A model generated the notes under the pieces. That model made no database searches, was not told where the DNA came from, and saw only the letters and a program-made list of their open reading frames with translations. Source: an uncultured Planctomycetaceae bacterium (GTDB taxonomy: Bacteria > Planctomycetota > Planctomycetia > Pirellulales > PALSA-1355). Taken from it: DNA of 64,000 bases. Made by a program: the position numbers and the translations under genes. Of this stretch, positions 1 through 64,000 are shown in pieces. Within the stretch, counting starts at the first letter, position 1; the number at the start of each line of letters is the position of its first letter. The stretch spans positions 25,951 through 89,950 of the forward strand of contig CAWCAX010000004.1 of the NCBI GenBank assembly GCA_963793635.1, given 5' to 3'.

Positions 1-148
1 CGTTTTCGCGCAGCAATCGGGCCGCCACATGCAGCCATTGGTTCTTGCGAGTTCCGCCAATGGCTGCCAGAGCCGCCGCTGCCTGCTTGGCGCGTTGGGC
101 CACCTCCAGGCAGTAAGCCTGCAAATCGTTTCGTTCGGCGACTGCCAT
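1..148 (-). CDS. proA: gamma-glutamyl phosphate reductase, N-terminal fragment (gene runs off the window)
   Basis: Minus-strand ATG at 146-148 gives MAVAERNDLQAYCLEVAQRAKQAAAALAAIGGTRKNQWLHVAARLLREN. This fits the ProA N-terminal pattern (A.rAk.A..L....KN..L..A..L....N). The frame stays open to position 1. Confidence 0.55.
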   Translation of the reverse strand, partial: MAVAERNDLQAYCLEVAQRAKQAAAALAAIGGTRKNQWLHVAARLLREN

Positions 149-438
149 GTTTCTCGCAACCCGAGTTTAAAAAAGGACTTAGCCACAGCGCCTAAAGCGC
201 AGCTGGGGCGGCCGTGACCAGGGGCTATTGCAAGTATCCTGCAAACGGAAAAATGCGTCAACGGCGATGCATGGGCTCTGGGCCACCGTCCGCGGCGCCC
301 CTTCGGCTCTGCATGCCGGTTCGGATGTTCGGGCGTAACTATACTTGGCTACAGGTGTTGCGGGGCTAGGGAGCCTGCCCGGTGTGCCTTACAATCAATG
401 GTTCTATCATCCTCCGCTTGCAAGGAAAGACTATCCCC

Positions 439-1749
439 ATGCATCGCAAGTTCGCGGTACTGGCCCTCGTCACCGTCCTAGCGCAGTCCGGCAGGGCCGA
501 CGAGCCGGCCGCCTGGGCCCACGCGCACATCGACGAATTGGTTCAGCTATATCGCCATTTTCACGAGCATCCGGAACTGTCGTTCCAAGAGCGCGAGACC
601 GCGGCCCGCGTCGCCCAGGAGTGGAAGTCCGCCGGGTTCGACGTCGCCACCGGCATCGGCGGCACGGGCGTCGTCGCGGTGCTGAAAAATGGCCCCGGAC
701 CGACCCTCATGCTGCGGACCGATCTGGATGCCTTGCCGGTGACCGAAGCCACGAACCTGTCCTATGCCTCGACGACCAAAGTCAAGCAGGCCGACGGCCG
801 CGAGTCGGGCGTGATGCACGCCTGCGGGCACGACGTGCACATCACGAACCTGATCGGCGTCGGCCGCTACCTGGCTGAAAACAAGGATCGCTGGTCCGGT
901 ACGCTTGTGCTCATCGGACAGCCGGCGGAAGAAGTCGGCAACGGCGCCCAGAAGATGCTGGCCGACGGGCTGTTCGAGAAATTTCCCAAACCCGACTACG
1001 CGCTGGCACTGCATGTCGACAGCACCTTGCCGACGGGCAAGGTGGGCTATCGAGCCGGCTACGCGCAGGCCAACGTCGATAGTGTCGACATCACGCTCTA
1101 CGGTCGCGGCGGGCACGGCGCCGCTCCGCACACCACGATCGACCCGATCGTGATGGCGGCCGAACTGGTGCTGAGTCTGCAATCGCTGGTCAGCCGCGAG
1201 ACCAACCCGATCGAGCCCGCCGTGGTTACGGTCGGATCGATCCATGCCGGCAGCAAGCACAACATCATCGCCGACAACTGCAAGCTGCAACTCACCGTGC
1301 GCAGCTATTCCGACAAAGTCCGCGAGCACTTGCTCGAGGGCATCCGGCGAAAAGCCGCGGCGGTTGCGGCCGGCGCGGGCGCTCCGGAGCCGGAGGTGAC
1401 GATGCTGGATGACTTTACCCCCTCGGTTTACAACGATGACAAGCTCGTGGATCGCCTGGTGCCGGTCTGGAGGGAGCTGTTGGGCGCCGAGAACGTGGTC
1501 CAGAAAGACCCGACCATGGGGGGCGAGGATTTCAGCTTCTACCAGAAGGCGGGGGCCAAGGTGTTGATGTTTCGCCTGGGTTCGGTCGAACCCAAGCGTC
1601 TGGCCGGTTTGACTCGGGGCGGGCAAGAGCCCCCTTCGCTGCATTCGGGCATTTATTATCCCGATGCGGATCTGGCACTCGAAATCGGGATCGCGGCGAT
1701 GGCGACGGCGGCCATGGAACTGCTTCCGCCCCAGACCGGCGCGAAGTGA
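439..1749 (+). CDS. secreted M20D-family amidohydrolase (aminoacylase/hippurate-hydrolase-like)
   Basis: ORF 382..1749. The internal Met at 439 gives the signal peptide MHRKFAVLALVTVLAQSGRA. Motifs MHACGHDVH, GQPAEE and YGRGGHGAAPH are typical of M20D amidohydrolases. Confidence 0.85.
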   Translation: MHRKFAVLALVTVLAQSGRADEPAAWAHAHIDELVQLYRHFHEHPELSFQERETAARVAQEWKSAGFDVATGIGGTGVVAVLKNGPGPTLMLRTDLDALPVTEATNLSYASTTKVKQADGRESGVMHACGHDVHITNLIGVGRYLAENKDRWSGTLVLIGQPAEEVGNGAQKMLADGLFEKFPKPDYALALHVDSTLPTGKVGYRAGYAQANVDSVDITLYGRGGHGAAPHTTIDPIVMAAELVLSLQSLVSRETNPIEPAVVTVGSIHAGSKHNIIADNCKLQLTVRSYSDKVREHLLEGIRRKAAAVAAGAGAPEPEVTMLDDFTPSVYNDDKLVDRLVPVWRELLGAENVVQKDPTMGGEDFSFYQKAGAKVLMFRLGSVEPKRLAGLTRGGQEPPSLHSGIYYPDADLALEIGIAAMATAAMELLPPQTGAK

Positions 1750-1770
1750 CCGACTTCGAGAGACGGATCC

Positions 1771-2218
1771 GTGAACGAATCGATGCCGAAATATCGCCTG
1801 CGCAAGGCCGCTCTGGCCTGGCTGGTTGCTTACTTGCTGGCGATGGGGCTGGTCGTTTGGGGAGTGTTCCACGCGCGCGCTTGGCGCTGGCGAATCTCAG
1901 CACCATCGAAGCACGTGCCGATTGGGAAACCTGGCAACGCGAAGCCGCGCTGCAATCAAAAAGCGGGCCGGTGCGCCGGGCCCAATCAGAAAGTCCCGAG
2001 CCGCCCATGTTGGTTTTGCTGCGGGATCATTTTGGAGTCATGCTCGCGGCCGCCGCCGTCTTCAGTTCGTTGCTGTTTGCCACCGCCATGATCGCCGCTG
2101 CGCGGAGCCTATGGTCCGGGACGAACGCAGCCGCGAATCCTCGATCGGCAGCCATGGAACCGTTGAGCCGATCCGCAGCCACGATCGCCCCGGGGAAACG
2201 CCGCCGCGCCGCCGATAG
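1771..2218 (+). CDS. hypothetical membrane protein (frame-shifted, end uncertain)
   Basis: A TM segment AALAWLVAYLLAMGLVVWGVF (ORF 1771..2091) continues in the frame of ORF 1746..2348, which has a second TM (VMLAAAAVFSSLLFATAMIAA). I recognise no family. Confidence 0.3.
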
Positions 2219-2232
2219 CGCTGTGCTGCCGA

Positions 2233-5200
2233 TCAGGTCAGGCGTAGCTGGGACCACGACACGTCGATGCGGGCTTGCAGCCGCGAGGCCAATTCCAGAT
2301 ACCTGGGACGGCCGTCAACCAGCGACGCCGCGATGTCGCGAATCGTGAGCTGTTCGCGTTCGACGCAGATCGTCATTCGCTGATCGTCGGTCTTGACGAC
2401 TGTGGCCGGCTCCTGCAAATCGTCGGCAAAGAATCGGCCGAGTGCGGTCGTGTCGGCATAGCTGGGGGCGAAAACCAGCAACCGCTCGGCCGTGCCGCTG
2501 GTACTAAGCACCGGCTGGGCCGCCTCAGCATATGCCGCAGAGGATCGCGAGCGGCTGTCGACTTCCCGCTCAAATCGAGCAACAGCTGGGTCACGTCGAT
2601 CTGCGTCAAGGCCTTCAGGATTTCGGCCTCAGCGGTGACTCGGAGCTGGCGCGAAAGCCCCTGCAGGATCTGGCCGGCTGTCTCGCTGTCGTCGCTGGCA
2701 CGCCGTTGCCGTTGGAAAAACGAGGCCGGAAAATCATTCGCCAACGGGATCGCCAGTTCCGCCAGACGCTCGGCAAGAAATGATTGGACGGCCGAATGCA
2801 GGGCATACAAGGGCGTCTCCCGGGCCGAGCCGGCGCCGGTGCGGCCTTGCAGCTCCAGAATCGAGGGCGCACATTTTCGCTGCTCCACCAGCGACGCCGA
2901 CAACTTGCTTAATTCAGCACTGCAATTGGCCAGGACAATATCCGGGTTTCCGTGAAAGGGCTGGCTGGCGACCGGGCTCGACGCATCGCCCGAGTTGCGG
3001 ATATAGGCCGCCAGAGCGAACGCGATATCCCGGACGAAACGCCGATCGGCGCGCGGCCCCAGCGTCAGTTCGACCAACTGCATGACCTTGTCGGATACTT
3101 CGTCGCCGCCGGCAGTCGCGGCGCTGCGCTCAGTGGTCGGTCCCCGCCGATCGGAGTCCAGCCACTTATCGATCACCATCTGGCAGAGCCGATCGACGTA
3201 GCCTTCGACGACGTTCGCCGGCAGATTATTGGCGGTGAAGAGTCCAAAGGTGCGGATCGGCCATCTCGCCGGTCTGCGCGGGCTGCGCGGCCTGCATCGA
3301 GGCATGCAGGCAGTCGAGCAAGGTCCCTGCGCGGGTTGCCAGGCGATGGTACAGATAGTCGGATACCCGATCCAACTGGCTCTGAAAGTCGGAGTGACTC
3401 AGGCCGTCTCCCAAGTGCGCGAGCAACGTTTCGTCGAATGTTGGCAGAATGCTCGGGACCGCGAGCAGGCCCAGCGACTCTTCGCCCGGATAGCCGCAAC
3501 CCGGCCGGTTGAAGTGAGCCAGTTCTGTCAAGCAGGCCAGGGCGTTGGCCAGCGCCAGATCCTGCGACTCCGGCTCTTGTTCGGTCGAGTGCAGCAGCAG
3601 ACCGCGCAGTTCGTAATCGGCGATCCCCAACTCGGCGGTCAGCTTGCGGACGGCGTAGGCCAGATCCAAAATGATTCCGCTGCCGGTGCCTCCACCAATC
3701 GAGGTGACGAGCACGATCACCGGCCGATGGGTGAAGTTGGCTCCCACTGCCGCGGCGCTGGCGGCGAGTGCTTCCGGCGCCGCGAAGTCGTGCAGCGCGC
3801 GCGTCAGTCGCTGCATCACCCGAGCGCCATTGTCCACCAGGGCCAGCCGCCCCAATGGCCGACAGCGTGAGGTTCGCGGCTCGCGCGGAATATTATAGAG
3901 CCATCTACGGCTGAGCCACTTGAGCACCTCCGGCACCTCGGAGCGATACTCTTGGGTCGTACGCAACTTGATCAGCAGTTGATCGTCGGCCGGCCTGCCG
4001 CCGAGCTCCGGCGTCGCACCGCTGATCGACAGGGCCGCGGGATCGGTGTCGATGGACAGCATACTCCAGCCGGGTATTGCTCCGCCCGGTGCAAATTGCG
4101 TGGCCAGACGTTGCGACAGCCCGCGCAGAACATGCGTTGCCACGCCCCCCAAGCCAATAAACAGGGTCGGACGCGGTTCCCACTCCAGTGAGTCGGTCTC
4201 CACCACCGGCAAGCGAACTTCGACGCGCGGCTTTGCCGCGCGACTCAGCGGCTGGCGCAGCGAACTGTCGCCCCCCAGCACCAGCGTCGCATCTTCGCTG
4301 ACCGGCGGAAGGCTGCGCGGCACCAGCGGAAGGGGCACCGCCGCGCGTTGTGCGTAACCTCGGTCGGACTCGAGCGGTGGCGGCGCGGCGTCAGCGGCTT
4401 GGGGCGGACGAACTGGATCTTCCGCGCGGGCCGCCGGCGTCTCGGTCTCGCAGGGCGTCGCGGCCAGCAGGCTGTCGACAAAGGCCCGGCAGTTGGGAAA
4501 ACGGTCTTGGGGATGCTTGGAAAGGGCGCGGCGCACCACGGCCTGGTCGGCGGGACTTAGCTGTTCGAGCTTGGGCTTCGTGCCCAGCAAGTGCTGTGCG
4601 GCAAACTGTGCGGCGCTGCGGGCGTCGAACGGCGGCTGGCCGGTCAGTAGTTCCGCGTAGACGACAGCCAGGCTGAATTGATCGCTGAATTTGGTGGGCC
4701 GCCCCTCGAAAACTTCCGGCGCGGCATAGCGGGGTGTCATGCCCTCGAGCATCGAAGCATCGCTGTCGGTCAGGTTGCGCACCAGACCGAAGTCGCCAAC
4801 TTTGAGCCGTCCGCCGACCAGCAGCAAATTTTCCGCTTTGACGTCGAGATGTTGCAACGATTGCGAAGTGTTGAGATAGTCGAGGGCGTCGGCCGCGTCG
4901 TGTAGATAGCCCAGCAGTTCGTCGCGAGCAATACCCGCCGCCCCGGCCTGCTTGCAGTCGAGGTAGCGCTGCTTCAGCGACATGTCGGCCAGTTCGTTGA
5001 CGATGATCAGCCGGCCGTCGACGATCTCGATTCGCTCCAGCGACAGCAAGAAACGGATGCCGGAGCTGTTTGATGCGCTCGAGGGCCTTCAGTTCGCGCA
5101 ACGCGCGGACCTCGTTGTGATAGCCATACACGATCTTGACGGCTTTGGTCAATCCGCCCGGCACTTCGGCACTCCAGACTTCGCCGTACGCGCCGGAGCC

Positions 5201-5274
5201 GATGCGCTCGCTGCAGCACGTAGCCGAGAATGGGCTGTGCACCTTGTACGGCAACCGTGGACATCGGCGGCGAA
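2233..5274 (-). CDS. Ser/Thr protein kinase fused to a tubulin/FtsZ-like GTPase domain plus a long C-terminal extension (~1010 aa; at least 4 frame corrections near 5215, 5045, 3260 and 2510)
   Basis: Reading order of the pieces: MSTVAVQGAQPILGYVLQ (tail of frame 5007..6677); ERIGSGAYGEVW..AVKIV (4391..5320); HLDVKAENLLL, VGDFGL, RYAAPE, then LFIGLGGVATHVL, MLSIDTD and VTSIGGGTGSGIILDLAYAVRKL (3226..5049); C-terminal pieces in 2373..3305 and 2233..2511. The kinase subdomains and the tubulin T1 and T4 (GGGTGSG) loops are all present. Confidence 0.8.
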
Positions 5275-5338
5275 ACCCTTTCGGAAGATCGAAATTGCAG
5301 CCCGTTGCGGGCCTCGCCATGCGCGGCGCGGCGAGACT

Positions 5339-6677
5339 CTATTTGCGGGCTTCGACAGCCGTGAAGTAGCTGCGAACGGCCAGGTCGAAATACTCGTTTG
5401 TCATTTCCAACGGAACTTCGCGATAGGCGCAATAGTTGCGAAGCTGATTCAACAGGTCGCGCGGATGGCAGCGGCGCAGCGACCGGCCTGCGCCGCGATA
5501 GTGCGTTTTGAGCAAGTGGTCCACCGCCTCGCGCCGGTACTCGACGTTGATGCTGGCCGCATAGTGCATGACCAGCCGGTGGAATTCCTCTTCCTGCGGA
5601 TCTTCGACATGAATCTTGTAGGGAATGCGGCGCAGGAAGGCCTCGTCCGCCAATTCCGAAGGTTCCAGATTGGTCGAGAAAATAATCAGCTGCTCGAACG
5701 GCACCTTGATCCGCTTGCCGTTGGCCAAGGTGAGGAAATCCTGCCGGTTCTCCAAGCGGAATGATCCAGCGATTCAGCAGTTCGTGCGGCTCGATGCGCT
5801 GGCGACCGAAATCGTCGATCAGCAGGCAGCCGCAATTGCTCTTCAGTTGCAGCGGCGCCTCGCTCACGTGGAACTGCGCATCGTGGCGGATCTCGAGGCT
5901 CTCCATCGTCATTTCGCCGCCGACAATCACTGTCGGCCGCCGAATCCGCACCCAGCGCCGGTCGTGGGCAATCGGCGCTTTGTCGCCGCCGGCCTGCACC
6001 GACACGCTGTCGTGATAGGCCGGGTCGAACAGCCGGATGATCTGGCCGTCTTCGACGATGCAGTGCGGAATCCAGATGTTCTGTCCAAAGCACGAAGTCA
6101 TGCAGCGGGCCAGCGTCGACTTGCCGTTGCCGGGCGAGCCGTACAAAAACAGTCCGGCACCGCTGTTGATCGCCGGCCCCAGCGCGTCGAGCATGCCCGA
6201 GGGAACCGAGACATTGCGGAATGCCCGTTCCAGGTCGCGTCGCTTGGGCACCTCGCCGCGAATCGATTGAGCCTCGCACGAAAGCACGTATTCCGACAGC
6301 GGCACCGGCGCCGGTCCGACGTACGCGCAGGCTTGCTGTAGGGTAAGGGCGTAGGCGCGGCCCTGTTCGGTCAGGCGATAGATATAGTCGCTCAGTGGGG
6401 CCGAACCGATATGCACCAGCACCTGCCGCGTGCGGAGCGCGTCGAAAACCGATTGCAGCAGCCCGAGCGACAAACCGAGTTGCCGCGATACCTGGTGGCC
6501 ACTCGTCGCGCCGACGGCGGCCACCTGCTTGCAGATCAAGGCTTCCAGCAGCGACACCGACAATCCCGTGTCTTCGATCCGCTCCGGCAGTCGCGGCACG
6601 AACGAATCGTTGGCCAACAGTGCCGCGACAACTCCACCCTCTTCAGGCGACCAATTCGTAGCGCAGGCTGTGCTCAT
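5339..6677 (-). CDS. AAA+ ATPase with a helical or winged-helix-like N-terminal region (one frame correction near 5753)
   Basis: Walker A is LFLYGSPGNGKSTLA and Walker B is CLLIDDFGRQ (ORF 5007..6677). The protein continues as ENRQDFLTLANGKRIKVPFEQLIIFSTNL..DEAFLRRIPYKI in ORF 5339..5755. The break is an extra G in the minus-strand sequence CTTGGAGAACC. Confidence 0.8.
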
Positions 6678-7810
6678 GAGTGCGTTCTTTCAGGGTCGTC
6701 CTGCGCCGCTTCAGAGGGATCGAGAAAGTGGCAGATCTGCTCGGGATGGCCAAAGTGAAAACCCTGGCCGAATTGGAATCCCAGCTCGCGACACACGCGA
6801 GCTTCCGCCGGCGACTCGATTCCCTCGGCCACCGGTGCGATTCCCAGCGAACGCACCAGGTTGACCAGCGACTCGAGCAGCGTTTGCCGGCTCGCCGGGG
6901 CCTGGTCGATGCCGTGTACGAACGCCATGTCGAACTTGATATAGTCCGGCGGCACCTCGACCAATTCCAACAGGCGAGATTGACCCGCGCCGAAATCGTC
7001 GTAGGCGATTCCCACTTGCAATTCGAGGAGCCGAGCCCGCAACTCGGCGATCGCGGCCGGACTGGTGACCGCCGCCTCGTGAATTTCGAGCGTAAACGGC
7101 ACTTGCGGATACAGATCGCGCAGGCTGCTGATCGATTCGACGAGTTCCGGTGTGCCGAGTTCGGTGGGATGGGTGTTCAAGAATAAGTTGGGCATGCCCG
7201 GCAGGCGAGAGCCCTGGCCGGCGCCGGCCGATCGGAACAGTTCGCTGACCGCCTGTTCCAGGTCGAACATGGCCGCAATGTCGAAGATGGCCTTCGGCGT
7301 TTGCAGGCCGAAGAGCTGGCTGCGTCCGAGGATTTCGAACCCAAACAGGGCGCCGTCGGCCAGGGACACGATCGGTTGGAAGTGCGGCACCACCTCTCGA
7401 CCGACGAGCAGCCGATCGAGTTGCAACAGCAGCAGGGCCCGATCGCAATGGGTCGTGCCGATGGTCGCCTCGGTCAAGGCTTGATGCTCGAATTGCAGCC
7501 GGAAGACCTGCGAAGCGAACTGAATCATGTCGCCGTCGTTCAATCGGGACTCGCCGACCACCCGATTGCCGTTAACATAGGTCCCGTTCGTGCTGTTGTT
7601 GTCGCGCAGCCACAGCGCTCCGGAATGTTCGTAAATCTCGGCGTGCAATTTGGAGACTTGCGGAATCGGCAGGCAAAGCGAAATGCCCGGTTTGCGGCCA
7701 ACCTGGAACGGCAGCGGCGTCACCGGCAAGCGCTGCAGAGGACCGGCGTCGCCGACCTTTCCGACCAGTACCCAGCTTGCCAGCGCCGGAGTTCTTTCCT
7801 TAGTCAACAT
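6674..7810 (-). CDS. FHA domain + EAL domain protein (putative phospho-Thr-gated c-di-GMP phosphodiesterase)
   Basis: Start taken at MLTKERT (7810). FHA motifs: FQVGRKPG..LHAEI..LWLRDNNSTNGTYVNG. EAL motifs: FEILGRS, LNTHP, LEIHE, IAYDDFGAG, IKFD, VAEGIES, GQGFHFG. The stop overlaps the downstream ATPase start (ATGA at 6674-6677). Confidence 0.85.
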   Translation of the reverse strand: MLTKERTPALASWVLVGKVGDAGPLQRLPVTPLPFQVGRKPGISLCLPIPQVSKLHAEIYEHSGALWLRDNNSTNGTYVNGNRVVGESRLNDGDMIQFASQVFRLQFEHQALTEATIGTTHCDRALLLLQLDRLLVGREVVPHFQPIVSLADGALFGFEILGRSQLFGLQTPKAIFDIAAMFDLEQAVSELFRSAGAGQGSRLPGMPNLFLNTHPTELGTPELVESISSLRDLYPQVPFTLEIHEAAVTSPAAIAELRARLLELQVGIAYDDFGAGQSRLLELVEVPPDYIKFDMAFVHGIDQAPASRQTLLESLVNLVRSLGIAPVAEGIESPAEARVCRELGFQFGQGFHFGHPEQICHFLDPSEAAQDDPERTHS

Positions 7811-8328
7811 ATTTCGAGGGCCTGAGTCTTCGGGAACTTGACCGATGCCGCCACTGACCGCGATGCGAATCCCGCTTGACAAGAATAGATTGCAAATTAC
7901 ACAAAGTTCGCCGGTTTGAGGTCGGAAACCGCTTATGCCGATTTTGACGCCGGCAGCAATTGGGCCGCGCCGCAAACGGCGCCGCTTGCAACGGTTTTTC
8001 GCCGGGTTTTCGCCGGGGGTTTCCCATCCTGGCCCGCCTGGGCTACAATGGGGCTGGAATTGGGCCGGGCGATGCGCTCCGCCGGCAATCCGTCGCTACG
8101 TTCTGTGGCGTGCCGCGAGCGGCTCGGCGTGTTCTCAAGCTCATCTCGGTTGTCGATCTGACAGAACTAACAACGTAATCCTAGTGTTCGCTGGACTGCG
8201 ACGCCCGGCCGCTCGCATGTGGTCTCTGCTTGCCGGGGAGGATGTAGGTTTTTTTGAATAGTTCAATCTCGGCCTGGACGCTAACCTGATCGCGTGGTCG
8301 GGGGGGTCTATTTCCAGTAGAGGGTTCC

Positions 8329-8826
8329 ATGGTGAAACTTCTCAGCCCGACGAATGGTCCAAACGCAATGCCGTACGACAAACGAGCCGCACAGAAACCC
8401 GTGGCCGTCCCCGACATCTTGATCAGGGACGTCGTCAAGCTCTGCAAGCTGTTGGCGGATGAGACCCGCTTGCGGATCCTGCACTATCTGACCCAGTCGC
8501 ACGAACTGCACGTGCGGGCACTGTGTGAACTGCTGGGCGAAAGCCAGCCGGCGGTGAGCCATCACCTGGCTTTGATGCGCGTGGCCGGCCTGATCGACCG
8601 CCGTCGCGAGGGCAAACACAACTACTACTATCTCCAGACCGATCGCTTCTCCGGGCTGCTGGACATGTTCTTTGCCACCATGCCCGAGGGAAACCGCCGG
8701 GTGCGATTCGAGGACTACGTGCTCAGCCACGCGCCGGCCTACGGGGCGCTGCCCGCTTCGGTCGCGTCATCGTCGGTCCCCTCTTCGTTCACCAGTTCGG
8801 CCACCAACTGGCCGACTTGCTCGTAG
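8329..8826 (+). CDS. ArsR/SmtB-family transcriptional regulator
   Basis: Contains LCKLLADETRLRILHYL..HVRALCELLGESQPAVSHHLALMRVAGLIDRRREGKHNYYYL, a wHTH with the ArsR signature. The last ~40 aa overlap a convergent gene and may be read-through. Confidence 0.75.
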   Translation: MVKLLSPTNGPNAMPYDKRAAQKPVAVPDILIRDVVKLCKLLADETRLRILHYLTQSHELHVRALCELLGESQPAVSHHLALMRVAGLIDRRREGKHNYYYLQTDRFSGLLDMFFATMPEGNRRVRFEDYVLSHAPAYGALPASVASSSVPSSFTSSATNWPTCS

Positions 8827-9398
8827 GTGAAAGCGTCGGCCTCGCGCTGAGCGTTTTCGTTGTCGAAGCGCTTTCGCAGCCGCCCGGTCTGGTCGTAGAC
8901 CAATACGGCCGGGACCGACACGAAGCCGAACTTGCGGTACAGCACGTCGGATTCCTCGGTCGAAAGCACATTGTCGAATGTGGCCTGCTTGCTTTCCAGA
9001 AACGCCTGCACGGCCGGCGCCTTGTCGTGCGGCGTGCCGATTCCCTCGAAGTCGAAGCTCAGCGAGATGCAGGCCAGTGGAGGGCCGAATTTCCTCTGCA
9101 GTGCGACCAGGTTGGGAAATTCTTTGATGCACGGCGCGCACGACGTGCTCCATGCATCCAGCACCACCACCTGGCCCCGATGGCTGGCAATCAACTGCCG
9201 GATGCCCTCGAAATCGAGCAGCTTGAGTTCGACCTTCCCCGCGCCTGGGGCGTCATTCGGGCCGCCGCCCGCGTCGATCCGGACGGCCTTCGGACTCGCC
9301 GCGCCGCCTTGGTCGCTGGACGTCTGCTGGCAGCCGCCCAGCAGCAGCAGCGCGGTCGAAACCAGGGTGGGCCCAATGCGGATTCGGCTTGTTCTCAT
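8739..9398 (-). CDS. TlpA-like thiol:disulfide oxidoreductase lipoprotein (thioredoxin fold)
   Basis: Internal start MRTSRIRIGPTLVSTALLLLGGC has a lipobox. The CxxC motif lies in VVLDAWSTSCAPCIKEFP. The more upstream part of ORF 8739..9671 is Arg/Ser-rich and unlikely to be coding. Confidence 0.8.
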   Translation of the reverse strand: MRTSRIRIGPTLVSTALLLLGGCQQTSSDQGGAASPKAVRIDAGGGPNDAPGAGKVELKLLDFEGIRQLIASHRGQVVVLDAWSTSCAPCIKEFPNLVALQRKFGPPLACISLSFDFEGIGTPHDKAPAVQAFLESKQATFDNVLSTEESDVLYRKFGFVSVPAVLVYDQTGRLRKRFDNENAQREADAFTYEQVGQLVAELVNEEGTDDDATEAGSAP

Positions 9399-9604
9399 CG
9401 AAGCGGCCGGCGGCGGATTGCGGTGGGTCCGACTCCTACACCATGCCAGATGTTGCCCCGTCTCGTCAACCGACCCGGCGGTAAGTTCCCGTATTCCGTA
9501 TTCGCTGCCGACCTGCCCGTATTGACGCCAGTCAAAGCGGTTGCTATCGTTCCCGCCCCCCGTACTGCATGCGCTGCGGCGCATGCTCTTGCCAGGAAGG
9601 CCCG

Positions 9605-10883
9605 ATGACGACCGACTTCTGGACCGCTGCCTATCTTGCGCTGGCCGCCCTAGCGGTGCTCTCGTCCGCATTGCTGACGCTTCAGGCTTACGAGTTTCGC
9701 CGGTTCTCGCGCAGCCGCGCGGCCGGCCGCAGCGGTCAGGCCCCCGCCGGGCGCGTGGTGCTCATTTGCCCCTGTCGGGGGCGCGAGATGAACCTGACGA
9801 AAAATCTGCGGGCCCTGTTCGCGCAAGATCATGGAAACTACCGACTGTTGTTCGTCGTCGACCGGTTGCTCGATCCGGCCTGCCGGCCGATCCTGCGATT
9901 GATGCGAGCGCATCCGCGGATCGAGGCCGCCCTGATCGTGGCGGGCACGGCAACCGACAGCGGACAGAAAGTGCATAACCTGCTGGCGGCAACGGCCGAT
10001 TTAGCCGCCGGACGTGCAAATCCTGGCTTTCGTCGATTCCGATGCGCGACCGGCGGCCGATTGGCTGCGACAGCTCGTGCAGCGCCTGGACCAGCCGGGC
10101 GTCGTCGCGGCCACGTCTTATCGCTGGCTGGTGCCGCGCCGCTCGACGCCCGCCAATTTTCTGGTGCATGCGCTCGACGCCAGCGTGGCGCCGCTGATCG
10201 GACCGGGGCGGCACCATCTGGTTTGGGGCGGATCGTGGGCCGTGCGCCGCGATGCCTTCGAGCGAGTCAACCTGCGCGGAGCGTGGCGCGGAACACTGAG
10301 CGACGACCTGGTTGCGGCTCGCGCGTTGCGCTCGCTCGGCAGAGTGCAGTTCGAGCCCGGCGCCATGGTTTCGACGGAAATCGATTTCGACTTCGGCGGC
10401 ATGTTCGAGTTCGTGCGCCGGCAATTTACGATCGGCCGTTTCTACGCGCCGGAGTTTTGGGCACTGGCCACCCTGTTCGGCTGTGCGCAGCAGGGCGTGC
10501 TGTGGATCGGCGCAGCGCTGGTGCCGGTTGCCTGGATGTTCGGCGGCTGGCCGCGTTTGGCAGTGTTGGCCGCCGGATTGCTCTACGGTTTGCAAGTCCT
10601 GCGCGGTTGGCTGCGCGAGGATGCCGCGCGCCATTTTCAGCCCGAAGGTTACCGGCGAACCGCTGCGGCCCGCAGGTTCGCCGTGTGGTTGGGCCCCCTG
10701 GTGGGGTTACTACATTGCTGGGGACTGCTCCGCGCGCTATCGGTTCAATGCATCGAGTGGCGTGGCATTGGCTATGCAATTTACCCGGGCGGCCAGACGC
10801 GGATTGTCCGCCGGCCGGCCACGCCCGAGCAAGTGCCGGCGGGCCACAAGCGGCGCAGATACCGAGCCAAAACCCGTCCGTAG
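9605..10883 (+). CDS. membrane glycosyltransferase, GT2/GT21 (ceramide-glucosyltransferase-like); one frame correction near 10010
   Basis: The N-terminal piece is MTTDFWTAAYLALAALAVL..VVLICPCRG..YRLLFVVD..GQKVHNLL (ORF 9569..). It continues as ILAFVDSDARP..GGSWAVRRDAFERV plus C-terminal TM helices in ORF 10014..10883. Confidence 0.75.
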
Positions 10884-10928
10884 CGCCATGGCGGCGTGGC
10901 CGATTTGACTTCGAAAGGAATTCGACGC

Positions 10929-12413
10929 ATGCACATCGTGCTCTGGGATACTCGGCGGGCCGACGTTACCAAGGATTTTGCCGGCGGCTTTGGCGTGGGC
11001 CAATTTCCGCAGCGGGCCGGGTTGGCGGCCCGGCTGATTCGCCGGGGGTTCACCCGCGACCGGCGGCCGGTGGCCCTGGCCTATGCCTATCTGGCTGCGA
11101 TTTTCCGCGAGCTGGGGCACACCGTCGAGTACGCTCTGGATCGAGTGCCGGCGGCGGCGGACGTCTATATCTTCCATCCCGCGCTGGTCACCTTGCCGAT
11201 GGAGCGACAGGCCATGCGCCGCGCGGTCGATGGGTCGCCCGGTTGCCGGGTGTTTGTCGTCGGACCGGTCGCGCATACCCTCGGCGAGACTTTTGCGGGC
11301 TTGGGCGTCACGGTGCTGCGGGGCGAGTGCGAACAACTGCTCTGGAAATTCGACGCGGTGCTGGCCGATGCCAGCCCAGTGATCGACTTGGGCCGCGTGG
11401 CCGATCTCGACGAGTTGCCACTGCCGGATTGGTCGCTGTTTAGCCCGCGCGGCTTTCGCATTTCCTACGACTTTTGGCGGTTTCCGACCGCACTGGTCCA
11501 AGCCAGCCGGGGTTGCACGCTGTCGTGCAATTATTGTCCCTACATCGTGATCGAAAATTCGGTTCGCGCCCGGCGCCCCGAGCGGGTTGTCGACGAAATC
11601 GTCGAGGGCACCCGGCGTCACGGCTTTCGCTCGTTCAAGTTTCGGGATCCGCTATTCGGCGCGAATCGATCGCCAGCGATGGAACTGGCCGAGCGGCTGG
11701 CCCGCTTGCGGCGGCCGGTGCAGTTTTCGATCGAAAGCCGGATCGATCTGCTGCGCGAGGACACGCTACGAGCGCTGCGCTCCGCGGGGCTGACGAGCGT
11801 GACGTTCGGCATCGAGACTCCCGACGAGGCGACGCTGCGACGCTATCGGCGAGCGCCGATCCGCGACGACCGGCAGCGCGACTTCGTCGAACTGTGTCGG
11901 CGGCTGGGCATCCGCACCGTGGCCGGGTTTATGATCGGGTTCCCCGACGACAGGGAGGAAAACATCGAGTCGGTCCTGCGCTATGCCAAAGCGCTCAACC
12001 CGACGTTCGCGAACTTCAACGTGGTGACACCCTATCCCGGAACGGAATTTTTCGAGCAAAGCCGGCACGACATTGCCGATTTCGATTACAGCAAATACAG
12101 CGTCTATACGCCGGTGCTGAAGTACCGGCATTTGACGCCCGAGCGGGTCGCCGAGCTGCACGCACGCGCGTTCGTGAGCTACTATTTTCGCTCGCGCTGG
12201 CTCGTGGCCAATGCCGCGCAAGTTTGGCCGGGCCTGCAATCGCTGGGTTTTGGCCGGCACTCGACGGAAAGAGCCGCCGCGGTGTCGCCCCGCGGGATAA
12301 TCAGCGCTGCGGGGTCTTCACCCCAAGAGTCTGCCGAGCGCAGCCAAGAGCGGCAAGGCGCCGACCGCAACGGCAAACCAGGTGACGCCGCGCGGCGGCA
12401 GCGCGCGGCGTGA
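10929..12413 (+). CDS. B12-binding-domain radical SAM protein
   Basis: The N-terminal piece is MHIVLWDTR..FAGGFGVG..LAYAYLAAIFRELGH. The radical SAM cluster motif is ASRGCTLSCNYCPY, followed by FRDPLFG. The last ~40 aa overlap a convergent ORF, so the true stop may be earlier. Confidence 0.8.
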   Translation: MHIVLWDTRRADVTKDFAGGFGVGQFPQRAGLAARLIRRGFTRDRRPVALAYAYLAAIFRELGHTVEYALDRVPAAADVYIFHPALVTLPMERQAMRRAVDGSPGCRVFVVGPVAHTLGETFAGLGVTVLRGECEQLLWKFDAVLADASPVIDLGRVADLDELPLPDWSLFSPRGFRISYDFWRFPTALVQASRGCTLSCNYCPYIVIENSVRARRPERVVDEIVEGTRRHGFRSFKFRDPLFGANRSPAMELAERLARLRRPVQFSIESRIDLLREDTLRALRSAGLTSVTFGIETPDEATLRRYRRAPIRDDRQRDFVELCRRLGIRTVAGFMIGFPDDREENIESVLRYAKALNPTFANFNVVTPYPGTEFFEQSRHDIADFDYSKYSVYTPVLKYRHLTPERVAELHARAFVSYYFRSRWLVANAAQVWPGLQSLGFGRHSTERAAAVSPRGIISAAGSSPQESAERSQERQGADRNGKPGDAARRQRAA

Positions 12414-12665
12414 GCGGAGCACGACCGGCGTCAGCAAAAGCACGATCACTCCAATTGTCAGAGCGCTAAAGAACATGAGATCGGTCAGGGCCCGGGCGAC
12501 CTGTCGACCAGGCTGAATCGCCAGCCACCCCCGTGCTCCCATCCAGCCCAGCTCGCTGACCAGAGCGACCAATGCGGAGAGCATCCAGCCAACGGTCGCC
12601 AGTTCGGCGGCCCGGCTTTCCGCAGGCCACTCGGGAAGGTCGGTTTTCGAGTCGTGATTTCTCAA
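12318..12665 (-). CDS. hypothetical membrane protein
   Basis: There are three predicted TM stretches (VGWMLSALVALVSELGW, LMFFSALTIGVIVLLLTPVVL, WFAVAVGALPLLAAL). It lies 34 nt downstream of the Cys-rich gene on the same strand. Confidence 0.4.
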   Translation of the reverse strand: MRNHDSKTDLPEWPAESRAAELATVGWMLSALVALVSELGWMGARGWLAIQPGRQVARALTDLMFFSALTIGVIVLLLTPVVLRSRRALPPRGVTWFAVAVGALPLLAALGRLLG

Positions 12666-12699
12666 GGCGGCCCAGGCGCGATTCCGGCGCGGTCAATTT

Positions 12700-13143
12700 T
12701 CAAGCGTGGATGTAGTGCACCACGATATCGCCGGTGCAGCGGACGATGATCTTGACACTGACCCCGCAACAATAGTCGTATCGCACCACGCCTCGTCCCA
12801 GCGGACCCCAGTGGCTGTTGACTTGGGGCGTGCCGGTGCAACAGCCGGGCAAGCAAACCGGAACATTCACGGTCATGCACGTGCAACCGCAGGGGATCTG
12901 CACTGCCAAGCTGGTTTCGATCGGCGGTTGGCAGCCGCAACACACTTTGCAACCGTGATGCACGTAAGTGATTGTCGGTTGACAACAGGGCCCTGGGGCG
13001 CAGGCCGGATCACAGACGGGCGAGGCACAGTCGGCGCCCAGTACGGCAGCCAACAGGTTCGCCGCCACCGCGGCATCGGCTGAAGCGGCCCCGAGAGCGC
13101 TGACGGCGAACGCCAGAAGCGCGGCGCATAGTTTCGTCGACAT
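12700..13143 (-). CDS. secreted cysteine-rich protein (147 aa, about 18 Cys in the mature part), unknown family
   Basis: Start at MSTKLCAALLAFAVSALGAASA (signal peptide). The mature part has CC/CxC clusters: PCCQP, KVCCGCQ, PCGCTCM, PGCCTG, DYCCG. Confidence 0.6.
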   Translation of the reverse strand: MSTKLCAALLAFAVSALGAASADAAVAANLLAAVLGADCASPVCDPACAPGPCCQPTITYVHHGCKVCCGCQPPIETSLAVQIPCGCTCMTVNVPVCLPGCCTGTPQVNSHWGPLGRGVVRYDYCCGVSVKIIVRCTGDIVVHYIHA

Positions 13144-13581
13144 GGTTGCTCCTTTCAGTAAGAACAAGTGGCGACCAATTTCATGGTCGCTCTTTCGAAC
13201 ACGGCAAAGATCGCATATTTGCTACGACATGCAACCCGCGACTGCGCTACGCGCTTGGGCCGGCTGATCGCAAACTTGGATGCATGCTCGTCTTGCGGTC
13301 GAAACGCGATTTTAACCATTCGCTCCGCGACTACTAGAGTTTCGACCCTGGCCCCCATCCCGTGCAGATCGTGCGCCGCCGGAGTCAAAAAGTTCGATCT
13401 TGGATTTCGATTTGCCAAATTGGTTTAAACGGCCTAGAGTTACGTTGCTACGCCCGACATTCACATCTTTTTGCGGGCGGCCGATCAGCACATTTCAACT
13501 TAGTTCTGCACGCTTTGTTCGACACCCGACGCGCGTGGTGCTCCCCGTAGAGCCGCGTGTCTCAGATTTGCCTCCTCCGAC

Positions 13582-14307
13582 GTGCCTGTTGTGTCCACCA
13601 CCACAGCTCCCGCTGCCGCCGCGCCGATTGCCTGGGGGCCCATCGAGGGTTCGCTAGGGCAGCTGCGCGCGACGCAGGACGCGCTCGCGCAATTCCTGGA
13701 ACAGTTGTTTCAGGACTTGGAACATTCGGAGCGCACCGAAGCGGCCAACGAAGACCATCTGCGCCGCCAGATCGAAGAACTGGCCTCGGATCGGCACAGC
13801 TTGGAACGCGAACTCGACGAGGCGCGGGAAGAAATCACCAAGCTCTCCAGCACCGCGGTCGAGCTGGCCAGCGTGCGCGTCGAGTTGGCCGACGCCCGGG
13901 CCAAAGCCAGCCGGCTCCGCGATCAACTGGTGGCGGCGTCCGGAACCGAGCAGGAACACCGCGCGATGCTGGCGGATTCCGAAATTGAGCGCCGCAGATT
14001 GGAATCGGATCTCGATAGTTTGCGGCGCCGCGCCGCCGAGTTGTCCGAAGACCTGACGACGCATAAACGCCAGGCCGCCCAAGAACGGAGCGCCTGGAAC
14101 GCCGAGCTCAAGCAGTGGCGACTCCTGTTCGAAAAACAGGCGGCCCGGTTCTCGGTCGATCACGCGGCGCCGGCCGCGGCGGGCGGGCGCGCGGGCCACC
14201 CCGCGGGCTCGCTCGACCCGGTGCTTGGCTCGGTCATCGCCCAATTCGAAAGCCTGCATAACGACACGCCCGACCGCGCGGATCAGCCGCCGGCCGGCCC
14301 GCACTGA
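13582..14307 (+). CDS. coiled-coil protein, unknown function
   Basis: A 241-aa ORF with a long Glu/Arg/Leu/Ala heptad-like region (EELASDRHSLERELDEAREEITKL...RRRLESDLDSLRRRAAELSEDL). It is the first gene of a four-gene same-strand cluster. The start codon (GTG) is uncertain. Confidence 0.5.
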   Translation: MPVVSTTTAPAAAAPIAWGPIEGSLGQLRATQDALAQFLEQLFQDLEHSERTEAANEDHLRRQIEELASDRHSLERELDEAREEITKLSSTAVELASVRVELADARAKASRLRDQLVAASGTEQEHRAMLADSEIERRRLESDLDSLRRRAAELSEDLTTHKRQAAQERSAWNAELKQWRLLFEKQAARFSVDHAAPAAAGGRAGHPAGSLDPVLGSVIAQFESLHNDTPDRADQPPAGPH

Positions 14308-14338
14308 TCCCAATGCAAAATCGTTTCCGGAGCAACCC

Positions 14339-15505
14339 ATGCGTGCCAACGCGGATCGCAACTACGGCAATCTGCTGCGCGACGTATTGCGCACGGCTGG
14401 CCAGCGGCTGTGCGGCGGCGTCAACCTGGGATCGCGGCGGCGCAGTACGGGCGGGTCGGAAACGGTCGCGGGCGCTTCGGTCGCCGCGCGTTCATCGCGC
14501 CCGGCCCTGCCGCACAACCCGGCCGTGTTGGTCGAATTGATGCTCTCCCAGGGGCGGTATGCGCTGCTGTTGCGGCCGCAGCTAATCGGCAATCTGAGCC
14601 CGGAACAGCGCGACCGGGCGATCGCCGCTCTGGCGCACCACACGGCGCTCATCAAAACCGGCCCGGTCGTCGTGCTGGGAGTTGCCGGCACCCTGGCCGA
14701 CCTGGAGGGTGCAGCCGCGGCGCCAGCCCCCTCGGCCGCCGAGGCCGTGATTGTCGACAGTTTCCTTCTGGATCGAACGCTCGTCACCAACCGCGAGTTC
14801 CAACAGTTCGTCGCCGCCGGCGGTTACCAGGAGCCGTCAATCTGGGATCCCGAGGTCTGGGCTGTCGTGCCGGAATTCGCCGACCGCAGCGGCGCGCCCG
14901 GACCGCGGTTCTGGTCGCACGGCCGATTCGATCCGCGGCTCGAGCGGCATCCGGTCGTCGGCGTGAGCTGGTACGAAGCGTCGGCCTACGCCCGCTGGTT
15001 GGGAAAGCGTTTGCCGGCCGATGCCGAATGGGTCCGGGCCGCAGCCGCCCCGATGTTGCTTCCAGGCGGCGAATTGCGGCAGCGCAAGTTTCCCTGGGGA
15101 GACAAAGCCGAGCGCGGCCGGGCCAACCTCTGGGGAGCAAACCCCGGCGGAACCGTGGCGGTGGATGAGTTTCCGCAAGGGGACAGCGCGGGCGGGATCA
15201 GCCAGTTGATCGGCAACGTTTGGGAATGGACCGCCGGCCATCTGAACCTGGCGAGTTGGACGCGGGTCTGGCCAGACGGCACGCTGCGATCCACCGCCAT
15301 GAAGTCGCTGCGGGGCGGAGCCTTCGACACCTATTTCGACTCGCAGGCCACCTGCCAGTTCCCGAGCGGCGACCATCCACTGGCCCGCAAACACAACATC
15401 GGCTTCCGCTGTGCGCTGGGGACTTGCGATTTACAAATGCCGGGCGCCGCGCCGGCCGACGAGCCGCAGGGGGAAGAGACGGTTTTGGCGGAGACCGCGT
15501 TATGA
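14339..15505 (+). CDS. FGE/SUMF1-domain (formylglycine-generating-enzyme-like) protein
   Basis: Internal ATG at 14339 (MRANADRNYG). C-terminal motifs: LDRTLVTNREFQQFV, RHPVVGVSWYEASAYARWLGKRLP, GNVWEWT, LRGGAF, IGFRCA. Confidence 0.8.
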   Translation: MRANADRNYGNLLRDVLRTAGQRLCGGVNLGSRRRSTGGSETVAGASVAARSSRPALPHNPAVLVELMLSQGRYALLLRPQLIGNLSPEQRDRAIAALAHHTALIKTGPVVVLGVAGTLADLEGAAAAPAPSAAEAVIVDSFLLDRTLVTNREFQQFVAAGGYQEPSIWDPEVWAVVPEFADRSGAPGPRFWSHGRFDPRLERHPVVGVSWYEASAYARWLGKRLPADAEWVRAAAAPMLLPGGELRQRKFPWGDKAERGRANLWGANPGGTVAVDEFPQGDSAGGISQLIGNVWEWTAGHLNLASWTRVWPDGTLRSTAMKSLRGGAFDTYFDSQATCQFPSGDHPLARKHNIGFRCALGTCDLQMPGAAPADEPQGEETVLAETAL

Positions 15506-16410
15506 GTAAGAACATCGCCATCGAACTCGAATCGTACCGGCTGGCAAAATACGCGACGCAGGTTCCCTGCTACATCTGCGGCGAAGGCAATCTGTTCGAC
15601 AGCGAGCTCTGTCGGTTCTGCTTCGCGCCGATGGCTTTGGCGCAACAGGTCGCCACGCATAAGACTGCTCCGCGGCTATTGGCCACGTTGGGTGCCAGCG
15701 GGGTCGGCAAGACCGTCTATTTGGGCATGCTGCTCGACATGCTGGTCCGGCAGCCGGACCGGTTGCAAATCGTAGCCCGGGGCGCGTTTTCGATCACGCT
15801 GCAGCAGTCGACCGCCACGGCCATGGCGCGCTGCGAGTTTCCCAGCAAGACCCCTAGCGAGCCGGACCGTTGGAATTGGGTGCATTGCCAGGTTCAGCGG
15901 CCGAAGCAAAAACGTCCGGTGGAGTTGATTATGCCTGACCTGGCCGGCGAAGCCTTGTTCGAGGAGCTTGATCACCCGCGCACGTACCGCGTCGTCCAAC
16001 CGCTGTTAAGCCAGGCGGCCGGCGCGCTGGTGCTGGTGGATGCGTTTCGTCTTCAAGACGGCGCGCCGGATCAAGATTACTTCACCCTCAAGCTGCTCAG
16101 CTATCTGAGCGAACTGGACGACAATCCGAAGACGGGCTGGCGCAATCGGCCGTTGGCCATCATTTTCAGCAAGGCCGACGAGGCCGACGAATGCTTCGAC
16201 GACCCGGACCTGTTCGCAAAGCGCCATGCCCCGCGCCTCTGGGAGCACTGCCGGCGATTGTTCCGCGGATATCGTTTCTTTGCCGCCGGCCTGGCCGGCG
16301 TCTGCGCCCAGCGGAGCGTGCGGGGCGAAGCTAAACGCGTGCCGCTGCGGGTCGAGCCCCGCGGCATTATCGAACCGTTCGAGTGGCTATTGTCTCAGAT
16401 CAAGGCCTGA
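15502..16410 (+). CDS. small P-loop GTPase with an N-terminal zinc ribbon
   Basis: The start MSKNIAIE overlaps the upstream stop (ATGA at 15502-15505). Zinc ribbon: CYICGEGNLFDSELCRFC. G1 is GASGVGKT, G3 is MPDLAGE and G4 is IFSKAD. Confidence 0.75.
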   Translation: MSKNIAIELESYRLAKYATQVPCYICGEGNLFDSELCRFCFAPMALAQQVATHKTAPRLLATLGASGVGKTVYLGMLLDMLVRQPDRLQIVARGAFSITLQQSTATAMARCEFPSKTPSEPDRWNWVHCQVQRPKQKRPVELIMPDLAGEALFEELDHPRTYRVVQPLLSQAAGALVLVDAFRLQDGAPDQDYFTLKLLSYLSELDDNPKTGWRNRPLAIIFSKADEADECFDDPDLFAKRHAPRLWEHCRRLFRGYRFFAAGLAGVCAQRSVRGEAKRVPLRVEPRGIIEPFEWLLSQIKA

Positions 16411-16473
16411 TTCCATCGCTTCCGGCAAGCGACCACCGTATCCTGCAAGCCACAACCTGGGAGCCCATTTCGC

Positions 16474-17835
16474 ATGCTCGTCGAACAGGCCATTTTTGGA
16501 TCCGCCCGGACCGGAGACAGGGCGGGATATCACCTCGTTTCGCGCTCGCCCGGACTGGCGCAGTCGGATGCGCGAGAGCTCGCCGAGTGGGGGCCGTCGC
16601 ACGATTCTCTGGTCGACAGCGGACCGCGGGGGCAAAGTTATAATTTCTTCCCCTTGCGCAGCGGCGCGTTCTGCATCTCGAAGACGTCGGCGGCCGGGGC
16701 CGAATTCAGCGGCCGGGGCGGAGCCGAAGTGCGAACGCAGTGTCTTGTCGTTTCGGCTGAGGTTTTTTTCCGCTTCTCGAACAATCCCTTCGCCGTGCTC
16801 CGAGCGGCCGAAGCGACCGGCCGGTTGCGGGCCGGAGACTCGACCGAGACGGGGCCCGGCGGCCGGCCGCCCGAAGCGCTGCGTCTGGTCGGGCGTTCGG
16901 CGGTGGCCGACCATCTGCTGCTCGCCGAATTGGCTCGGGCACCGGGCGCCAAGGCCATGGCCGTGCTGGTCGAGCAAGCACTGGCCGGCCGAAGCCTGGT
17001 CGTGGTCAGCCGCAGCGGAGAAAAATTGATGGCCGGGTTGATCAGTTGCCTGCCGCTCCCCCTGCGCAGCGCAATTTCGTTCTCGACCGGCCTGAAGCTT
17101 TCGCCCTGGCGTCCCTTCCGCATCTCGGCAGCGCCGGCCGATAGCGCCGCTCTGCGGCGAGAAGCCCGCGCGCTGGGCGCCGACGTGCTGGTGCTCGAGT
17201 GGGCCGGCGAGATCCAGTTTTCCAAGGATTCCTGGCCGGCGCGAGTCGAGATTGCCCTGCGAGAATCCAAATTCAGTCAGCTGGCGAATGAAATTCTGCG
17301 ACTCGCCGCTTCCGCGCCGGATGTTGTTCCGGCCGAGGTTCCGACGATCGGCGAAGCGACTCCACCCGACCCGCCCGAGCAGGCGTGGGCCCTATCCCCC
17401 GCCGCGGCAGACGATGGCCAGGCCTCTCGGCAAGCGGCTGGCAGCGCCGGCCATCATCGCGGCCGCTCGGATCAAGCGCATGCGCGATTCGAGCGCAACG
17501 AATCCGCCGGCACCGGCAAGTGCTATGCCGCGGAGCGAGCGCAAACCGGCTTGGGTGAGAATCGCGAGGCGCTGGAGCTTATCGAGCGCTTGGACGACCT
17601 GGTTTTCGACGCGATTGCCGGCAAGCCGACGGCGCTGGCCCGATTGGTGGAGTTTTGGCCGGAAGTGCTCACGCGCCTGGACCCGGCCGTGCTGACGGAA
17701 GCCCGCGAGCAGTATCTGCGCCACGCGCTAGTGATTTGGACCCAATCCGATTCCCAGGGGGTGCAGGACCCGCAGCGAGTCGTCGCTGCGCTCGACGTGC
17801 TGTGCTTGTTGTTTCCGGAAGCGGACTTCGCCTAG
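16474..17835 (+). CDS. hypothetical 453-aa protein; possible GTPase-associated (GAP1-like) partner
   Basis: The ORF is intact. The N-terminus [28 protein letters not shown] resembles (from memory) the N-terminal motif of GTPase-associated protein 1 families. The C-terminal part looks helical. No HMM check was possible. Confidence 0.5.
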   Translation: MLVEQAIFGSARTGDRAGYHLVSRSPGLAQSDARELAEWGPSHDSLVDSGPRGQSYNFFPLRSGAFCISKTSAAGAEFSGRGGAEVRTQCLVVSAEVFFRFSNNPFAVLRAAEATGRLRAGDSTETGPGGRPPEALRLVGRSAVADHLLLAELARAPGAKAMAVLVEQALAGRSLVVVSRSGEKLMAGLISCLPLPLRSAISFSTGLKLSPWRPFRISAAPADSAALRREARALGADVLVLEWAGEIQFSKDSWPARVEIALRESKFSQLANEILRLAASAPDVVPAEVPTIGEATPPDPPEQAWALSPAAADDGQASRQAAGSAGHHRGRSDQAHARFERNESAGTGKCYAAERAQTGLGENREALELIERLDDLVFDAIAGKPTALARLVEFWPEVLTRLDPAVLTEAREQYLRHALVIWTQSDSQGVQDPQRVVAALDVLCLLFPEADFA

Positions 17836-17844
17836 GGCGGCTTT

Positions 17845-18996
17845 TCAGGGCTTGGCAATCATCTCGACGAATTGCCGAAACAGATAATTGCTGTCGTGCG
17901 GGCCGGCGGAAGCTTCGGGGTGATACTGCACGCTGAAGGCCGGCAGCTCGCGATGTCGCACGCCTTCGATCGTGCGATCGTTGAGATTGATGTGCGTGAT
18001 TTCGAGTTCGGGCGGCAGCCCCTGCTCCTCGACCGCGAAGCCGTGATTCTGGCAGGTGATTTCCACCTTGCCGGTATCCAGGTTTTGCACCGGCTGATTC
18101 GAACCCCGGTGCCCGAACTTGAGCTTGAACGTTCGCGCCCCGCAGGCCAGCGAGAGCAACTGGTGGCCGAGACAAATTCCGAACACCGGCGCCTTGCCGA
18201 GCACTCCGCGAATCGTTTCCACGGCGTAATCCAGCGGCTCCGGATCGCCAGGGCCGTTGGACAGAAACACGCCGTCCGGCTTCAGCGCGAGCACTTCGGC
18301 GGCCGAGGCCGTGCCCGGCAGCACGGTGACCCGGCAGCCCAACTCGTGCAGATGCCGCGGAATGTTCCACTTCATGCCGAAATCGAGCGCCACCACATGC
18401 GGGGCGTCGCCGCGCTGGCTGAGCATCGGCTGGCCGGCCGTTTGCTCGCTGGCCGAGGGATTGCGCGCCCACGGGCTCAGACACTCGCTCCACTGCCGGG
18501 TTGCCTGCGGCACGACCTCGCGGACCAGGTCGCGTCCGACCAGCCCCGGGCTGCCTTTGGCCTTCGCCACAAGGCTGGCGTCGTCGAGATCGACGGTCGA
18601 GAGCACCCCCTTGAGGGCCCCGAATTGCCGCAACCGGCGCACCAGCGCCCGCGTGTCGATTCCCGCGATGGCCACCACGCCGGACTGGATCAAATAGTCG
18701 GGCAGCAGCTGCTGGGAGCGAAAGTTGCTGGCAATGCTACTTTGATTGCGCACGATGAAACCGGCCACCTGCGGCCGCAGGCTTTCCCGGTCTTCATCGT
18801 TAACGCCGTAGTTGCCGATCTCGGGATAGGTCATGGCCACGATCTGACCCCGATAGCTGGGATCGGTCAGAATTTCCTGGTAGCCGGTCATCGAGGTGTT
18901 GAAGCAAACCTCGCCGTCCACCTCTCCCTGGGCGCCGAACGAAACGCCGGTAAATACGGTTCCATCTTCGAGGGCCAGCTTGGCGGTCGTGCTCAT
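17845..18996 (-). CDS. carA: carbamoyl-phosphate synthase small (glutamine amidotransferase) subunit
   Basis: MSTTAKLALEDGTVFTGVSFGAQGEVDGEVCFNTSMTGYQEILTDPSYRGQIV..., with GICLGHQLL (catalytic Cys) and VQYHPEA. The frame is intact. Confidence 0.95.
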   Translation of the reverse strand: MSTTAKLALEDGTVFTGVSFGAQGEVDGEVCFNTSMTGYQEILTDPSYRGQIVAMTYPEIGNYGVNDEDRESLRPQVAGFIVRNQSSIASNFRSQQLLPDYLIQSGVVAIAGIDTRALVRRLRQFGALKGVLSTVDLDDASLVAKAKGSPGLVGRDLVREVVPQATRQWSECLSPWARNPSASEQTAGQPMLSQRGDAPHVVALDFGMKWNIPRHLHELGCRVTVLPGTASAAEVLALKPDGVFLSNGPGDPEPLDYAVETIRGVLGKAPVFGICLGHQLLSLACGARTFKLKFGHRGSNQPVQNLDTGKVEITCQNHGFAVEEQGLPPELEITHINLNDRTIEGVRHRELPAFSVQYHPEASAGPHDSNYLFRQFVEMIAKP

Positions 18997-19186
18997 CGCG
19001 CTTGTTGCTCTGCTCGGGGGTAAGGAAATTTGGAGTTTAGGGGTCAAGCCGGGCTGTACGAGGACCGAATGCCCGTCTGGGGTTAGCACGTTAAAGTTCG
19101 GTTAGCGCCGGCCCGATAGGGTCTGTACGGCTGTGGGTCTCTGGACGACACAAACTAAAAAATTGTGAAGTTCAGACAGCCAAGTG

Positions 19187-19228
19187 AGAGGGTTCTTGCC
19201 CCGGCGAGCAAGGACCCTCTATTTTTTT
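19187..19228 (+). terminator. strong intrinsic terminator with no annotated plus-strand gene upstream
   Basis: A 13-bp stem (AGAGGGTTCTTGC / GCAAGGACCCTCT, one G-U pair) with an 8-nt loop is followed by A + T7 (19221-19228). Confidence 0.6.
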
Positions 19229-19387
19229 GCCTGTGCATTTGCCAGTTCATTGACGGCGGCCACAAGCGCCCGGCGTGACGAACCGCCTTTCAACGGAGCC
19301 CGCCGCAGCCCAGCGACCCGGCCGCAGAGCGCAAATTTCTGCCATTGTAGCCGGTCTGCTAGCGAGCGCACAGACGGCGCACTGCCG

Positions 19388-20239
19388 CTAGACCGCCCCG
19401 GAAGCCGCCAAAAGTCGCGGGTCGAAGCGGTCGGCCGGCAACTCGGCGGGCTTTGCCCGCGGCAGGCACCGGCCGGGCTCGCGCTTCAAGAGGGCCATCA
19501 AGCTTACGCCCGTTCGATAGGGCTTGGCGGCGGGCGACTCGAGCAGCCGCAGCAAGCGCTGGCCTTCGGCCGCCAGCGTTGTTGCCAGAATCCGGTTCAA
19601 ACTGCTGCGCGGAACGCGGAAGTCGGTTCCCGACGCGCCGCAGGCCCGGCCCTGCCGGCGGTTCCACCAACGGACCAGTTTCACCAGCGGATATAAGCGG
19701 CTGTTATAGTACGACGCGAATTCGACCTTGGCCGGCAGGCCGTCCCAGATGCGCTCGAAACGTTCCAGGTCGTAGCGTCGAAAATGCCCAAAACTTTCGT
19801 CGTGCTGGCTCCACAGCGATAGATCGGCCGGCACGGTCAGTAGAAAGTGCGTGCCCGGGCGCGTGGCGGCGAAGAGCGAAGAGAATAGCTCGAAATCGTC
19901 CGGCACGTGTTCCAGCACATCGGACAACAGCACCAGGCTGGCCCGGCCGAGCACGTCGCGAACCTTGTCGGGCGCGAATCCCTGCCGAAAGTCGATCTGT
20001 GGAAACCGCTCGCGGGCCAGGCGGATGGCATCGTCCGAGGTATCGATTCCGACGCAGTGGTACTGGCCGGCCAGGGCCCCCAAATTGGCCCCGGTTCCGC
20101 AGCCCACGTCGAGCACGATATGTCGCCCGTCCGGTGGCACGACGGCCTGGATCACGCTTTTCAGGATTTGTCGCCGGGCGACAAACCACCAATGCCGATC
20201 TTCGATATCCGCGTGGAGTTGGAATTGGGCCGATTGCAT
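19388..20239 (-). CDS. class I SAM-dependent methyltransferase
   Basis: The SAM-binding motif is VLDVGCGTGANLG. Also present: HCVGIDTSDDAI and LVLLSDVLEHVPDD. The 283-aa ORF is intact. Confidence 0.85.
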   Translation of the reverse strand: MQSAQFQLHADIEDRHWWFVARRQILKSVIQAVVPPDGRHIVLDVGCGTGANLGALAGQYHCVGIDTSDDAIRLARERFPQIDFRQGFAPDKVRDVLGRASLVLLSDVLEHVPDDFELFSSLFAATRPGTHFLLTVPADLSLWSQHDESFGHFRRYDLERFERIWDGLPAKVEFASYYNSRLYPLVKLVRWWNRRQGRACGASGTDFRVPRSSLNRILATTLAAEGQRLLRLLESPAAKPYRTGVSLMALLKREPGRCLPRAKPAELPADRFDPRLLAASGAV

Positions 20240-20459
20240 AGGTTATACCGTTTGCGGTGCGCGCCGGGAGGAATCCGCACGGCAAGTATAGGTCAGCAAT
20301 CGGAGCGATCTTTTTCGGTTTGCTGGAGTGGGCTACGCGGGCCCTTCATGCCCGGTTGTTCCCCGCCCAGAACAGGCGCGAGAAATCCATCGACGGGCCT
20401 CCCAGGCAATTCGCGGGTCCTCCGGTGCAGTTCGCCGACCCACACGCTACCCTGTCTCG

Positions 20460-20584
20460 GAAACCCTTACCCTACGCGCCCGAAACCCTTACCATACGCG
20501 CCCGAAACCCTTACTCTACGCGCTCCGAACCCTCACCCGACGCGCCTGAAACCCTCACCCTACCCTCTCCCTGGAGGGAGAGGG
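20460..20584. repeat. tandem ~22-bp repeat (about 4.5 units) ending in a 9-bp GC-rich hairpin
   Basis: Units GAAACCCTTACCCTACGCGCCC (20460), GAAACCCTTACCATACGCGCCC (20482), GAAACCCTTACTCTACGCGCTCC (20504), GAACCCTCACCCGACGCGCCT (20527) and a partial unit at 20548. Hairpin: CCCTCTCCC-TGGA-GGGAGAGGG at 20563-20584. Confidence 0.8.
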
Positions 20585-20621
20585 ATTGGCGCGCGCAGCT
20601 CGCTGCGCGGGGCCGGGCACG

Positions 20622-21314
20622 CTAGCGCGGCAGTTCCTTCAAGTAGATGTTCTTGAAGTACAGCGTGTTGCCGTGGTTTTGCAGCTCGATCTGGCCGGTG
20701 GGATAAATCGGCTGGTCGCGCTCCCAATAGTTCTCCAGCGGAACGTTGTCGACCACCAATTGGTCGTTCAGGTAGACCGTCACCAGCTCGCCGACCATTT
20801 TGATCAGAAAGTGATTCCACTCCCCGACCGGCTTGTCGGCCTTGACCGACGGCTTGGATGGGTTTTTTTGGTTGTTGTACAACCCGCCCGAACCGGTTCC
20901 GTCGTGCCCGACAATATCCGGATCCCAGATTTGCACCTGCGGCGAGCCGCGCAGATAAATCCCGCTGTCGCCGTTCTTCTCGATTTTCCAATCGACCAGC
21001 AGCTCGAAATCGCCGTAGTCTTTGGCCGTGCAGATGCTTTTGCCTTTGCCGTCGAACACCAGCACGCCGTCTTCGGCCTTCCAATGCGCCCGCATGTCGG
21101 CGTCGGCTTCCTCCTGGGCCTTGGCCAGCTCCTCGGGAGACATTTTGGCCCGCTTGGGCGGATCGGCGACCAGCCCCTTCCAGCCGGCCAGGTCGTTGCC
21201 GTCGAACAGGGCCACGAAGCCTTCGGGCGGAGTGTTGTCGGCGGCCGGCGCCGCGGAGACCGCCATCAGACAGCAGGCCCCAATACAAACCGCAGAAACT
21301 GCAAGTCGACTCAT
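20622..21314 (-). CDS. secreted DUF1080 (3-keto-disaccharide hydrolase-like) family protein
   Basis: Signal peptide MSRLAVSAVCIGACCLMAVSAAPA. Motifs: GFVALFDGNDLAGWKG, DFELLVDWKI..GDSGIYLRG, GQIELQNHGNTLYFKNIYLKEL. Confidence 0.8.
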   Translation of the reverse strand: MSRLAVSAVCIGACCLMAVSAAPAADNTPPEGFVALFDGNDLAGWKGLVADPPKRAKMSPEELAKAQEEADADMRAHWKAEDGVLVFDGKGKSICTAKDYGDFELLVDWKIEKNGDSGIYLRGSPQVQIWDPDIVGHDGTGSGGLYNNQKNPSKPSVKADKPVGEWNHFLIKMVGELVTVYLNDQLVVDNVPLENYWERDQPIYPTGQIELQNHGNTLYFKNIYLKELPR

Positions 21315-21376
21315 CGGTATACCTTTCAGCGTCATCTTTGGACCATCTTTTTCGTTCTCGTGTTATTCGCTTGATG

Positions 21377-23226
21377 CTATGACGTGCGTGAAAAAGTCGC
21401 CAGGTCCTGGGCCAGCGAATCGAGCCGGGCCGACAACTGGCCTTTGACGGCGGCCAGATCGTGAATCTGCTCGGCCGGCTCGTAGGCGAACATGTAGAAC
21501 TTGACCTTGGGTTCCGTGCCCGAGGGGCGAACGGCCACATAGGTGCCTTCGGCCGCCAGATCGATCATCACCATGTCCCCCTTGGGCCCCTGGAAATCGC
21601 GCGGCGGCTGGCCCGGCGTCAGTTCGCGCAGGGCGAGATAATCGCGCACCCGCTTGACCTTCAGTCCGGCCAGTTCTTGCGGCGGATTCTGGCGCAAGCG
21701 CTGCATCAGCGATTCGATCTGGGCCATGCCCTCCGAGCCGGGCATGGTCACCGAGACCTGCCGCTCGGCGTGGCAGCCATATTGCCAGTAGAGCGCGTCG
21801 AGCTTTTGGTGCAGCGTTTGACCGGCGGCTTTTTGTTGGGCGGCCAGTTCGGCCAACAGCATCGCCGCCACGGCGGCGTCCTTGTCGCGGGCGTAGGTGC
21901 CGACCAGATAGCCGTGCGACTCTTCGCAGCCGAAGACGAAATTCTCCGGCCCCAGCTCGTCGATCGTGCCGCCGATGTATTTGAAGCCGACTTGCAGATC
22001 GCCCTCGGTTTTCACGCCGAAAGCATCGGCAATGCGGCGGACCATCTCGGTGGTGACCAGCGTCTTGACCACGTAGTTCCGCGGGCCGAGCTTGCCTGCG
22101 GCCTTGCGCCGCTCGAGCAGATATTCGGCCAGCAGCGCGCCGATCTGGTTGCCGGTCATCGTCAGCCAGGCGCTGCCGGGCTGGGGCGTCAGCGGGGCGG
22201 CCAAGCCGATGCGGTCGCAATCGGGATCGCTGGCCAGCACCAGGTCGGCGCCGGTTTGCTGGGCGCGGCCGATGATCGCGTCGAAGACCTGCGGGTTTTC
22301 GGGATTCGAGACGTGGCCCGGCACGTTCGGAAAATCGCCGTTGGGCTCGGCATGCGGACCGAACAGCTCGACGTCCGTCGAATCCGTCGGCCGCCAGGAC
22401 CGGCAGCACGGCGCTGGCGCCCACGCCGTGCAGCGGCGAATAGATGATCTTCAGATTGCGCGGACCGGGCCAGGCCTGGGCCGCCACGGCCTGGATGTAG
22501 GCCGCGTCGACTTCCTCCTGGCAGAACACGATCTTGCCGCCGGCTCAGTCCCTCGGCAAACGGCAGGCGGTTGATCGTGGTGCAATTCATCACCCGATCG
22601 ATCACGCCCTGATCGTGCGGCGGCAGCAAGTTGCCCGCCGGTCGACCAATAGGCTTTCACCGCGTTGTCGCTGGGCGGATTGTGGCTGGCGGTGACCATG
22701 ATGCCGCAACTGCAGTGCTTGTGGCGCACGGCGAACGAAAGCTCGGGCGTGCTGCGAAATCCGTCGAGGAAATAGACTTTGAAGCCGGCCGCCGCCATGA
22801 TCTCGGCACACAGTTCGGCAAAATGCCGCGACTGGTGCCGCGTGTCGTAGGCGATCGCGCAGGACCAGGGCGCCGTCGGCCGAGCGTTTCCTTGACGTAG
22901 TCGGCCAGTCCCTGCGCACTTTCGCCGATCGTGCGATCGTTGATGGCGTTGGAGCCGATCGGATACATCTTTCCGCGCCGGCCGCCGGTGCCGAAGGGAA
23001 TGACGGTCCAGAAAACGTCGTCCAATTCCTTCCAGCGACCCTGTTCCAAGTGCTCGGCGACCAGCGGCGCATACTCGTGATAGCGCGGTTCGGTCAGCCA
23101 GGCGCGAATATTCGCCACCGCGCCGGGCGAAAGCAGCTTTTGTTCGGCCGCGGTCTTCAATTCCAAGAGGGCCGTGGCTGCATCGAATGCTCCGGCCGGG
23201 CGGCTTGCGTCACGTTCGTCTGCCAT
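21377..23226 (-). CDS. alpha-D-phosphohexomutase (phosphoglucomutase/phosphomannomutase family); at least 3 frame corrections
   Basis: The N-terminal piece FGTGGRRGKMYPIG is in ORF 22657..23334. The active-site piece GIMVTASHNPPSDNAVK is in 22451..22798. The C-terminal 315 aa are in 21377..22324. Confidence 0.8.
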
Positions 23227-23476
23227 AGATGGGTCGTCGATCCGCGGCTTCGGAAGGGACTGTTGATTGCCGGTCATTGTGCCCGATTTTGCCGGCTTGG
23301 GCAAAGGGGCTGCCGGGGTCCCGAAGCGGATCATTCAGCGGGCTCCCAAAATAGTCGAAATCAGCTTTTCAATCGGCCGTCGCGTTCTATACTGCCGCAG
23401 GAACTATACTAAGAGCCTGGCCGAGAACCGCCCCGGCGGTACCTGGATCGGCTAACGAGGAACCGGAGGCAAGGCC

Positions 23477-24832
23477 ATGAGCGAGTTGATCATCAGCGTA
23501 TCGGGATTGCGAGGCGTTGTCGGAGACACGCTGCTGCCCCAGACGGCGCATCCGTTACGGCTGTGCCTTTGCCGCCGAGCTGCCGCCGCGGAAAAATCGT
23601 GATCGGCCGCGACGGCCGGGCGAGCGGTCCGATGCTTTCGGCGGCCCTGGTGGCCGGTCTGACCGCGGCGGGGCGCGAAGTGCTCGATGCCGACGTGGCG
23701 GCCACGCCCACGCTGGGCGTGCTGGTCCGCGCCCACGCCGCGGCCGGCGGCATTCAGATTTCGGCCAGCCACAACCCGCCCCAATACAACGGACTCAAAT
23801 TGTTCTCGGCCGAAGGGCGCGTCATTTCCGCCGCCGCCGGCCGGCGCGTGCTCGATCGCTATCAAAACGACCCGGCTGCGCCGGCGCCGCGGGCCGAGCT
23901 GGCGCCGGCAACACGCATCGACGATACCACGTCGGATCACTTCGAGCGGATCTCGGCGCTGGTCGACGTGCCGGCGATCCGCAGCCGGCGTTTTCGGGTG
24001 CTGCTCGATGCCAATCACGGCGCCGGCAGCGTGCTGGGCGTGCGCTTGCTTGAGGAACTCGGCTGCCGGCATCGTATTGCTGGGAGGATTGCCCGACGGA
24101 CGGTTCGAGCACACGCCCGAGCCGACCGCCGAAAATCTGGCCGATGTGCAGTATCAGGTCGCTCAGGCCGGCGCTGGACATCGGATTCTGCCAGGATCCG
24201 GATGCCGACCGGCTGGCCGTCATCGACGAGCATGGCCGCTATCTGGGCGAAGAGGAGACGCTGGCGCTGTGCGTCGACCATCGTGCTCCGCCGGCAGCCG
24301 GGCCCGATCGTGACCAATTGTTCGACCAGCCGGATGGCCGAAGACTTGGCCGGCAAGTACGGCGTGCCGTTCTTTCGCTCGGCGGTGGGCGAGGCCAACG
24401 TGGTCGACGCGATGCTGGCCCACCGCGCGGTCTTGGGGGGCGAAGGCAACGGCGGCGTGATCGATCCGCGCGGTGGTGCTGGTCCGCGACAGCTTCGTGG
24501 GCATGGCGATGATCCTCGACGCCATGGCCGCGCGCGAGCTGCCGATCAGCAGCCTGGCCGACGAACTGCCGCGCTACGAGATCGTGAAAACCAAGATCGG
24601 GCTCGCGCGCGAGCAGATTCCCGCTGCCCTGGCTGCGCTGGAAAAGCACTTTTCCGCCGCCCAGGCCGACCGCCTGGATGGGTTGCGGCTCGACTGGCCC
24701 GGCAAGTGGCTGCTGGTGCGCGCCAGCAACACCGAGCCGATCGTGCGGGCGATTGCCGAGGCGCCGACGGAGAAGGAAGCAAGGTCGCTGTGTGAAGAGG
24801 CCGCGGCGGTGATGGGAAAACGTAACGGATGA
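23477..24832 (+). CDS. phosphoglucosamine/phosphomannomutase-like phosphohexomutase; at least 5 frame corrections
   Basis: The gene starts at 23477 with MSELIISVSGLRGVVGD. GIQISASHNPPQYNGLK is in ORF 23563... FCQDPDADRL is in 24144... GGEGNGGVI is back in the 23563.. frame. The C-terminal piece is LVRASNTEPIVRAIAEA (24473..24832). Confidence 0.8.
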
Positions 24833-24852
24833 AGGCGGAAGGATGAAGGATG
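24826..24852. repeat. dispersed 27-nt purine-rich repeat, copy 1
   Basis: GGATGAAGGCGGAAGGATGAAGGATGA matches the reverse complement of 46547-46573 at 25 of 27 positions. It overlaps the stop codon of the mutase gene. Confidence 0.7.
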
Positions 24853-24937
24853 ACTTCGGTGAGCTCAGTCGAACCGAAAAACGAACTCGGAGAGCGGAAG
24901 GCCGGGTGCGCTCCGGCACATCTACGAATTAGTCGAT

Positions 24938-26237
24938 TCAGCGGAGGGCAGTGCGGAGGACGATCCGGTCTTTGCCCAGCCATTTGCGGAGCACTTCGGG
25001 CACAAGGATCGAGCCGTCGGCCTGCTGATAATTTTCCAGCACCGCGATGATCGCCCGGCTGATGGCGATCGCCGTGCCGTTGAGCGTGTGGACCAGCGAA
25101 GTTCCCTTTTCGCCCTTGTTGCGATAGCGGATGTCCAGCCGCCGGGCCTGGTAGTCGGTGCAGTTCGAGGTGCTGGTGACTTCGCCATATTCGCCCTGCT
25201 CGCCGCGGCCGGGCATCCAAGCTTCCAAGTCGTATTTGCGGTAGGCCGGACCGCCCAGGTCGCCGGTGGCGGTGTCGACCACGCGATAGGCCACGCCCAG
25301 GCCGTCGAAAATCCGGCATTCCAAGTCGCGGAAATAATCGAGCATGGCGTCGCTATTGTCGGGCAGCGTGAAGGCGAACATTTCGACTTTGGAAAACTGG
25401 TGCACGCGGTACAGGCCCGCGCGATGCCCGGCCGCCGGCGCCGGCTTCGGTGCGAAAGCAATGGCTGATGCCGCAGACCTTGATCGGCAACTGCTCGGCA
25501 TCGAGGACTTCGTCGGCCAACAGTCCGCCGAGCGTAATCTCGGCCGTGGCGATCAGGCTCAGGTCGCTGTCGGCGATGCTGTAGATCTGCGTTTCCGGTC
25601 CGCGGGGGATGTAGCCGGTGCCGTGCAGGATTTCGTTCCGCGCCAGGTCGGGGGTCATGGTGGGCGTAAAACCCTCGCTCGATCAGCACGTCGAGCGCGT
25701 AGCGTTCCAGGGCCAGTTCCAGCAGCACGGCGTCGTTCTTGAGGAAATAGAATCCGTGGCCGGCGACCTTGGCCCCCCCCTCGAAATCGAACAATCGGAG
25801 CTTTTCGCCCAGTTCGACGTGATCGAGCGGCTTGAAATCGAACTTGGGCGGTGCGTGCTGGCCGCGGCGGACTTCCAGGTTGGCCGAGTCGTCGGTGCCG
25901 CGCGGCGCGTCGGGATGCGACAGGTTGGGAATCGACTTCAGGATAGCGTCCGCTTCGGCGGCTGATCGCTTCGATCTCGGCGGTCAGCGCCGCGGTGGCT
26001 TCGCGGAGCCGGCGGCCCGATTCTTTCAGCTGCTCGCGCTCGGCCGCATCCTTGGCTTTGCCGATCGATTTGCTGACCTCGTTGGCCTGGCGGTTGCGCG
26101 TTTCGAGTTCGGCTTGCTTGGCCTTGCGCTGGTTTTCCAGAGCGACAAACCGATCGACGTCGGCCGGCGCATGCCGGTCGCGCGCAGTTGCGGCGCACCA
26201 GGTCCGGATTTTCCACGACAAAGCGGCGGTCGAGCAT
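24938..26237 (-). CDS. serS: seryl-tRNA synthetase; at least 4 frame corrections
   Basis: The N-terminal piece MLDRRFVVENPDLV and the coiled-coil arm are in ORFs 25938..26237 and 25655..26221. The core pieces are GTGYIP..IATAEITLGG..ISHCFRTEAGA (25353..25658) and YRVHQFSKVEMF..NGTAIAISRAIIAVLENYQ (24938..25501). Confidence 0.9.
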
Positions 26238-26264
26238 GGAGGAAATCGCTTCCCTTGGGGTGTT

Positions 26265-27641
26265 TCAGGAATTCAGCCTGGCCAGTTCTTCCCACAGATA
26301 GGCGCTGGCCCGGATGCCACGCTGGAAGTCCGAGAGCGAGAACTTTTCGTTCGGGCTGTGCGTGTTGTCGTCGTCCAACCCCCAGCCCAACAGTAGGGTA
26401 TCGACTCCCAGCAAATCGTGAAAGGTCGCCACGACCGGGATCGAGCCCCCCTCGCGCATGAAGACCGGCGCCCGGCCGAAGCCCGCTCGATGGCCCGCTG
26501 CGCGGCGGCCACATGAGGGCTGTCCAGCGGCACCACGACGCCCGGCGCCCCGTGCATGTCGATCAGTTCCAGGCGAATGCCGGGCGGGCACGAGCTGCGC
26601 AGGTGCCGGTCCAGCGCCGCGGAAATCTGTTTGGGATCCTGGTCGGGCACCAGCCGGAAGCTGAATTTGGCCCCGGCCCGGGCGGGGAGCACCGTTTTGG
26701 CCCCTTCGCCCTGATAGCCGCTCCATAGGCCGTTGACGTCGAAGGTGGGCCGCGCCCAGCGGCGCTCGAGCGTGGTATAGCCGGCTTCGCCCCCGAGCGC
26801 ATCGACGCCGATTTGGCGCTTGAAGTTCTGCTCGTCGAACGGCAAGGCGGCAAATTGCGCGCCGCTCGTCGGGCGAGAGCGGCCGCACGGCGTCGTAAAA
26901 GCCGGGAATCGTGATCCGGCCCCGCTCGTCGACCAGCGCGGCCAGCATGCGGCACAGCGCAATGGCCGGATTCACGACCGCTCCGCCGAACGTGCCGGAG
27001 TGCAAATCCTGCTTGGGTCCGCTCAGCCGCAGCTCGTAATAGGCGATGCCCCGCAGCCCGTAGGTGATCGCTGGCTGGCCCGGCGCGAATTGCGACGTAT
27101 CGCTGATCACCACGCAGTCGCAGGCCAACCGCGAGCGATTGTCGGCCAAGAAATTTTCCAAGATTCTCGCTGCCGACTTCCTCTTCGCCTTCGATCACAT
27201 ATTTCAATTGGATCGGCAGCCGGCCGACGCCTTTGAGCCACGCCTCGGCGCTTTGCACGTGGGTCAGCATCTGGCCTTTGTCGTCGGTTGCGCCCCGGGC
27301 GTAGACGTTGCCGCCGCGCACCGTGGGCTCGAACGGCGGCGAAATCCACTCGATCCAGCGGGTCGGGGGGCTGCACGTCGTAATGCCCGTAGACCAGAAC
27401 CGTCGGCGCGCCGGGCACAGCCGGCCGACTGCGCAAAAACGATCGGGTTGCCGGCCGTCGGGACCAGTTCGGTCGTCCAGGCCCAGCTGGCGAAACTGTG
27501 CGGCGACCCACTCGGCCGCCCGGCCGACGTCGGGGCGATGGGCTCGCTATCGGCACTGACGCTGGGGATGCGCAACAGCTCGAACAGATCTTGCTCGAAT
27601 TGCTTTACCTGGGCTGCGAGATAATCGTCGAGAGCACTCAT
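26265..27641 (-). CDS. M20-family dipeptidase (ArgE/DapE/ACY1/CPG2 family); at least 4 frame corrections
   Basis: The pieces are MSALDDYLAAQVKQFEQDLFELLRIPSVSA (27264..27641), YARGATDDKGQ..IEGEEEVGS (26563..27321), and HSGTFGG with GGSIPVV (26265..27161 and 26273..26962). Confidence 0.8.
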
Positions 27642-27778
27642 GCTGCCGGTTTCTGCTTTGAGGTTCGAGGGCCAAACGGCGACTGCGAAAACGCTGGGAA
27701 TACTTTGTAACTCGGACCTGCGTGCAATATAATGGCTCGCGGACGAAGTCAGCCATTCCCGAAGATGAAGGTTTGGTT

Positions 27779-28135
27779 ATGCGAGAAGAAGCGCAAACCG
27801 CGATCGCGGAGCCGGTGGAAGAAACGCTCGAACGGCGCAAGACCCAAAAACGCGAAAAGCCGAAGCGGCAGCCGCGTTACAACGTCATTCTGTGGGACGA
27901 TCAACAGCATACGCATGCCTACGTGGTTCTGATGATGGAGCAGCTTTTCGCCCATGCGCCGACCAAAGGCTTCCAGATCGCCGACGAGGTTGACCGCCGC
28001 GGCCGGGCGATCGTGCTGACTACCACGCTGGAGCACGCCGAGCTGAAGCGCGATCAAATTCGGGCGTTCGGCAAAGACGGACTGCTGGCCGAGTCCAAGG
28101 GCTCGATGTTCGCTTCGATCGAATCGTGCATGTGA
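27779..28135 (+). CDS. clpS: ATP-dependent Clp protease adaptor ClpS
   Basis: Contains PRYNVILWDDQQHTHAYVVLMMEQLF..GFQIADEVDRRGRAIVLTTTLEHAELKRDQI. The start is taken at MREEAQ. Confidence 0.85.
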   Translation: MREEAQTAIAEPVEETLERRKTQKREKPKRQPRYNVILWDDQQHTHAYVVLMMEQLFAHAPTKGFQIADEVDRRGRAIVLTTTLEHAELKRDQIRAFGKDGLLAESKGSMFASIESCM

Positions 28136-28366
28136 GGGCTGGTCTATACAGCCCACGGAGCAGAGGAATCCGGCCGAGTTCCAAGCTAGCAAGCCCCTGC
28201 TGCCAGGTGGCCGGAATCGCCTAGACGCACGGCAAGCGATTTTGTTAGAGTCCGCCCGCATTTCTTAGGGCAGTTCGCGCCCAGGGCGGTTCGCCGCGAC
28301 GCGACTAGGACGATTCATGGAATCGGCTGCCGCTGGCATTCGTCAAAAGAGCAAGGAATCCGCCGG

Positions 28367-29494
28367 ATGACTCTTCGCAGCCGGTCGCTGCTGTTTGCCT
28401 GTCTCGCCTTGGCTGGCTGGCCATTTTCCGCGGCCCAGGCTGCGCCATGGAGCAAAATCACGACGCGCAAGAAAGCGGAGCCGGCCGCCCAGAAAAACGA
28501 GTACGCAATCAAGGAATCCAATGGACCCTGGATGATCCTGGCGGCTTCATTCTCGGGAGACGGTGCCCCGCAGCAAGCCCGCGAATTGGTCGAAGAGCTG
28601 CGCACGAAGTTCAAGCTGCCGGCGTACGTGTACCAGAAGGAATTCAATTTCTCCAAGTCCCTGCAAGGCCGCGGCGTCGATCGCTACGGCGAGCCGCAAT
28701 CGATGAAATATCGCCGCAGCGAGGATTTTTTGGAGATCGCCGTGATGGTCGGCGACTATCCGAGCGTCGACGATCCGCAAGCCCAGAAGGTGCTCAAGAA
28801 GCTGAAATATGCCAAGCCGGCCGCGCTCGACGTCGAGAAACGCGGCTCCAGCGCGAAACGCTCGGCGCCCTGCGCACGATTCAGCGGGCAATTCAGCCCG
28901 ACGGCAGCGAGGAGAAACAAAAAGGGCCCATGCGCAACGCATTCATCACCACCAATCCGCTCCTCCCGCCCGACTACTACGCGCCCAAAGGGGTCGACAA
29001 GCTCGTGCTCGACATGAACAAGGGGGTCAAATGGAGCCTGCTCGATTGCCCCGGCCGCTACACGGTCAAAGTGGCCACGTTCGGCGGCCAGGTCGTGCTG
29101 GACCAGAAAAAGATCCAACAAATCGAACAGGGTTCGAAGATGAAGAGCCGGCTGGTGGACGCCGCCGACAAAGCGCACAATCTAACCCTGGCGCTGCGGG
29201 CCAAAGGGGTCGAAGCGTACGAGTTCCACGATCGCTACCAGAGCATCGTCACCGTCGGTAACTTCAGCAGCGTGGGCAAGCGGCTGCCCGACGGCAAGAT
29301 CGACCTCGATCCCGCCTTGTACGCGATCATGGAGAAGTACGGCGCCGATAAGAAAGTCCGTGCCCGGGCAGGCCGCTCCTCAGTTGGGGCAGCCCAAGAC
29401 CGAGGGCAAAATCCCACTTGACGTGCAACCGATGCCGGTCGAGGTGCCCCGCCGTTCGATTTCCGCCGACTACGTCCGGACGGCGAGGGAATGA
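28367..29494 (+). CDS. secreted hypothetical protein; about 2 frame corrections
   Basis: Signal peptide MTLRSRSLLFACLALAGWPFSAAQA (ORF 28367..). The protein continues in the frame of 28447..29421 (NAFITTNPLLPPDYYAPKG..RYTVKVATFGG). The tail in a third frame ends at TGA 29492-29494. Confidence 0.5.
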
Positions 29495-29504
29495 GGACGC
29501 CCGA

Positions 29505-30176
29505 GTGACGAACGATCCAACGCCCGCCGCGGCGGGTCGACAATCTGCGGCGGTGGAATTTCAGTCGTCGACGGTCTCCTGGCCCAAGCTGCTCGTGCTG
29601 GGGACGCACAACCGCAAGAAATGCGCCGAGCTTGTCGAACTATTGGCGCCCCTGGGCTTGGATCTGCGGACGCTGAGCGATTTCCCCCAGGCGATTACCG
29701 TGGACGAAACCGGCGACACGTTCGCCGCGAATGCCCAATTGAAGGCCGCCCAGCAGGCCCTGCACCTGCAAAGCTGGGTTTTGGGCGAAGACAGCGGTTT
29801 GACCGTCGACGCCCTGGGGGGCCGGCCGGGAGTTTACTCGGCCCGCTACGCCGGACCGCACGCGACCGACGAGGACAACAACCGCAAGCTGCTCGCCGAA
29901 TTGGGTGCCACGCCACTGCCCCAGCGCACGGCGCATTACACTTGCCACGTGGCCCTGGCCGATCCCTCCGGCAACATTGTGGCCCGCGGCGAGGCCCATT
30001 GCCGGGGGCGAATTCGGCAGCAGGCGGCCGGCGACGGCGGCTTCGGCTACGACCCGTTGTTCGAAATCGTCGAATACCACCGCACGTTCGCGGAATTGGG
30101 ATTGGCCGTCAAACGCGCGCTGAGCCACCGCGCCCGGGCCGTGCGGCAATTGATCGAACTTCTAGCGGGTCGCTAA
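29505..30176 (+). CDS. rdgB: non-canonical purine NTP pyrophosphatase (RdgB/HAM1 family)
   Basis: Motifs: LVLGTHNRKKCAEL, ETGDTFAANAQLKA, EDSGLTVDALGGRPGVYSARY, GFGYDPLF, SHRARA. A GTG at 29505 is in frame and 10 nt after the upstream stop. Confidence 0.85.
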   Translation: MTNDPTPAAAGRQSAAVEFQSSTVSWPKLLVLGTHNRKKCAELVELLAPLGLDLRTLSDFPQAITVDETGDTFAANAQLKAAQQALHLQSWVLGEDSGLTVDALGGRPGVYSARYAGPHATDEDNNRKLLAELGATPLPQRTAHYTCHVALADPSGNIVARGEAHCRGRIRQQAAGDGGFGYDPLFEIVEYHRTFAELGLAVKRALSHRARAVRQLIELLAGR

Positions 30177-30182
30177 GCGGCC

Positions 30183-30236
30183 GGCCGCGATGTGGTAGTG
30201 CGGCCGGCAGGCCGCGATGTGGTAGTGCGGCCGGCA
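30183..30236. repeat. perfect 27-bp tandem duplication; each copy is a 9-bp-stem hairpin (likely bidirectional terminator)
   Basis: GGCCGCGATGTGGTAGTGCGGCCGGCA occurs twice (30183-30209 and 30210-30236). The stem is GCCGGCCGC/GCGGCCGGC. The repeat fills the 61-nt gap between the convergent stops at 30176 and 30238. Confidence 0.8.
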
Positions 30237-30237
30237 C

Positions 30238-30960
30238 TTATCTGCGCGAGGTCAGCGACAGGACCAGCTGCAGGATGTAATAGAACAACAGCGCCACCGA
30301 GGCAAATAGCGCGAGCGACGCGGCGACGTGCTGATCGGTGCGGTAGTGTCGCATCACGTTGCTGGTATCGTACAGAATGTAGCCGGCCGCCAGAAAAATC
30401 GCGGCCCCCACGAAGAACAAGCCCAGGTTGAAGCCGAACAGGATGCCGGCCACGATGATGGCCATCATCGCCAGGCCGGCCACACGCAGGCCCGTGCCCA
30501 GGAAGGAAAAATCGGCGCCTGAAAGCATCACGATTCCCGTCAGTCCGCCGAAGATCAGCAGCGTCAAAAGGCCGGCGGTCGGAATCACGTTCGGCGCGCC
30601 GAGCCTGGCGGCAAACCACATGATCGGCACAAAGATCAGTGCCTGGGCAACCACATACAGCCCCAGGCCCAGATATTGCATCGTTAAGCTTGTCGACGAC
30701 TGGGCCCAGTTCTGGGCCAGGTAGCTCGCGCCCATGAAGGCGCCCATGACCACCAGCCAGCTATACTGCCCGCCGACCATGGTTCGCACCAGGGCGTCGG
30801 TCTGCGGCAGGCTAAGCAGCACTGCCTCCAGGGCCAAAAAGGCGCACACCGCACCCGCCAGGTGCAGGTAGGTCAGCCGAATGAAACTGGCCCGGCTGTC
30901 CACTTCGGCGTTGGCCGCGACGGTGCCGAACGACTGGTACGGGTTAACGGACTGGTTCAT
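30238..30960 (-). CDS. BAX inhibitor-1/YccA family membrane protein
   Basis: The start is at MNQSVNPYQS. Contains FIRLTYLHLAGAV, seven hydrophobic helices, and the C-terminal YILYDTSNVM..ALFASVALLF typical of BI-1. Confidence 0.9.
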   Translation of the reverse strand: MNQSVNPYQSFGTVAANAEVDSRASFIRLTYLHLAGAVCAFLALEAVLLSLPQTDALVRTMVGGQYSWLVVMGAFMGASYLAQNWAQSSTSLTMQYLGLGLYVVAQALIFVPIMWFAARLGAPNVIPTAGLLTLLIFGGLTGIVMLSGADFSFLGTGLRVAGLAMMAIIVAGILFGFNLGLFFVGAAIFLAAGYILYDTSNVMRHYRTDQHVAASLALFASVALLFYYILQLVLSLTSRR

Positions 30961-31301
30961 CGAGAAACTCCTTCGAGGCAAAGGCGGGCAGCGTCGCGCG
31001 GCCTGCCGTCGTCCGGCCAGCCAGCCATAAATCCCGCAAAAAGGGGAGCGTAAGATCCTTGTTGACTCTACCTTATGCCGGATCGCTGTCAAGGTGACCG
31101 TGGCACGCGCCGCGCCGGAAGGCCGAAAACACATCTTTTTCGACCCGGCGCTGGCCACGCGCCACGAAAGATTGCGGAGCGTTTGCCGGCAAAGGTGAGT
31201 CCTCTTACAATTCAAACGCTCTGCGCCCGGTGCTGATCCCAAAATGGGCCGGCCTGCCAGAACTGAATCGTCGTGATCATCTCTCTCGGAGCGCACTTGC
31301 C

Positions 31302-31880
31302 ATGGTACTGACCCCCAGCACAATGCTGCCGCTCGGAACGAAGGCTCCCGATTTCTCGCTGCTCAACATCGACGGCCAGTCAGTCTCGCTACAGGACTTC
31401 GCTGGGAAAAAGGCGCTGCTGGTGGTCTTCATGTGCAATCACTGTCCGTATGTGAAGCACGTGGCCTCGGGCCTGGCGCAGCTGGCTCGCGACTATCAAG
31501 CCCGCGGCGCCGGTGTGGTGGGCATCAATTCGAACGACACGTCCAAGCACCCGGCCGATTCGCCGGAGCAGATGGTGCTCGAGGCCGAAAACCGTGGCTA
31601 TACGTTCCCGTATTTGTTCGACGAAACGCAGGACGTCGCCAAGGCTTATCACGCGGCCTGCACGCCCGATTTTTACGTCTTCGACAAGGATCAGCGACTG
31701 GTTTATCGCGGCCAGATGGATGCGAGCCGGCCCGATAGCGGGATTCCCGTGACGGGTCGCGATCTGCGGGCGGCGCTCGATGCCGTGTTGGCCGGCCAGG
31801 GTGCCGCCAAAGAACAAAAGCCAAGCATCGGCTGCAACATCAAATGGAAGCCTGGGGGCGAGCCGGATTATTTCCGCTAA
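31302..31880 (+). CDS. thioredoxin-fold redoxin (AhpC/TSA-like thiol-disulfide oxidoreductase)
   Basis: MVLTPSTMLPLGTKAPDFSL..KALLVVFMCNHCPYV (CxxC) ..PYLFDETQDVAKAY. Confidence 0.85.
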   Translation: MVLTPSTMLPLGTKAPDFSLLNIDGQSVSLQDFAGKKALLVVFMCNHCPYVKHVASGLAQLARDYQARGAGVVGINSNDTSKHPADSPEQMVLEAENRGYTFPYLFDETQDVAKAYHAACTPDFYVFDKDQRLVYRGQMDASRPDSGIPVTGRDLRAALDAVLAGQGAAKEQKPSIGCNIKWKPGGEPDYFR

Positions 31881-32244
31881 GTCGTCAGTGCGAAGAGACA
31901 GAACGCGATCCGGCCGGCCATTCCCGAAAGGGCCGTGTTACTTAACGGCTCGCGATTAGACCCCAGCCGGCGGCGACCCAGTCTTGGTGCGGCCTCTGAA
32001 ATTGCCGTGCTTCGTAGCGACGCGCCGTGTCTTGTCGCGCCGTGTGTTGTTCGCGGCTGCGTTGCACTGACGATCAATAAGTCTTATTGCATTACCAATC
32101 GCACATAACCCCCTGTCCTGGTCCGCATAAACGTCAGCACCGGTTAGTGAACCACCCACTATCTATCGCTTTTGTAATGAAAAAAGTCTTGAGGCACCTA
32201 CGACGGTCAGGCTATGCTTTCGCTGTTGGTTTGGGATCCCGCTT

Positions 32245-33243
32245 TATGGGGGGGGGAGTACTGGTGGGCATTTCGTTCAATAAACGGATCTTAGTTACCG
32301 GGGTGCCGGCTTTTTGGGCTCGCACCTCTGCGAACGCTTGGTGGAGCTGGGGCATGACGTGATTTGCCTCGATAACTTCTTCACCAGCCAAAAGGCCAAT
32401 GTCAGTCACCTGCTCGAACGGCCGAACTTCGAATTGGTGCGCCACGACGTCGTGCATCCGCTGTGGCTCGAAGTCGACGAAATTTACAACCTGGCCTGCC
32501 CGGCGGCCCCGGGGCACTACCAGTTCAATCCCATCAAGACGACCAAGACGTCAGTGATCGGGGCGATCAACATCCTGGGTATGGCCAAACGCTGCCGAGC
32601 CAAGGTGCTCCAGGCTTCGACCAGCGAAGTCTATGGCGATCCGGAAGTCCACCCCCAAATTGAGTCCTACCGCGGCAGCGTGAATCCGATTGGTCCGCGG
32701 GCTTGCTACGATGAGGGCAAGCGGGCCGCCGAAACTTTGTTCATGGATTACCACCGCATGAACAAAGTAAACATCCGGGTTGTACGGATTTTCAATACCT
32801 ACGGTCCGCGGATGCATCCCTTCGACGGCCGGGTCGTGTCCAACTTCATCCGGCAGGCATTGGAAGGGGAGGATCTGACGATTTTTGGTGATGGAAGCCA
32901 GACCCGATCGTTCTGCTACCGCGACGACCTGGTGGAAGGCATGCTCCGGATGATGCAGGCACCGGATGATTTCATCGGGCCAGTAAACTTGGGGAATCCC
33001 GATGAGTTCACCATCCGTGAATTGGCCGAGCAGGTCATCGAACTGACCGGCTCGCGGTCAAAACTGGTCAGCCGCCCCCTCCCGCCCGACGATCCTACGA
33101 AACGCCAGCCGGACATCACGTTGGCCAAGCAACGACTCTCCTGGGAGCCGACCGTCAAGCTGCGTCAGGGGCTGGAGCGCACGATCGAGTGGTTCCGGTC
33201 GATCGACGTCAATCAATACCGGCCGCCAACGCCGAACTTCTAA
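32245..33243 (+). CDS. UDP-glucuronate decarboxylase (UDP-xylose synthase); one frame correction at the G-run 32300-32303
   Basis: KRILVTG then reads VPAFW, but with one extra G it reads [13 protein letters not shown] (Rossmann GxxGxxG). The rest (ORF 32314..33243) has STSEVYGDP and YDEGKR (YxxxK). Confidence 0.9.
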
Positions 33244-33303
33244 AGACGAATCCGGCTTGGGCTGCCCCCCGGACCGGCAATGTCTATAGAACCCCCAAGT
33301 GCA

Positions 33304-33753
33304 TCAGGCCGCCTGGTCCCAGGACGACGCGGTTCGCGCGCGGCGGAACCAGGCAAAACCGACGATGAGGCAACTGCCCACCAACGCGCCGACCACGTCG
33401 GCGCACCAGTCGAGCAGTTCGCAGTCGCGACCGACGAGCGGCTGGGTGATCTCGTCGAAAGCCCCCGCAACGGCCAGTAGGGCTACGATTTTGACCGCGA
33501 TCAACCCCGGCGCCGGACGACGCACAGCCAGCACGGTTGCCAGCAGCATCGCCAGACCGGCGTAGGCCCCAAAATGCATCCACTTGTCGACGCCGTCACT
33601 CTCGGCCAATTGTGGAATTCGAGGATAATGGGTGCCGAAAATCATGCCCAGCCAGTACACAGCCAGCACCACGGTCAGCAAGCGGTTGGAGCCGGGCTGG
33701 CGGCGGACTTCCCTCTTGGAGGGAAACATCAAAATCTGGGGATGATTTGCCAT
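33304..33753 (-). CDS. VanZ-like family membrane protein
   Basis: The start is at MANHPQILMF. Contains DKWMHFGAYAGLAMLL and GAFDEITQPLVGRD, with four hydrophobic helices. Confidence 0.7.
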   Translation of the reverse strand: MANHPQILMFPSKREVRRQPGSNRLLTVVLAVYWLGMIFGTHYPRIPQLAESDGVDKWMHFGAYAGLAMLLATVLAVRRPAPGLIAVKIVALLAVAGAFDEITQPLVGRDCELLDWCADVVGALVGSCLIVGFAWFRRARTASSWDQAA

Positions 33754-34055
33754 CGGTATGTGGTCTGCTTGCGGGAATGGGGCTGCGATGAATTGTACGC
33801 GCAACCAGGCTTGAAAATGAATCCCAAGTTCGGACGACAACCGCTTCTGGGCTAATTATCGACACCGCAATGGATTCAAACCTGCGAAATTTTGAGCCGG
33901 CGGCCGCGCCAAGCCCGCTGGGCCGTCGAACCCTGCCAGGATCGCCGCTGCTGCCGCGGGCCTGGTTGCGATGCGCTTGCCAGCCGATATGATCGATTGG
34001 CGTGCTGCCCGCCGGCCGTTAAACGGCAGCTCTCGAAGGGTTCGGAGCCGCCGCT

Positions 34056-34878
34056 ATGAAGCTGGGTCTGATCAATTCCGCCTGGGTGCAAGCTCGGCAA
34101 CCGACCGTCTTTGGCCTGCGCGAGACCAAACGCATCGGGTTCGACTCGGTCGATATTTTCGTCGATCCACTCGAGGTGGACATTCGCGAGCGCAGGCTCA
34201 TCAAGGACGAGTGCGACCGCTTGGATCTGCCGATCGTGTCGCTTGCCTGTGTGGCGGTCGGACTGATCGACTTCAATGCCAGCGTGCGGCGGTTTCATGT
34301 GGACCGCGTGCGAGCCTATCTCGACCTGGCCTATGAATATCAGGCCCAGAACGTCCTGTTGGTGATCGGCGAATATATCTGGAATCGAGAAGTCATTCCC
34401 CCCGCCGAGCAATGGAGCGCAGCCGTCGAGACGGTCCGCGAGCTGGGGCACCGGGCCGGCGAGCTGGGGTTGGAAATCGCCATCGAACTCGAACCGTTCG
34501 CGTTGTCGCTGGTCAACTCCGTCGACACGATGCTGCGATTGCTCGATGACGTGAACTTAAGCAGCGTGAAGGCCAATATCGATATCTCGCACCTGGTGCT
34601 CTCGAAGGTCAATCCCGAGGAGCTGGCCAGGCTCAAGGGCCGGGCCGCCCACGTCCACATTTCCGATTGCGACGGTCACGTGCACGGCGATTTGCCGCCG
34701 GGGCGCGGCGTGGTTCCGTTCGCGCCCTATCTGCACGAGATCAAAAAACTGGAGATCGACGGCGCGATTTCGAATCGAACTCGAGTATTCGCCCGAGCCG
34801 GCAAAAATTGTCGAGTGGGTCGAGGAAGCTTATCGCGAGACCGACAAATTGCTCCGCCAGGCCGGACTGCGGGGCTAA
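34056..34878 (+). CDS. sugar phosphate isomerase/epimerase (xylose-isomerase-like TIM barrel); one frame correction near 34775
   Basis: The pieces are MKLGLINSAW..GFDSVDIF, LGLEIAIELEP and HVHISDCDG. After the shift the tail reads EYSPEPAKIVEWVEEAYRETDKLLRQAGLRG and stops at 34876-34878. Confidence 0.8.
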
Positions 34879-34909
34879 GCAAGTCATCGCCTTGGACCAG
34901 ATATAAGAC

Positions 34910-35530
34910 TCACGCGGAGCCGCGGAGTCGCGGAGAGAGGAACGGGAAGATGAATTTGGCCAGGGCATTGGACGAGATCATGGGCGAGATCGTAGATGCT
35001 GCGGTCAAGTTACACGTGCGCCTTGGACCGGGATTGCTGGACTCTGTGTACGAGGCGGCGTTAGCACGTGAATTGGCACGCAGGGGACTTCACGTCAGTC
35101 GACAAATGCCCATTGCGTTTGAATTTGACGGCATGCACTTTGAGGAGGGTTTTCGTATTGATCTGCTGGTCGAGGCGTCTGTGGTCGTCGAATTGAAGTC
35201 GGTAGAACGATTGGCTCCGGTTCACTCGAAGCAGGTGCTCACGTATCTTCGCTTGCTCAACCTGCCCGTGGGCTTGCAGATCAACTTCGGCGAGTCCACG
35301 CTCAAGGAAGGCCTGCACCGGGTTGTCAATAACTACGTTCCAGCTCCCGCAGGGTCGTCGCACCTGCGGGTCAATCGGAGGGACGTCCCATGAGGCAGGG
35401 CCACGGGAGGATCCTGCAGAGCCGCGGAGTCGCGGAGCGAAAAAGAAAATACGGTTGCTCGAGCACGATCTCGACGGCATTGCCAAAAACCTCGTTTCGT
35501 TCCCCTCCGCGTCTCCGCGGCTCCGCGTGA
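34910..35530. mobile_element. 621-bp cassette: a GxxExxY gene bracketed by 26-bp imperfect terminal inverted repeats
   Basis: Left repeat: TCACGCGGAGCCGCGGAGTCGCGGAG (34910-34935). Right repeat: 35505-35530, whose reverse complement TCACGCGGAGCCGCGGAGACGCGGAG matches at 25 of 26 positions. A third direct 19-nt copy GAGCCGCGGAGTCGCGGAG lies at 35419-35437. Confidence 0.45.
34950..35393 (+). CDS. GxxExxY protein (PD-(D/E)XK nuclease superfamily)
   Basis: MNLARALDEIMGEIVDAAVKLHVRLGPGLLDSVYEAALAREL (the GxxExxY-type motif, with D in place of E) ..FRIDLLVEASVVVELKSV (D...ExK) ..QVLTYLRLLNLPVGLQINFG. Confidence 0.85.
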   Translation: MNLARALDEIMGEIVDAAVKLHVRLGPGLLDSVYEAALARELARRGLHVSRQMPIAFEFDGMHFEEGFRIDLLVEASVVVELKSVERLAPVHSKQVLTYLRLLNLPVGLQINFGESTLKEGLHRVVNNYVPAPAGSSHLRVNRRDVP

Positions 35531-35589
35531 AACAGAACCGGAGTGTTCAGTTGAGAAGCTTAGGCGCCAAATTCCAATAAAGCCAAAAC

Positions 35590-36852
35590 ATGAACGTTGA
35601 AATCATTTCCATCGGCGATGAACTGACTAGCGGTCAGCGGCTCGATACCAACAGCCAATGGCTCAGCCGCCGGCTTGGCGATTTGGGCTTGGAGGTGCTC
35701 TATCACACCACCGTGGCCGATCGGCTCCAGGCCAATGTCGACGTGTTTCGCCAGGCCATCGCGCGAACCGATTTTGTCATCGTCACCGGCGGACTTGGAC
35801 CCACGGCCGACGACCTGACGCGCGACGCGCTGGCCGCGGCCGTCGGCCGGGAGCTGGTGCTCGACGAGCCTTCGCTGGCGCACATCCGCGCACTGTTCGC
35901 GCGCCACAACCGCGACATGCCCGAGCGCAATCGCCTTCAGGCCCTGTTTCCCTCCGGCAGCCGGCCGATCTTCAATCCCCGCGGCACGGCGCCTGGCATT
36001 TGGCTCGAAGCGCAGCGGCCCGCGGGGGGTATTTGTCGGTTGTTTGCCTTGCCCGGCGTGCCGGCCGAAATGTTCCAGATGTTCGACCAGACCGTGGAAC
36101 CGGCAATCAGCGCGGCGCTGGGCCCGCGGCGCGTGATCCGGCATCGGCGGATCAAATGCTTCGGGGCCGGCGAGAGTCACGTGGAGCAGATGCTGCCGGA
36201 CTTGATCCGCCGCGGACGCGAGCCGTCTGTGGGTATCACGGTCCACGACGCAACCATCACGCTGCGGATCACGGCCAGCGGCGCAACCGCCGAGGAGTGC
36301 CTTGCGGCCATGGCGCCGACCGAAGCCACGATTCGCCAGTGTCTGGGCAATCTGGTCTTCGGTGACGAGGACGACGAACTCGAAGACGTTGTCGTGAGTC
36401 GGCTCGCAGAGCGCGGTCAATCGCTCTCGACGGTCGAGTCGGGCACCGAGGGGCTGTTGGCCCATTGGCTTTCGGCGGCGGCCGGTGCAGGGCCTTATTT
36501 TCACGGGGGTGCCGTGTTGCCCAACGCCGCGGCCTTGAGTCAATGGCTGGCGCCCGCGGTCGGCCGATCGGTCGATCCGGCCGGTTCCGAGGCGGCCGCC
36601 GCTCTGGCCAGCGCGTGTCGCGAGCGCTTTGCCAGCGACTTTGCGCTCTCGATCGGACCGTTTCCGCCGGCCGCCGAGGGCCAAGAACAAGACAATAGCC
36701 AGCCCCCGCCAGAGTACTTCTTCGCGCTGGCCACACCGGAAAAGACAATCGTCCGGTCGTCGACGCTTGCCAGCCACCCCTCGATTTGGAAGTCGCGCGC
36801 GGCGAAGCAGGCGCTCAACTTGCTGCGGCTGCAATGGATCGAGCGGGGCTAA
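35590..36852 (+). CDS. cinA: CinA-family competence/damage-inducible protein (MoCF-binding domain + NMN deamidase-like domain)
   Basis: MNVEIISIGDELTSGQRLDTNSQWLS..VIVTGGLGPTADDLTRDA..NPRGTAPG. The 420-aa ORF is intact. Confidence 0.9.
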   Translation: MNVEIISIGDELTSGQRLDTNSQWLSRRLGDLGLEVLYHTTVADRLQANVDVFRQAIARTDFVIVTGGLGPTADDLTRDALAAAVGRELVLDEPSLAHIRALFARHNRDMPERNRLQALFPSGSRPIFNPRGTAPGIWLEAQRPAGGICRLFALPGVPAEMFQMFDQTVEPAISAALGPRRVIRHRRIKCFGAGESHVEQMLPDLIRRGREPSVGITVHDATITLRITASGATAEECLAAMAPTEATIRQCLGNLVFGDEDDELEDVVVSRLAERGQSLSTVESGTEGLLAHWLSAAAGAGPYFHGGAVLPNAAALSQWLAPAVGRSVDPAGSEAAAALASACRERFASDFALSIGPFPPAAEGQEQDNSQPPPEYFFALATPEKTIVRSSTLASHPSIWKSRAAKQALNLLRLQWIERG

Positions 36853-36888
36853 CGCTGCGCGAAGGTGGTTTGCGATCGGGCCGCAGAC

Positions 36889-36978
36889 TCACGGGCCCAG
36901 CGTCACCCGGGCCACGCCCGCGATGATCAGTAGCAGGAGCAAGGTAATCAGCGCAATTCCAATCAGAGCTTGCAACAT
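36889..36978 (-). CDS. possible 29-aa hydrophobic peptide (below the ORF-track cutoff)
   Basis: Own translation: MLQALIGIALITLLLLLIIAGVARVTLGP*. It starts 72 nt downstream of the acyl-CoA synthetase stop, and GGAG and GAGG motifs lie 8-15 nt upstream of the ATG. The only evidence is hydrophobicity and position. Confidence 0.25.
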   Translation of the reverse strand: MLQALIGIALITLLLLLIIAGVARVTLGP

Positions 36979-37050
36979 TGCCGACCTCGACTCTCCGAAT
37001 TGCTGCACAGGTGTGCAAGATGAAACTTCGATGTGCTTTGAGCGCGCGAA

Positions 37051-38750
37051 TCAGGCCGTTTCTTGCTCTTCGAGCCCCAGTTCGGCGATCATCTGCTCGC
37101 GAATCTTGAACTTCTGGATCTTGCCGGTGACGGTCTGAGGAAAGACGTCGACAAACTTGACGTGCCGCGGCACTTTGTAGTGCGCCAGGTGGCGGCGGCA
37201 AAACTGGCGCAGCTCATCCTCGCGTAACCGCGGCGCCCGGCTTCAACTTAACCCAGGCACAGAGTTCCTCGACGAACTTTCTGTCGGGCACGCCGACCAC
37301 CGACGCTTGTTCGACCTGCGGGTGCGTGAACAAGAACTCCTCGATCTCGCGCGGGTAGATGTTTTCGCCGCCGCGGATCACCATGTCTTTGATCCGGCCC
37401 GTGATGCGGTAATAGCCGTTGGAGCAGCCGCACGCCCAAATCGCCGGTGTGCAACCAGCCTTCGGCGTCGATGGCGGCGCTGGTCGCTTCGGGATTCTTG
37501 TAGTAACCGAGCATCACCAGATGCCCGCGCGCGACCAACTCGCCTTGCTCGTTGTCTGCCAGCGCCTGGCCGGTGCCTGGATCGACGATGTTGACCTCCA
37601 CGCCGGGGAGCGGACGGCCGACGGTCTCGACGCGCACTTGCAGCGGGTCGTCGGCCCGAGTTTGGGTGATGACCGGGCGAGGCCTCGGTTTGTCCGTAGG
37701 CGATTGTGATCTCGATCGATGCCCATGCGGTCGACGACTTGCTTCATGATTTCGATCGGGCAGGGGCTGCCCGACATGATGCCCGGTGCGCAGCGAGCTG
37801 AGATCGCGAGCGTCGAACGAGGGTTCCTGAAGTTGGGCGATGTACATCGTCGGCACGCCGTAGACGGCCGTGGCCCGCTCCTGCTGGATGGCGTCGAGCG
37901 TGGCCAAAGGGTTGAACGACTCGGCCGGCACGATCATCGCGGCGCCGTAGACCACGGCACACAGGGTGCCCAGCACGCAGCCGAAGCAGTGGTAAAACGG
38001 CACCGGGATGCAGATCCGATCGGCATCGGTGAAGCGCTGACACTGGCCGACGTAAAACGCGTTGAGCAGCAGATTGCGATGGCTGAGCATGGCCGCCTTG
38101 GGAAAGCCGGTCGTGCCGGAAGTGTATTGAATGTTGATCGGCTGGTCGGCTTTGAGTTGCCGGCCGATTTCGTCCAACCGCTCGGGCGGCACGCTCGGCC
38201 GCGCCGGCGAAGGTCCGACCAGGTGATGCCCCCGGCCGGCGCTGTCGCCTCCAGCCCCACGACCCAGCGCAGGCGCGGATACTCGGCGCTGTGCAGCTTG
38301 CCCGGCTCGGTACGTTGCCAGTTCGGGACAAATTTCGGCCAGCATCGCGTAGTAGTTCGAAGTCTTGAATTGCTCCACCAGGAACAGTGCCACCGCGTCG
38401 CTCTGCTTGAGCACATATCTCAGTTCGAAGGGCCGATAGGCCGGATTGATGTTGACCAGCACGGCGCCGATGCGGGCAGTGGCGAACTGCAAGATCACCC
38501 ACTGCGGAACGTTGGTGGCCCAGATCGCCACGTGCTCGCCGGGCCCAATGCCCAACGCCAGCAAGCCGCGCGCGACCAGGTCGACCTCCGCGGCGAACTC
38601 GCGATATGACATCCGCAACCCGAGCGCCGGAAACACCAGGGCATCGTGCGGCGTCGTGCAAGCGCGCGGTATGGGTCAGCAGCCTGGGAAATGGTCAGAC
38701 CTTCGACCCAGGGCGCGACCGATGTCAGCGGCTTTGGCGGCGGATGGCAT
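37051..38750 (-). CDS. AMP-dependent acyl-CoA synthetase/ligase; at least 5 frame corrections
   Basis: [20 protein letters not shown] (AMP-binding motif) and the N-terminal piece [30 protein letters not shown] are in ORF 37248..38636. WLHTGDLG is also present. My translation of the tail reads [26 protein letters not shown] and ends at 37051. Confidence 0.85.
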
Positions 38751-38766
38751 AGGCTCGATCGGCGTC

Positions 38767-39903
38767 CTATTCGCGCAGGGGTTCGGAGGTGAACACGGCC
38801 CAAGGCACAAAAATCATCAGCGGCAGCCAGGCGGCCAGCGACGGGCTGAGCAGGTAATAGTTCGAGCCCAGATACTGGCAGGTCAGGACCACGCCCATGA
38901 ACCAGATCACCAGGACCACGCTTAGCCCGATGGCCAGGAACATGTTGCGGTTCTTGCGCGAAAGCACCAGCGGCAGACCCAGTAGCAGCAAGGTCACGTC
39001 GAGCAATGGCTGCACGAGTCGCGAATGAATCGCCACGCGCACATCCGCGCCGAAATCCAGACTGCGATTGTGCAAGCCCTTGATCAGTTCGACCAGCGAG
39101 GAATATTGCCGCCAGGCCGTGCCCCCCTCGAGCTGCTCGAAGCCGACGCCGCTGGCCACAAAACATTGCCCCGGCTCGAGCCAGGGAGTATCGGCTGGCG
39201 TCAGGATCACCGGCTTGCCGTTCACTTTGAGCGAGGGCAGTTGATCCAGCCGCTTGGGTTGATCGAGATCTGCAAACAGGTAGCCGCCCGGCCGATCGCC
39301 TTGCGGCGGTTTGTAGAAAGCCTTGTCGGCGACGAGGTGCTTGCCGTATTTGTCGAGCGGCTTGCGCAGGAAGAAGTTGGGCGCGACGATGCTCTGGTCC
39401 GCGGCGCTGGTTTCCGCCCCGCCGAACAAGACTTCGGTTTCGTTATCGTAGCGTGGCTGAAGCGGTTGGGCCTTGCGGCCGTTGAGGTTTTGGGCATTGT
39501 GGCTCAGATTGCCGCGAACCCTGGGGATGATCAGCTCCCGGTTGATCGCCGCCAGCAAAGCGATAATCGCCACAGCGACGATCACCGGCTTGATGACGCG
39601 CCCCTTGGAGATTCCGGCCGCTTCCAGGGCCGTGAGTTCCTGATGGCTCTGGATCGCGGTCACGGTGAACATGGCCGCGATCAGGGTCAGAATGCCGCTC
39701 GTGCGATCGAAAAACGAAAGCGAGCGGTAGGCGTAGTACTCGCCCATCACCGACAGCAAGCTGCCGTGCTTCTCGGAATACAGGATGAAGTCGTCCAGGT
39801 TGCTGAAGCCGTCGATGACAATATACAGACCGGTCAAGCTGCAAAAACAGATGACAAAAGTCCGCAAGAACTGTTGCAGCAAGTAGTGATCGATAATTTG
39901 CAT
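38767..39903 (-). CDS. LptF/LptG-family (YjgP/YjgQ) permease
   Basis: MQIIDHYLLQQFLRTFVICFCSLTGLYIVIDGFSNLDDF..., with a periplasmic middle domain and C-terminal TM helices. The 378-aa ORF is intact. Confidence 0.85.
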   Translation of the reverse strand: MQIIDHYLLQQFLRTFVICFCSLTGLYIVIDGFSNLDDFILYSEKHGSLLSVMGEYYAYRSLSFFDRTSGILTLIAAMFTVTAIQSHQELTALEAAGISKGRVIKPVIVAVAIIALLAAINRELIIPRVRGNLSHNAQNLNGRKAQPLQPRYDNETEVLFGGAETSAADQSIVAPNFFLRKPLDKYGKHLVADKAFYKPPQGDRPGGYLFADLDQPKRLDQLPSLKVNGKPVILTPADTPWLEPGQCFVASGVGFEQLEGGTAWRQYSSLVELIKGLHNRSLDFGADVRVAIHSRLVQPLLDVTLLLLGLPLVLSRKNRNMFLAIGLSVVLVIWFMGVVLTCQYLGSNYYLLSPSLAAWLPLMIFVPWAVFTSEPLRE

Positions 39904-39937
39904 GACAACCCGGCGCTCGCTGCGGTCCTAACACCCC

Positions 39938-39997
39938 GTTGAAAAATGCCATCGTGGCATTTTTCAACCTCGCCAAGTGCGGAGCGAAGCTCCGCAC
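39938..39997. repeat. two adjacent perfect hairpins between the aminotransferase stop and the lptF/G-like start
   Basis: Hairpin 1: GTTGAAAAATGCCA-TCG-TGGCATTTTTCAAC (14-bp stem, 39938-39968). Hairpin 2: GTGCGGAGC-GAA-GCTCCGCAC (9-bp stem, 39977-39997). Confidence 0.7.
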
Positions 39998-40080
39998 GGC
40001 TGGCAAACTAACGACTTGCGTTGTCATTTTTGGATCGCATCCCAGCGATCACGCAGCCCGTTGAATACTTCAACAGGCTG

Positions 40081-41367
40081 CTAACCCTCGACACAGGCAT
40101 GCGCATGGCGAATGGCCCGCGACAGGGCTTCTACGCCACGGCGGATCTGCGGTGCGCCTTGCACGCCAAAACTTAAGCGGATCGTGTTCTTTTCCACGGC
40201 CTGTCCCTCGGCCGGAAAACAATATTCGCCTGGCACGTAGAGCATGCCTTCGGCCAGTGCCGCGTCGAACAGCGTGCCGCTGGGGCCGGCGTCGATGCCC
40301 TCGGGCAGCCGCAGCCAGACATACAACCCGCCCGTCGGTCGCAGCCAACTGACGCCCGGCAACTCGGCCAGAAATTCGTCCGCGGCCGAGAGCATGGCCT
40401 CCATTTTGGTGTCGGTAATGTTGTCGCAGGGCCGCGACGTGCGGCTGGAACAAGTCGAGCTCCAGCACCGCGGTCATCACCCGCTGCGCAAAGTGCGGCG
40501 AGCCGAAATCGATGTTGCCTTTCAGATCGGCGATCGGCTCCACCAATTCGGGCGGCAGAATGCCCCAGCCGACGCGCACGCCGGGCGAAAACGATTTGGA
40601 AAACGTCTCCGCCACGATCACCGTGTCGCCGCTCGGGTCGTAACTGCGCAAGCTCGGCAAATCCGGGCCGCGATAGCGCAGCTCGCGGTAGGCCGCATCT
40701 TCGATGATGTAGATCTTGGATTTGCGCGACCAGCGCTGGGCCATTTCCACCAACTGCGGCCGCCGCTCGTCCGCAAGCGAAATGCTGGTCGGGTTGTCGA
40801 AGTAACTGGTGACATAAATTGCTTTCACCCGCTCAAGCTCGCCAAGCCGTTCCAGCTCCGCGAGTTGCTCCTCGAGCGCCGCCGGAACCAAGCCCCGCTC
40901 GTCGCTGGCGACTCCCAGGCGCGGGCCCCCAGATTTCCGAGAATGCCCAGGAAAACGAAATAGCTGGGAGCGGCGCAAAGCACGATGTCGCCCGGGTCGA
41001 GCAGGGCCTCGGCCACCAGATGCAGCAGCTGGTTGCTGCCGGCGGTCAGCAGCACTTGTTCGATCGACAGCCGGCTCTGCCCGGCCGTTCGTCCGTCCGC
41101 TTGGCAGAACCGATCGAGCACCATCTGGCGCAAGCGGGCGTCCCCGGCCGTCGAGCCATATTGCAACGCGGCACGGGCGTAAGTCGGCTCTGCCAGCACG
41201 CGCTCCACGGCTTGCCGCGTGGCATCGACCGGCAACGTGGACTGATCGACAAAACCGGCCGCCAAGGAAATCAGGCCCGGATTGGCCAGCGCAAGATGCA
41301 TCAGCCGGCTGATGGGCTGGCCCCCCGCCAATTGGGCGCGCTGACTGAAATTTGGAGCGGCAGCCAT
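40081..41367 (-). CDS. PLP-dependent aminotransferase, class I/II fold; 2 frame corrections
   Basis: The N-terminal piece is MAAAPNFSQRAQ..ISLAAGFVD..YGSTAGDARLRQ (40825..41436). The middle piece is IIEDAAYRELRY..ETFSKSFSPGVRVGW, carrying the PLP lysine (40070..40978). The C-terminal piece is GGLYVWLRLPEG (40081..40404). Confidence 0.8.
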
Positions 41368-41580
41368 GGTGCGAAGCTTTTGAGGGCCGGGCGAAATGTC
41401 AAGCGGAAGATATGCTAAATCCTTGCAGCAAGTCAAGATGGGTCAAGCGTGTCGCCCCGGCATTCTACGCCTAATCTGCATGATCGACATACGTTTCCGC
41501 ATGCGGTGCCCCGCTGGCGGCAGCCGGACCCCGGTTCGGCGAGTTGCCGGCCGCCCGCGGTCTATGTTTGAGCAGCAGAA

Positions 41581-43059
41581 ATGCGCGACGTAGCGGATGT
41601 GAGACAGACGCCCTTGATGAGTGTTGCGATGGATTTTTTCGCTGCCATTGGCGGTACCCTGGCCCTGGTGTGGGGAGCGGTGTTGCTGCGTTTCGGGGGA
41701 CTGCTGGCCGGCTGTCTGCTGGTGTTGCTGACGGGCATCTGTTTCGGCCACCCGTTCTTCAATGTGTCGCTGGGGCCGTTGCCGGTGACGATCGACCGGG
41801 TCTTGCTCGGTTTGCTTTTAGTCTTGACGCTGGTGTATCGCCGCTTGGGCTGGATCGAACCCAAACCCTTCACGAAAGCCGACTGGGCTCTGGTCGGCTT
41901 CACCGCCGCGCTGGTCGTGAGCACCTTGACCAGCGATTGGCAGATCAAGAAGTCTCAGCCGCTGGCCAGCCTGTTGTTTTTATACCTGGTGCCCCTCGCG
42001 CTGTACTGGATTGTGCGGCAGGTGGCCGTCACCGAGCGTGCGCTGTGGGGCCTGTTTGCGGCGCTGGGTGTGTTCGGCCTGTACCTGGCCGTGACCGCGA
42101 TCGCCGAAACACATCAGGTTTGGGCCCTCGTCTACCCGAGCTACATCGCCTCGCCCGAGTTCTTGGAGTTTTTCGGACGCGGACGGGGGCCGCTGTTGAA
42201 TCCGGCCGGTTCGGGAATTCTGCAAGGGCTATGCCTGGCCGGTGCGTTGATGTGCTGGCCGCGTCTGAACCGCGTGGGCCAACTGTTGGTGCTGGCCCTG
42301 ATGCCGCTCTTTGCCTGGGGCATTTACAGCACGTTCACACGCAGCGCCTGGCTGGGCGCGGCTTTGGGAACCTTCGTCATCATCGCGCTGTCGCTTCCGC
42401 GCGTCTGGCGGTCGGCCGTGATCGGCACGATCGTGCTGGCCTCGCTGCCGATCGTGGCAATGAATTGGGATAGCTTGCTGGCTTTCAAGCGGGATAAGGA
42501 ACTGAGCGCCGAGGAGGCAGCCGAGAGTGCCCGCTTGCGACCGATTCTGGCGGTGGTCGCCTGGCACATGTTTCAGGACCGGCCGCTGTTGGGCTGCGGT
42601 TTTGGACAGTATGCCATCGAATGCCGGCCTTACCTCTCGGACCGCTCGACCGACTTGCCGCTGGAGAAGGTGCGTCCCTATGTGCAGCACAACGTGCTCT
42701 TGGCCCTGCTGGCCGAAACCGGACTGGTCGGCGCGAGCCTGTTTGTGATCCTGATCGTGCTTTGGCTGCGCCAGGCCTGGCGGCTGTGGCGCTGCCCGCA
42801 GGCGCCGGCCGCATTTCGCCAGTGCGGGCTGTTGTTCATGGCGTTTTTCGGCGTGTGGTTTCCCAACGCGATGTTCCAGGACGTGTTGATTATTCCGATG
42901 ATCAATATGTTGCTGTTGTTCGTGGCCGGCTTGACGCAGAACGTGTCGCTGGGTGTCGCCGGCCTGGGGCTGGCCGATCCGCAGCGGGCGCTCGGACAGT
43001 GTGCCGCCGGGGCAGGCCCCGGATCTGCCGTGGGCCATGTCCGGCTGGCCGGCGGGTAG
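41581..43059 (+). CDS. O-antigen ligase/polymerase (Wzy_C) family membrane protein
   Basis: The protein has 10 or more hydrophobic helices. It carries a Wzy_C-like segment (YSTFTRSAWLGAALGTFVI) and a large loop (RPLLGCGFGQY). The start may instead be at the internal Met (41617). Confidence 0.75.
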   Translation: MRDVADVRQTPLMSVAMDFFAAIGGTLALVWGAVLLRFGGLLAGCLLVLLTGICFGHPFFNVSLGPLPVTIDRVLLGLLLVLTLVYRRLGWIEPKPFTKADWALVGFTAALVVSTLTSDWQIKKSQPLASLLFLYLVPLALYWIVRQVAVTERALWGLFAALGVFGLYLAVTAIAETHQVWALVYPSYIASPEFLEFFGRGRGPLLNPAGSGILQGLCLAGALMCWPRLNRVGQLLVLALMPLFAWGIYSTFTRSAWLGAALGTFVIIALSLPRVWRSAVIGTIVLASLPIVAMNWDSLLAFKRDKELSAEEAAESARLRPILAVVAWHMFQDRPLLGCGFGQYAIECRPYLSDRSTDLPLEKVRPYVQHNVLLALLAETGLVGASLFVILIVLWLRQAWRLWRCPQAPAAFRQCGLLFMAFFGVWFPNAMFQDVLIIPMINMLLLFVAGLTQNVSLGVAGLGLADPQRALGQCAAGAGPGSAVGHVRLAGG

Positions 43060-43083
43060 CGTCTCAATGTCTGAAGGACCTCT

Positions 43084-44129
43084 ATGTCCAGCGCAGTCCG
43101 GGAACTGAAAGCGGCACCGAAGTCCGGGCTGTCGACGCGTGGCCGGCAACCGATGCTCGACGTCATGCGTCTGTTGGCGGCGTATGCCATTGTTTGGCTG
43201 CATTCGCCCCCCTCGGCCGACTTCGCGGGCGCAACCGCCTTGGGGCGTTTCGCCGTGCCGTTTTTCACGGCCGCGGCGGTCTTTCTGACTTGGGACGGCC
43301 TCGCGCGGCAGCCGGATCGCAACGTGGCCCAGTATGTCCGCTCTCGATTTTTGCGGATCTACGTGCCGTTTCTGGCCTGGAGTCTGATCTACCTGGCCTT
43401 CAAGGCGCTCAAGGCGCTGCTGCTGCCCAGTCAGCCCAACGACTTTCCGGGCGCCGAAGTGTTTTGGCTGGGCTCGTTCTTCCACTTGTGGTTCATGCCA
43501 TTCATTCTGGCGATCACGCTGGCGGTGTTTTTCGTGGGGCGAAAGGTCATCGGCCGCGCCGGTCGCGAAAATTTCACCTTGGCCGTTTGCCTTCTGCTTG
43601 GTTGGCAGATCGCCTGGTTGCCGGTCGATCGATCGGGATCGAGCTCCAGCTTTTGGCAATTGGCCCTCGACGCCCTGCCCGCGGCCTTGTGGGGCGTGGC
43701 GCTGGCCATCGCCTGGCAGCGCGGCGCTGCCGATTGGCTGCGGCGGCGAACTGTAAGTTGGGCCGGCTTAGCATTCAGCGTGCTGCTGACGGCGGCGGTC
43801 TGTTATTTGCTGCGCAATCGCCTGGCGGAAAACCTGGCCGGGGTGGCCCTGCTGGTGTTTGCCTTGGGCGATTGGCGCTGTGCGCCGAGGCCCTGGTTGG
43901 GGGCCGCATGCCGCTGCTGGATCGGATTGCCCAGCTCGGGTCGCTGGCCTATGGCATTTACCTGTCGCATCTGCTAATCATCAAGACGCTGCAAGCGCTG
44001 GCGGCCAGGTTGGCGATGCCGGAAACCGTGGCGGTGGTCCTGGGTGTATTTACGATCGCCGCCCTGGGCAGTACGCTGCTTGCCTGGTGCCTGAGCCGAT
44101 CGCGCTGGACTCGCTGGCTGGTCGGATAG
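43084..44129 (+). CDS. acyltransferase family 3 (OafA-like) membrane protein; one frame correction near 43880
   Basis: The N-terminal piece is MLDVMRLLAAYAIVWLHS..RFLRIYVPFLAWSLIY (ORF 43084..). The C-terminal piece LGSLAYGIYLSHLLII is in the frame of ORF 42621..44129. Confidence 0.75.
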
Positions 44130-44218
44130 ACTGGCGGCCGGCCCGGTGCCGGTTTCTACATCGGCGGATTGCTCCGACTTTCTGCATCGACTCCTCAAGC
44201 GCAACTTGGAGTTACTCC

Positions 44219-45156
44219 ATGAGATTTGTGTGCAGCCTGTTGCTCGGCGGGATTACGCTCGCCATGTTGGCCACGGCGACTCGCGCCGACGACGGACCCG
44301 CGCTGAAGCAAGACGTTGTGTATGGACGGAAGGTCGGCATGGCCTTGACCATGGACGTGTATCAGCCGGCGAAAAAAAATGCCAATGGCGCCGCCATCGT
44401 GTTCGTGGTCAGCGGCGGATGGATTTCAAGCCGCGAGATGTACAACACCTACAATCAGGCATTCACTCAGGAGTTCGTGAAGCGCAGGCTACACCGTGTT
44501 TGCGGTTTTTCACGGCGCGCAGCCGCGGTTTACGATTCCCGAAGCCGTCGCCAACATCCATCGGGCCGTGCGCTACATTCGCCGTAATGCCGCGCAATAC
44601 GGCATCGATCCCACGCGCATCGGCATCTGTGGCGCAGTCCGCCGGAGGACACCTGTCGTTGATGCTGGGCACGGGCGGCGATCTGGGAGACCCGGCGGCC
44701 CAAGACCCGGTGGATCAAACCTCCAGCCGCGTCCAGGCCGTGGCCTGTCTGTTTCCCCCGACGGACTTCCTGAACTACGGCGGCAAGGACAAAAACGCTT
44801 TCAATCTTGACGGAGTCCTGGCGGCCTTGCGGCCGGCGGTCGACTTCCACGAAATGGACCCCAACACCAAGCGGCTGGAGCGGATCACCGACGAAACCAA
44901 AATTACCCAGCGGCTGCGTGATATCTCGCCGGTTACGCACATCAGCGCCTGGTCGGCGCCGACCCTCATCATTCACGGCGATGCCGACAATATCGTGCCG
45001 CTTCAGCAGGCAGAAGTGTTTGTCACCAGGCTTAAGGCAGCCGGAGTGCCGGCCGAACTCGTCGTCCGACCCGGACAGGGGCACGGTTGGCCGGACAGCA
45101 CCAAAGACCTGGATGCCTTGGCGGATTGGTTCGACAAGTATCTCACTAAGAAATGA
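44219..45156 (+). CDS. secreted alpha/beta-hydrolase (esterase/peptidase S9-like); 2 frame corrections
   Basis: The signal peptide is MRFVCSLLLGGITLAMLATATRA. The nucleophile elbow is GQSAGGHL. Also present: IIHGDADNIVP and GHGW. The pieces lie in ORFs 43859.., 44496.. and 44146..45156. Confidence 0.75.
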
Positions 45157-45187
45157 CAGCGGGCGTCACACCTTCGCGAACTGCTTT

Positions 45188-46309
45188 CTAATAGGATCGC
45201 GGCAAGTGCTCGGTCAGCCAGCGGACCGTCTGTTCCCACATCAGCGGCGTATAAATGTGCCCCTGCTCCGGGTAGATGATGCTGCGGAAGCGCGCGGCGG
45301 GATTTCCGCCGTACAGTGCGTAAACGCGCGTCACCGCCGACTCGATCTGGTGAATGCCTTCGACCGGCGAGCCTTTGTCCTGTCCGCCGTTCATGACCAA
45401 TAGCGGCCGGGGGGCTGCCAGGGCGACCACGGCTTCGCTGTCGAAATAATTGAGCATGCCCGGCACAAAGTAATAGATGCCGTGGGCATACAGGGACTGG
45501 GCGGCAATCAAATCGCGATAACGCGTCAGGCAATCCACGGCTACGCCCGCTTTGAGTCGTTCATCCAGGGCCATCAGCCACCAGGTACGCGTGGCGCCCA
45601 TGCTGATGCCCGTCACGCCGATCCGCGACGTGTCCACCTCGGGCCGGGTGCACAGATAATCGAGCGCCAGTAGATCGTCGCGGAGCATCATGCCCCACAA
45701 CGTGCGACCGAACCAAAGATTGAACTTGGCGGCGGTCATCTCGCCGGCCGCGCCTTTTTCCGCGGGCCCATCCGGCCCCTTGCCGTTCCGCTCGCCGAAG
45801 CAATAGGCGTCGACCGCGATCACCACGAAGCCGGCCTTGGCCAGCGCCGGGCCTGAAGCCACGGGCACGGCGTTGGTTTGAAACAGCTCCTCCTTGCCAA
45901 TGTCGTATTGGCCGCCGTGCCAATGGCAATAGAGCACGGCCGGCAACTTTTGCGGATTGCGGCTCATATCGCGCTTGGGTAGCAGCAGATATCCCGGCAC
46001 GGTCGCGCCGGCGGCGTTGTCGAACTCGAACTTTTCCAGTACGTAATCGCCGTGATCCTGGCGCGAGAGCGTCTTGACTTCGAGCTTCTCGGGCCGTGGC
46101 GGCAGTTTGCCCAGCAGCTTCCAGAGTCTGGCGCGGATCTCCAACCGCCGGGATGCCCACTCGTCTCGCGAGGAGGGAATTTCGAATTTGGGAGTTGACG
46201 TCGCCGCTGCCAGCCAGTCGCCGGTCATCGGTTCCTCGGCCAGCGACGGCGCGGATTGCAGCCACAAAGCGACACAGCAACACACTCCCATCAAGACCTT
46301 CGAATCCAT
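45188..46309 (-). CDS. secreted alpha/beta-hydrolase (dienelactone hydrolase / acetyl-xylan-esterase-like)
   Basis: The start is at MDSKVLMGVCCCVALWLQSAPSLA. The nucleophile elbow is GISMGAT, and the C-terminal His lies in EQGHIY. The frame is intact. Confidence 0.75.
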   Translation of the reverse strand: MDSKVLMGVCCCVALWLQSAPSLAEEPMTGDWLAAATSTPKFEIPSSRDEWASRRLEIRARLWKLLGKLPPRPEKLEVKTLSRQDHGDYVLEKFEFDNAAGATVPGYLLLPKRDMSRNPQKLPAVLYCHWHGGQYDIGKEELFQTNAVPVASGPALAKAGFVVIAVDAYCFGERNGKGPDGPAEKGAAGEMTAAKFNLWFGRTLWGMMLRDDLLALDYLCTRPEVDTSRIGVTGISMGATRTWWLMALDERLKAGVAVDCLTRYRDLIAAQSLYAHGIYYFVPGMLNYFDSEAVVALAAPRPLLVMNGGQDKGSPVEGIHQIESAVTRVYALYGGNPAARFRSIIYPEQGHIYTPLMWEQTVRWLTEHLPRSY

Positions 46310-46546
46310 TTCCGCTCCTCGCCGGCCGGGCAGTCGGGGCAAACCGGCCGAACCATGCGCCGGTTCGATCCCCTCAAGCACTGGTCCAATTATGTATGGC
46401 GGCAGGAGCAAATCCATCCTTTTTTCAAAGACCGGAAGAAAAGACTTTAGGATTTCTGACAATTGGTTTTAACTCGTTATGGGACGCGCGTTAACGACTC
46501 TTGGCGTGACCCCGACGCATCGTCCGCGCTCGCTAACGTCGTTTTT

Positions 46547-46573
46547 CATCCTTCACCCTTCTGCCTTCATCCT
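46547..46573. repeat. dispersed 27-nt repeat, copy 2 (inverted relative to copy 1)
   Basis: TCATCCTTCACCCTTCTGCCTTCATCC. Its reverse complement matches 24826-24852 at 25 of 27 positions. It sits in a divergent intergenic region. Confidence 0.7.
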
Positions 46574-46646
46574 TCCTAGGCGCCCCGCAGTGCGGTATCT
46601 TGAATTCAGTCGACCGCGCCGATCCTTACCTCATGGCCTTCCACAC

Positions 46647-47552
46647 GTGAATCCTGCTTTGCAAACCGCCGGCCTCTCGACGCCCACTGCCGCGCAGCCG
46701 CGGTCGTCACGCCGTCGTTGGCTGAAGCGGGCCGCCTGGGGCACCGGAGCAGTGCTGGCCGGCTGTGCGATCGACGCGCTGGCGATCGAGCCGACCTGGT
46801 TGGAACTCGTCCAGCGCGACATGCCCATCCGGGGATTGCCCGCGCACTGGGCGGGACGCACGCTCGCGCAGCTCAGCGATCTGCACATCGGGCATCGCGT
46901 CAGCGACTCCTTTTTGTTGGAATCCTTCGCGCGCGTGGAAAAACTGCGGCCGGACGTGGTGGCCATCACGGGCGATTTCCTCTCGCTCGATCCCGACGGC
47001 CTGCCGCCCCTGGAACAGGTAGACCGCATCGGCCGCCAACTGCCTCGCGGCCGGATCGCCACCGTGGCAATCCTGGGCAATCACGACTATGGAAAGGGTT
47101 GGTCGCAGCCAGCGGTGGCCAACCAGGTTGTCGATATCGTGAACGGATGGGATGTGCGCGTGCTGCGCGATCAAACTGCCGACCTGGATGGCCTGCAAAT
47201 CGTGGGGCTGGATGAATTGTTGGCCGGCCGCTGCGATATTCGCGGCGGACTCGCCACTTCGAGCGCCGAAGCCGCGCGGGTCGTACTATGCCACAATCCG
47301 GACGCGGCCGACCGTTCGGGTTGGGGCGACTTTCAAGGCTGGATTCTTGCCGGCCATACGCACGGCGGTCAATGCAAGCCGCCGTTTCTTCCGGCGCCGA
47401 TCGTGCCGGTGGCCAATCGCCGCTATATCGCCGGCGAGGTCGACTTGTTCGACGGGCGCACGATGTACATAAACCGCGCTTTAGGGCACGGCTATCGCGT
47501 CCGCTTCAACGTCCGGCCCGAGATTACGATGTTTCGCTTGGTCGCGGGATGA
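46647..47552 (+). CDS. TAT-signal metallophosphoesterase (calcineurin-like)
   Basis: A twin-arginine motif (SRRRWLKRAAWGTGAVLAG) is followed by SDLHIG, ITGDF, LGNHDYG and AGHTHGG. The start is uncertain; the GTG at 46647 was chosen so that the upstream repeat is excluded. Confidence 0.8.
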   Translation: MNPALQTAGLSTPTAAQPRSSRRRWLKRAAWGTGAVLAGCAIDALAIEPTWLELVQRDMPIRGLPAHWAGRTLAQLSDLHIGHRVSDSFLLESFARVEKLRPDVVAITGDFLSLDPDGLPPLEQVDRIGRQLPRGRIATVAILGNHDYGKGWSQPAVANQVVDIVNGWDVRVLRDQTADLDGLQIVGLDELLAGRCDIRGGLATSSAEAARVVLCHNPDAADRSGWGDFQGWILAGHTHGGQCKPPFLPAPIVPVANRRYIAGEVDLFDGRTMYINRALGHGYRVRFNVRPEITMFRLVAG

Positions 47553-47646
47553 GCTGCCACTGGCGGGGTTCGTCGCTGGTGGCCGTATGGTGGGTGAAGC
47601 CCTACGGCCGGTCAGCCTGAGTAGCGGGCGCTGGTCGTAATGCTTT

Positions 47647-47805
47647 CTACGGAAAGACCACCACGGCCCTCTCGACGATCGAGTCAATGGTTGCGTCGAT
47701 CAGTCGGTCGACAATATTATCGACGGCTGGAGCCTGCGGCGCAAGCACAATCGAAATGGCAGACATCATCCTGAGCGAGAACGACCAGCGGCGGGGAGGG
47801 GTCAT
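47647..47805 (-). CDS. hypothetical 52-aa protein
   Basis: MTPPRRWSFSLRMMSAISIVLAPQAPAVDNIVDRLIDATIDSIVERAVVVFP. Its ATG overlaps the stop of the upstream gene (ATGA at 47802-47805). The local sequence is AT-richer. Confidence 0.3.
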   Translation of the reverse strand: MTPPRRWSFSLRMMSAISIVLAPQAPAVDNIVDRLIDATIDSIVERAVVVFP

Positions 47806-48116
47806 GGTGTGGAGCTCGTAATTTCGATATAGCTGCTGCTCAGCAGCAACTTCACGCTGCCGTCCGGACTTGTGATCCAGGCATCGTGGTCTGAATCTAA
47901 CTCGACCACGGGAAGGGCCAAGCCGGCAATCGGCCCGATGCCGATCGCTACACCGTTTTCTGGGTACGCCAGAGCGTAGTCGCGAGCCAGTCGCTCCCAT
48001 GTCTGGGTGGAAAAGACTCCGCGGCCGGAATGAGAAACCGTGAGCAAGTAGTCGCCGCTTGGGTCAAATGCCGCCGCCACCAATCCGCCCATAAGGATGC
48101 CGCGAGTCATGCCCAT
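47802..48116 (-). CDS. hypothetical 104-aa protein
   Basis: MGMTRGILMGGLVAAAFDPSGDYLLTVSHSGRGVFSTQTWERL... I recognise no family. It is translationally coupled to the 52-aa ORF. Confidence 0.4.
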   Translation of the reverse strand: MGMTRGILMGGLVAAAFDPSGDYLLTVSHSGRGVFSTQTWERLARDYALAYPENGVAIGIGPIAGLALPVVELDSDHDAWITSPDGSVKLLLSSSYIEITSSTP

Positions 48117-48651
48117 TAGTCTACCCGAGCGGCGGGGCGGGGAGAGAGGCAATGCCTTCAGGAGCGGGAGCCGAGGCGCAGTGCTCCGCCCGGAAAACAA
48201 AAAATTTCCGTCCCGAACTCGCCCCGTTTAACTGGCGTTTGAGCAACCGTTCGCCGCACGACTGCACCATTCGTCGCACAGCTTCCAACACCCTCAAACA
48301 AAAATTCTTGTGTGCGTAAGCTATGCACACTTATTCGTAACTATAATTAGATATTTATCTTACGGAGTTTTACAATTTGCAATGCGTCGGGGCGTCCCGG
48401 ATCCATTTATTGCCTCCCATTTGAACGTCAAGTACCATAGGAATGAGGCCAGCGTGGCCACAACAGAAGTGGGGGGTTGCGGCTAGGTTACTCGCCCTGT
48501 TCCGCCGTTGCGTGGCGGGACAAAGGCCTGCTTTTGGTACGGAAGCCTGTGAAAAAGCATGTTCAAATGGAACTTACGATTAACTCGGCCGCCAAGGGCG
48601 GCTTAATTTTGCGCATGCCAGCTAACAGGCCCCCTTCGGTCGATAAGACGA

Positions 48652-48903
48652 ATGGCACAGCGCCCGAGGCACCCATCCCAAGACATCGAACTGGCCGTTC
48701 AGTTTGCACTGGCGCATGGGTGGCGATGGGAAAAGGCCGGCAAGTCCTCCCATGCCTGGGGAAAAATAATGTGCCCCGGCGGGGCTCGTGGGTCCTGTCA
48801 GTATTGGGTAAATGGCACCCCATCCAATCCGCCTGGGATTGCCAGATTGATCCGAAGAAAAGTTGATAATTGCCCACACTACTCCGAGAAGGAAGGGGAA
48901 TAG
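48652..48903 (+). CDS. small Cys/His-containing protein with a HicA-like core (GW..K.G.SSH)
   Basis: MAQRPRHPSQDIELAVQFALAHGWRWEKAGKSSHAWGKIMCPGGARGSCQYWVNGTPSNPPGIARLIRRKVDNCPHY. Its stop lies 2 nt before the next ATG. Confidence 0.4.
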   Translation: MAQRPRHPSQDIELAVQFALAHGWRWEKAGKSSHAWGKIMCPGGARGSCQYWVNGTPSNPPGIARLIRRKVDNCPHYSEKEGE

Positions 48904-48905
48904 CC

Positions 48906-49274
48906 ATGTCAAATACGCTTGATCCCCAGTCGAAACAAGATCGCCCGATTGAAAGAGACTGCTTCTCGTTCACCCTGCATGTCGCGGGGCACAAAGAGGC
49001 CACCGAAGATTTGGCAAACGCTTTGTTTGCGGCGGGCTGTGACGATGCCATTTTCGGGCAATGCGATGGGCAACTTTCCCTAGACTTTGAGCGAGTTGCC
49101 GACAGCTTCGCCGAAGCGATTCAAAGCGCGATCGCGAATGTCGAAAGTGTTCCTGGCCTAGGAGTGACCGAGGTTTTGCCTGAAGGGGCCCGGGTGATCT
49201 CGGAGGTTAACGCCTTTCTAAAAGTGCGGCGCGAGGGCAAAAGGAGTCGCTTTCGTGATCTGCTTGGCGACTAG
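48906..49274 (+). CDS. hypothetical protein with an 'AGCDDA' alpha/beta domain (possible antitoxin-like partner)
   Basis: MSNTLDPQSK..FSFTLHVAGHKEATEDLANALFAAGCDDAIFGQCDGQLSLDFERVADSFAEAIQSAIANVESV. A GGAAGGGG Shine-Dalgarno-like motif lies 7 nt upstream. Confidence 0.45.
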   Translation: MSNTLDPQSKQDRPIERDCFSFTLHVAGHKEATEDLANALFAAGCDDAIFGQCDGQLSLDFERVADSFAEAIQSAIANVESVPGLGVTEVLPEGARVISEVNAFLKVRREGKRSRFRDLLGD

Positions 49275-49296
49275 GTTGACGCGCACCAAACAGATG

Positions 49297-49332
49297 CGGC
49301 GGTGTCATTCCGATATGGCGCCGCCTTTTTTA
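49297..49332 (+). terminator. candidate intrinsic terminator
   Basis: GCGGCG (49297-49302) pairs with CGCCGC (49320-49325) across a 17-nt loop. C + T6 follows. It lies 23 nt after the stop at 49274. Confidence 0.4.
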
Positions 49333-49701
49333 CGCGCTGAATACACCGCCTCCGCTTTCCCTGCGGACAGCGGCCCGCTGCCTTGACGGCGCAGCGGTCT
49401 TATAACCCGTGTTAGAGAGCAGCACGCGCTGTCTGGGTTCGATTCCCCCTCTTTCCGCTAATCCCGCTTGGACTCGCGCTTGGCTGTACCACTTACCGCG
49501 GCATCGGCGCGATTGACGGCAGATGGCAGCCCCGGTAAAAAAGGGGGGTTGCCGATGGTCTGCTTGGGGCCGGCCTGGGTGGTTGGGGGCCGGTCGCCAC
49601 CGGCATCCGCCCGTACGGTGTAACTAGGCAACGCAAATAGCACCTAGGCGAATAGCGCAATACGCAAATATCGCTTTCATGACATACAGAGGAGTTCGAC
49701 T

Positions 49702-49895
49702 GTGAGTGGAATCAGCGATCGCGCCAGGAAATCAAGCGTCGCCGTAAGCGCCGCAAGAAGCTCACGAAACTCGCCGGCCGGCTCAAGAAAGCCACGGCGT
49801 CGGAAAAACTGGTCATCGTCACCAAACTGCGCAACATGACCCCGGGCGCCGAAGTGATCATTGAAAATTGGGGGCTTAAAGAAAGCGACCGCTAA
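49702..49895 (+). CDS. small Lys/Arg-rich protein (~64 aa); one frame correction near 49720
   Basis: A GGAG motif lies 7 nt before the GTG at 49702 (VSGISDR...). After a 1-nt shift the sequence reads QEIKRRRKRRKKLTKLAGRLKKATASEKLVIVTKLRNMTPGAEVIIENWGLKESDR*. The length is 194 nt (3n-1), which fits a single missing base. Confidence 0.5.
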
Positions 49896-49988
49896 GTCGC
49901 GGTGGGCCGGCGCCCGACGTGGGGCCGGTGAGCTTCCGATCCGGCGCGAAGCGGTGCTCGCTTGTCTTTCAGCGCCGCCCCCGATGCA

Positions 49989-50009
49989 CCGGCATTCGTT
50001 GAATGCCGG
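49989..50009. terminator. perfect 9-bp hairpin between convergent genes (possible bidirectional terminator)
   Basis: CCGGCATTC-GTT-GAATGCCGG. There is no adjacent T-run on either strand. Confidence 0.35.
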
Positions 50010-50087
50010 CTATTGTCGGCAAGGAAAACTCCCGCGCTCGGCACTTTTTCGTTCCGAGTTCCGCGTTCCCCGTTCCGAGTTTTCCCC

Positions 50088-52752
<2,665 letters not shown>

Positions 52753-52755
52753 CGG

Positions 52756-54675
<1,920 letters not shown>

Positions 54676-55075
54676 CTAATTTGCTCCTTTAGCCGTCGCC
54701 CGACAGGATCCCGCGGGGCTGGCCGAACAATTCGACTTTGCCGGGTCGAGATGCGGTTGATTGTCGTAGGGTTGGATTGCCGTTTTTTACTGACGGAACT
54801 CAAAATCCCCTACAACGCAAAGTCCATGCCACATTCAGGGCTAAATCGCTTGGCCCTGGGCGTATTCGCGGGTTAGCCGAATTGCAGGCGGTCTCGCTCA
54901 AGCGGTACCATTACGCCGGTCGTCCGCCGGCCTGCCAAATTGGCACCTGCCGGGCGCAAGGGCCGCTGCCCCGTCTGCCGCGAAGAGGCTGCGGGTTTCA
55001 AGTAGCCGGGCGGCGCGATCGCGCCGCGGCCGGCTCCGCCGGCAAACCGGAAACGTCTTTTGTGCAACCGGTCGC

Positions 55076-55116
55076 TTGACACTCGGAATTTACCCAAGTA
55101 CAAGGTGTCTCGACAC
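55076..55116 (+). promoter_or_regulatory. candidate sigma70-like promoter with an adjacent 12-bp palindrome upstream of pheA
   Basis: TTGACA (55076-55081), a 17-nt spacer, then TACAAG (55099-55104). GTGTC-TC-GACAC (55105-55116) follows immediately. The element lies about 65 nt upstream of the ATG at 55180. Confidence 0.3.
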
Positions 55117-55179
55117 TAATCGCACCGAGGGGACGGCTGAATTCTCAGTCGTCCGGCCCCCCTCTTGAGATGAACCGGC

Positions 55180-56304
55180 ATGGCGAAGGAGAAACCGGTC
55201 AAGAAGCCGGTCGCGGCCGCCGCCCGCGTCCGCCACCCTGCCGGCTCTGCGCGGCAAGATCGACCGCATCGACCAGGAACTGGTCAAGCTGATGAACGAT
55301 CGGGCCAAGCTGGCCCACGAGATCGGCAAACTCAAGACCGATGCCGGCATCTCCGCCTATGCGCCGGCTCGCGAGGACGAAGTGCTGGCCCGGGTGCTGA
55401 GCTGAATCGAGGTCCGCTCGACGAGCGCTGCATTCGATCGGTGTTTCGCGAGATCATCAGCGGCTCGCGAGCGCTGGAAAAAGAGCTGCGCGTCGCCTAC
55501 TTGGGGCCGGCCTACACCTACAGCCATCTGGCGGCAATCCACCGCTTCGGCCAAAGCGTCGAACTGGTGCCGGTCGGCAGCGATTCAAGCGGTGTTCGAA
55601 GAGGTCAATCGCCGGCATGCCGATTTTGGCATCGTGCCGGTCGAAAACTCGACCGACGGCCGGGTGGCCGACACGCTCGACATGTTCACCCGGCTGCCGG
55701 TGAAGATCTGCGGCGAAGTGCAGATGCGGATTCACCACAATCTGCTGGGCCGATGCACGCGCGACGAAGTCGAAGAGGTCTACAGCAAGCCGCAGGCGCT
55801 CTCGCAGTGCCGCAACTGGCTGGCCAAGCACTTGCCCGGCAGCGCGGACCGATCGAAGTGACCAGCACCACCACGGCCGCCCAGCTGGCACAGGAAAAGC
55901 CGGGGGCGGCGGCCATCGCCAGCGTGCAGGCCGGCATCCATTACGGACTCGAACGTGCTGGCCGCCGACATCGAGGACCAGTCGGGCAACCTCACCCGAT
56001 TTGCCGTGATCGGCGAGGAGACCGGCCCGCGGACCGGCAACGACAAGTGCGCCCTGATGTTCGAGATTGCCCACAAGCCGGGCAGCCTGGCCGACGCGAT
56101 GGCGATCTTCAAACGCAATCGCTTGAACCTGACCTGGATCGAATCGTTTCCCATTTCGCGGCCCGAAGGGGGCTATCTGTTCTTCATCGAAATGGAAGGG
56201 CACGAGCTCGACGCCCGGGTCCGCAAGGCGACCGCCGGCGCTGGCGCAAGGCGGTGCGGTTGGAAGTGCTCGGCTCCTATGCCAAGCTGGCGCCGGTCGA
56301 TTGA
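55180..56304 (+). CDS. pheA: bifunctional chorismate mutase / prephenate dehydratase (P-protein); at least 4 frame corrections
   Basis: Chorismate mutase piece: [27 protein letters not shown] (my own shifted read). Prephenate dehydratase pieces: [12 protein letters not shown] and [13 protein letters not shown] (55592..55861). ACT piece: [28 protein letters not shown] (55955..). Confidence 0.85.
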
Positions 56305-56463
56305 GACGACACTACTCGAACGGCGGCTAAAAGCGTTGGACGCCGGCGGTATCCAGAATGCGGCGGCGGTTTTTCGCCCCTGTCCGCCGCCGCTCGATTC
56401 GCATACATTCAAGCGGATCGTCGAAGCTGCCGTTTTGCCGTTTTTCAGGTGGTAAGCGTCAAC

Positions 56464-57515
56464 GTGATCATCATTCTCAAGCCGGGCGTCACCGATCAGC
56501 AGATCGAGCACGTGGTCGAGCGCGTGGAGTCGCTCGGCCTGAAGGCCCATTTGAGCCGCGGCACCTATCGCACGATCATCGGCGTGATCGGCGACGAATC
56601 GCAACTCCGCGACGCGGCCGCTGCGGGCGATCCCCGGCGTGGCCGACGTCATTCCGGTCCTGCCCCCCTACAAGCTGGCCAGCAACGAAGCCCATCCCGA
56701 GCCGACGATCGTCGATGTGGCCGGCGTGAAGATCGGCGGCGGCAATCTGGCCATGATCGCCGGGCCTTGCGCGATCGAGGGTTTCGAGCGGCTCGACAGC
56801 ATCGCCGGCAGCGTGCGGGCCGCCGGGCGCCAACATCCTGCGCGGCGGCGCGTTCAAGCCGCGCACCAGCCCCTATGCCTATCAGGGCATGGGCGAAGAG
56901 GGGCTGAAGATCCTCCGCGACGTCGGCGACAAGCACGGCATGCCGGTGGTGACCGAGGTGATGGACCCGCGCCGCGTGGAAATGGTCGACCGCGTACGCC
57001 GACATGATCCAGATCGGCGCCCGCAACATGCAGAACTTCATGCTGCTGACCGAAGTCGGGCAGCACCCGCAAGCCGGTGCTGCTCAAACGCGGCATGAGC
57101 GCCACGATCGTCGACCTGCTGATGAGCGCCGAATACATCCTCGTCGCAGGGCAATCCCAACGTCGTGCTCTGCGAGCGCGGCATCAAGAGCTTCGACACC
57201 GCCACGCGCAACCTGTTCGACGTGGCGGCCGTGCCGGCCTGCAAGAACCTCAGCCATCTGCCGATCATCGTCGATCCGAGCCATGCCACGGGCCGGCCCG
57301 ATTTGATTCCCGCCTGTGCGCTGGCCGGCGTGGCGGCCGGGCGCCGACGGCGTCCACATCGAAGTCCACAATTGCCCGGAGCAGGCCATGTCGGACGGCC
57401 CGCAGGCCTTGCTGCCCGAGCAATACGCCGCGCTGGCCGCGCAGATCCGCGCGCTGGCCGCCTGTTGGGCAAGACGATTTCGCACCCCGTCGCAAATAGA
57501 GCACACGAAAGTCGC

Positions 57516-57519
<4 letters not shown>
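56464..57519 (+). CDS. 3-deoxy-7-phosphoheptulonate (DAHP) synthase, type I-beta with an N-terminal regulatory domain; at least 5 frame corrections
   Basis: N-terminal piece: [39 protein letters not shown]. Core pieces across several frames: [70 protein letters not shown]. Confidence 0.85.
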
Positions 57520-58861
<1,342 letters not shown>

Positions 58862-58997
58862 CCGATCCGCATGTGCGAGCCGCGCCGGATATCGATCCCG
58901 AGGGCGCGAACAGGATTTTGCGCAGTTCCTCGGCGCCGGACCACGATGCCGGATGTTTCGCTAATCGAGAGGAGGGCGGGTTGCTTTGCTACTGAGC

Positions 58998-59871
58998 ATG
59001 ACTGGCTTTGGCGAGGCGTCGCGCCAGAACGATTCGCTGGCCGTCGCCGTCGAAGTGCGCACGATCAACAGTCGCTACTTCAAGCTCACCGTGCGCTCCA
59101 ACGAAGGCTACTCGTCGCTCGAGCCGCAGATCGACGCGCAGGTGCGCCAGCACATCAAGCGCGGCACCGTGCAGGTCACGTTGCGCGTCGACCCGCAAGC
59201 GGCCCAGCGACGACTTTCGCATCAACGCGGCGGTGCTGGCTGGTTATCGCCGGCAGCTCGATGCGATCCGCCGCGATTGGGCTGCCACCGAGCCGGTCCG
59301 GCTCGAAGCCCTGCTGCAGCTGCCGGGCGTGATCGACGAAAGCGTGCGCGGGCTGAGCGACGTGCAAGCCGACTGGCCGCTGATCAAAGAGACGCTCGAA
59401 GCGGCGATGGGCAACATGGCCCACATGCGGGCCGAAGAAGGCCGGGCCATGGCCACCGACCTGGCCGCCAATTGCGCGGCGATCGCCGTGCAACTCGACC
59501 AGATCGATCGCCGCGCGCCCGAGGTGGCCGAGGCCTATCGGGCCCGGCTGACCGAGCGGCTGAAAAGACCCTGGCCGAATTCGACGTCACGCTCGGCGCC
59601 GGCGATCTGATCCGCGAGGTCAGCATCTACGCCGAGCGGAGCGATATTTCCGAAGAGATCGTCCGACTGCGGAGCCACCTGGAACAGTTCGCGGCGATCA
59701 TGACGCTTGGAAGAGAGCTCCGGCCGCAAGCTGGAGTTCCTGACCCAGGAAATGTTCCGCGAAACCAACACCATCGGCTCGAAGGCCAACGACGTGCAGA
59801 TCGCCCGGCACGTGATCGAAATCAAGGCGGCCATCGAGCGGATGCGCGAAATGATCCAGAACGTCGAATAG
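58998..59871 (+). CDS. yicC: YicC-family stress-induced protein; 3 frame corrections
   Basis: The pieces are [53 protein letters not shown], and my own shifted read [34 protein letters not shown]. Confidence 0.85.
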
Positions 59872-59904
59872 CAGGCAATCGCGATCGGACATTCGCCGAC
59901 GGCC

Positions 59905-60551
59905 GTGCCGAGACGCCCCTCGCTCGATGTCACTTCGCCAGCCCGCCGAGTCCCACCATCATCGCCAGCTCACCGCCGCAACGGCCGCAATTGCGTCGTC
60001 GATTTCCGGCCCCTCGGGGGCCGGCAAGACGACGCTGGTGAAGCGCGTGTTCGAGTGCTGCCCGCGGCTGGTGCCCAGCGTTTCGGCCACCACGCGGCCG
60101 CCCCGGCCCGGCGAGGTCGATGGGCGCGACTATCACTTTCTGTCGCCCGAGGAATTCGACCGGCGCCGGCAGCAGGGCGAATTCTCGAATGTTTCGAGGT
60201 TTTCGGCCAGGGCTACTGGTACGGCACGCTGGGGAGCGAGGTCACCCCTAGCCTGGCGGCCGGAAAGTGGGTAGTCTTAGAGATTGACGTGCAAGGCACC
60301 CTGGCCGTGCCAGAGCACTATCCCGACGCCATCACGATCTTCGTGCGCCCCGGTTCGATCGAGGAACTCGAGCGCCGGCTTCGCAACGGGGGACCGAATC
60401 GAGCGAGGCCATCGAGCGGCGGCTGGAAGTGGCCCGCCGCGAAATGGCCTGTGCCGACCGCTACCAGCACCAGGTGCTCAACGACGACGTCGACCGGGCC
60501 GTCCAGGAGATTTGCGACATTCTGATCCAAGAGGGAGTTCGACGCATGATC
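59905..60551 (+). CDS. gmk: guanylate kinase; about 3 frame corrections, C-terminal end uncertain
   Basis: The pieces are [35 protein letters not shown] (59927..), [14 protein letters not shown] (59905..) and [14 protein letters not shown] (60429..). The apparent read-through into rpoZ is discussed under rejected items. Confidence 0.8.
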
Positions 60552-60812
60552 GATGAACTGCGGGAAGAGGCCATCGTCAACAAGGTCGGCGGCCGATTCA
60601 AGCTGTCGACGCTGATTCAAAAGCGGCTGGTGGCCCTCAACGCCGGCAGCCGGCCGCTGGTCGATCTGAAGACCGACAACAAGCTCGAGATCGTGATCCA
60701 GGAGATCATCCAGGACAAGATCTATCTCGACACCGTCGAGCCAATCTGCAGATCACCGGCGAGAACGCCGGGCGAAGGCGGCCCGCCGGAACTGGATTTG
60801 GCGAATCTATAA
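60546..60812 (+). CDS. rpoZ: DNA-directed RNA polymerase subunit omega
   Basis: A GAGGGAG motif lies 8 nt upstream of the ATG at 60546. The protein reads [51 protein letters not shown]. The gmk-rpoZ order is conserved in many bacteria. Confidence 0.75.
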
Positions 60813-60823
60813 TCCCACGACGC

Positions 60824-62051
60824 ATGCACGGCCGTGAGCTCATCGTCGGCGTCAGCGGCGGCATTGCCGCCTACAAGACCGCGGCCTTGGTCAGCCGATT
60901 GGTGCAGGCCGGGGCGGGCGTCAGCGTCGTGCTGACGCCTGCGGCCCGCGAGTTCATCGGCCCGGCCACGTTCGCCGCGCTGACCGGCCGGCCGGTGCTC
61001 GAGCATACTTTCGACGACCACGCGCATCCGCTGGGCGCCCACATCGAGCTGGCCGAACGCGGCCGAACTGCTGTGCGTGGCGCCGGCCACGGCCAACTTG
61101 CTGGCCAAGGCCGCCACACGGCCTGGCCGACGATCTGCTCAGCACGCTGCTCTTGTCGTTCACCGGGCCCGTCTTGCTGGCGCCGGCCATGAACTGCGAG
61201 ATGTGGGAGAAGCCGGCCGTGCAGCGCAACGTCGCCCAACTGCGGGACGACGGCTGTCCACTTCGTCGGCCCCGACGAGGGCTGGCTCAGTTGCCGCCAA
61301 CGGGCATCGGCCGCATGGCCGCAGCCCGAGCAATTTACGCCGCGATCGCCGAACTGCTCGGCGGACGCGAGCGCTGCCATCGAACCACCAGCCTCTAACG
61401 CTCCGGTTCTGCGATCTGTGGCCCGCATCCTGATCACTTCCGGTCCGACGCGGCAGTATCTCGACCCGGTGCGCTATTTGACCAATGCTTCGAGCGGGCG
61501 GATGGGCCAGGCCCTGGCCGAGGCGGCGCTGGACGCCGGGCACGAGGTGATGATCGTCAGCGGGCCGGTCGAGGTCGATTATCCGGCGCGCGTGCCGGGT
61601 GCATGTCCGGTCGTTTCGACCGAAGAGATGCTGGCGGCTTGCCAGGACTTGTTTGCCGAGTGCGACGGGCTGATCGGCGTGGCCGCGCCGTGCGACTATC
61701 GGCCGGTGAGGGTCGCGCCCAACAAGATCGCCAAGACCGGCGAACCGCTCGAGCTGCACTTGATCGAAACCGACGACGTCGTGGCCACGCTCGGCGCGAC
61801 CAAGACAGCGTCAATGGCTGGTCGGCTTTGCCCTGGAAACCGAGGATCATCGCCTGCGGGCCTTGGCCAAGCTGGAAAAGAAACACTGCGACCTGATGGT
61901 CCTCAACGGGCCCGAGGCCATGAACTCGCTGGACAACTCGGTCGAAATCATGGACCCCGAGGGCCAGGTCGTCGAGAGCGATTGCCGGGTCGAAGGAAGA
62001 CGTCGCGAGGCGAATTTTCGCCGTCATTCAACAGCGTTTGATCGAACAATA
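60824..62051 (+). CDS. coaBC: bifunctional phosphopantothenoylcysteine decarboxylase / phosphopantothenate-cysteine ligase; at least 4 frame corrections
   Basis: CoaC pieces: LIVGVSGGIAAYKTAALVSRLVQAG and LAPAMNCEMWEKPAVQRNV. CoaB pieces: ILITSGPTRQYLDPVRYLTNASSGRMG and my own shifted read GFALETED..KHCDLMVLN. The stop TAA is at 62049-62051. Confidence 0.9.
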
Positions 62052-62106
62052 AGAATGACCCGTTTATCCCGTTAAGCCCGCGGGAAGCTTCCCGTGGGAG
62101 CCACCG

Positions 62107-63990
62107 CTAGATACGCCTCGCCGGAGCCAGCACGACCGTGGCACGGCCGGGAATCCGCCAATTGAACTCGTCGGAGTCGAGCTGCGACGTGCCCGATCCG
62201 CCGTACTTCGGCCACTCGCTCGACCACAAGGTTTGCCACGCCGCGTCGGCGGGGGGCGCCAAGAGCGGCTCTGGCGCGGGATCGAACCGCACGTCGCGGC
62301 CCAGGTTCACGACCACCAGTCGGTCGTCGCTGGCGGTTCCGAAGTAGCGCAGCACGAAGGCCTCGTCGTCCAGGACCGCCCCGTGCAGTCGATCACCGCG
62401 CTGGGCGCGAAACACCGAATCCTCGCGCCGCAGCTTAAGTAGATCGGAGTGTAAGGCATACACTTCAACGTGCGACTTGCGATCGGAGAAATCGAGCTTG
62501 CAGCGCTCAAAGGTGGCGATGCTCTCGGGGTCGTTCAAGGCGGCCTGCATCTCCTGGCTCGCCACGCTGGGGAAATTCTTCAAGAACTCGAAGCGCCCCT
62601 TGCGCACCAGTTTGGCCAGCTCCGGTTCGTGGTCGGCGAAATAGAGAAACGGCGCCCGGGCCGCGAATTCCTGTCCTTGAAAAAACATCGGCGTGCCGGG
62701 AGCCAGCAGCCACAGCGCCGTCATGGCCCGATATTGCGCGCCCGAGGTGAGCTGGTGAATTCGCAGACCGCGAGCCGAGTTAGCGACCTGGTCGTGGTTT
62801 TCCAGAAAAGTGACGAACTGCGCCGCCGGAATGTCGAAGGCCGGCGTGCCGCGCCGGTTCTGTTGCACCTGGCAGCGCTGCCCCTGAAACAGATAGCCCC
62901 ACTTCATTGCCGAGATCAACTCCTGCGGCGTGCCGCGGTAGTCGGCGTAGTAGTATTCATTGCGGCCGGTGAGGGCCACGAAGGCCGAATGTTGGAAATC
63001 GTCGTTCCACAGGCCGTCCATTCCGTAGCCGCCCGCGTCCGGCGCCCGCACCTGCCGGGCTTCCTGCCGTTCGTTCTCCGAAAATATTAGCGTGTCGCGT
63101 CCGCCGGCCGCCGTGCGCGGACTCGGCTGCGAAATCTCGGCCAACACGTGGGGCGTCGAACTGTCGTGGATCGCCTGCGTCGCATCGAGCCGCAGGCCGT
63201 CGAGCCGGAACTCGTCGATCCAGTAGCCGGCGTTGGCGATGAAAAATTCGCGCACGCCCTGGCAATGCTCGCCGTCGAAGTTGAGCGACTCGCCCCATTC
63301 GTTGGCGCGCTCGCGTGCATGAAATCTTCGGCAAACGAACGCACATAGTTACCGCTGGGACCGAAGTGGTTGTAGACCACGTCCAGGATCACCCCCAGCC
63401 CGACCGCGTGAGCGTCGTCGACAAAGCGGCGAAAAGTCGTCGGGCGTGCCATACAACCGCGTCGGCGCAAACAGGTCGACTCCGTCGTATCCCCAGCCGA
63501 AGCGGCCCGGAAACTCGTCCACCGGCATGACCTCGATCAGCGTGATGCCCAAGCGGGCCAGTTCGCCGAGCTCGCACGCGGCCGCGGCAAAGGTGCCCTC
63601 CTGCGTGAACGTGCCGACGTGCATTTCATAGAGTACCTGGCCCGCGAGCCGCACGCCCGGCCAATCGGCCGTGTGCCACGGGTAACGATTGGGATCGACA
63701 ACTTCGCTCGGCCCGTGCACGCCCTCGGGCTGCCGGCGCGAAGCCGGATCGGGCAGCAATAGCGGATTACCGTCGAGGCGGAATCGGTATCGCGAACCGA
63801 CATGGGCTTCGGCGGCCAATGCTGACCAGTGGCCGGTCTGTTCGCGTTCTAACAGGACGGTGTTGGCTGAAAGTTTAGTCCCCTCGGCGGCCTCCAAAAC
63901 GAGCTCCACTTGATTGCGGCGCGGGGCCCAAACACGAAAATGCACGCCTCCGCCGGGCTGAATTTCGGCTCCAATCGGCAAGCGACGCAA
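62107..63990 (-). CDS. treZ: malto-oligosyltrehalose trehalohydrolase-like GH13 enzyme; at least 3 frame corrections
   Basis: The N-terminal piece is [38 protein letters not shown] (63349..63990). The next piece is [16 protein letters not shown] (63087..63470). The last is [19 protein letters not shown] (62107..63255). The start uses TTG and may lie further upstream. Confidence 0.85.
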
Positions 63991-64000
63991 GGGCTGGCTC

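Follow-up and report, generated by a model that had tools for sequence, protein, structure and literature searches.

A kinase–FtsZl1 fusion gene and its FHA–EAL and ATPase gene neighbours in planctomycetes

Why should a Ser/Thr kinase fused to a tubulin-like protein be encoded next to an FHA–EAL protein and an ATPase, and do the three genes belong together? The question is raised by a locus in a 64,000-nucleotide stretch of DNA from an uncultured Planctomycetaceae bacterium (contig CAWCAX010000004.1; the whole stretch is referred to below as the window). We conclude that the locus represents the FtsZl1 (Pfam Tubulin_2) system as it occurs in planctomycetes.

Gene layout and frame breaks

As a preliminary description of the region 2233-7810 had claimed, the three genes are co-directional on the minus strand, in the order FHA–EAL, ATPase, kinase::FtsZl1 (Table 1). 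The overlap between the FHA–EAL stop and the ATPase start was also described correctly, but the spacing downstream was not: the kinase ATG is at 5264 rather than 5274, and the gap is 74 nt rather than 64 nt. No terminator-like site was found in this spacer.

Table 1. Coordinates of the features of the locus, given as window positions
Feature	Position	Strand	Remarks
FHA–EAL gene	6674..7810	-	ATG 7810, stop 6674; 378 aa; intact
FHA domain, residues ~37-98	7517..7702	-	Pfam coordinates converted to ATG at 7810
EAL domain, residues ~131-356, predicted catalytically competent	6743..7420	-	Pfam; residue audit
ATGA stop/start overlap, FHA–EAL TGA/ATPase ATG (translational coupling)	6674..6677	-	sequence read
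wHTH–AAA-like ATPase gene	5339..6677	-	445 aa once one extra base (within 5740-5762) is removed
Spacer, ATPase stop to kinase ATG	5265..5338	-	74 nt
Ser/Thr kinase::FtsZl1 (Tubulin_2) gene	2233..5264	-	1009 aa with four single-base indels repaired
Hanks-type kinase domain, non-RD (HLD)	4459..5222	-	
GSGAYGEVW; AVKIV	5174-5200; 5129-5143	-	kinase domain motifs
HLDVKAENLLL; DFG; APE	4819-4851; 4783-4800; 4714-4731	-	kinase domain motifs
Pro/Ala-rich linker	4198..4458	-	holds conserved T-x-[VIA]-[LFIW] motif
Tubulin/FtsZ-like GTPase domain	3265..4197	-	Pfam Tubulin_2 2.8e-28
T1 GLGG; IDTD; T4 GGGTGSG	within 4126-4164; 4042-4062; within 3676-3702	-	tubulin-like domain
Family-specific WLSRRWLYNIPR; T3-like RPLGRLA	3883-3918; 3832-3861	-	tubulin-like domain
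C-terminal ~340 residues of FtsZl1 protein	2233..3264	-	long helical bundle and small α/β subdomain

Five single-base indels in total disrupt the ATPase and kinase::FtsZl1 genes (4.4 kb). One of them, absent from the preliminary description, splits the ATPase gene; the repaired product is equal in length to the intact ortholog of locus L001. The other four lie in the kinase::FtsZl1 gene (within 5198-5219, 5035-5059, 3249-3270 and 2511-2534), and the repaired protein is colinear with residues 11-1010 of an intact 1011-aa ortholog (P0003). Splits or truncations of the reading frame are also seen in other window genes (dnaK, clpB, tpiA, DAHP synthase, gmk, pheA, coaBC, yicC and PGM). Because housekeeping genes of the window are broken likewise, we consider the indels to be assembly errors and not marks of pseudogenes. 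The joining of kinase and tubulin-like part in one ORF, as originally proposed, holds irrespective of frame repair, since kinase C-lobe, linker and Tubulin_2 share the unbroken ORF 5049..3226 (Pfam Pkinase 5e-22, Tubulin_2 2.8e-28); the two parts also form one uninterrupted ORF in 74 of 80 related loci.

Domains of the three proteins

The kinase::FtsZl1 product is a predicted cytoplasmic protein consisting of a non-RD Hanks kinase, a Pro-rich linker, a divergent tubulin/FtsZ fold, a helical region and a small α/β domain. In the repaired protein, Pfam matches were 1.2e-29 for Pkinase and 6.3e-28 for Tubulin_2. Every motif quoted earlier for this gene was found in the sequence, and the earlier domain calls (non-RD Hanks kinase, Tubulin_2/FtsZ-like GTPase fold, FHA, EAL and P-loop AAA-like ATPase) all hold. 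Within the family, conservation of the kinase H-L-D, K, N, DFG and APE elements reaches 90% or more. The linker threonine motif, which in the window is T326 in EDATLVL (4276-4296), is a candidate FHA docking site, we infer; a variant form of it also occurs at loci that lack an adjoining FHA–EAL gene.

The GGGTGSG region, on whose fold the preliminary description had staked its reading beforehand, matched the tubulin/FtsZ superfamily significantly both in Pfam and in Foldseek. An AF2 model of ortholog residues 361-1011 (pLDDT 91, pTM 0.90) retrieved only tubulin/FtsZ superfamily members among the top 50 Foldseek matches (CetZ, FtsZ, γ-tubulin, TubZ and Odin-tubulin), the best being CetZ2 (6.5e-6), with TM-scores to FtsZ/tubulin/CetZ/TubZ of only 0.35-0.54. 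Judged by the Pfam match and this model, the region is a true tubulin/FtsZ-fold domain. The C-terminal region was assigned from the AF2 secondary structure of the ortholog, and TUB2 HMM positions 297-645 map there. No recognisable T6-H7/T7 element was found in FtsZl1 at the sequence level, either in the published analysis (PMC2875224) or by hhalign against E. coli FtsZ, which covers only T1-S2. Self-assembly and GTPase activation are therefore unproven, and so is the filament formation that had been suggested for this protein.

The ATPase is 88% identical to an intact ortholog (P0121) and contains Walker A GSPGNGKST, Walker B LLIDDFG, sensor-1 FSTN and an Arg-rich SRH-like motif, DEAFLRRIPYKI. 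AAA matches in sequence searches were weak; the SRH region resembles that of Vps4, CdvC, MSP1 and spastin-type AAA proteins, with all matches below family thresholds. Foldseek pointed to a MarR-like wHTH at the N-terminus, and the closest structural match was 8P49, an uncharacterised P. furiosus hexamer; the core model is poor (pLDDT 66.6). The part of loader or remodeller earlier ascribed to this protein could not be substantiated beyond adjacency and weak similarity.

The FHA–EAL protein (Pfam FHA 8e-17, EAL 1.2e-37) has all 12 EAL catalytic positions (ERNEEDDKDEEQ) and the FHA phosphothreonine-binding residues GR, SxxH and NG. FHA residues G39, R40, S54, H57, N76, N81 and G82 are unchanged in 49 of 49 orthologs, and the phosphothreonine pocket is invariant in 60 of 60 sequences. 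There are two FHA–EAL paralogues: a copy with an intact EAL domain goes with the ATPase gene, and a copy with a degenerate EAL domain goes with a REC–degenerate-GGDEF–CBS gene, whose GGDEF motif is missing in 22 of 22 cases. The window protein falls in the catalytic clade, where the EAL signature is complete (12/12) in 36 of 37 copies, window included; in the degenerate clade, all 21 distinct copies have 7/12 or less. Clade correlates perfectly with neighbouring genes, a correlation that reflects a single ancient duplication and thus not many independent events.

Occurrence across genomes

At least 380 homologs were found, all with both Pkinase and Tubulin_2. The expectation that the three genes are co-localised elsewhere was borne out in most related genomes: at species level, an FHA–EAL gene lies within 5 kb of kinase::Tub2 in 42 of 54 loci and the ATPase gene in 31 of 54, the latter being immediately upstream on the same strand, with a gap of 51-351 nt, in 29 of 54. 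At least four different gene orders occur among these loci; the genes are found side by side in differing arrangements in Pirellulales, Planctomycetales and some of the Gemmatales, and all five genes are present at one locus (L092). No partner was found within 10 kb of kinase::Tub2 in 12 of 54 loci (Gemmatales, Anatilimnocola). We conclude that the three-gene module is conserved across FtsZ-less planctomycetes. One host (L083) is labelled "uncultured Alcaligenaceae", probably a result of mis-binning.

In reciprocal look-ups, ATPase orthologs of at least about 52% identity mostly adjoin kinase::Tub2 and FHA–EAL, while more distant homologs have no link to Tub2; three of four FHA–EAL look-ups adjoin both the ATPase and kinase::Tub2 genes. 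Two true kinase-less Tubulin_2 loci were seen (L009-11, L099), and in both the ATPase gene is kept and FHA–EAL is absent nearby. The earlier proposal that the FHA domain reads phosphothreonine made by the kinase fits these loci as well as the invariant pocket; it falls short of proof.

Proposed function and relation to known systems

The best explanation of the locus as a whole, which we put forward tentatively and whose mechanism we infer, is a phosphothreonine-wired c-di-GMP module on a tubulin-like scaffold. Nucleotide-dependent self-association of the FtsZl1 part would gather the non-RD kinase domains, which would then trans-phosphorylate threonines, the linker T-x-x-Φ (T326 in the window) being the candidate site. 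Docking of the invariant FHA pocket on the linker phosphothreonine would concentrate or activate the EAL phosphodiesterase, leading to a local drop in c-di-GMP; in lineages with the degenerate FHA–EAL paralogue, c-di-GMP would be sensed, not hydrolysed. A hexameric ATPase might remodel the assembly and so reset it. The output would probably be a c-di-GMP-controlled life-cycle or cell-pole switch in budding, FtsZ-less bacteria.

Compatible with this explanation, though in itself unlikely, is a cytoskeletal or division machine, in which FtsZl1 polymerises and has a mechanical or scaffold role when FtsZ-less Planctomycetia bud or divide, with kinase, FHA–EAL and AAA ATPase acting only as regulators and disassembly factor. 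The fold agrees with it, as do the persistence of the ATPase–Tub2 pair even without the kinase and the likeness of the ATPase SRH region to Vps4, CdvC, MSP1 and spastin-type proteins. Named hosts, L083 excepted, are all members of the Pirellulales, Planctomycetales or Gemmatales, in which division proceeds without FtsZ according to three papers (PMC5147048, PMC6952346, PMC12283558). It is also favoured by the Foldseek alignments to γ-tubulin and E. coli FtsZ, which extend over 616-626 columns (TMt 0.54) and hint that an FtsZ C-terminal domain may be present in the modelled FtsZl1, split by a helical insertion. However, neither hhalign against E. coli FtsZ nor the published analysis (PMC2875224) detects a T7-like element, Makarova and Koonin hold FtsZl1 to be an unlikely division protein because it co-occurs with FtsZ elsewhere (PMC2875224), and FtsZl1 is unmentioned in those planctomycete essential-gene and review papers that were consulted. 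Any tie between the module and cell division is speculative.

Planctomycetes have elaborate membrane invaginations. These, and the membership of the window protein in the FtsZl1 family, would suit a membrane-remodelling or vesicle complex, as Makarova and Koonin proposed in 2010 for FtsZl1 operons generally (PMC2875224); we find this improbable, since the partners behind the proposal (vWA, OmpA-like and TM proteins, a dedicated small GTPase) are absent from the window and the surveyed loci, which carry FHA–EAL, AAA and REC–dGGDEF–CBS instead, and none of the Pfam families detected in the three proteins is membrane-associated. Hardly any credence is due to an anti-phage or conflict system built around kinase and NTPase: the kinase domain does match the generic defence-kinase models mad6 and PD-T4-6, and the ATPase SRH matches IetA/IteA, but these PADLOC matches span just the generic kinase domain or ~60 AAA residues, and FHA–EAL has none. 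Between orders, the ATPase retains at least 60% identity, the flanking genes are housekeeping genes in synteny with L001, and inheritance in Planctomycetes is reported to be vertical (PMC2875224), all of which argue against defence. Equally implausible, and already largely refuted, is the reading that decayed pseudogenes and/or chance neighbours, with nothing functional, make up the locus. Five frameshifts within 4.4 kb and the context-free distant ATPase homologs could suggest it; yet essential genes across the window have the same type of frame break, each fragment is 55-90% identical to intact orthologs, and adjacency is seen in 42 of 54 species-level loci despite rearrangement.

How does the phosphothreonine-wired module on a tubulin-like scaffold relate to what has been described? 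The preliminary description knew of no system of this composition. As regards the kinase::FtsZl1 fusion this was mistaken, for Makarova and Koonin reported it in Planctomycetes in 2010, with the kinase at the N-terminus (PMC2875224), and two later papers mention it too, one from 2023 (PMC9871819) and one from 2024 (PMC11032199). The FHA–EAL/AAA neighbourhood was not found in the literature and appears to be all that is new here; literature searches found no paper on "FHA-EAL", no experimental study of the three-gene module and no report of phosphothreonine-to-c-di-GMP coupling of the FHA–EAL/kinase::tubulin type. The window protein is a member of the FtsZl1 family (Pfam PF13809; it scores 99.6 bits, where the cut-off is 27) and shares its N-terminal FtsZ-like domain, long helical region and C-terminal domain. 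Published FtsZl1 neighbourhoods contain vWA, kinases, small GTPase and OmpA-like proteins (PMC2875224), whereas the partners conserved at the loci surveyed here are a wHTH–AAA-like ATPase, the two FHA–EAL paralogues and a REC–degenerate-GGDEF–CBS protein, which go unmentioned in the three FtsZl1 papers (PMC2875224, PMC9871819, PMC11032199).

With FtsZ, tubulin, CetZ and TubZ the window protein shares the nucleotide-binding domain fold (Foldseek) and a conserved glycine-rich T1, T3-like G-x-R-P-x-G-R and T4 GGxTGSG. Unlike FtsZ and tubulin, it matches Pfam Tubulin (PF00091) only at E=0.2 and has no FtsZ_C or Tubulin_C domain and no recognisable T7; its family has a ~60-residue insert with the invariant WLSRRWLYNIPR and a ~190-residue helical region. 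Like the AAA ATPases that take cytoskeletal polymers apart, such as spastin/katanin (acting on tubulin) and Vps4/CdvC (acting on ESCRT-III), the ATPase is a P-loop protein with an SRH-like Arg-rich motif; its gene lies directly upstream of a tubulin-superfamily gene, and it weakly matches spastin, Vps4, CdvC and MSP1. It differs in its Walker B DD, a ~100-aa insert between Walker A and B, and the N-terminal MarR-like wHTH.

Bacterial Hanks kinases and FHA proteins form phosphosignalling pairs, e.g., mycobacterial PknB with FhaA/GarA, and in the window, too, a Ser/Thr kinase gene adjoins an FHA gene with intact phosphothreonine-binding residues, but there the FHA domain shares a polypeptide with a c-di-GMP phosphodiesterase, and the kinase with a tubulin-like domain. 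Degenerate GGDEF/EAL receptors of c-di-GMP and polar cell-cycle control are known from Caulobacter PleD/PdeA and from FimX and LapD. The module resembles these in pairing REC-GGDEF with an EAL protein in dimorphic, budding hosts, and its degenerate GGDEF/EAL domains, as in FimX/LapD-type modules, probably act as sensors. Unlike PleD/PdeA modules, the window-type cluster lacks a GGDEF partner, its EAL domain is predicted to be catalytic, and its inputs would be phosphothreonine and a tubulin-like protein, beyond two-component phosphorylation alone.

Gene organization and reading frames

ORF and Pfam analysis of the window (G+C content ca. 63%) bore out the three co-directional minus-strand genes of the preliminary description, between positions 7810 and 2233. 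These genes code for an FHA–EAL protein, a wHTH–AAA-like ATPase, and a fusion of a Ser/Thr kinase with a Tubulin_2 domain, referred to below as kinase::FtsZl1. The overlap of the FHA–EAL TGA with the ATPase ATG (ATGA, 6674-6677) was likewise recovered, but the kinase start codon had to be moved from 5274 to 5264, and the spacer separating the ATPase and kinase::FtsZl1 genes is 74 nt rather than 64 nt. The last gene is broken, as had been reported; a break in the ATPase gene, which is spread over two frames by a single extra base, had been missed. The repaired ATPase matches the length of the intact ortholog at a related locus, L001, and is 88% identical to intact ortholog P0121. Removal of four single-base indels from the kinase::FtsZl1 gene yields a protein that aligns colinearly with ortholog P0003, which is intact and 1011 aa long. 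An unbroken ORF, 5049..3226, takes in the C-lobe of the kinase as well as the linker and the Tubulin_2 domain; the proposed fusion of kinase and tubulin-like parts in one ORF is therefore independent of any frame repair.

Positions of features in the window
Feature	Position	Strand	Remarks
FHA–EAL gene	ATG 7810, stop 6674	minus	378 aa, intact
ATPase gene	6677..5339	minus	445 aa once one extra base within 5740-5762 is removed
kinase::FtsZl1 gene	ATG 5264, end 2233	minus	1009 aa after repair
Single-base indels in kinase::FtsZl1	5198-5219, 5035-5059, 3249-3270, 2511-2534		one within each interval
Overlapping ORFs	15220-16410, 16226-17029	plus	just upstream of GAP1-N2 ORF
GAP1-N2 ORF	16474-17835	plus	PF20013, 2e-13
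Split housekeeping genes	23563-24795, 50234-62041		PGM, yicC, gmk, and coaBC among them
TIM-barrel/nuclease ORF	34056-35393	plus	AP_endonuc_2, 4.6e-31; PDDEXK_3, 1.9e-36
Wzy_C and acyltransferase membrane proteins	41581-44129		
clpB	50234-52652		broken
dnaK	53233-54675		broken
pheA/ACT	55180-56455		broken
DAHP synthase	56449-57881		broken
tpiA	57542-58084		broken

The five indels in the ATPase and kinase::FtsZl1 genes are almost certainly consensus errors of the assembly and not real. The window genes dnaK, clpB, tpiA, DAHP synthase, gmk, pheA, coaBC, yicC, and phosphoglucomutase are also split or truncated across frames; in the case of dnaK, the HSP70 profile is matched over positions 1-365 of 599 only. 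Similar fragmentation is seen in several related long-contig MAG loci (e.g., L015 and L041), and a 607-aa ORF fragment has an identical entry on record, from a 3.2-Mb contig. Split housekeeping genes detected with Pfam were used as evidence here, since a GC3 frame-switch scan was too noisy for indel counting. Single-base indels are thus frequent throughout the assembly, and ORF-based readings of the window therefore need frame repair.

A promoter and terminator scan returned sites not in excess of shuffled sequence, and Rfam and tRNA scans of the 64-kb window gave no match. Elsewhere in the window, an ORF carries GAP1-N2, a domain that belongs to conflict systems predicted to centre on a GTPase; the two overlapping ORFs just upstream may be part of the same frameshifted gene or system. 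Another ORF joins a xylose-isomerase-like TIM barrel to a PD-(D/E)XK nuclease and could be an unusual fusion or a frameshift artefact merging two genes. AT skew is strongly negative at 42001-44000 (-0.32), a region with genes for Wzy_C O-antigen-ligase-like and acyltransferase membrane proteins, and at 50001-54000 (-0.20 to -0.26).

Domains of the three proteins

The kinase part of the repaired fusion (residues 15-255) matches Pkinase at 1.2e-29 and 103.9 bits (cut-off 31.7) and has the glycine loop, VAIK Lys, HxD Asp, Asn, DFG, and APE of Hanks-type Ser/Thr kinases. Its motifs (GSGAYGEV, AVK, HLDVKAEN, DFG, and APE) are at least 90% conserved in the family, and the non-RD (HLD) state runs throughout the family. 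The Pro/Ala-rich linker that follows contains a conserved T-x-[VIA]-[LFIW] motif, the threonine of which is T326 in the window protein. When the occurrence of T-x-x-Φ was compared with the FHA–EAL neighbourhood, Gemmataceae linkers were found to have another Thr motif, DTMEDxFLE.

Residues 367-595 of the repaired protein match Tubulin_2 (PF13809) at 6.3e-28; the score is 99.6 bits for the unrepaired ORF and 98.5 bits for the repaired protein, against a curated cut-off of 27. Both nucleotide loops expected of FtsZl1, T1 (GLGG) and T4 (GGGTGSG), are present in the window protein, and each of the glycines G23/G24 and G175/G176/G178/G180, where not invariant, is conserved in at least 90% of 63 aligned sequences. 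Family-wide elements comprise T1 G-x-G-G, an 'IDTD' strand, a T3-like G-x-R-P-x-G-R-L-A, T4 GG-x-G-S-G, and an invariant insert, WLSRRWLYNIPR. By Pfam, the protein falls outside canonical FtsZ and tubulin: the match to PF00091 stays below the cut-off (E=0.2, 12.3 bits versus 33), and no FtsZ_C or Tubulin_C was found in the repaired protein. In an hhalign comparison of the family profile with E. coli FtsZ, T1-S2 alone aligned (probability 8%), a stretch that does not extend to the T7 synergy loop with its catalytic acidic residue.

An AlphaFold2 model of residues 361-1011 of P0003, which is 66% identical to the window protein, was built from the 63-sequence alignment (pLDDT 91, pTM 0.90). The model consists of an α/β domain (17-352), helices (372-557), and an α/β subdomain (568-635), and agrees with the architecture described for FtsZl1, an FtsZ-like domain followed by an extended helical or coiled-coil region and a C-terminal domain (PMC2875224). 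A Foldseek search of the PDB with this model produced 16 matches at E<=1e-3, the best being CetZ2 (6.5e-6). The top 50 all belong to the tubulin/FtsZ superfamily (CetZ2, CetZ1, γ-tubulin, TubZ, Odin-tubulin, and FtsZ from S. aureus, E. coli, and M. jannaschii), with target-normalised TM-scores of 0.35-0.54. Judged by the predicted structure of this ortholog, the GGGTGSG region of kinase::FtsZl1 is a tubulin/FtsZ-fold domain. Two alignments, with γ-tubulin and E. coli FtsZ (the latter with a target-normalised TM-score of 0.54), span 616-626 columns, a hint that a helical insertion of ca. 190 residues may have displaced the C-terminal domain of FtsZ, which would then correspond to the small C-terminal α/β subdomain of the model.

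The window FHA–EAL protein matches FHA at 8e-17 (61.9 bits, cut-off 20.7) and EAL at 1.2e-37 (130 bits, cut-off 31.3). The phosphothreonine-contact residues of FHA (G-R, S-x-x-H, and N-G) are invariant in 49/49 and 11/11 orthologs. All 12 positions of the catalytic signature ERNEEDDKDEEQ, which comprises metal, substrate, and general-base residues, are present in the window EAL, a predicted active-class c-di-GMP phosphodiesterase on this basis. The signature is complete in 36 of the 37 copies of this catalytic clade, window included, whereas each of the 21 distinct copies in the other FHA–EAL clade retains just 1-7 of the 12 positions. The degenerate clade is the one adjoining the gene for a REC–GGDEF–CBS protein, in which the GGDEF motif itself is absent in 22/22 cases (e.g., AYDRF; hence REC–dGGDEF–CBS). 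The catalytic/degenerate split is a single ancient duplication, and the correlation between paralogue and neighbour therefore does not represent many independent events. The 64-kb window contains neither a second FHA–EAL gene nor one for REC–dGGDEF. The tubulin/FtsZ-like reading of the GGGTGSG region (now with significant matches by Pfam and, on the ortholog model, by Foldseek), the complete non-RD Hanks-type kinase after repair, and the FHA–EAL protein, all put forward in the preliminary description, were confirmed.

The ATPase belongs to a family with at least 8000 matches, labelled 'AAA family ATPase' and ca. 60% identical across orders. Walker A GxPGNGKST, Walker B LLIDDFGRQ, FSTN, and DEAFLRRIPYK are invariant among 56 orthologs. 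Pfam and NCBIfam AAA matches were all below cut-off (13-25 bits), and the best PDB profile match had E of ca. 2e-4. The matches point to different AAA+ clades: the SRH region looks Vps4/IetA-like (sub-threshold matches to IetA/IteA, CdvC/Vps4, and MSP1, 5e-8 to 1e-4), whereas the Walker A region resembles DnaC-like PRK08116 (sub-threshold, as is a match to spastin). AlphaFold2 gave a confident N-terminal MarR-like wHTH and a poor core (pLDDT 66.6). The best Foldseek match of this model with its low-confidence core was 8P49, an uncharacterised hexameric ring of P. furiosus; further matches were to MarR-like wHTH.

Conservation of the neighbourhood

A scan of species-representative genomes identified 80 loci, which were annotated with purpose-built HMMs; 54 of them had enough flanking sequence. 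All named hosts are Pirellulales, Planctomycetales, or Gemmatales, bar one probable mis-binning, L083 (CAYRFQ010000026.1, 'uncultured Alcaligenaceae'), whose kinase::Tubulin_2 gene clusters with Gemmataceae in a rough neighbour-joining tree. The kinase is fused to Tubulin_2 in 77/80 loci, and both are in a single ORF in 74/80. An FHA–EAL gene lies within 5 kb of the fusion gene in 42/54 loci, the ATPase gene in 31/54, and the REC–GGDEF–CBS gene in 16/54. The check proposed in the preliminary description, adjacency of the three window genes in related genomes, thus came out positive. All three partners are missing in 12/54 loci (Gemmatales and Anatilimnocola). Loci L070-L091 (Gemmataceae/Gemmatales) have no FHA–EAL, ATPase, or REC–GGDEF gene within 10 kb of kinase::Tubulin_2, and several of their linkers contain DTMEDxFLE.

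At least four gene orders were observed. The window type, FHA–EAL, ATPase, and kinase::FtsZl1, occurs in four loci, plus L001 and L002; in 11 loci an FHA–EAL gene on the opposite strand precedes the ATPase and kinase::FtsZl1 genes; and in eight FHA–EAL follows the ATPase–kinase::FtsZl1 pair. In 16 loci, a REC–GGDEF–CBS gene on the opposite strand precedes FHA–EAL and kinase::FtsZl1, with an ATPase gene within 5 kb upstream in seven (at ca. 3 kb in six). The ATPase gene is immediately upstream of the fusion gene on the same strand in 29/80 loci, with gaps of 51-351 nt. Reciprocally, ATPase orthologs at identities of at least ca. 52% are mostly beside kinase::FtsZl1 and FHA–EAL, conserved neighbours of distant ATPase homologs were not found, and three of four FHA–EAL look-ups adjoin the ATPase and kinase::FtsZl1 genes. 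Window-type order with a 12/12 EAL signature is found in L049 (NZ_JBFEFK010000006.1) of Maioricimonas sp. JC845, which is recorded under a strain name rather than as a MAG and is a possible experimental entry point.

Truly kinase-less Tubulin_2 genes (L009-L011, 778-807 aa, and L099) keep the ATPase gene directly upstream, but FHA–EAL is missing from their surroundings; ATPase and FtsZl1 together may thus make up the core of the system. Two other apparently kinase-less representatives were rejected, as one ends at a contig edge and the other is split by gene calling. A five-gene supercluster with both FHA–EAL paralogues was found on metagenome contig Ga0163144_10028421 (L092, 400-9973), in the order FHA–EAL(cat), ATPase, REC–dGGDEF–CBS (opposite strand), FHA–EAL(deg), kinase::FtsZl1. 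The window arrangement is this order less its two middle genes, and the five-gene form may be the ancestral full form. The shared strand, the ATGA overlap, the 74-nt spacer, and a neighbourhood kept in distant genomes point to a conserved gene cluster, and a putative operon, in the window. We firmly conclude that the kinase::FtsZl1-centred module is conserved and vertically inherited in planctomycetes.

Possible function and relation to known systems

The interpretation offered in the preliminary description is supported in part. The mechanism that we tentatively favour would begin with nucleotide-dependent self-association through the FtsZl1 part, which would drive the non-RD kinase to phosphorylate in trans. 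Phosphothreonine would then serve as a docking point for the invariant FHA domain, the candidate site being the linker T-x-[VIA]-[LFIW] motif (T326 in the window), and docking would localise or activate the EAL phosphodiesterase or, alternatively, a c-di-GMP-sensing degenerate paralogue; the ATPase would reset the assembly. Rival explanations, not all of which exclude this mechanism, are a structural role of kinase::FtsZl1 in FtsZ-less budding and a membrane-remodelling complex. A defence system is unlikely: comparison with PADLOC-DB gave generic kinase-domain matches and an IetA match over ca. 60 residues only, rather than full-length matches, and none for FHA–EAL. Absence of function is largely excluded.

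A further-reaching reading, which we regard as rather unlikely, is a phosphothreonine-gated c-di-GMP hub on a tubulin-superfamily scaffold that governs the budding cell cycle or polarity in FtsZ-less Planctomycetia and descends from a five-gene ancestor (FHA–EAL(cat), AAA ATPase, REC–dGGDEF–CBS, FHA–EAL(deg), and kinase::FtsZl1). If true, FtsZl1 proteins would for the first time have a functional role, and Hanks-kinase signalling would for the first time be seen to feed directly into c-di-GMP turnover. The wider question to which the system may relate is that of cell division and cell organisation in Planctomycetia, which lack FtsZ, and the coupling, if real, would be a new bacterial link from Ser/Thr phosphorylation to second-messenger turnover.

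Neither tubulin-like proteins nor FHA or EAL/c-di-GMP are mentioned in the P. limnophila essential-gene paper with its supplements or in a 2025 Planctomycetota review, and a literature search for 'FHA-EAL' or its variants returned no paper. Pfam Tubulin_2 corresponds to the FtsZl1 family of Makarova and Koonin (2010), who report that T6-H7 is not identifiable in it, that it is inherited vertically in Planctomycetes, and that elsewhere it is typically accompanied by vWA, kinases, a GTPase, and OmpA-like proteins (PMC2875224). The kinase–FtsZl1 fusion, which they had already described in Planctomycetes, was noted again in PMC9871819, and NCBI names such proteins 'tubulin-like domain-containing protein'. 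In view of these earlier mentions the fusion is not new, and the preliminary view that no such system had been described holds only for its surroundings: neither the FHA–EAL/AAA/REC–dGGDEF neighbourhood nor the split of the paralogues into catalytic and degenerate seems to have been described before. FtsZl1, to which no function has been assigned since 2010, now has a conserved set of partners whose chemistry is well understood (a reader of phosphothreonine, an enzyme or sensor for c-di-GMP, and a putative AAA remodeller), and the orphan kinase–FtsZl1 fusion thereby becomes experimentally approachable.

What the first reader, a model, noticed from the sequence alone, without database searches (positions are those of the whole stretch)
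13582..17835. Four-gene cluster: coiled-coil protein, FGE-domain protein, zinc-ribbon small GTPase and a GAP1-like partner (candidate GTPase-centred conflict/sensing system)
Seen in sequence: four same-strand genes with junctions of 31 nt, -4 nt (ATGA at 15502-15505) and 63 nt. All four frames are intact, although the surrounding assembly has many indels. Gene 3 has a CxxC..CxxC ribbon followed by G1 GASGVGKT, G3 DLAGE and G4 SKAD. Gene 2 has FGE/SUMF1 motifs (RHPVVGVSWYEA, GNVWEWT, RGGAF, GFRC) behind a ~170-aa unknown N-terminal region. Gene 4 starts [28 protein letters not shown]. Established knowledge, recalled and not checked: comparative-genomic work on NTP-dependent conflict systems describes GTPase-centred systems with 'GTPase-associated protein 1' partners. 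That work also describes FGE-sulfatase-type domains as ligand-sensing modules. GAP1 N-termini show a Q-x-x-[YF]-[ST] ... G-[FY]-x-x-x-[AS]-x-S-x-G pattern, which gene 4 resembles. Inference: this may be a variant built around a single-domain Zn-ribbon GTPase rather than the described double GTPase, with no obvious effector domain. If so it would be an undescribed architecture. Alternatively it is a lineage-specific housekeeping GTPase module.
Basis: partly seen in the sequence, partly recalled or inferred. Interest (0 to 1): 0.8.

Follow-up and report, generated by a model that had tools for sequence, protein, structure and literature searches.

The report
Known-type GTPase–GAP1 operon in planctomycete
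A planctomycete operon of four genes encodes a small GTP-binding switch, its predicted regulator, a ligand-binding protein and a coiled-coil partner; this type of system was already described computationally in 2020, and here it looks like a stably inherited cellular switch rather than a mobile defence island.

Summary
Four intact same-strand genes lie at 13582-17835, with the stated junctions and motifs. Pfam places gene 3 in DO-GTPase1/2, gene 4 in GAP1-N2 and gene 2 in FGE-sulfatase, all above the curated cut-offs.

The claim of an undescribed architecture fails. Kaur et al. 2020 state that only 38% of these systems have two GTPase genes and that 60% of the GTPases carry N-terminal zinc ribbons. 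They also report planctomycete GAP1-N2 systems with FGE-type (FGS) domains. This is a new member of a known, experimentally uncharacterised kind.

What I add:
- The coiled-coil gene 1 is a conserved partner of GAP1 (58 of 61 loci).
- The module is one locus per genome among the 80 listed loci (lower-ranked paralogues not excluded) and syntenic with carA and a glycosyltransferase/radical-SAM pair. Its divergence tracks that of these flanks. It has no phage or plasmid relatives and no PADLOC hit. This argues for vertical inheritance and against a mobile defence island.
- The FGE domain lacks the catalytic cysteines and is not hypervariable.
- AlphaFold models place GAP1 nearest to longin-DENN GTPase regulators (FLCN, DENND1B, TagF), and the GTPase nearest to Rag/Rab/Arl GTPases.

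Most likely this is a GTPase switch regulated by a DENN-like partner. Its physiological role is unknown.

The parts
13168..13581 (+). Intergenic region upstream of g1, shared with the divergently oriented Cys-rich gene; presumed promoter region.
   Evidence: The only sigma-70-like site is at 13412-13440. One site was found against 0.6 expected by chance, so it is not significant. No Rfam family or tRNA lies here.
13582..14307 (+). g1: coiled-coil protein of 241 aa. Its length varies between species. It has a conserved C-terminal block (about residues 135-230), ending in DPVLxSVxAQFExL.
   Evidence: Database hits are generic coiled-coil matches only. It aligns with orthologues from three other loci. 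HMM hits lie directly upstream of GAP1 in 58 of 61 loci, including loci that lack g2 and g3.
14339..15505 (+). g2: FGE-sulfatase (FGS) domain protein of 388 aa. An alternative TTG start at 14225 would give 426 aa.
   Evidence: Pfam PF03781, E 1.1e-40, residues 118-359. It is the gene upstream of the GTPase in 49 of 61 loci.
14519..14698 (+). g2 residues 61-120: conserved N-terminal segment of unknown fold, preceded by a poorly conserved Arg/Ser/Gly-rich leader.
   Evidence: In the conservation profile the major-residue frequency is 0.75 at residues 61-80, against 0.19-0.31 at residues 1-60. There is no Pfam hit.
14690..15415 (+). g2 FGE-like (C-type-lectin-like) domain, predicted to be non-catalytic.
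   Evidence: Closest solved relatives are the C-terminal domains of OvsA and EgtB, and FGE itself. The two catalytic Cys of human FGE (MCHRSYC) align with T and D. There is no DinB-type N-terminal domain. The core is well conserved (0.7-0.88). No DGR-type repeat exists in the window.
15502..16410 (+). g3: Zn-ribbon GTPase of the DO-GTPase family, 302 aa.
   Evidence: Pfam PF19975 and PF19993, both above cut-off. Orthologues are 60-66% identical and 300-316 aa long. The AF2 model has pLDDT 80.4 and pTM 0.81. Its nearest folds are Asgard RagA-like, Rab32, Rab8, Arl2 and Gtr1.
15568..15621 (+). g3 zinc ribbon: a single CxxC-x10-CxxC, residues 23-40.
   Evidence: C23, C26, C37 and C40 are invariant in 51 sequences.
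15670..16296 (+). g3 P-loop GTPase core. G1 is G64-T71 (GxSGxGKT). Walker B/G3 is P145-E150 (PDxAGE). G4 is K224-D226 ([ST]KxD).
   Evidence: These positions are invariant or nearly invariant. The Walker B glutamate is the feature Kaur et al. use to define the family.
16342..16386 (+). g3 C-terminal motif PLRxEPRGIxxPFxW (residues 281-295), of unknown role.
   Evidence: P281, L282, R283, E285, P286, G288, P292, F293 and W295 are invariant. In the model the motif follows a beta-hairpin at 268-281.
16474..17835 (+). g4: GAP1-type protein of 453 aa.
   Evidence: Pfam GAP1-N2 at 50.8 bits. The family of 420-490 aa proteins comes from Pirellulales/Thermoguttaceae MAGs. The AF2 model has pLDDT 81.6 and pTM 0.74.
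16474..16833 (+). g4 N domain (GAP1-N2, residues 1-120), with longin-like order of secondary structure (b-b-a-b-b-b-a-a).
   Evidence: DSSP of the model. Foldseek hits include the Lst4 longin domain, FLCN and DENND1B. GAP1-N2 is hit in 65 of 65 family members. Conserved residues include Q5, R15/16, G18, Y19, W39, P41, S42, H43, D44 and R81.
16912..17313 (+). g4 M domain (residues 147-280), an alpha/beta sandwich that is DENN-core-like in fold searches.
   Evidence: Pfam GAP1-M scores only 11.9 bits in this protein, but 52 of 65 family members hit it at E<=1 (best 1.5e-5). The Foldseek alignments to TagF (354 columns) and DENND1B (319 columns) span both N and M. P194, R198 and R213 are invariant.
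17329..17541 (+). g4 disordered, poorly conserved linker (residues 286-356).
   Evidence: pLDDT is below 50 for residues 286-356. Conservation is 0.14-0.42.
17551..17823 (+). g4 C domain (residues 360-450), a four-helix module.
   Evidence: Helices 364-381, 387-401, 404-427 and 433-446, with pLDDT about 90. W395, R411 and E412 are invariant. No Pfam family was matched here in any of the 65 members.

Best explanation
The locus is a member of the GAP1-N2-type 'DO-GTPase' systems, in the planctomycete subtype that carries an FGE-sulfatase (FGS) domain protein. My proposed mechanism has four parts.

1. The Zn-ribbon GTPase (g3) is an active guanine-nucleotide switch.
2. GAP1 (g4) binds it through a longin-plus-DENN-like module. 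It sets the nucleotide state, acting either as an exchange factor or as a GTPase activator. Its helical C domain, on a long flexible linker, recruits a partner.
3. The non-catalytic FGE-fold protein (g2) is made in fixed proportion to the GTPase through translational coupling. It supplies ligand or target binding.
4. The coiled-coil protein (g1) is a scaffold or localisation partner of GAP1.

Shown here: family membership, intact GTPase motifs, loss of the FGE catalytic residues, operon conservation and vertical, syntenic inheritance. Inferred: all protein-protein contacts, the direction of regulation (GEF or GAP), and the physiological role. I judge the role more likely to be a lineage-specific cellular switch (for example envelope, polarity or stress signalling in a clade of Pirellulales) than an anti-invader system.
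For: Family membership: Pfam hits are above the gathering cut-offs for g2, g3 and g4. GAP1-N2 is found in 65 of 65 relatives and GAP1-M in 52 of 65.

Active switch: the zinc-ribbon cysteines, G1, PDxAGE and [ST]KxD are invariant in 51 sequences.

Regulator fold: the GAP1 model is confident. Its top structural neighbours are FLCN (E 7.7e-4), TagF (TM 0.43), the DENND1B-Rab35 GEF (E 2.3e-3), DENND10, the Lst4 longin domain and GATOR1 subunits. The GTPase model is nearest to Rag-, Rab- and Arl-type GTPases, the client classes of such regulators.

Binding role of g2: the FGE catalytic cysteines are replaced and there is no DinB domain.

Coupling: the g2/g3 4-nt overlap is kept in 56 of 67 loci.

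Operon conservation: 49 of 61 loci have the full four genes, and g1 is next to GAP1 in 58 of 61.

Vertical, housekeeping-like behaviour:
- 242 species representatives carry a relative, with one locus per MAG among the 80 listed.
- carA lies downstream, or a GT21/radical-SAM pair upstream, in about 20 loci each, down to 33-37% GAP1 identity.
- Pairwise divergence of g3 and g4 correlates with that of the flanks (rho 0.43-0.77).
- The GTPase is as conserved as the neighbouring radical-SAM enzyme (0.60 against 0.62).
- There is no PADLOC hit, no viral relative and no plasmid relative.
- No toxin-type domain and no paralogue occur in the window.
Against: No member of this family has been studied experimentally, so every functional step is inferred.

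The DENN/longin similarity is fold-level only. E-values are marginal (about 1e-3) and TM-scores low (0.2-0.43). There is no sequence-level support: a profile search against the PDB found nothing.

Kaur et al. class the whole family as conflict systems, and I cannot exclude that.

GAP1 evolves clearly faster (about 40% identity) than the GTPase (about 60%).

About 20% of loci lack g2 and g3 next to GAP1. That is awkward for a dedicated regulator-client pair.

The locus set was chosen by GAP1 similarity. I could not measure what fraction of Pirellulales genomes lack the system, so patchiness is untested.

The FNIII component typical of GAP1-N2 systems is absent. No membrane segment is present, unlike most described systems.
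Confidence: 0.55

Rival explanations
1. It is an NTP-dependent biological conflict (immune) system, as proposed for all DO-GTPase/GAP1 systems. GAP1 and the GTPase form the regulated switch that senses an invader. The FGS-domain protein is a 'neutralising' effector that binds an invader molecule.
For: This is the published prediction for the family, including the planctomycete FGS subtype. FGS domains serve as target-binding modules in DGR and vWA-MoxR systems. GAP1 diverges faster than its neighbours (about 40% against 60-75%). Partial loss of genes in about 20% of loci resembles the turnover of accessory systems.
Against: No PADLOC model matches. There are no relatives on phage or plasmid records. 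The chromosomal position next to carA and the GT21/radical-SAM pair is kept across deep divergence, and divergence tracks the flanks. The composition is constant rather than variable between relatives. The FGS core is conserved and no DGR repeat is present. No toxic or enzymatic effector is present. The prediction itself has never been tested.
Confidence: 0.25
2. It is an enzyme-maturation or biosynthetic module. The FGE/EgtB-like protein would be an oxidase (formylglycine or sulfoxide synthase type), and the Zn-ribbon GTPase a metallochaperone-like maturation factor.
For: g2 scores best against the EgtB, SenA and OvoA models and the OvsA/EgtB structures. g2 and g3 are translationally coupled. 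GTPases next to metalloenzymes are often insertases (established knowledge of the G3E family).
Against: All NCBIfam scores are far below the cut-offs (112 bits against 360 for EgtB). The DinB-type iron-binding domain is absent. The FGE copper-binding cysteines are replaced. The stretch that holds the EgtB catalytic Tyr appears to be deleted; that rests on my reading and my memory of the residue position. The GTPase belongs to the TRAFAC DO-GTPase family, not the G3E/SIMIBI metallochaperones. This reading does not explain GAP1 or g1.
Confidence: 0.07
3. The four genes are adjacent by chance, or are decaying remnants with no joint function.
For: The assembly is error-prone (frameshifted neighbours). 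Some related loci show deletions, for example L057.
Against: The order and strand are kept in 49 of 61 loci across 33-60% protein identity. The start-stop overlap is conserved and functional motifs are invariant.
Confidence: 0.02

Closest known systems
GAP1-N2-type GTPase-centric ('DO-GTPase') systems, planctomycete subtype with FGS domains (Kaur, Burroughs, Iyer & Aravind, eLife 2020; Pfam PF19975/PF19993/PF20013/PF20014)
   Same: A TRAFAC GTPase has a Walker B glutamate and an N-terminal zinc ribbon. The GAP1 gene lies immediately downstream. GAP1 has three globular modules. The host is a planctomycete. An FGE-sulfatase (FGS) protein is encoded in the operon.
   Different: There is one zinc ribbon rather than the 'usual' two. 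No FNIII-repeat protein and no transmembrane component are present. No variable effector array is present. A conserved coiled-coil partner (g1) is not mentioned in the paper's text. The C domain does not match any Pfam model. The inheritance pattern is vertical and syntenic, not the variable pattern the paper uses to argue for conflict.
Eukaryotic longin-DENN GTPase regulators and their clients (DENND1B-Rab35 GEF; FLCN-FNIP2-RagC GAP; GATOR1; C9orf72-SMCR8)
   Same: The predicted GAP1 fold has a longin-order N domain followed by an alpha/beta domain and then a helical domain. It is encoded next to a small GTPase whose predicted fold is nearest to Rag, Rab and Arl GTPases. This suggests it works like a GEF or GAP platform.
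   Different: No sequence similarity is detectable. The Foldseek scores are marginal. The GP motif of GAP-type longins is not present; the hairpin here reads RxxGY. A disordered linker of about 70 aa precedes the helical domain. The GTPase carries a zinc ribbon and a Walker B glutamate. Homology as opposed to convergence is untested. Zhang et al. 2012 regard DENN and d-DENN as eukaryote-specific.
MglA-MglB (Ras-like GTPase with Roadblock-domain GAP) polarity module of Myxococcus
   Same: It is a bacterial small GTPase whose cognate regulator has a Roadblock/longin-type fold and is encoded alongside it. It functions as a cellular switch, not an immune one.
   Different: MglB is a single Roadblock domain, whereas GAP1 has three modules. 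The GTPase families differ. There is no FGE-domain protein or obligate coiled-coil partner in the mglBA operon. No Pfam hit to MglA- or Roadblock-type families was found.
T6SS accessory protein TagF (PDB 9t0n, 6iz8)
   Same: It is the best bacterial structural neighbour of the GAP1 model (TM 0.43 over 354 aligned columns).
   Different: TagF belongs to type VI secretion loci and has no known GTPase partner. There is no sequence similarity, and no T6SS genes occur in the window.
Formylglycine-generating enzyme and the EgtB/OvsA sulfoxide/selenoxide synthases
   Same: g2 residues 118-359 have the FGE-sulfatase fold at the sequence level (E 1e-40 in Pfam; 1e-17 to 1e-23 against solved structures).
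   Different: The catalytic Cys pair is replaced by T and D. There is no DinB domain. Scores are far below the NCBIfam equivalog cut-offs. g2 is therefore a binding-type 'FGS' domain, not one of these enzymes.

Membership tests
GAP1-N2-type DO-GTPase system (Kaur et al. 2020) | GTPase of the DO-GTPase family (TRAFAC clade) with a conserved glutamate in the Walker B motif | tested here: met
   PF19975 scores 57.3 bits and PF19993 scores 43.5 bits, against a cut-off of 27. PDxAGE has D146, G149 and E150 conserved in at least 90% of 51 sequences.
GAP1-N2-type DO-GTPase system (Kaur et al. 2020) | GAP1 protein encoded immediately downstream of the GTPase, with a GAP1-N2 N-terminal domain | tested here: met
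   g4 starts 63 nt after g3. PF20013 scores 50.8 bits against a cut-off of 24, and is hit in 65 of 65 relatives.
GAP1-N2-type DO-GTPase system (Kaur et al. 2020) | GAP1 built of three globular domains (N, M, C) | tested here: inconclusive
   The AF2 model shows three globular modules. GAP1-M is below the cut-off in this protein (11.9 bits) but is hit by 52 of 65 relatives. The C module matches no Pfam family in any member.
GAP1-N2-type DO-GTPase system (Kaur et al. 2020) | N-terminal zinc ribbon(s) on the GTPase (usually two in N2 systems) | tested here: met
   There is one ribbon, CxxC-x10-CxxC, and all four Cys are invariant. One rather than two lies within the published range of '1-2'.
GAP1-N2-type DO-GTPase system (Kaur et al. 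2020) | Two paralogous GTPase genes ('double') | tested here: not met
   There is a single GTPase gene in the window and in all related loci. This is not required for membership, since only 38% of the described systems have two.
GAP1-N2-type DO-GTPase system (Kaur et al. 2020) | Companion protein with rapidly evolving FNIII repeats | tested here: not met
   There is no FN3 hit in g1-g4 or in the called neighbours of five related loci. The paper describes the planctomycete FGS and GYF subtypes separately from the FNIII themes.
GAP1-N2-type DO-GTPase system (Kaur et al. 2020) | Planctomycete subtype: FGS (FGE-sulfatase) domain protein in the neighbourhood | tested here: met
   g2 matches PF03781 at E 1.1e-40. 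It is conserved upstream of the GTPase in 49 of 61 loci.
GAP1-N2-type DO-GTPase system (Kaur et al. 2020) | Variable effector components that differ between closely related organisms (the hallmark used to infer conflict) | tested here: not met
   The same four genes occur across 33-60% protein identity. The FGS core is conserved at 0.7-0.88. No DGR repeat is present.
Anti-phage defence systems (PADLOC catalogue; defence-island behaviour) | Match to a known defence protein model, or location on or next to mobile elements or defence genes | tested here: not met
   PADLOC gives only coiled-coil noise for g1 and nothing for g2 or g4. The flanks are carA, a methyltransferase, a glycosyltransferase, a radical-SAM enzyme and a redoxin. 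There are no viral or plasmid relatives.
Longin-DENN module (eukaryotic Rab/Rag/Arf regulators) | Tripartite fold: longin domain, alpha/beta DENN core and helical d-DENN | tested here: inconclusive
   The predicted secondary-structure order and the Foldseek top hits (FLCN, DENND1B, DENND10, Lst4, TagF; E 8e-4 to 2e-2, probability 0.93-1.0, except FLCN chain 8dhb_J at 0.77) agree for N+M. TM-scores are low (0.2-0.43). The model is only a prediction. Domain-wise comparison was not possible.
Longin-DENN module (eukaryotic Rab/Rag/Arf regulators) | Detectable sequence homology to the DENN, uDENN or folliculin families | tested here: not met
   No such Pfam hit occurs at E<=1 in any of the 65 members. 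The profile search against PDB sequences found nothing relevant.
Longin-DENN module (eukaryotic Rab/Rag/Arf regulators) | Direct binding to a small GTPase, with GEF or GAP activity towards it | not testable with these tools
   This needs biochemistry or complex prediction. Only gene adjacency and co-conservation are shown.
Formylglycine-generating enzyme / EgtB-type sulfoxide synthase | Catalytic residues: the FGE Cys pair, or the DinB-domain iron triad plus a catalytic Tyr | tested here: not met
   The Cys pair aligns to T and D. There is no DinB domain. NCBIfam scores are far below the cut-offs.

The most novel reading that the evidence does not exclude
GAP1 proteins would be true bacterial longin-DENN-type regulators, paired with a Rag/Rab-like Zn-ribbon GTPase. 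The planctomycete four-gene version (coiled-coil partner, FGE-fold binder, GTPase, GAP1) would be a vertically inherited cell-biological switch, for example for envelope, polarity or membrane organisation in Pirellulales, and not an immune system. That would give a prokaryotic counterpart of the DENN-GTPase pairing now regarded as a eukaryotic invention. It would also call for re-reading the 'conflict system' label of the whole DO-GTPase/GAP1 family.
Probability: 0.3. Interest if true: 0.75.

Novelty: new member of a known kind. Interest (0 to 1): 0.42.

Why it matters
As a locus, it is another example of a system catalogued in 2020 and already covered by Pfam models, so the architecture is not news. 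It matters for two reasons.

First, the DO-GTPase/GAP1 family has no experimental characterisation at all. Only one paper in the searchable literature mentions it. This planctomycete subfamily is a clean, minimal, soluble four-protein version. That makes it suitable for biochemistry.

Second, two of my results cut against the accepted label. The subfamily behaves like a vertically inherited chromosomal module rather than a variable conflict system. Its 'GAP1' partner is predicted to fold like the longin-DENN regulators of eukaryotic Rab/Rag GTPases. If confirmed, this bears on where the eukaryotic GTPase-regulator toolkit came from and on the cell biology of planctomycetes.

Tried and rejected
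1. Exact-sequence look-ups of the window's own g3 and g4 products found nothing on record. The source contig could not be fetched, so I identified the organism only through relatives: Pirellulales/Thermoguttaceae-type MAGs, the closest being OY970273.1.

2. The supplement of Kaur et al. held as text contains no GAP1 or planctomycete entries. I could not check whether their planctomycete examples include the g1 coiled-coil gene.

3. Sequence searches of g3, g4 and their family profiles against PDB chains gave nothing significant. No solved relative exists, and the DENN link has no sequence support.

4. I first thought the conserved Arg in the GAP1-N b1-b2 hairpin matched the arginine finger of FLCN-type GAP longins. 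Re-reading the source shows that the GP motif sits in that hairpin and the Arg finger is elsewhere in the sequence. GAP1 has RxxGY, not GP. I therefore do not use this to choose between GEF and GAP.

5. The promoter/terminator scan gave nothing above chance. Rfam and tRNA scans of the window were empty.

6. I rejected a DGR-diversified FGS domain. There are no template or variable repeats, no reverse transcriptase nearby, and the core is conserved.

7. I rejected an enzymatic FGE/EgtB role for g2.

8. A literature search for a published TagF-DENN or bacterial DENN link returned nothing usable.

9. The initial tblastn census under-detected g1: 53 of 84 loci. HMM searches corrected this to 58 of 61 informative loci.

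Full report
**Observation**

The window is about 64% G+C. It carries four + strand ORFs at the reported place:
- g1, 13582-14307, 241 aa;
- g2, 14339-15505, 388 aa (426 aa if a TTG at 14225 is the start);
- g3, 15502-16410, 302 aa;
- g4, 16474-17835, 453 aa.

The junctions are 31 nt, a 4-nt overlap and 63 nt. I read the ATGA at 15502-15505 directly. Neighbouring genes are frameshifted (a glycosyltransferase at 9569-11443 and a phosphoglucomutase at 21377-23334). The remark about a noisy assembly is therefore fair.

**Family assignment**

- g3 matches DO-GTPase1 (57.3 bits) and DO-GTPase2 (43.5 bits), both against a cut-off of 27.
- g4 matches GAP1-N2 (50.8 bits, cut-off 24), and GAP1-M only weakly (11.9 bits).
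- g2 matches FGE-sulfatase (E 1.1e-40, residues 118-359).
- g1 gives only generic coiled-coil matches.
- PADLOC has no real match.

**What is already known**

The only paper in the searchable literature that mentions these families is Kaur, Burroughs, Iyer and Aravind, eLife 2020. It says the following:
- The GTPases occur as two paralogous copies in only 38% of systems. That is the origin of the name 'double-GTPase'.
- 60% of the GTPases have one or two N-terminal zinc ribbons.
- GAP1 is encoded downstream of the GTPase and has N, M and C domains.
- GAP1-N2 systems occur in actinobacteria, firmicutes, planctomycetes, verrucomicrobia and chloroflexi.
[quoted passage not shown]'

A single Zn-ribbon GTPase with GAP1-N2 and an FGE-type protein in a planctomycete is therefore a described architecture. 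Homologues are already named 'GAP1-N2 domain-containing protein' and 'TRAFAC clade GTPase domain-containing protein' in NCBI records.

**Relatives and context**

g4 belongs to a family of 420-490 aa proteins from Pirellulales/Thermoguttaceae-type MAGs, at about 40% identity. g3 orthologues are much more conserved, at 60-66% identity, and always 300-316 aa long. An exhaustive phmmer search of 1.84 billion cluster representatives found only 292 matches at E<=1e-3 and 77 at E<=1e-30. This is a compact subfamily.

A scan of one genome per GTDB species found 242 species with a relative. The 80 loci fetched are all uncultured Planctomycetia/Pirellulales/Thermoguttaceae, one locus per MAG.

HMM searches of six-frame translations covered 61 loci with at least 3.8 kb upstream of GAP1:
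- 49 have the full order g1-g2-g3-g4;
- 8 keep only a short g1-like ORF directly upstream of GAP1;
- 3 have GAP1 alone;
- 1 (L057) has g1, a 69-aa remnant of g3, and GAP1.

g1 is thus the most faithful neighbour of GAP1 (58 of 61). Its conserved part is a C-terminal block ending DPVLxSVxAQFExL. The g2-stop/g3-start overlap (ATGA, GTGA or TTGA) is kept in 56 of 67 loci. This indicates translational coupling of the FGE-domain protein and the GTPase.

**Inheritance pattern**

The flanks of the window locus are ordinary genes:
- a thioredoxin-like protein;
- an HpnI-like family-21 glycosyltransferase;
- a BchE/HpnJ-like radical-SAM enzyme;
- a small membrane protein;
- a Cys-rich secreted protein;
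- on the other side, carA (TIGR01368, 488 bits), a methyltransferase and a 3-keto-disaccharide hydrolase.

The same flanks recur in related loci. GT21 and radical SAM each appear in 20 loci, carA in 19, the methyltransferase in 14 and the Cys-rich gene in 17. carA is still downstream at 33% GAP1 identity (L085). GT21-rSAM-...-g1-GAP1-TPR-carA is seen at 37% identity (L086).

Pairwise divergence of g3 and g4 correlates with that of carA and the radical-SAM gene (Spearman 0.43-0.77). The GTPase is as conserved as the radical-SAM enzyme (0.60 against 0.62 mean identity).

There are no relatives in IMG/VR viral contigs or PLSDB plasmids. There is no paralogue in the window, no DGR-type repeat, and no RNA gene.

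This is the signature of a vertically inherited chromosomal module, not of a mobile or rapidly shuffled defence island.

Two caveats apply. The loci were selected through GAP1. I also could not count the Pirellulales genomes that lack the system. Patchiness at the level of the order is therefore untested.

**The proteins**

GTPase (g3), from an alignment of 51 orthologues:
- Invariant C23, C26, C37 and C40 form a single zinc ribbon.
- G1 is GxSGxGKT (G64-T71).
- Walker B/G3 is PDxAGE (P145-E150), with the family-defining glutamate.
- G4 is [ST]KxD (K224, D226).
- An invariant C-terminal motif reads PLRxEPRGIxxPFxW.

The switch is therefore not degenerate. The AF2 model (pLDDT 80.4, pTM 0.81) is nearest to an Asgard RagA-like GTPase, Rab32, Rab8, Arl2, Cdc42 and Gtr1 (E 9e-6 to 4e-3). 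No solved structure is related by sequence.

FGE-domain protein (g2). Its domain is closest to the C-terminal domains of OvsA and EgtB, and to FGE. The two catalytic cysteines of human FGE align with T and D. There is no DinB-type domain. NCBIfam scores are far below the equivalog cut-offs. The domain core is well conserved among orthologues (0.7-0.88). It is most likely a non-catalytic binding module, as in the 'FGS' usage of Kaur et al.. Residues 61-120 form a second conserved segment of unknown fold.

None of the four proteins has a membrane-grade hydrophobic segment. This differs from most described GAP1-N2 systems.

**GAP1 fold**

The AF2 model of g4 (65-sequence alignment, pLDDT 81.6, pTM 0.74) has four parts:
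- an N domain with strand/helix order b-b-a-b-b-b-a-a (residues 1-120);
- an alpha/beta M domain (147-280);
- a disordered, unconserved linker (286-356);
- a four-helix C domain (360-450).

The best Foldseek matches in the PDB are folliculin (E 7.7e-4), TagF of Acinetobacter (E 1.1e-3, TM 0.43 over 354 columns), the DENND1B GEF bound to Rab35 (E 2.3e-3), FNIP2, DENND10, the Lst4 longin domain and GATOR1 subunits. These are longin or longin-DENN GTPase regulators, plus the T6SS protein TagF, whose relation to them I could not verify.

Kaur et al. never mention longin, DENN or Roadblock. Zhang et al. 2012 treat DENN and d-DENN as confined to the eukaryotic module, and trace only the longin domain to prokaryotic MglB-like proteins. 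I found no paper making this link.

The evidence is fold-level only. E-values are marginal and TM-scores low, partly because of domain orientation. No Pfam or PDB sequence signal exists. GAP-type longins carry a GP motif before strand 2. GAP1 has a conserved RxxGY there instead. I cannot say whether it would act as an exchange factor or as an activator.

**Mechanism**

Best-supported model (confidence 0.55). g3 is a guanine-nucleotide switch. g4 binds and regulates it through a longin/DENN-like platform and recruits something through its tethered helical domain. g2, co-translated with g3, contributes ligand or target recognition. g1 is a coiled-coil scaffold tied to GAP1. The role is more likely a lineage-specific cellular switch than immunity.

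Rivals:
- the published conflict-system reading (0.25);
- an enzyme-maturation module (0.07);
- a chance or decaying cluster (0.02).

Unexplained: about 20% of species keep GAP1, usually with g1, at the site without g2-g3.

**Verdict**

- Novelty: a new member of a known, computationally defined kind.
- The interesting residue is the predicted DENN-like nature of GAP1 and the housekeeping-like evolutionary behaviour of this subfamily. Both need structural, biochemical and phylogenomic confirmation.

Noticed in passing
window 9569-12413 (+): A family-21 glycosyltransferase (HpnI-like, frameshifted in this assembly) is followed by a BchE/HpnJ-like radical-SAM enzyme. Both score well below the NCBIfam cut-offs. 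The pair recurs upstream of the GTPase operon in 20 related loci. It may be a conserved lipid or hopanoid-type modification pair of unknown product.
   Followed up: partly
window 12318-13167 (-): A Cys-rich protein of 155 aa with a signal-peptide-like N-terminus (12700-13167) and a small membrane protein of 115 aa (12318-12665) are transcribed divergently from g1. They are conserved at this position in 17 and 13 related loci. Neither has a Pfam or NCBIfam match. Whether they are functionally linked to the operon or merely syntenic is unknown.
   Followed up: partly
window 9569-11443 and 21363-23334: The glycosyltransferase and phosphoglucomutase genes are split over frames. The closest relatives come from long-contig MAG assemblies, and L004 has its FGE gene split in the same way. 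This looks like indel errors of a long-read metagenome assembly rather than pseudogenes.
   Followed up: no
L086 7193-9272; L043 9343-11320; L030 4828-6892; also L067, L079, L081, L083, L084: These are reduced loci. A short g1-like coiled-coil ORF lies directly upstream of GAP1, and the FGE and GTPase genes are absent from the site. In L086 the usual flanks are still present (GT21, radical SAM, carA).
   Followed up: partly
L057 8949-11338: g1 is followed by a 69-aa C-terminal fragment of the GTPase and then GAP1. This is an apparent internal deletion of g2 and most of g3, or an assembly artefact.
   Followed up: no
L016 (JABMRB010000441.1) and protein P0039: Contigs carrying this planctomycete-type operon are labelled 'Candidatus Nealsonbacteria' and 'Patescibacteria group bacterium'. 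They are probably mis-binned contigs rather than real occurrences in Patescibacteria.
   Followed up: no
locus of P0110 (JGI 3300056388, no DNA held): A second, shorter FGE-sulfatase gene (326 aa) and a large cadherin/Big_9 repeat protein lie just upstream of the four-gene cluster. This is the only hint of extra, variable components seen in any neighbourhood.
   Followed up: no
window 16342-16386 (g3 residues 281-295): The motif PLRxEPRGIxxPFxW at the C-terminus of the GTPase is invariant. It lies outside the canonical G motifs. It is a candidate interface or arginine-supplying element that is not discussed in the literature I could read.
   Followed up: no
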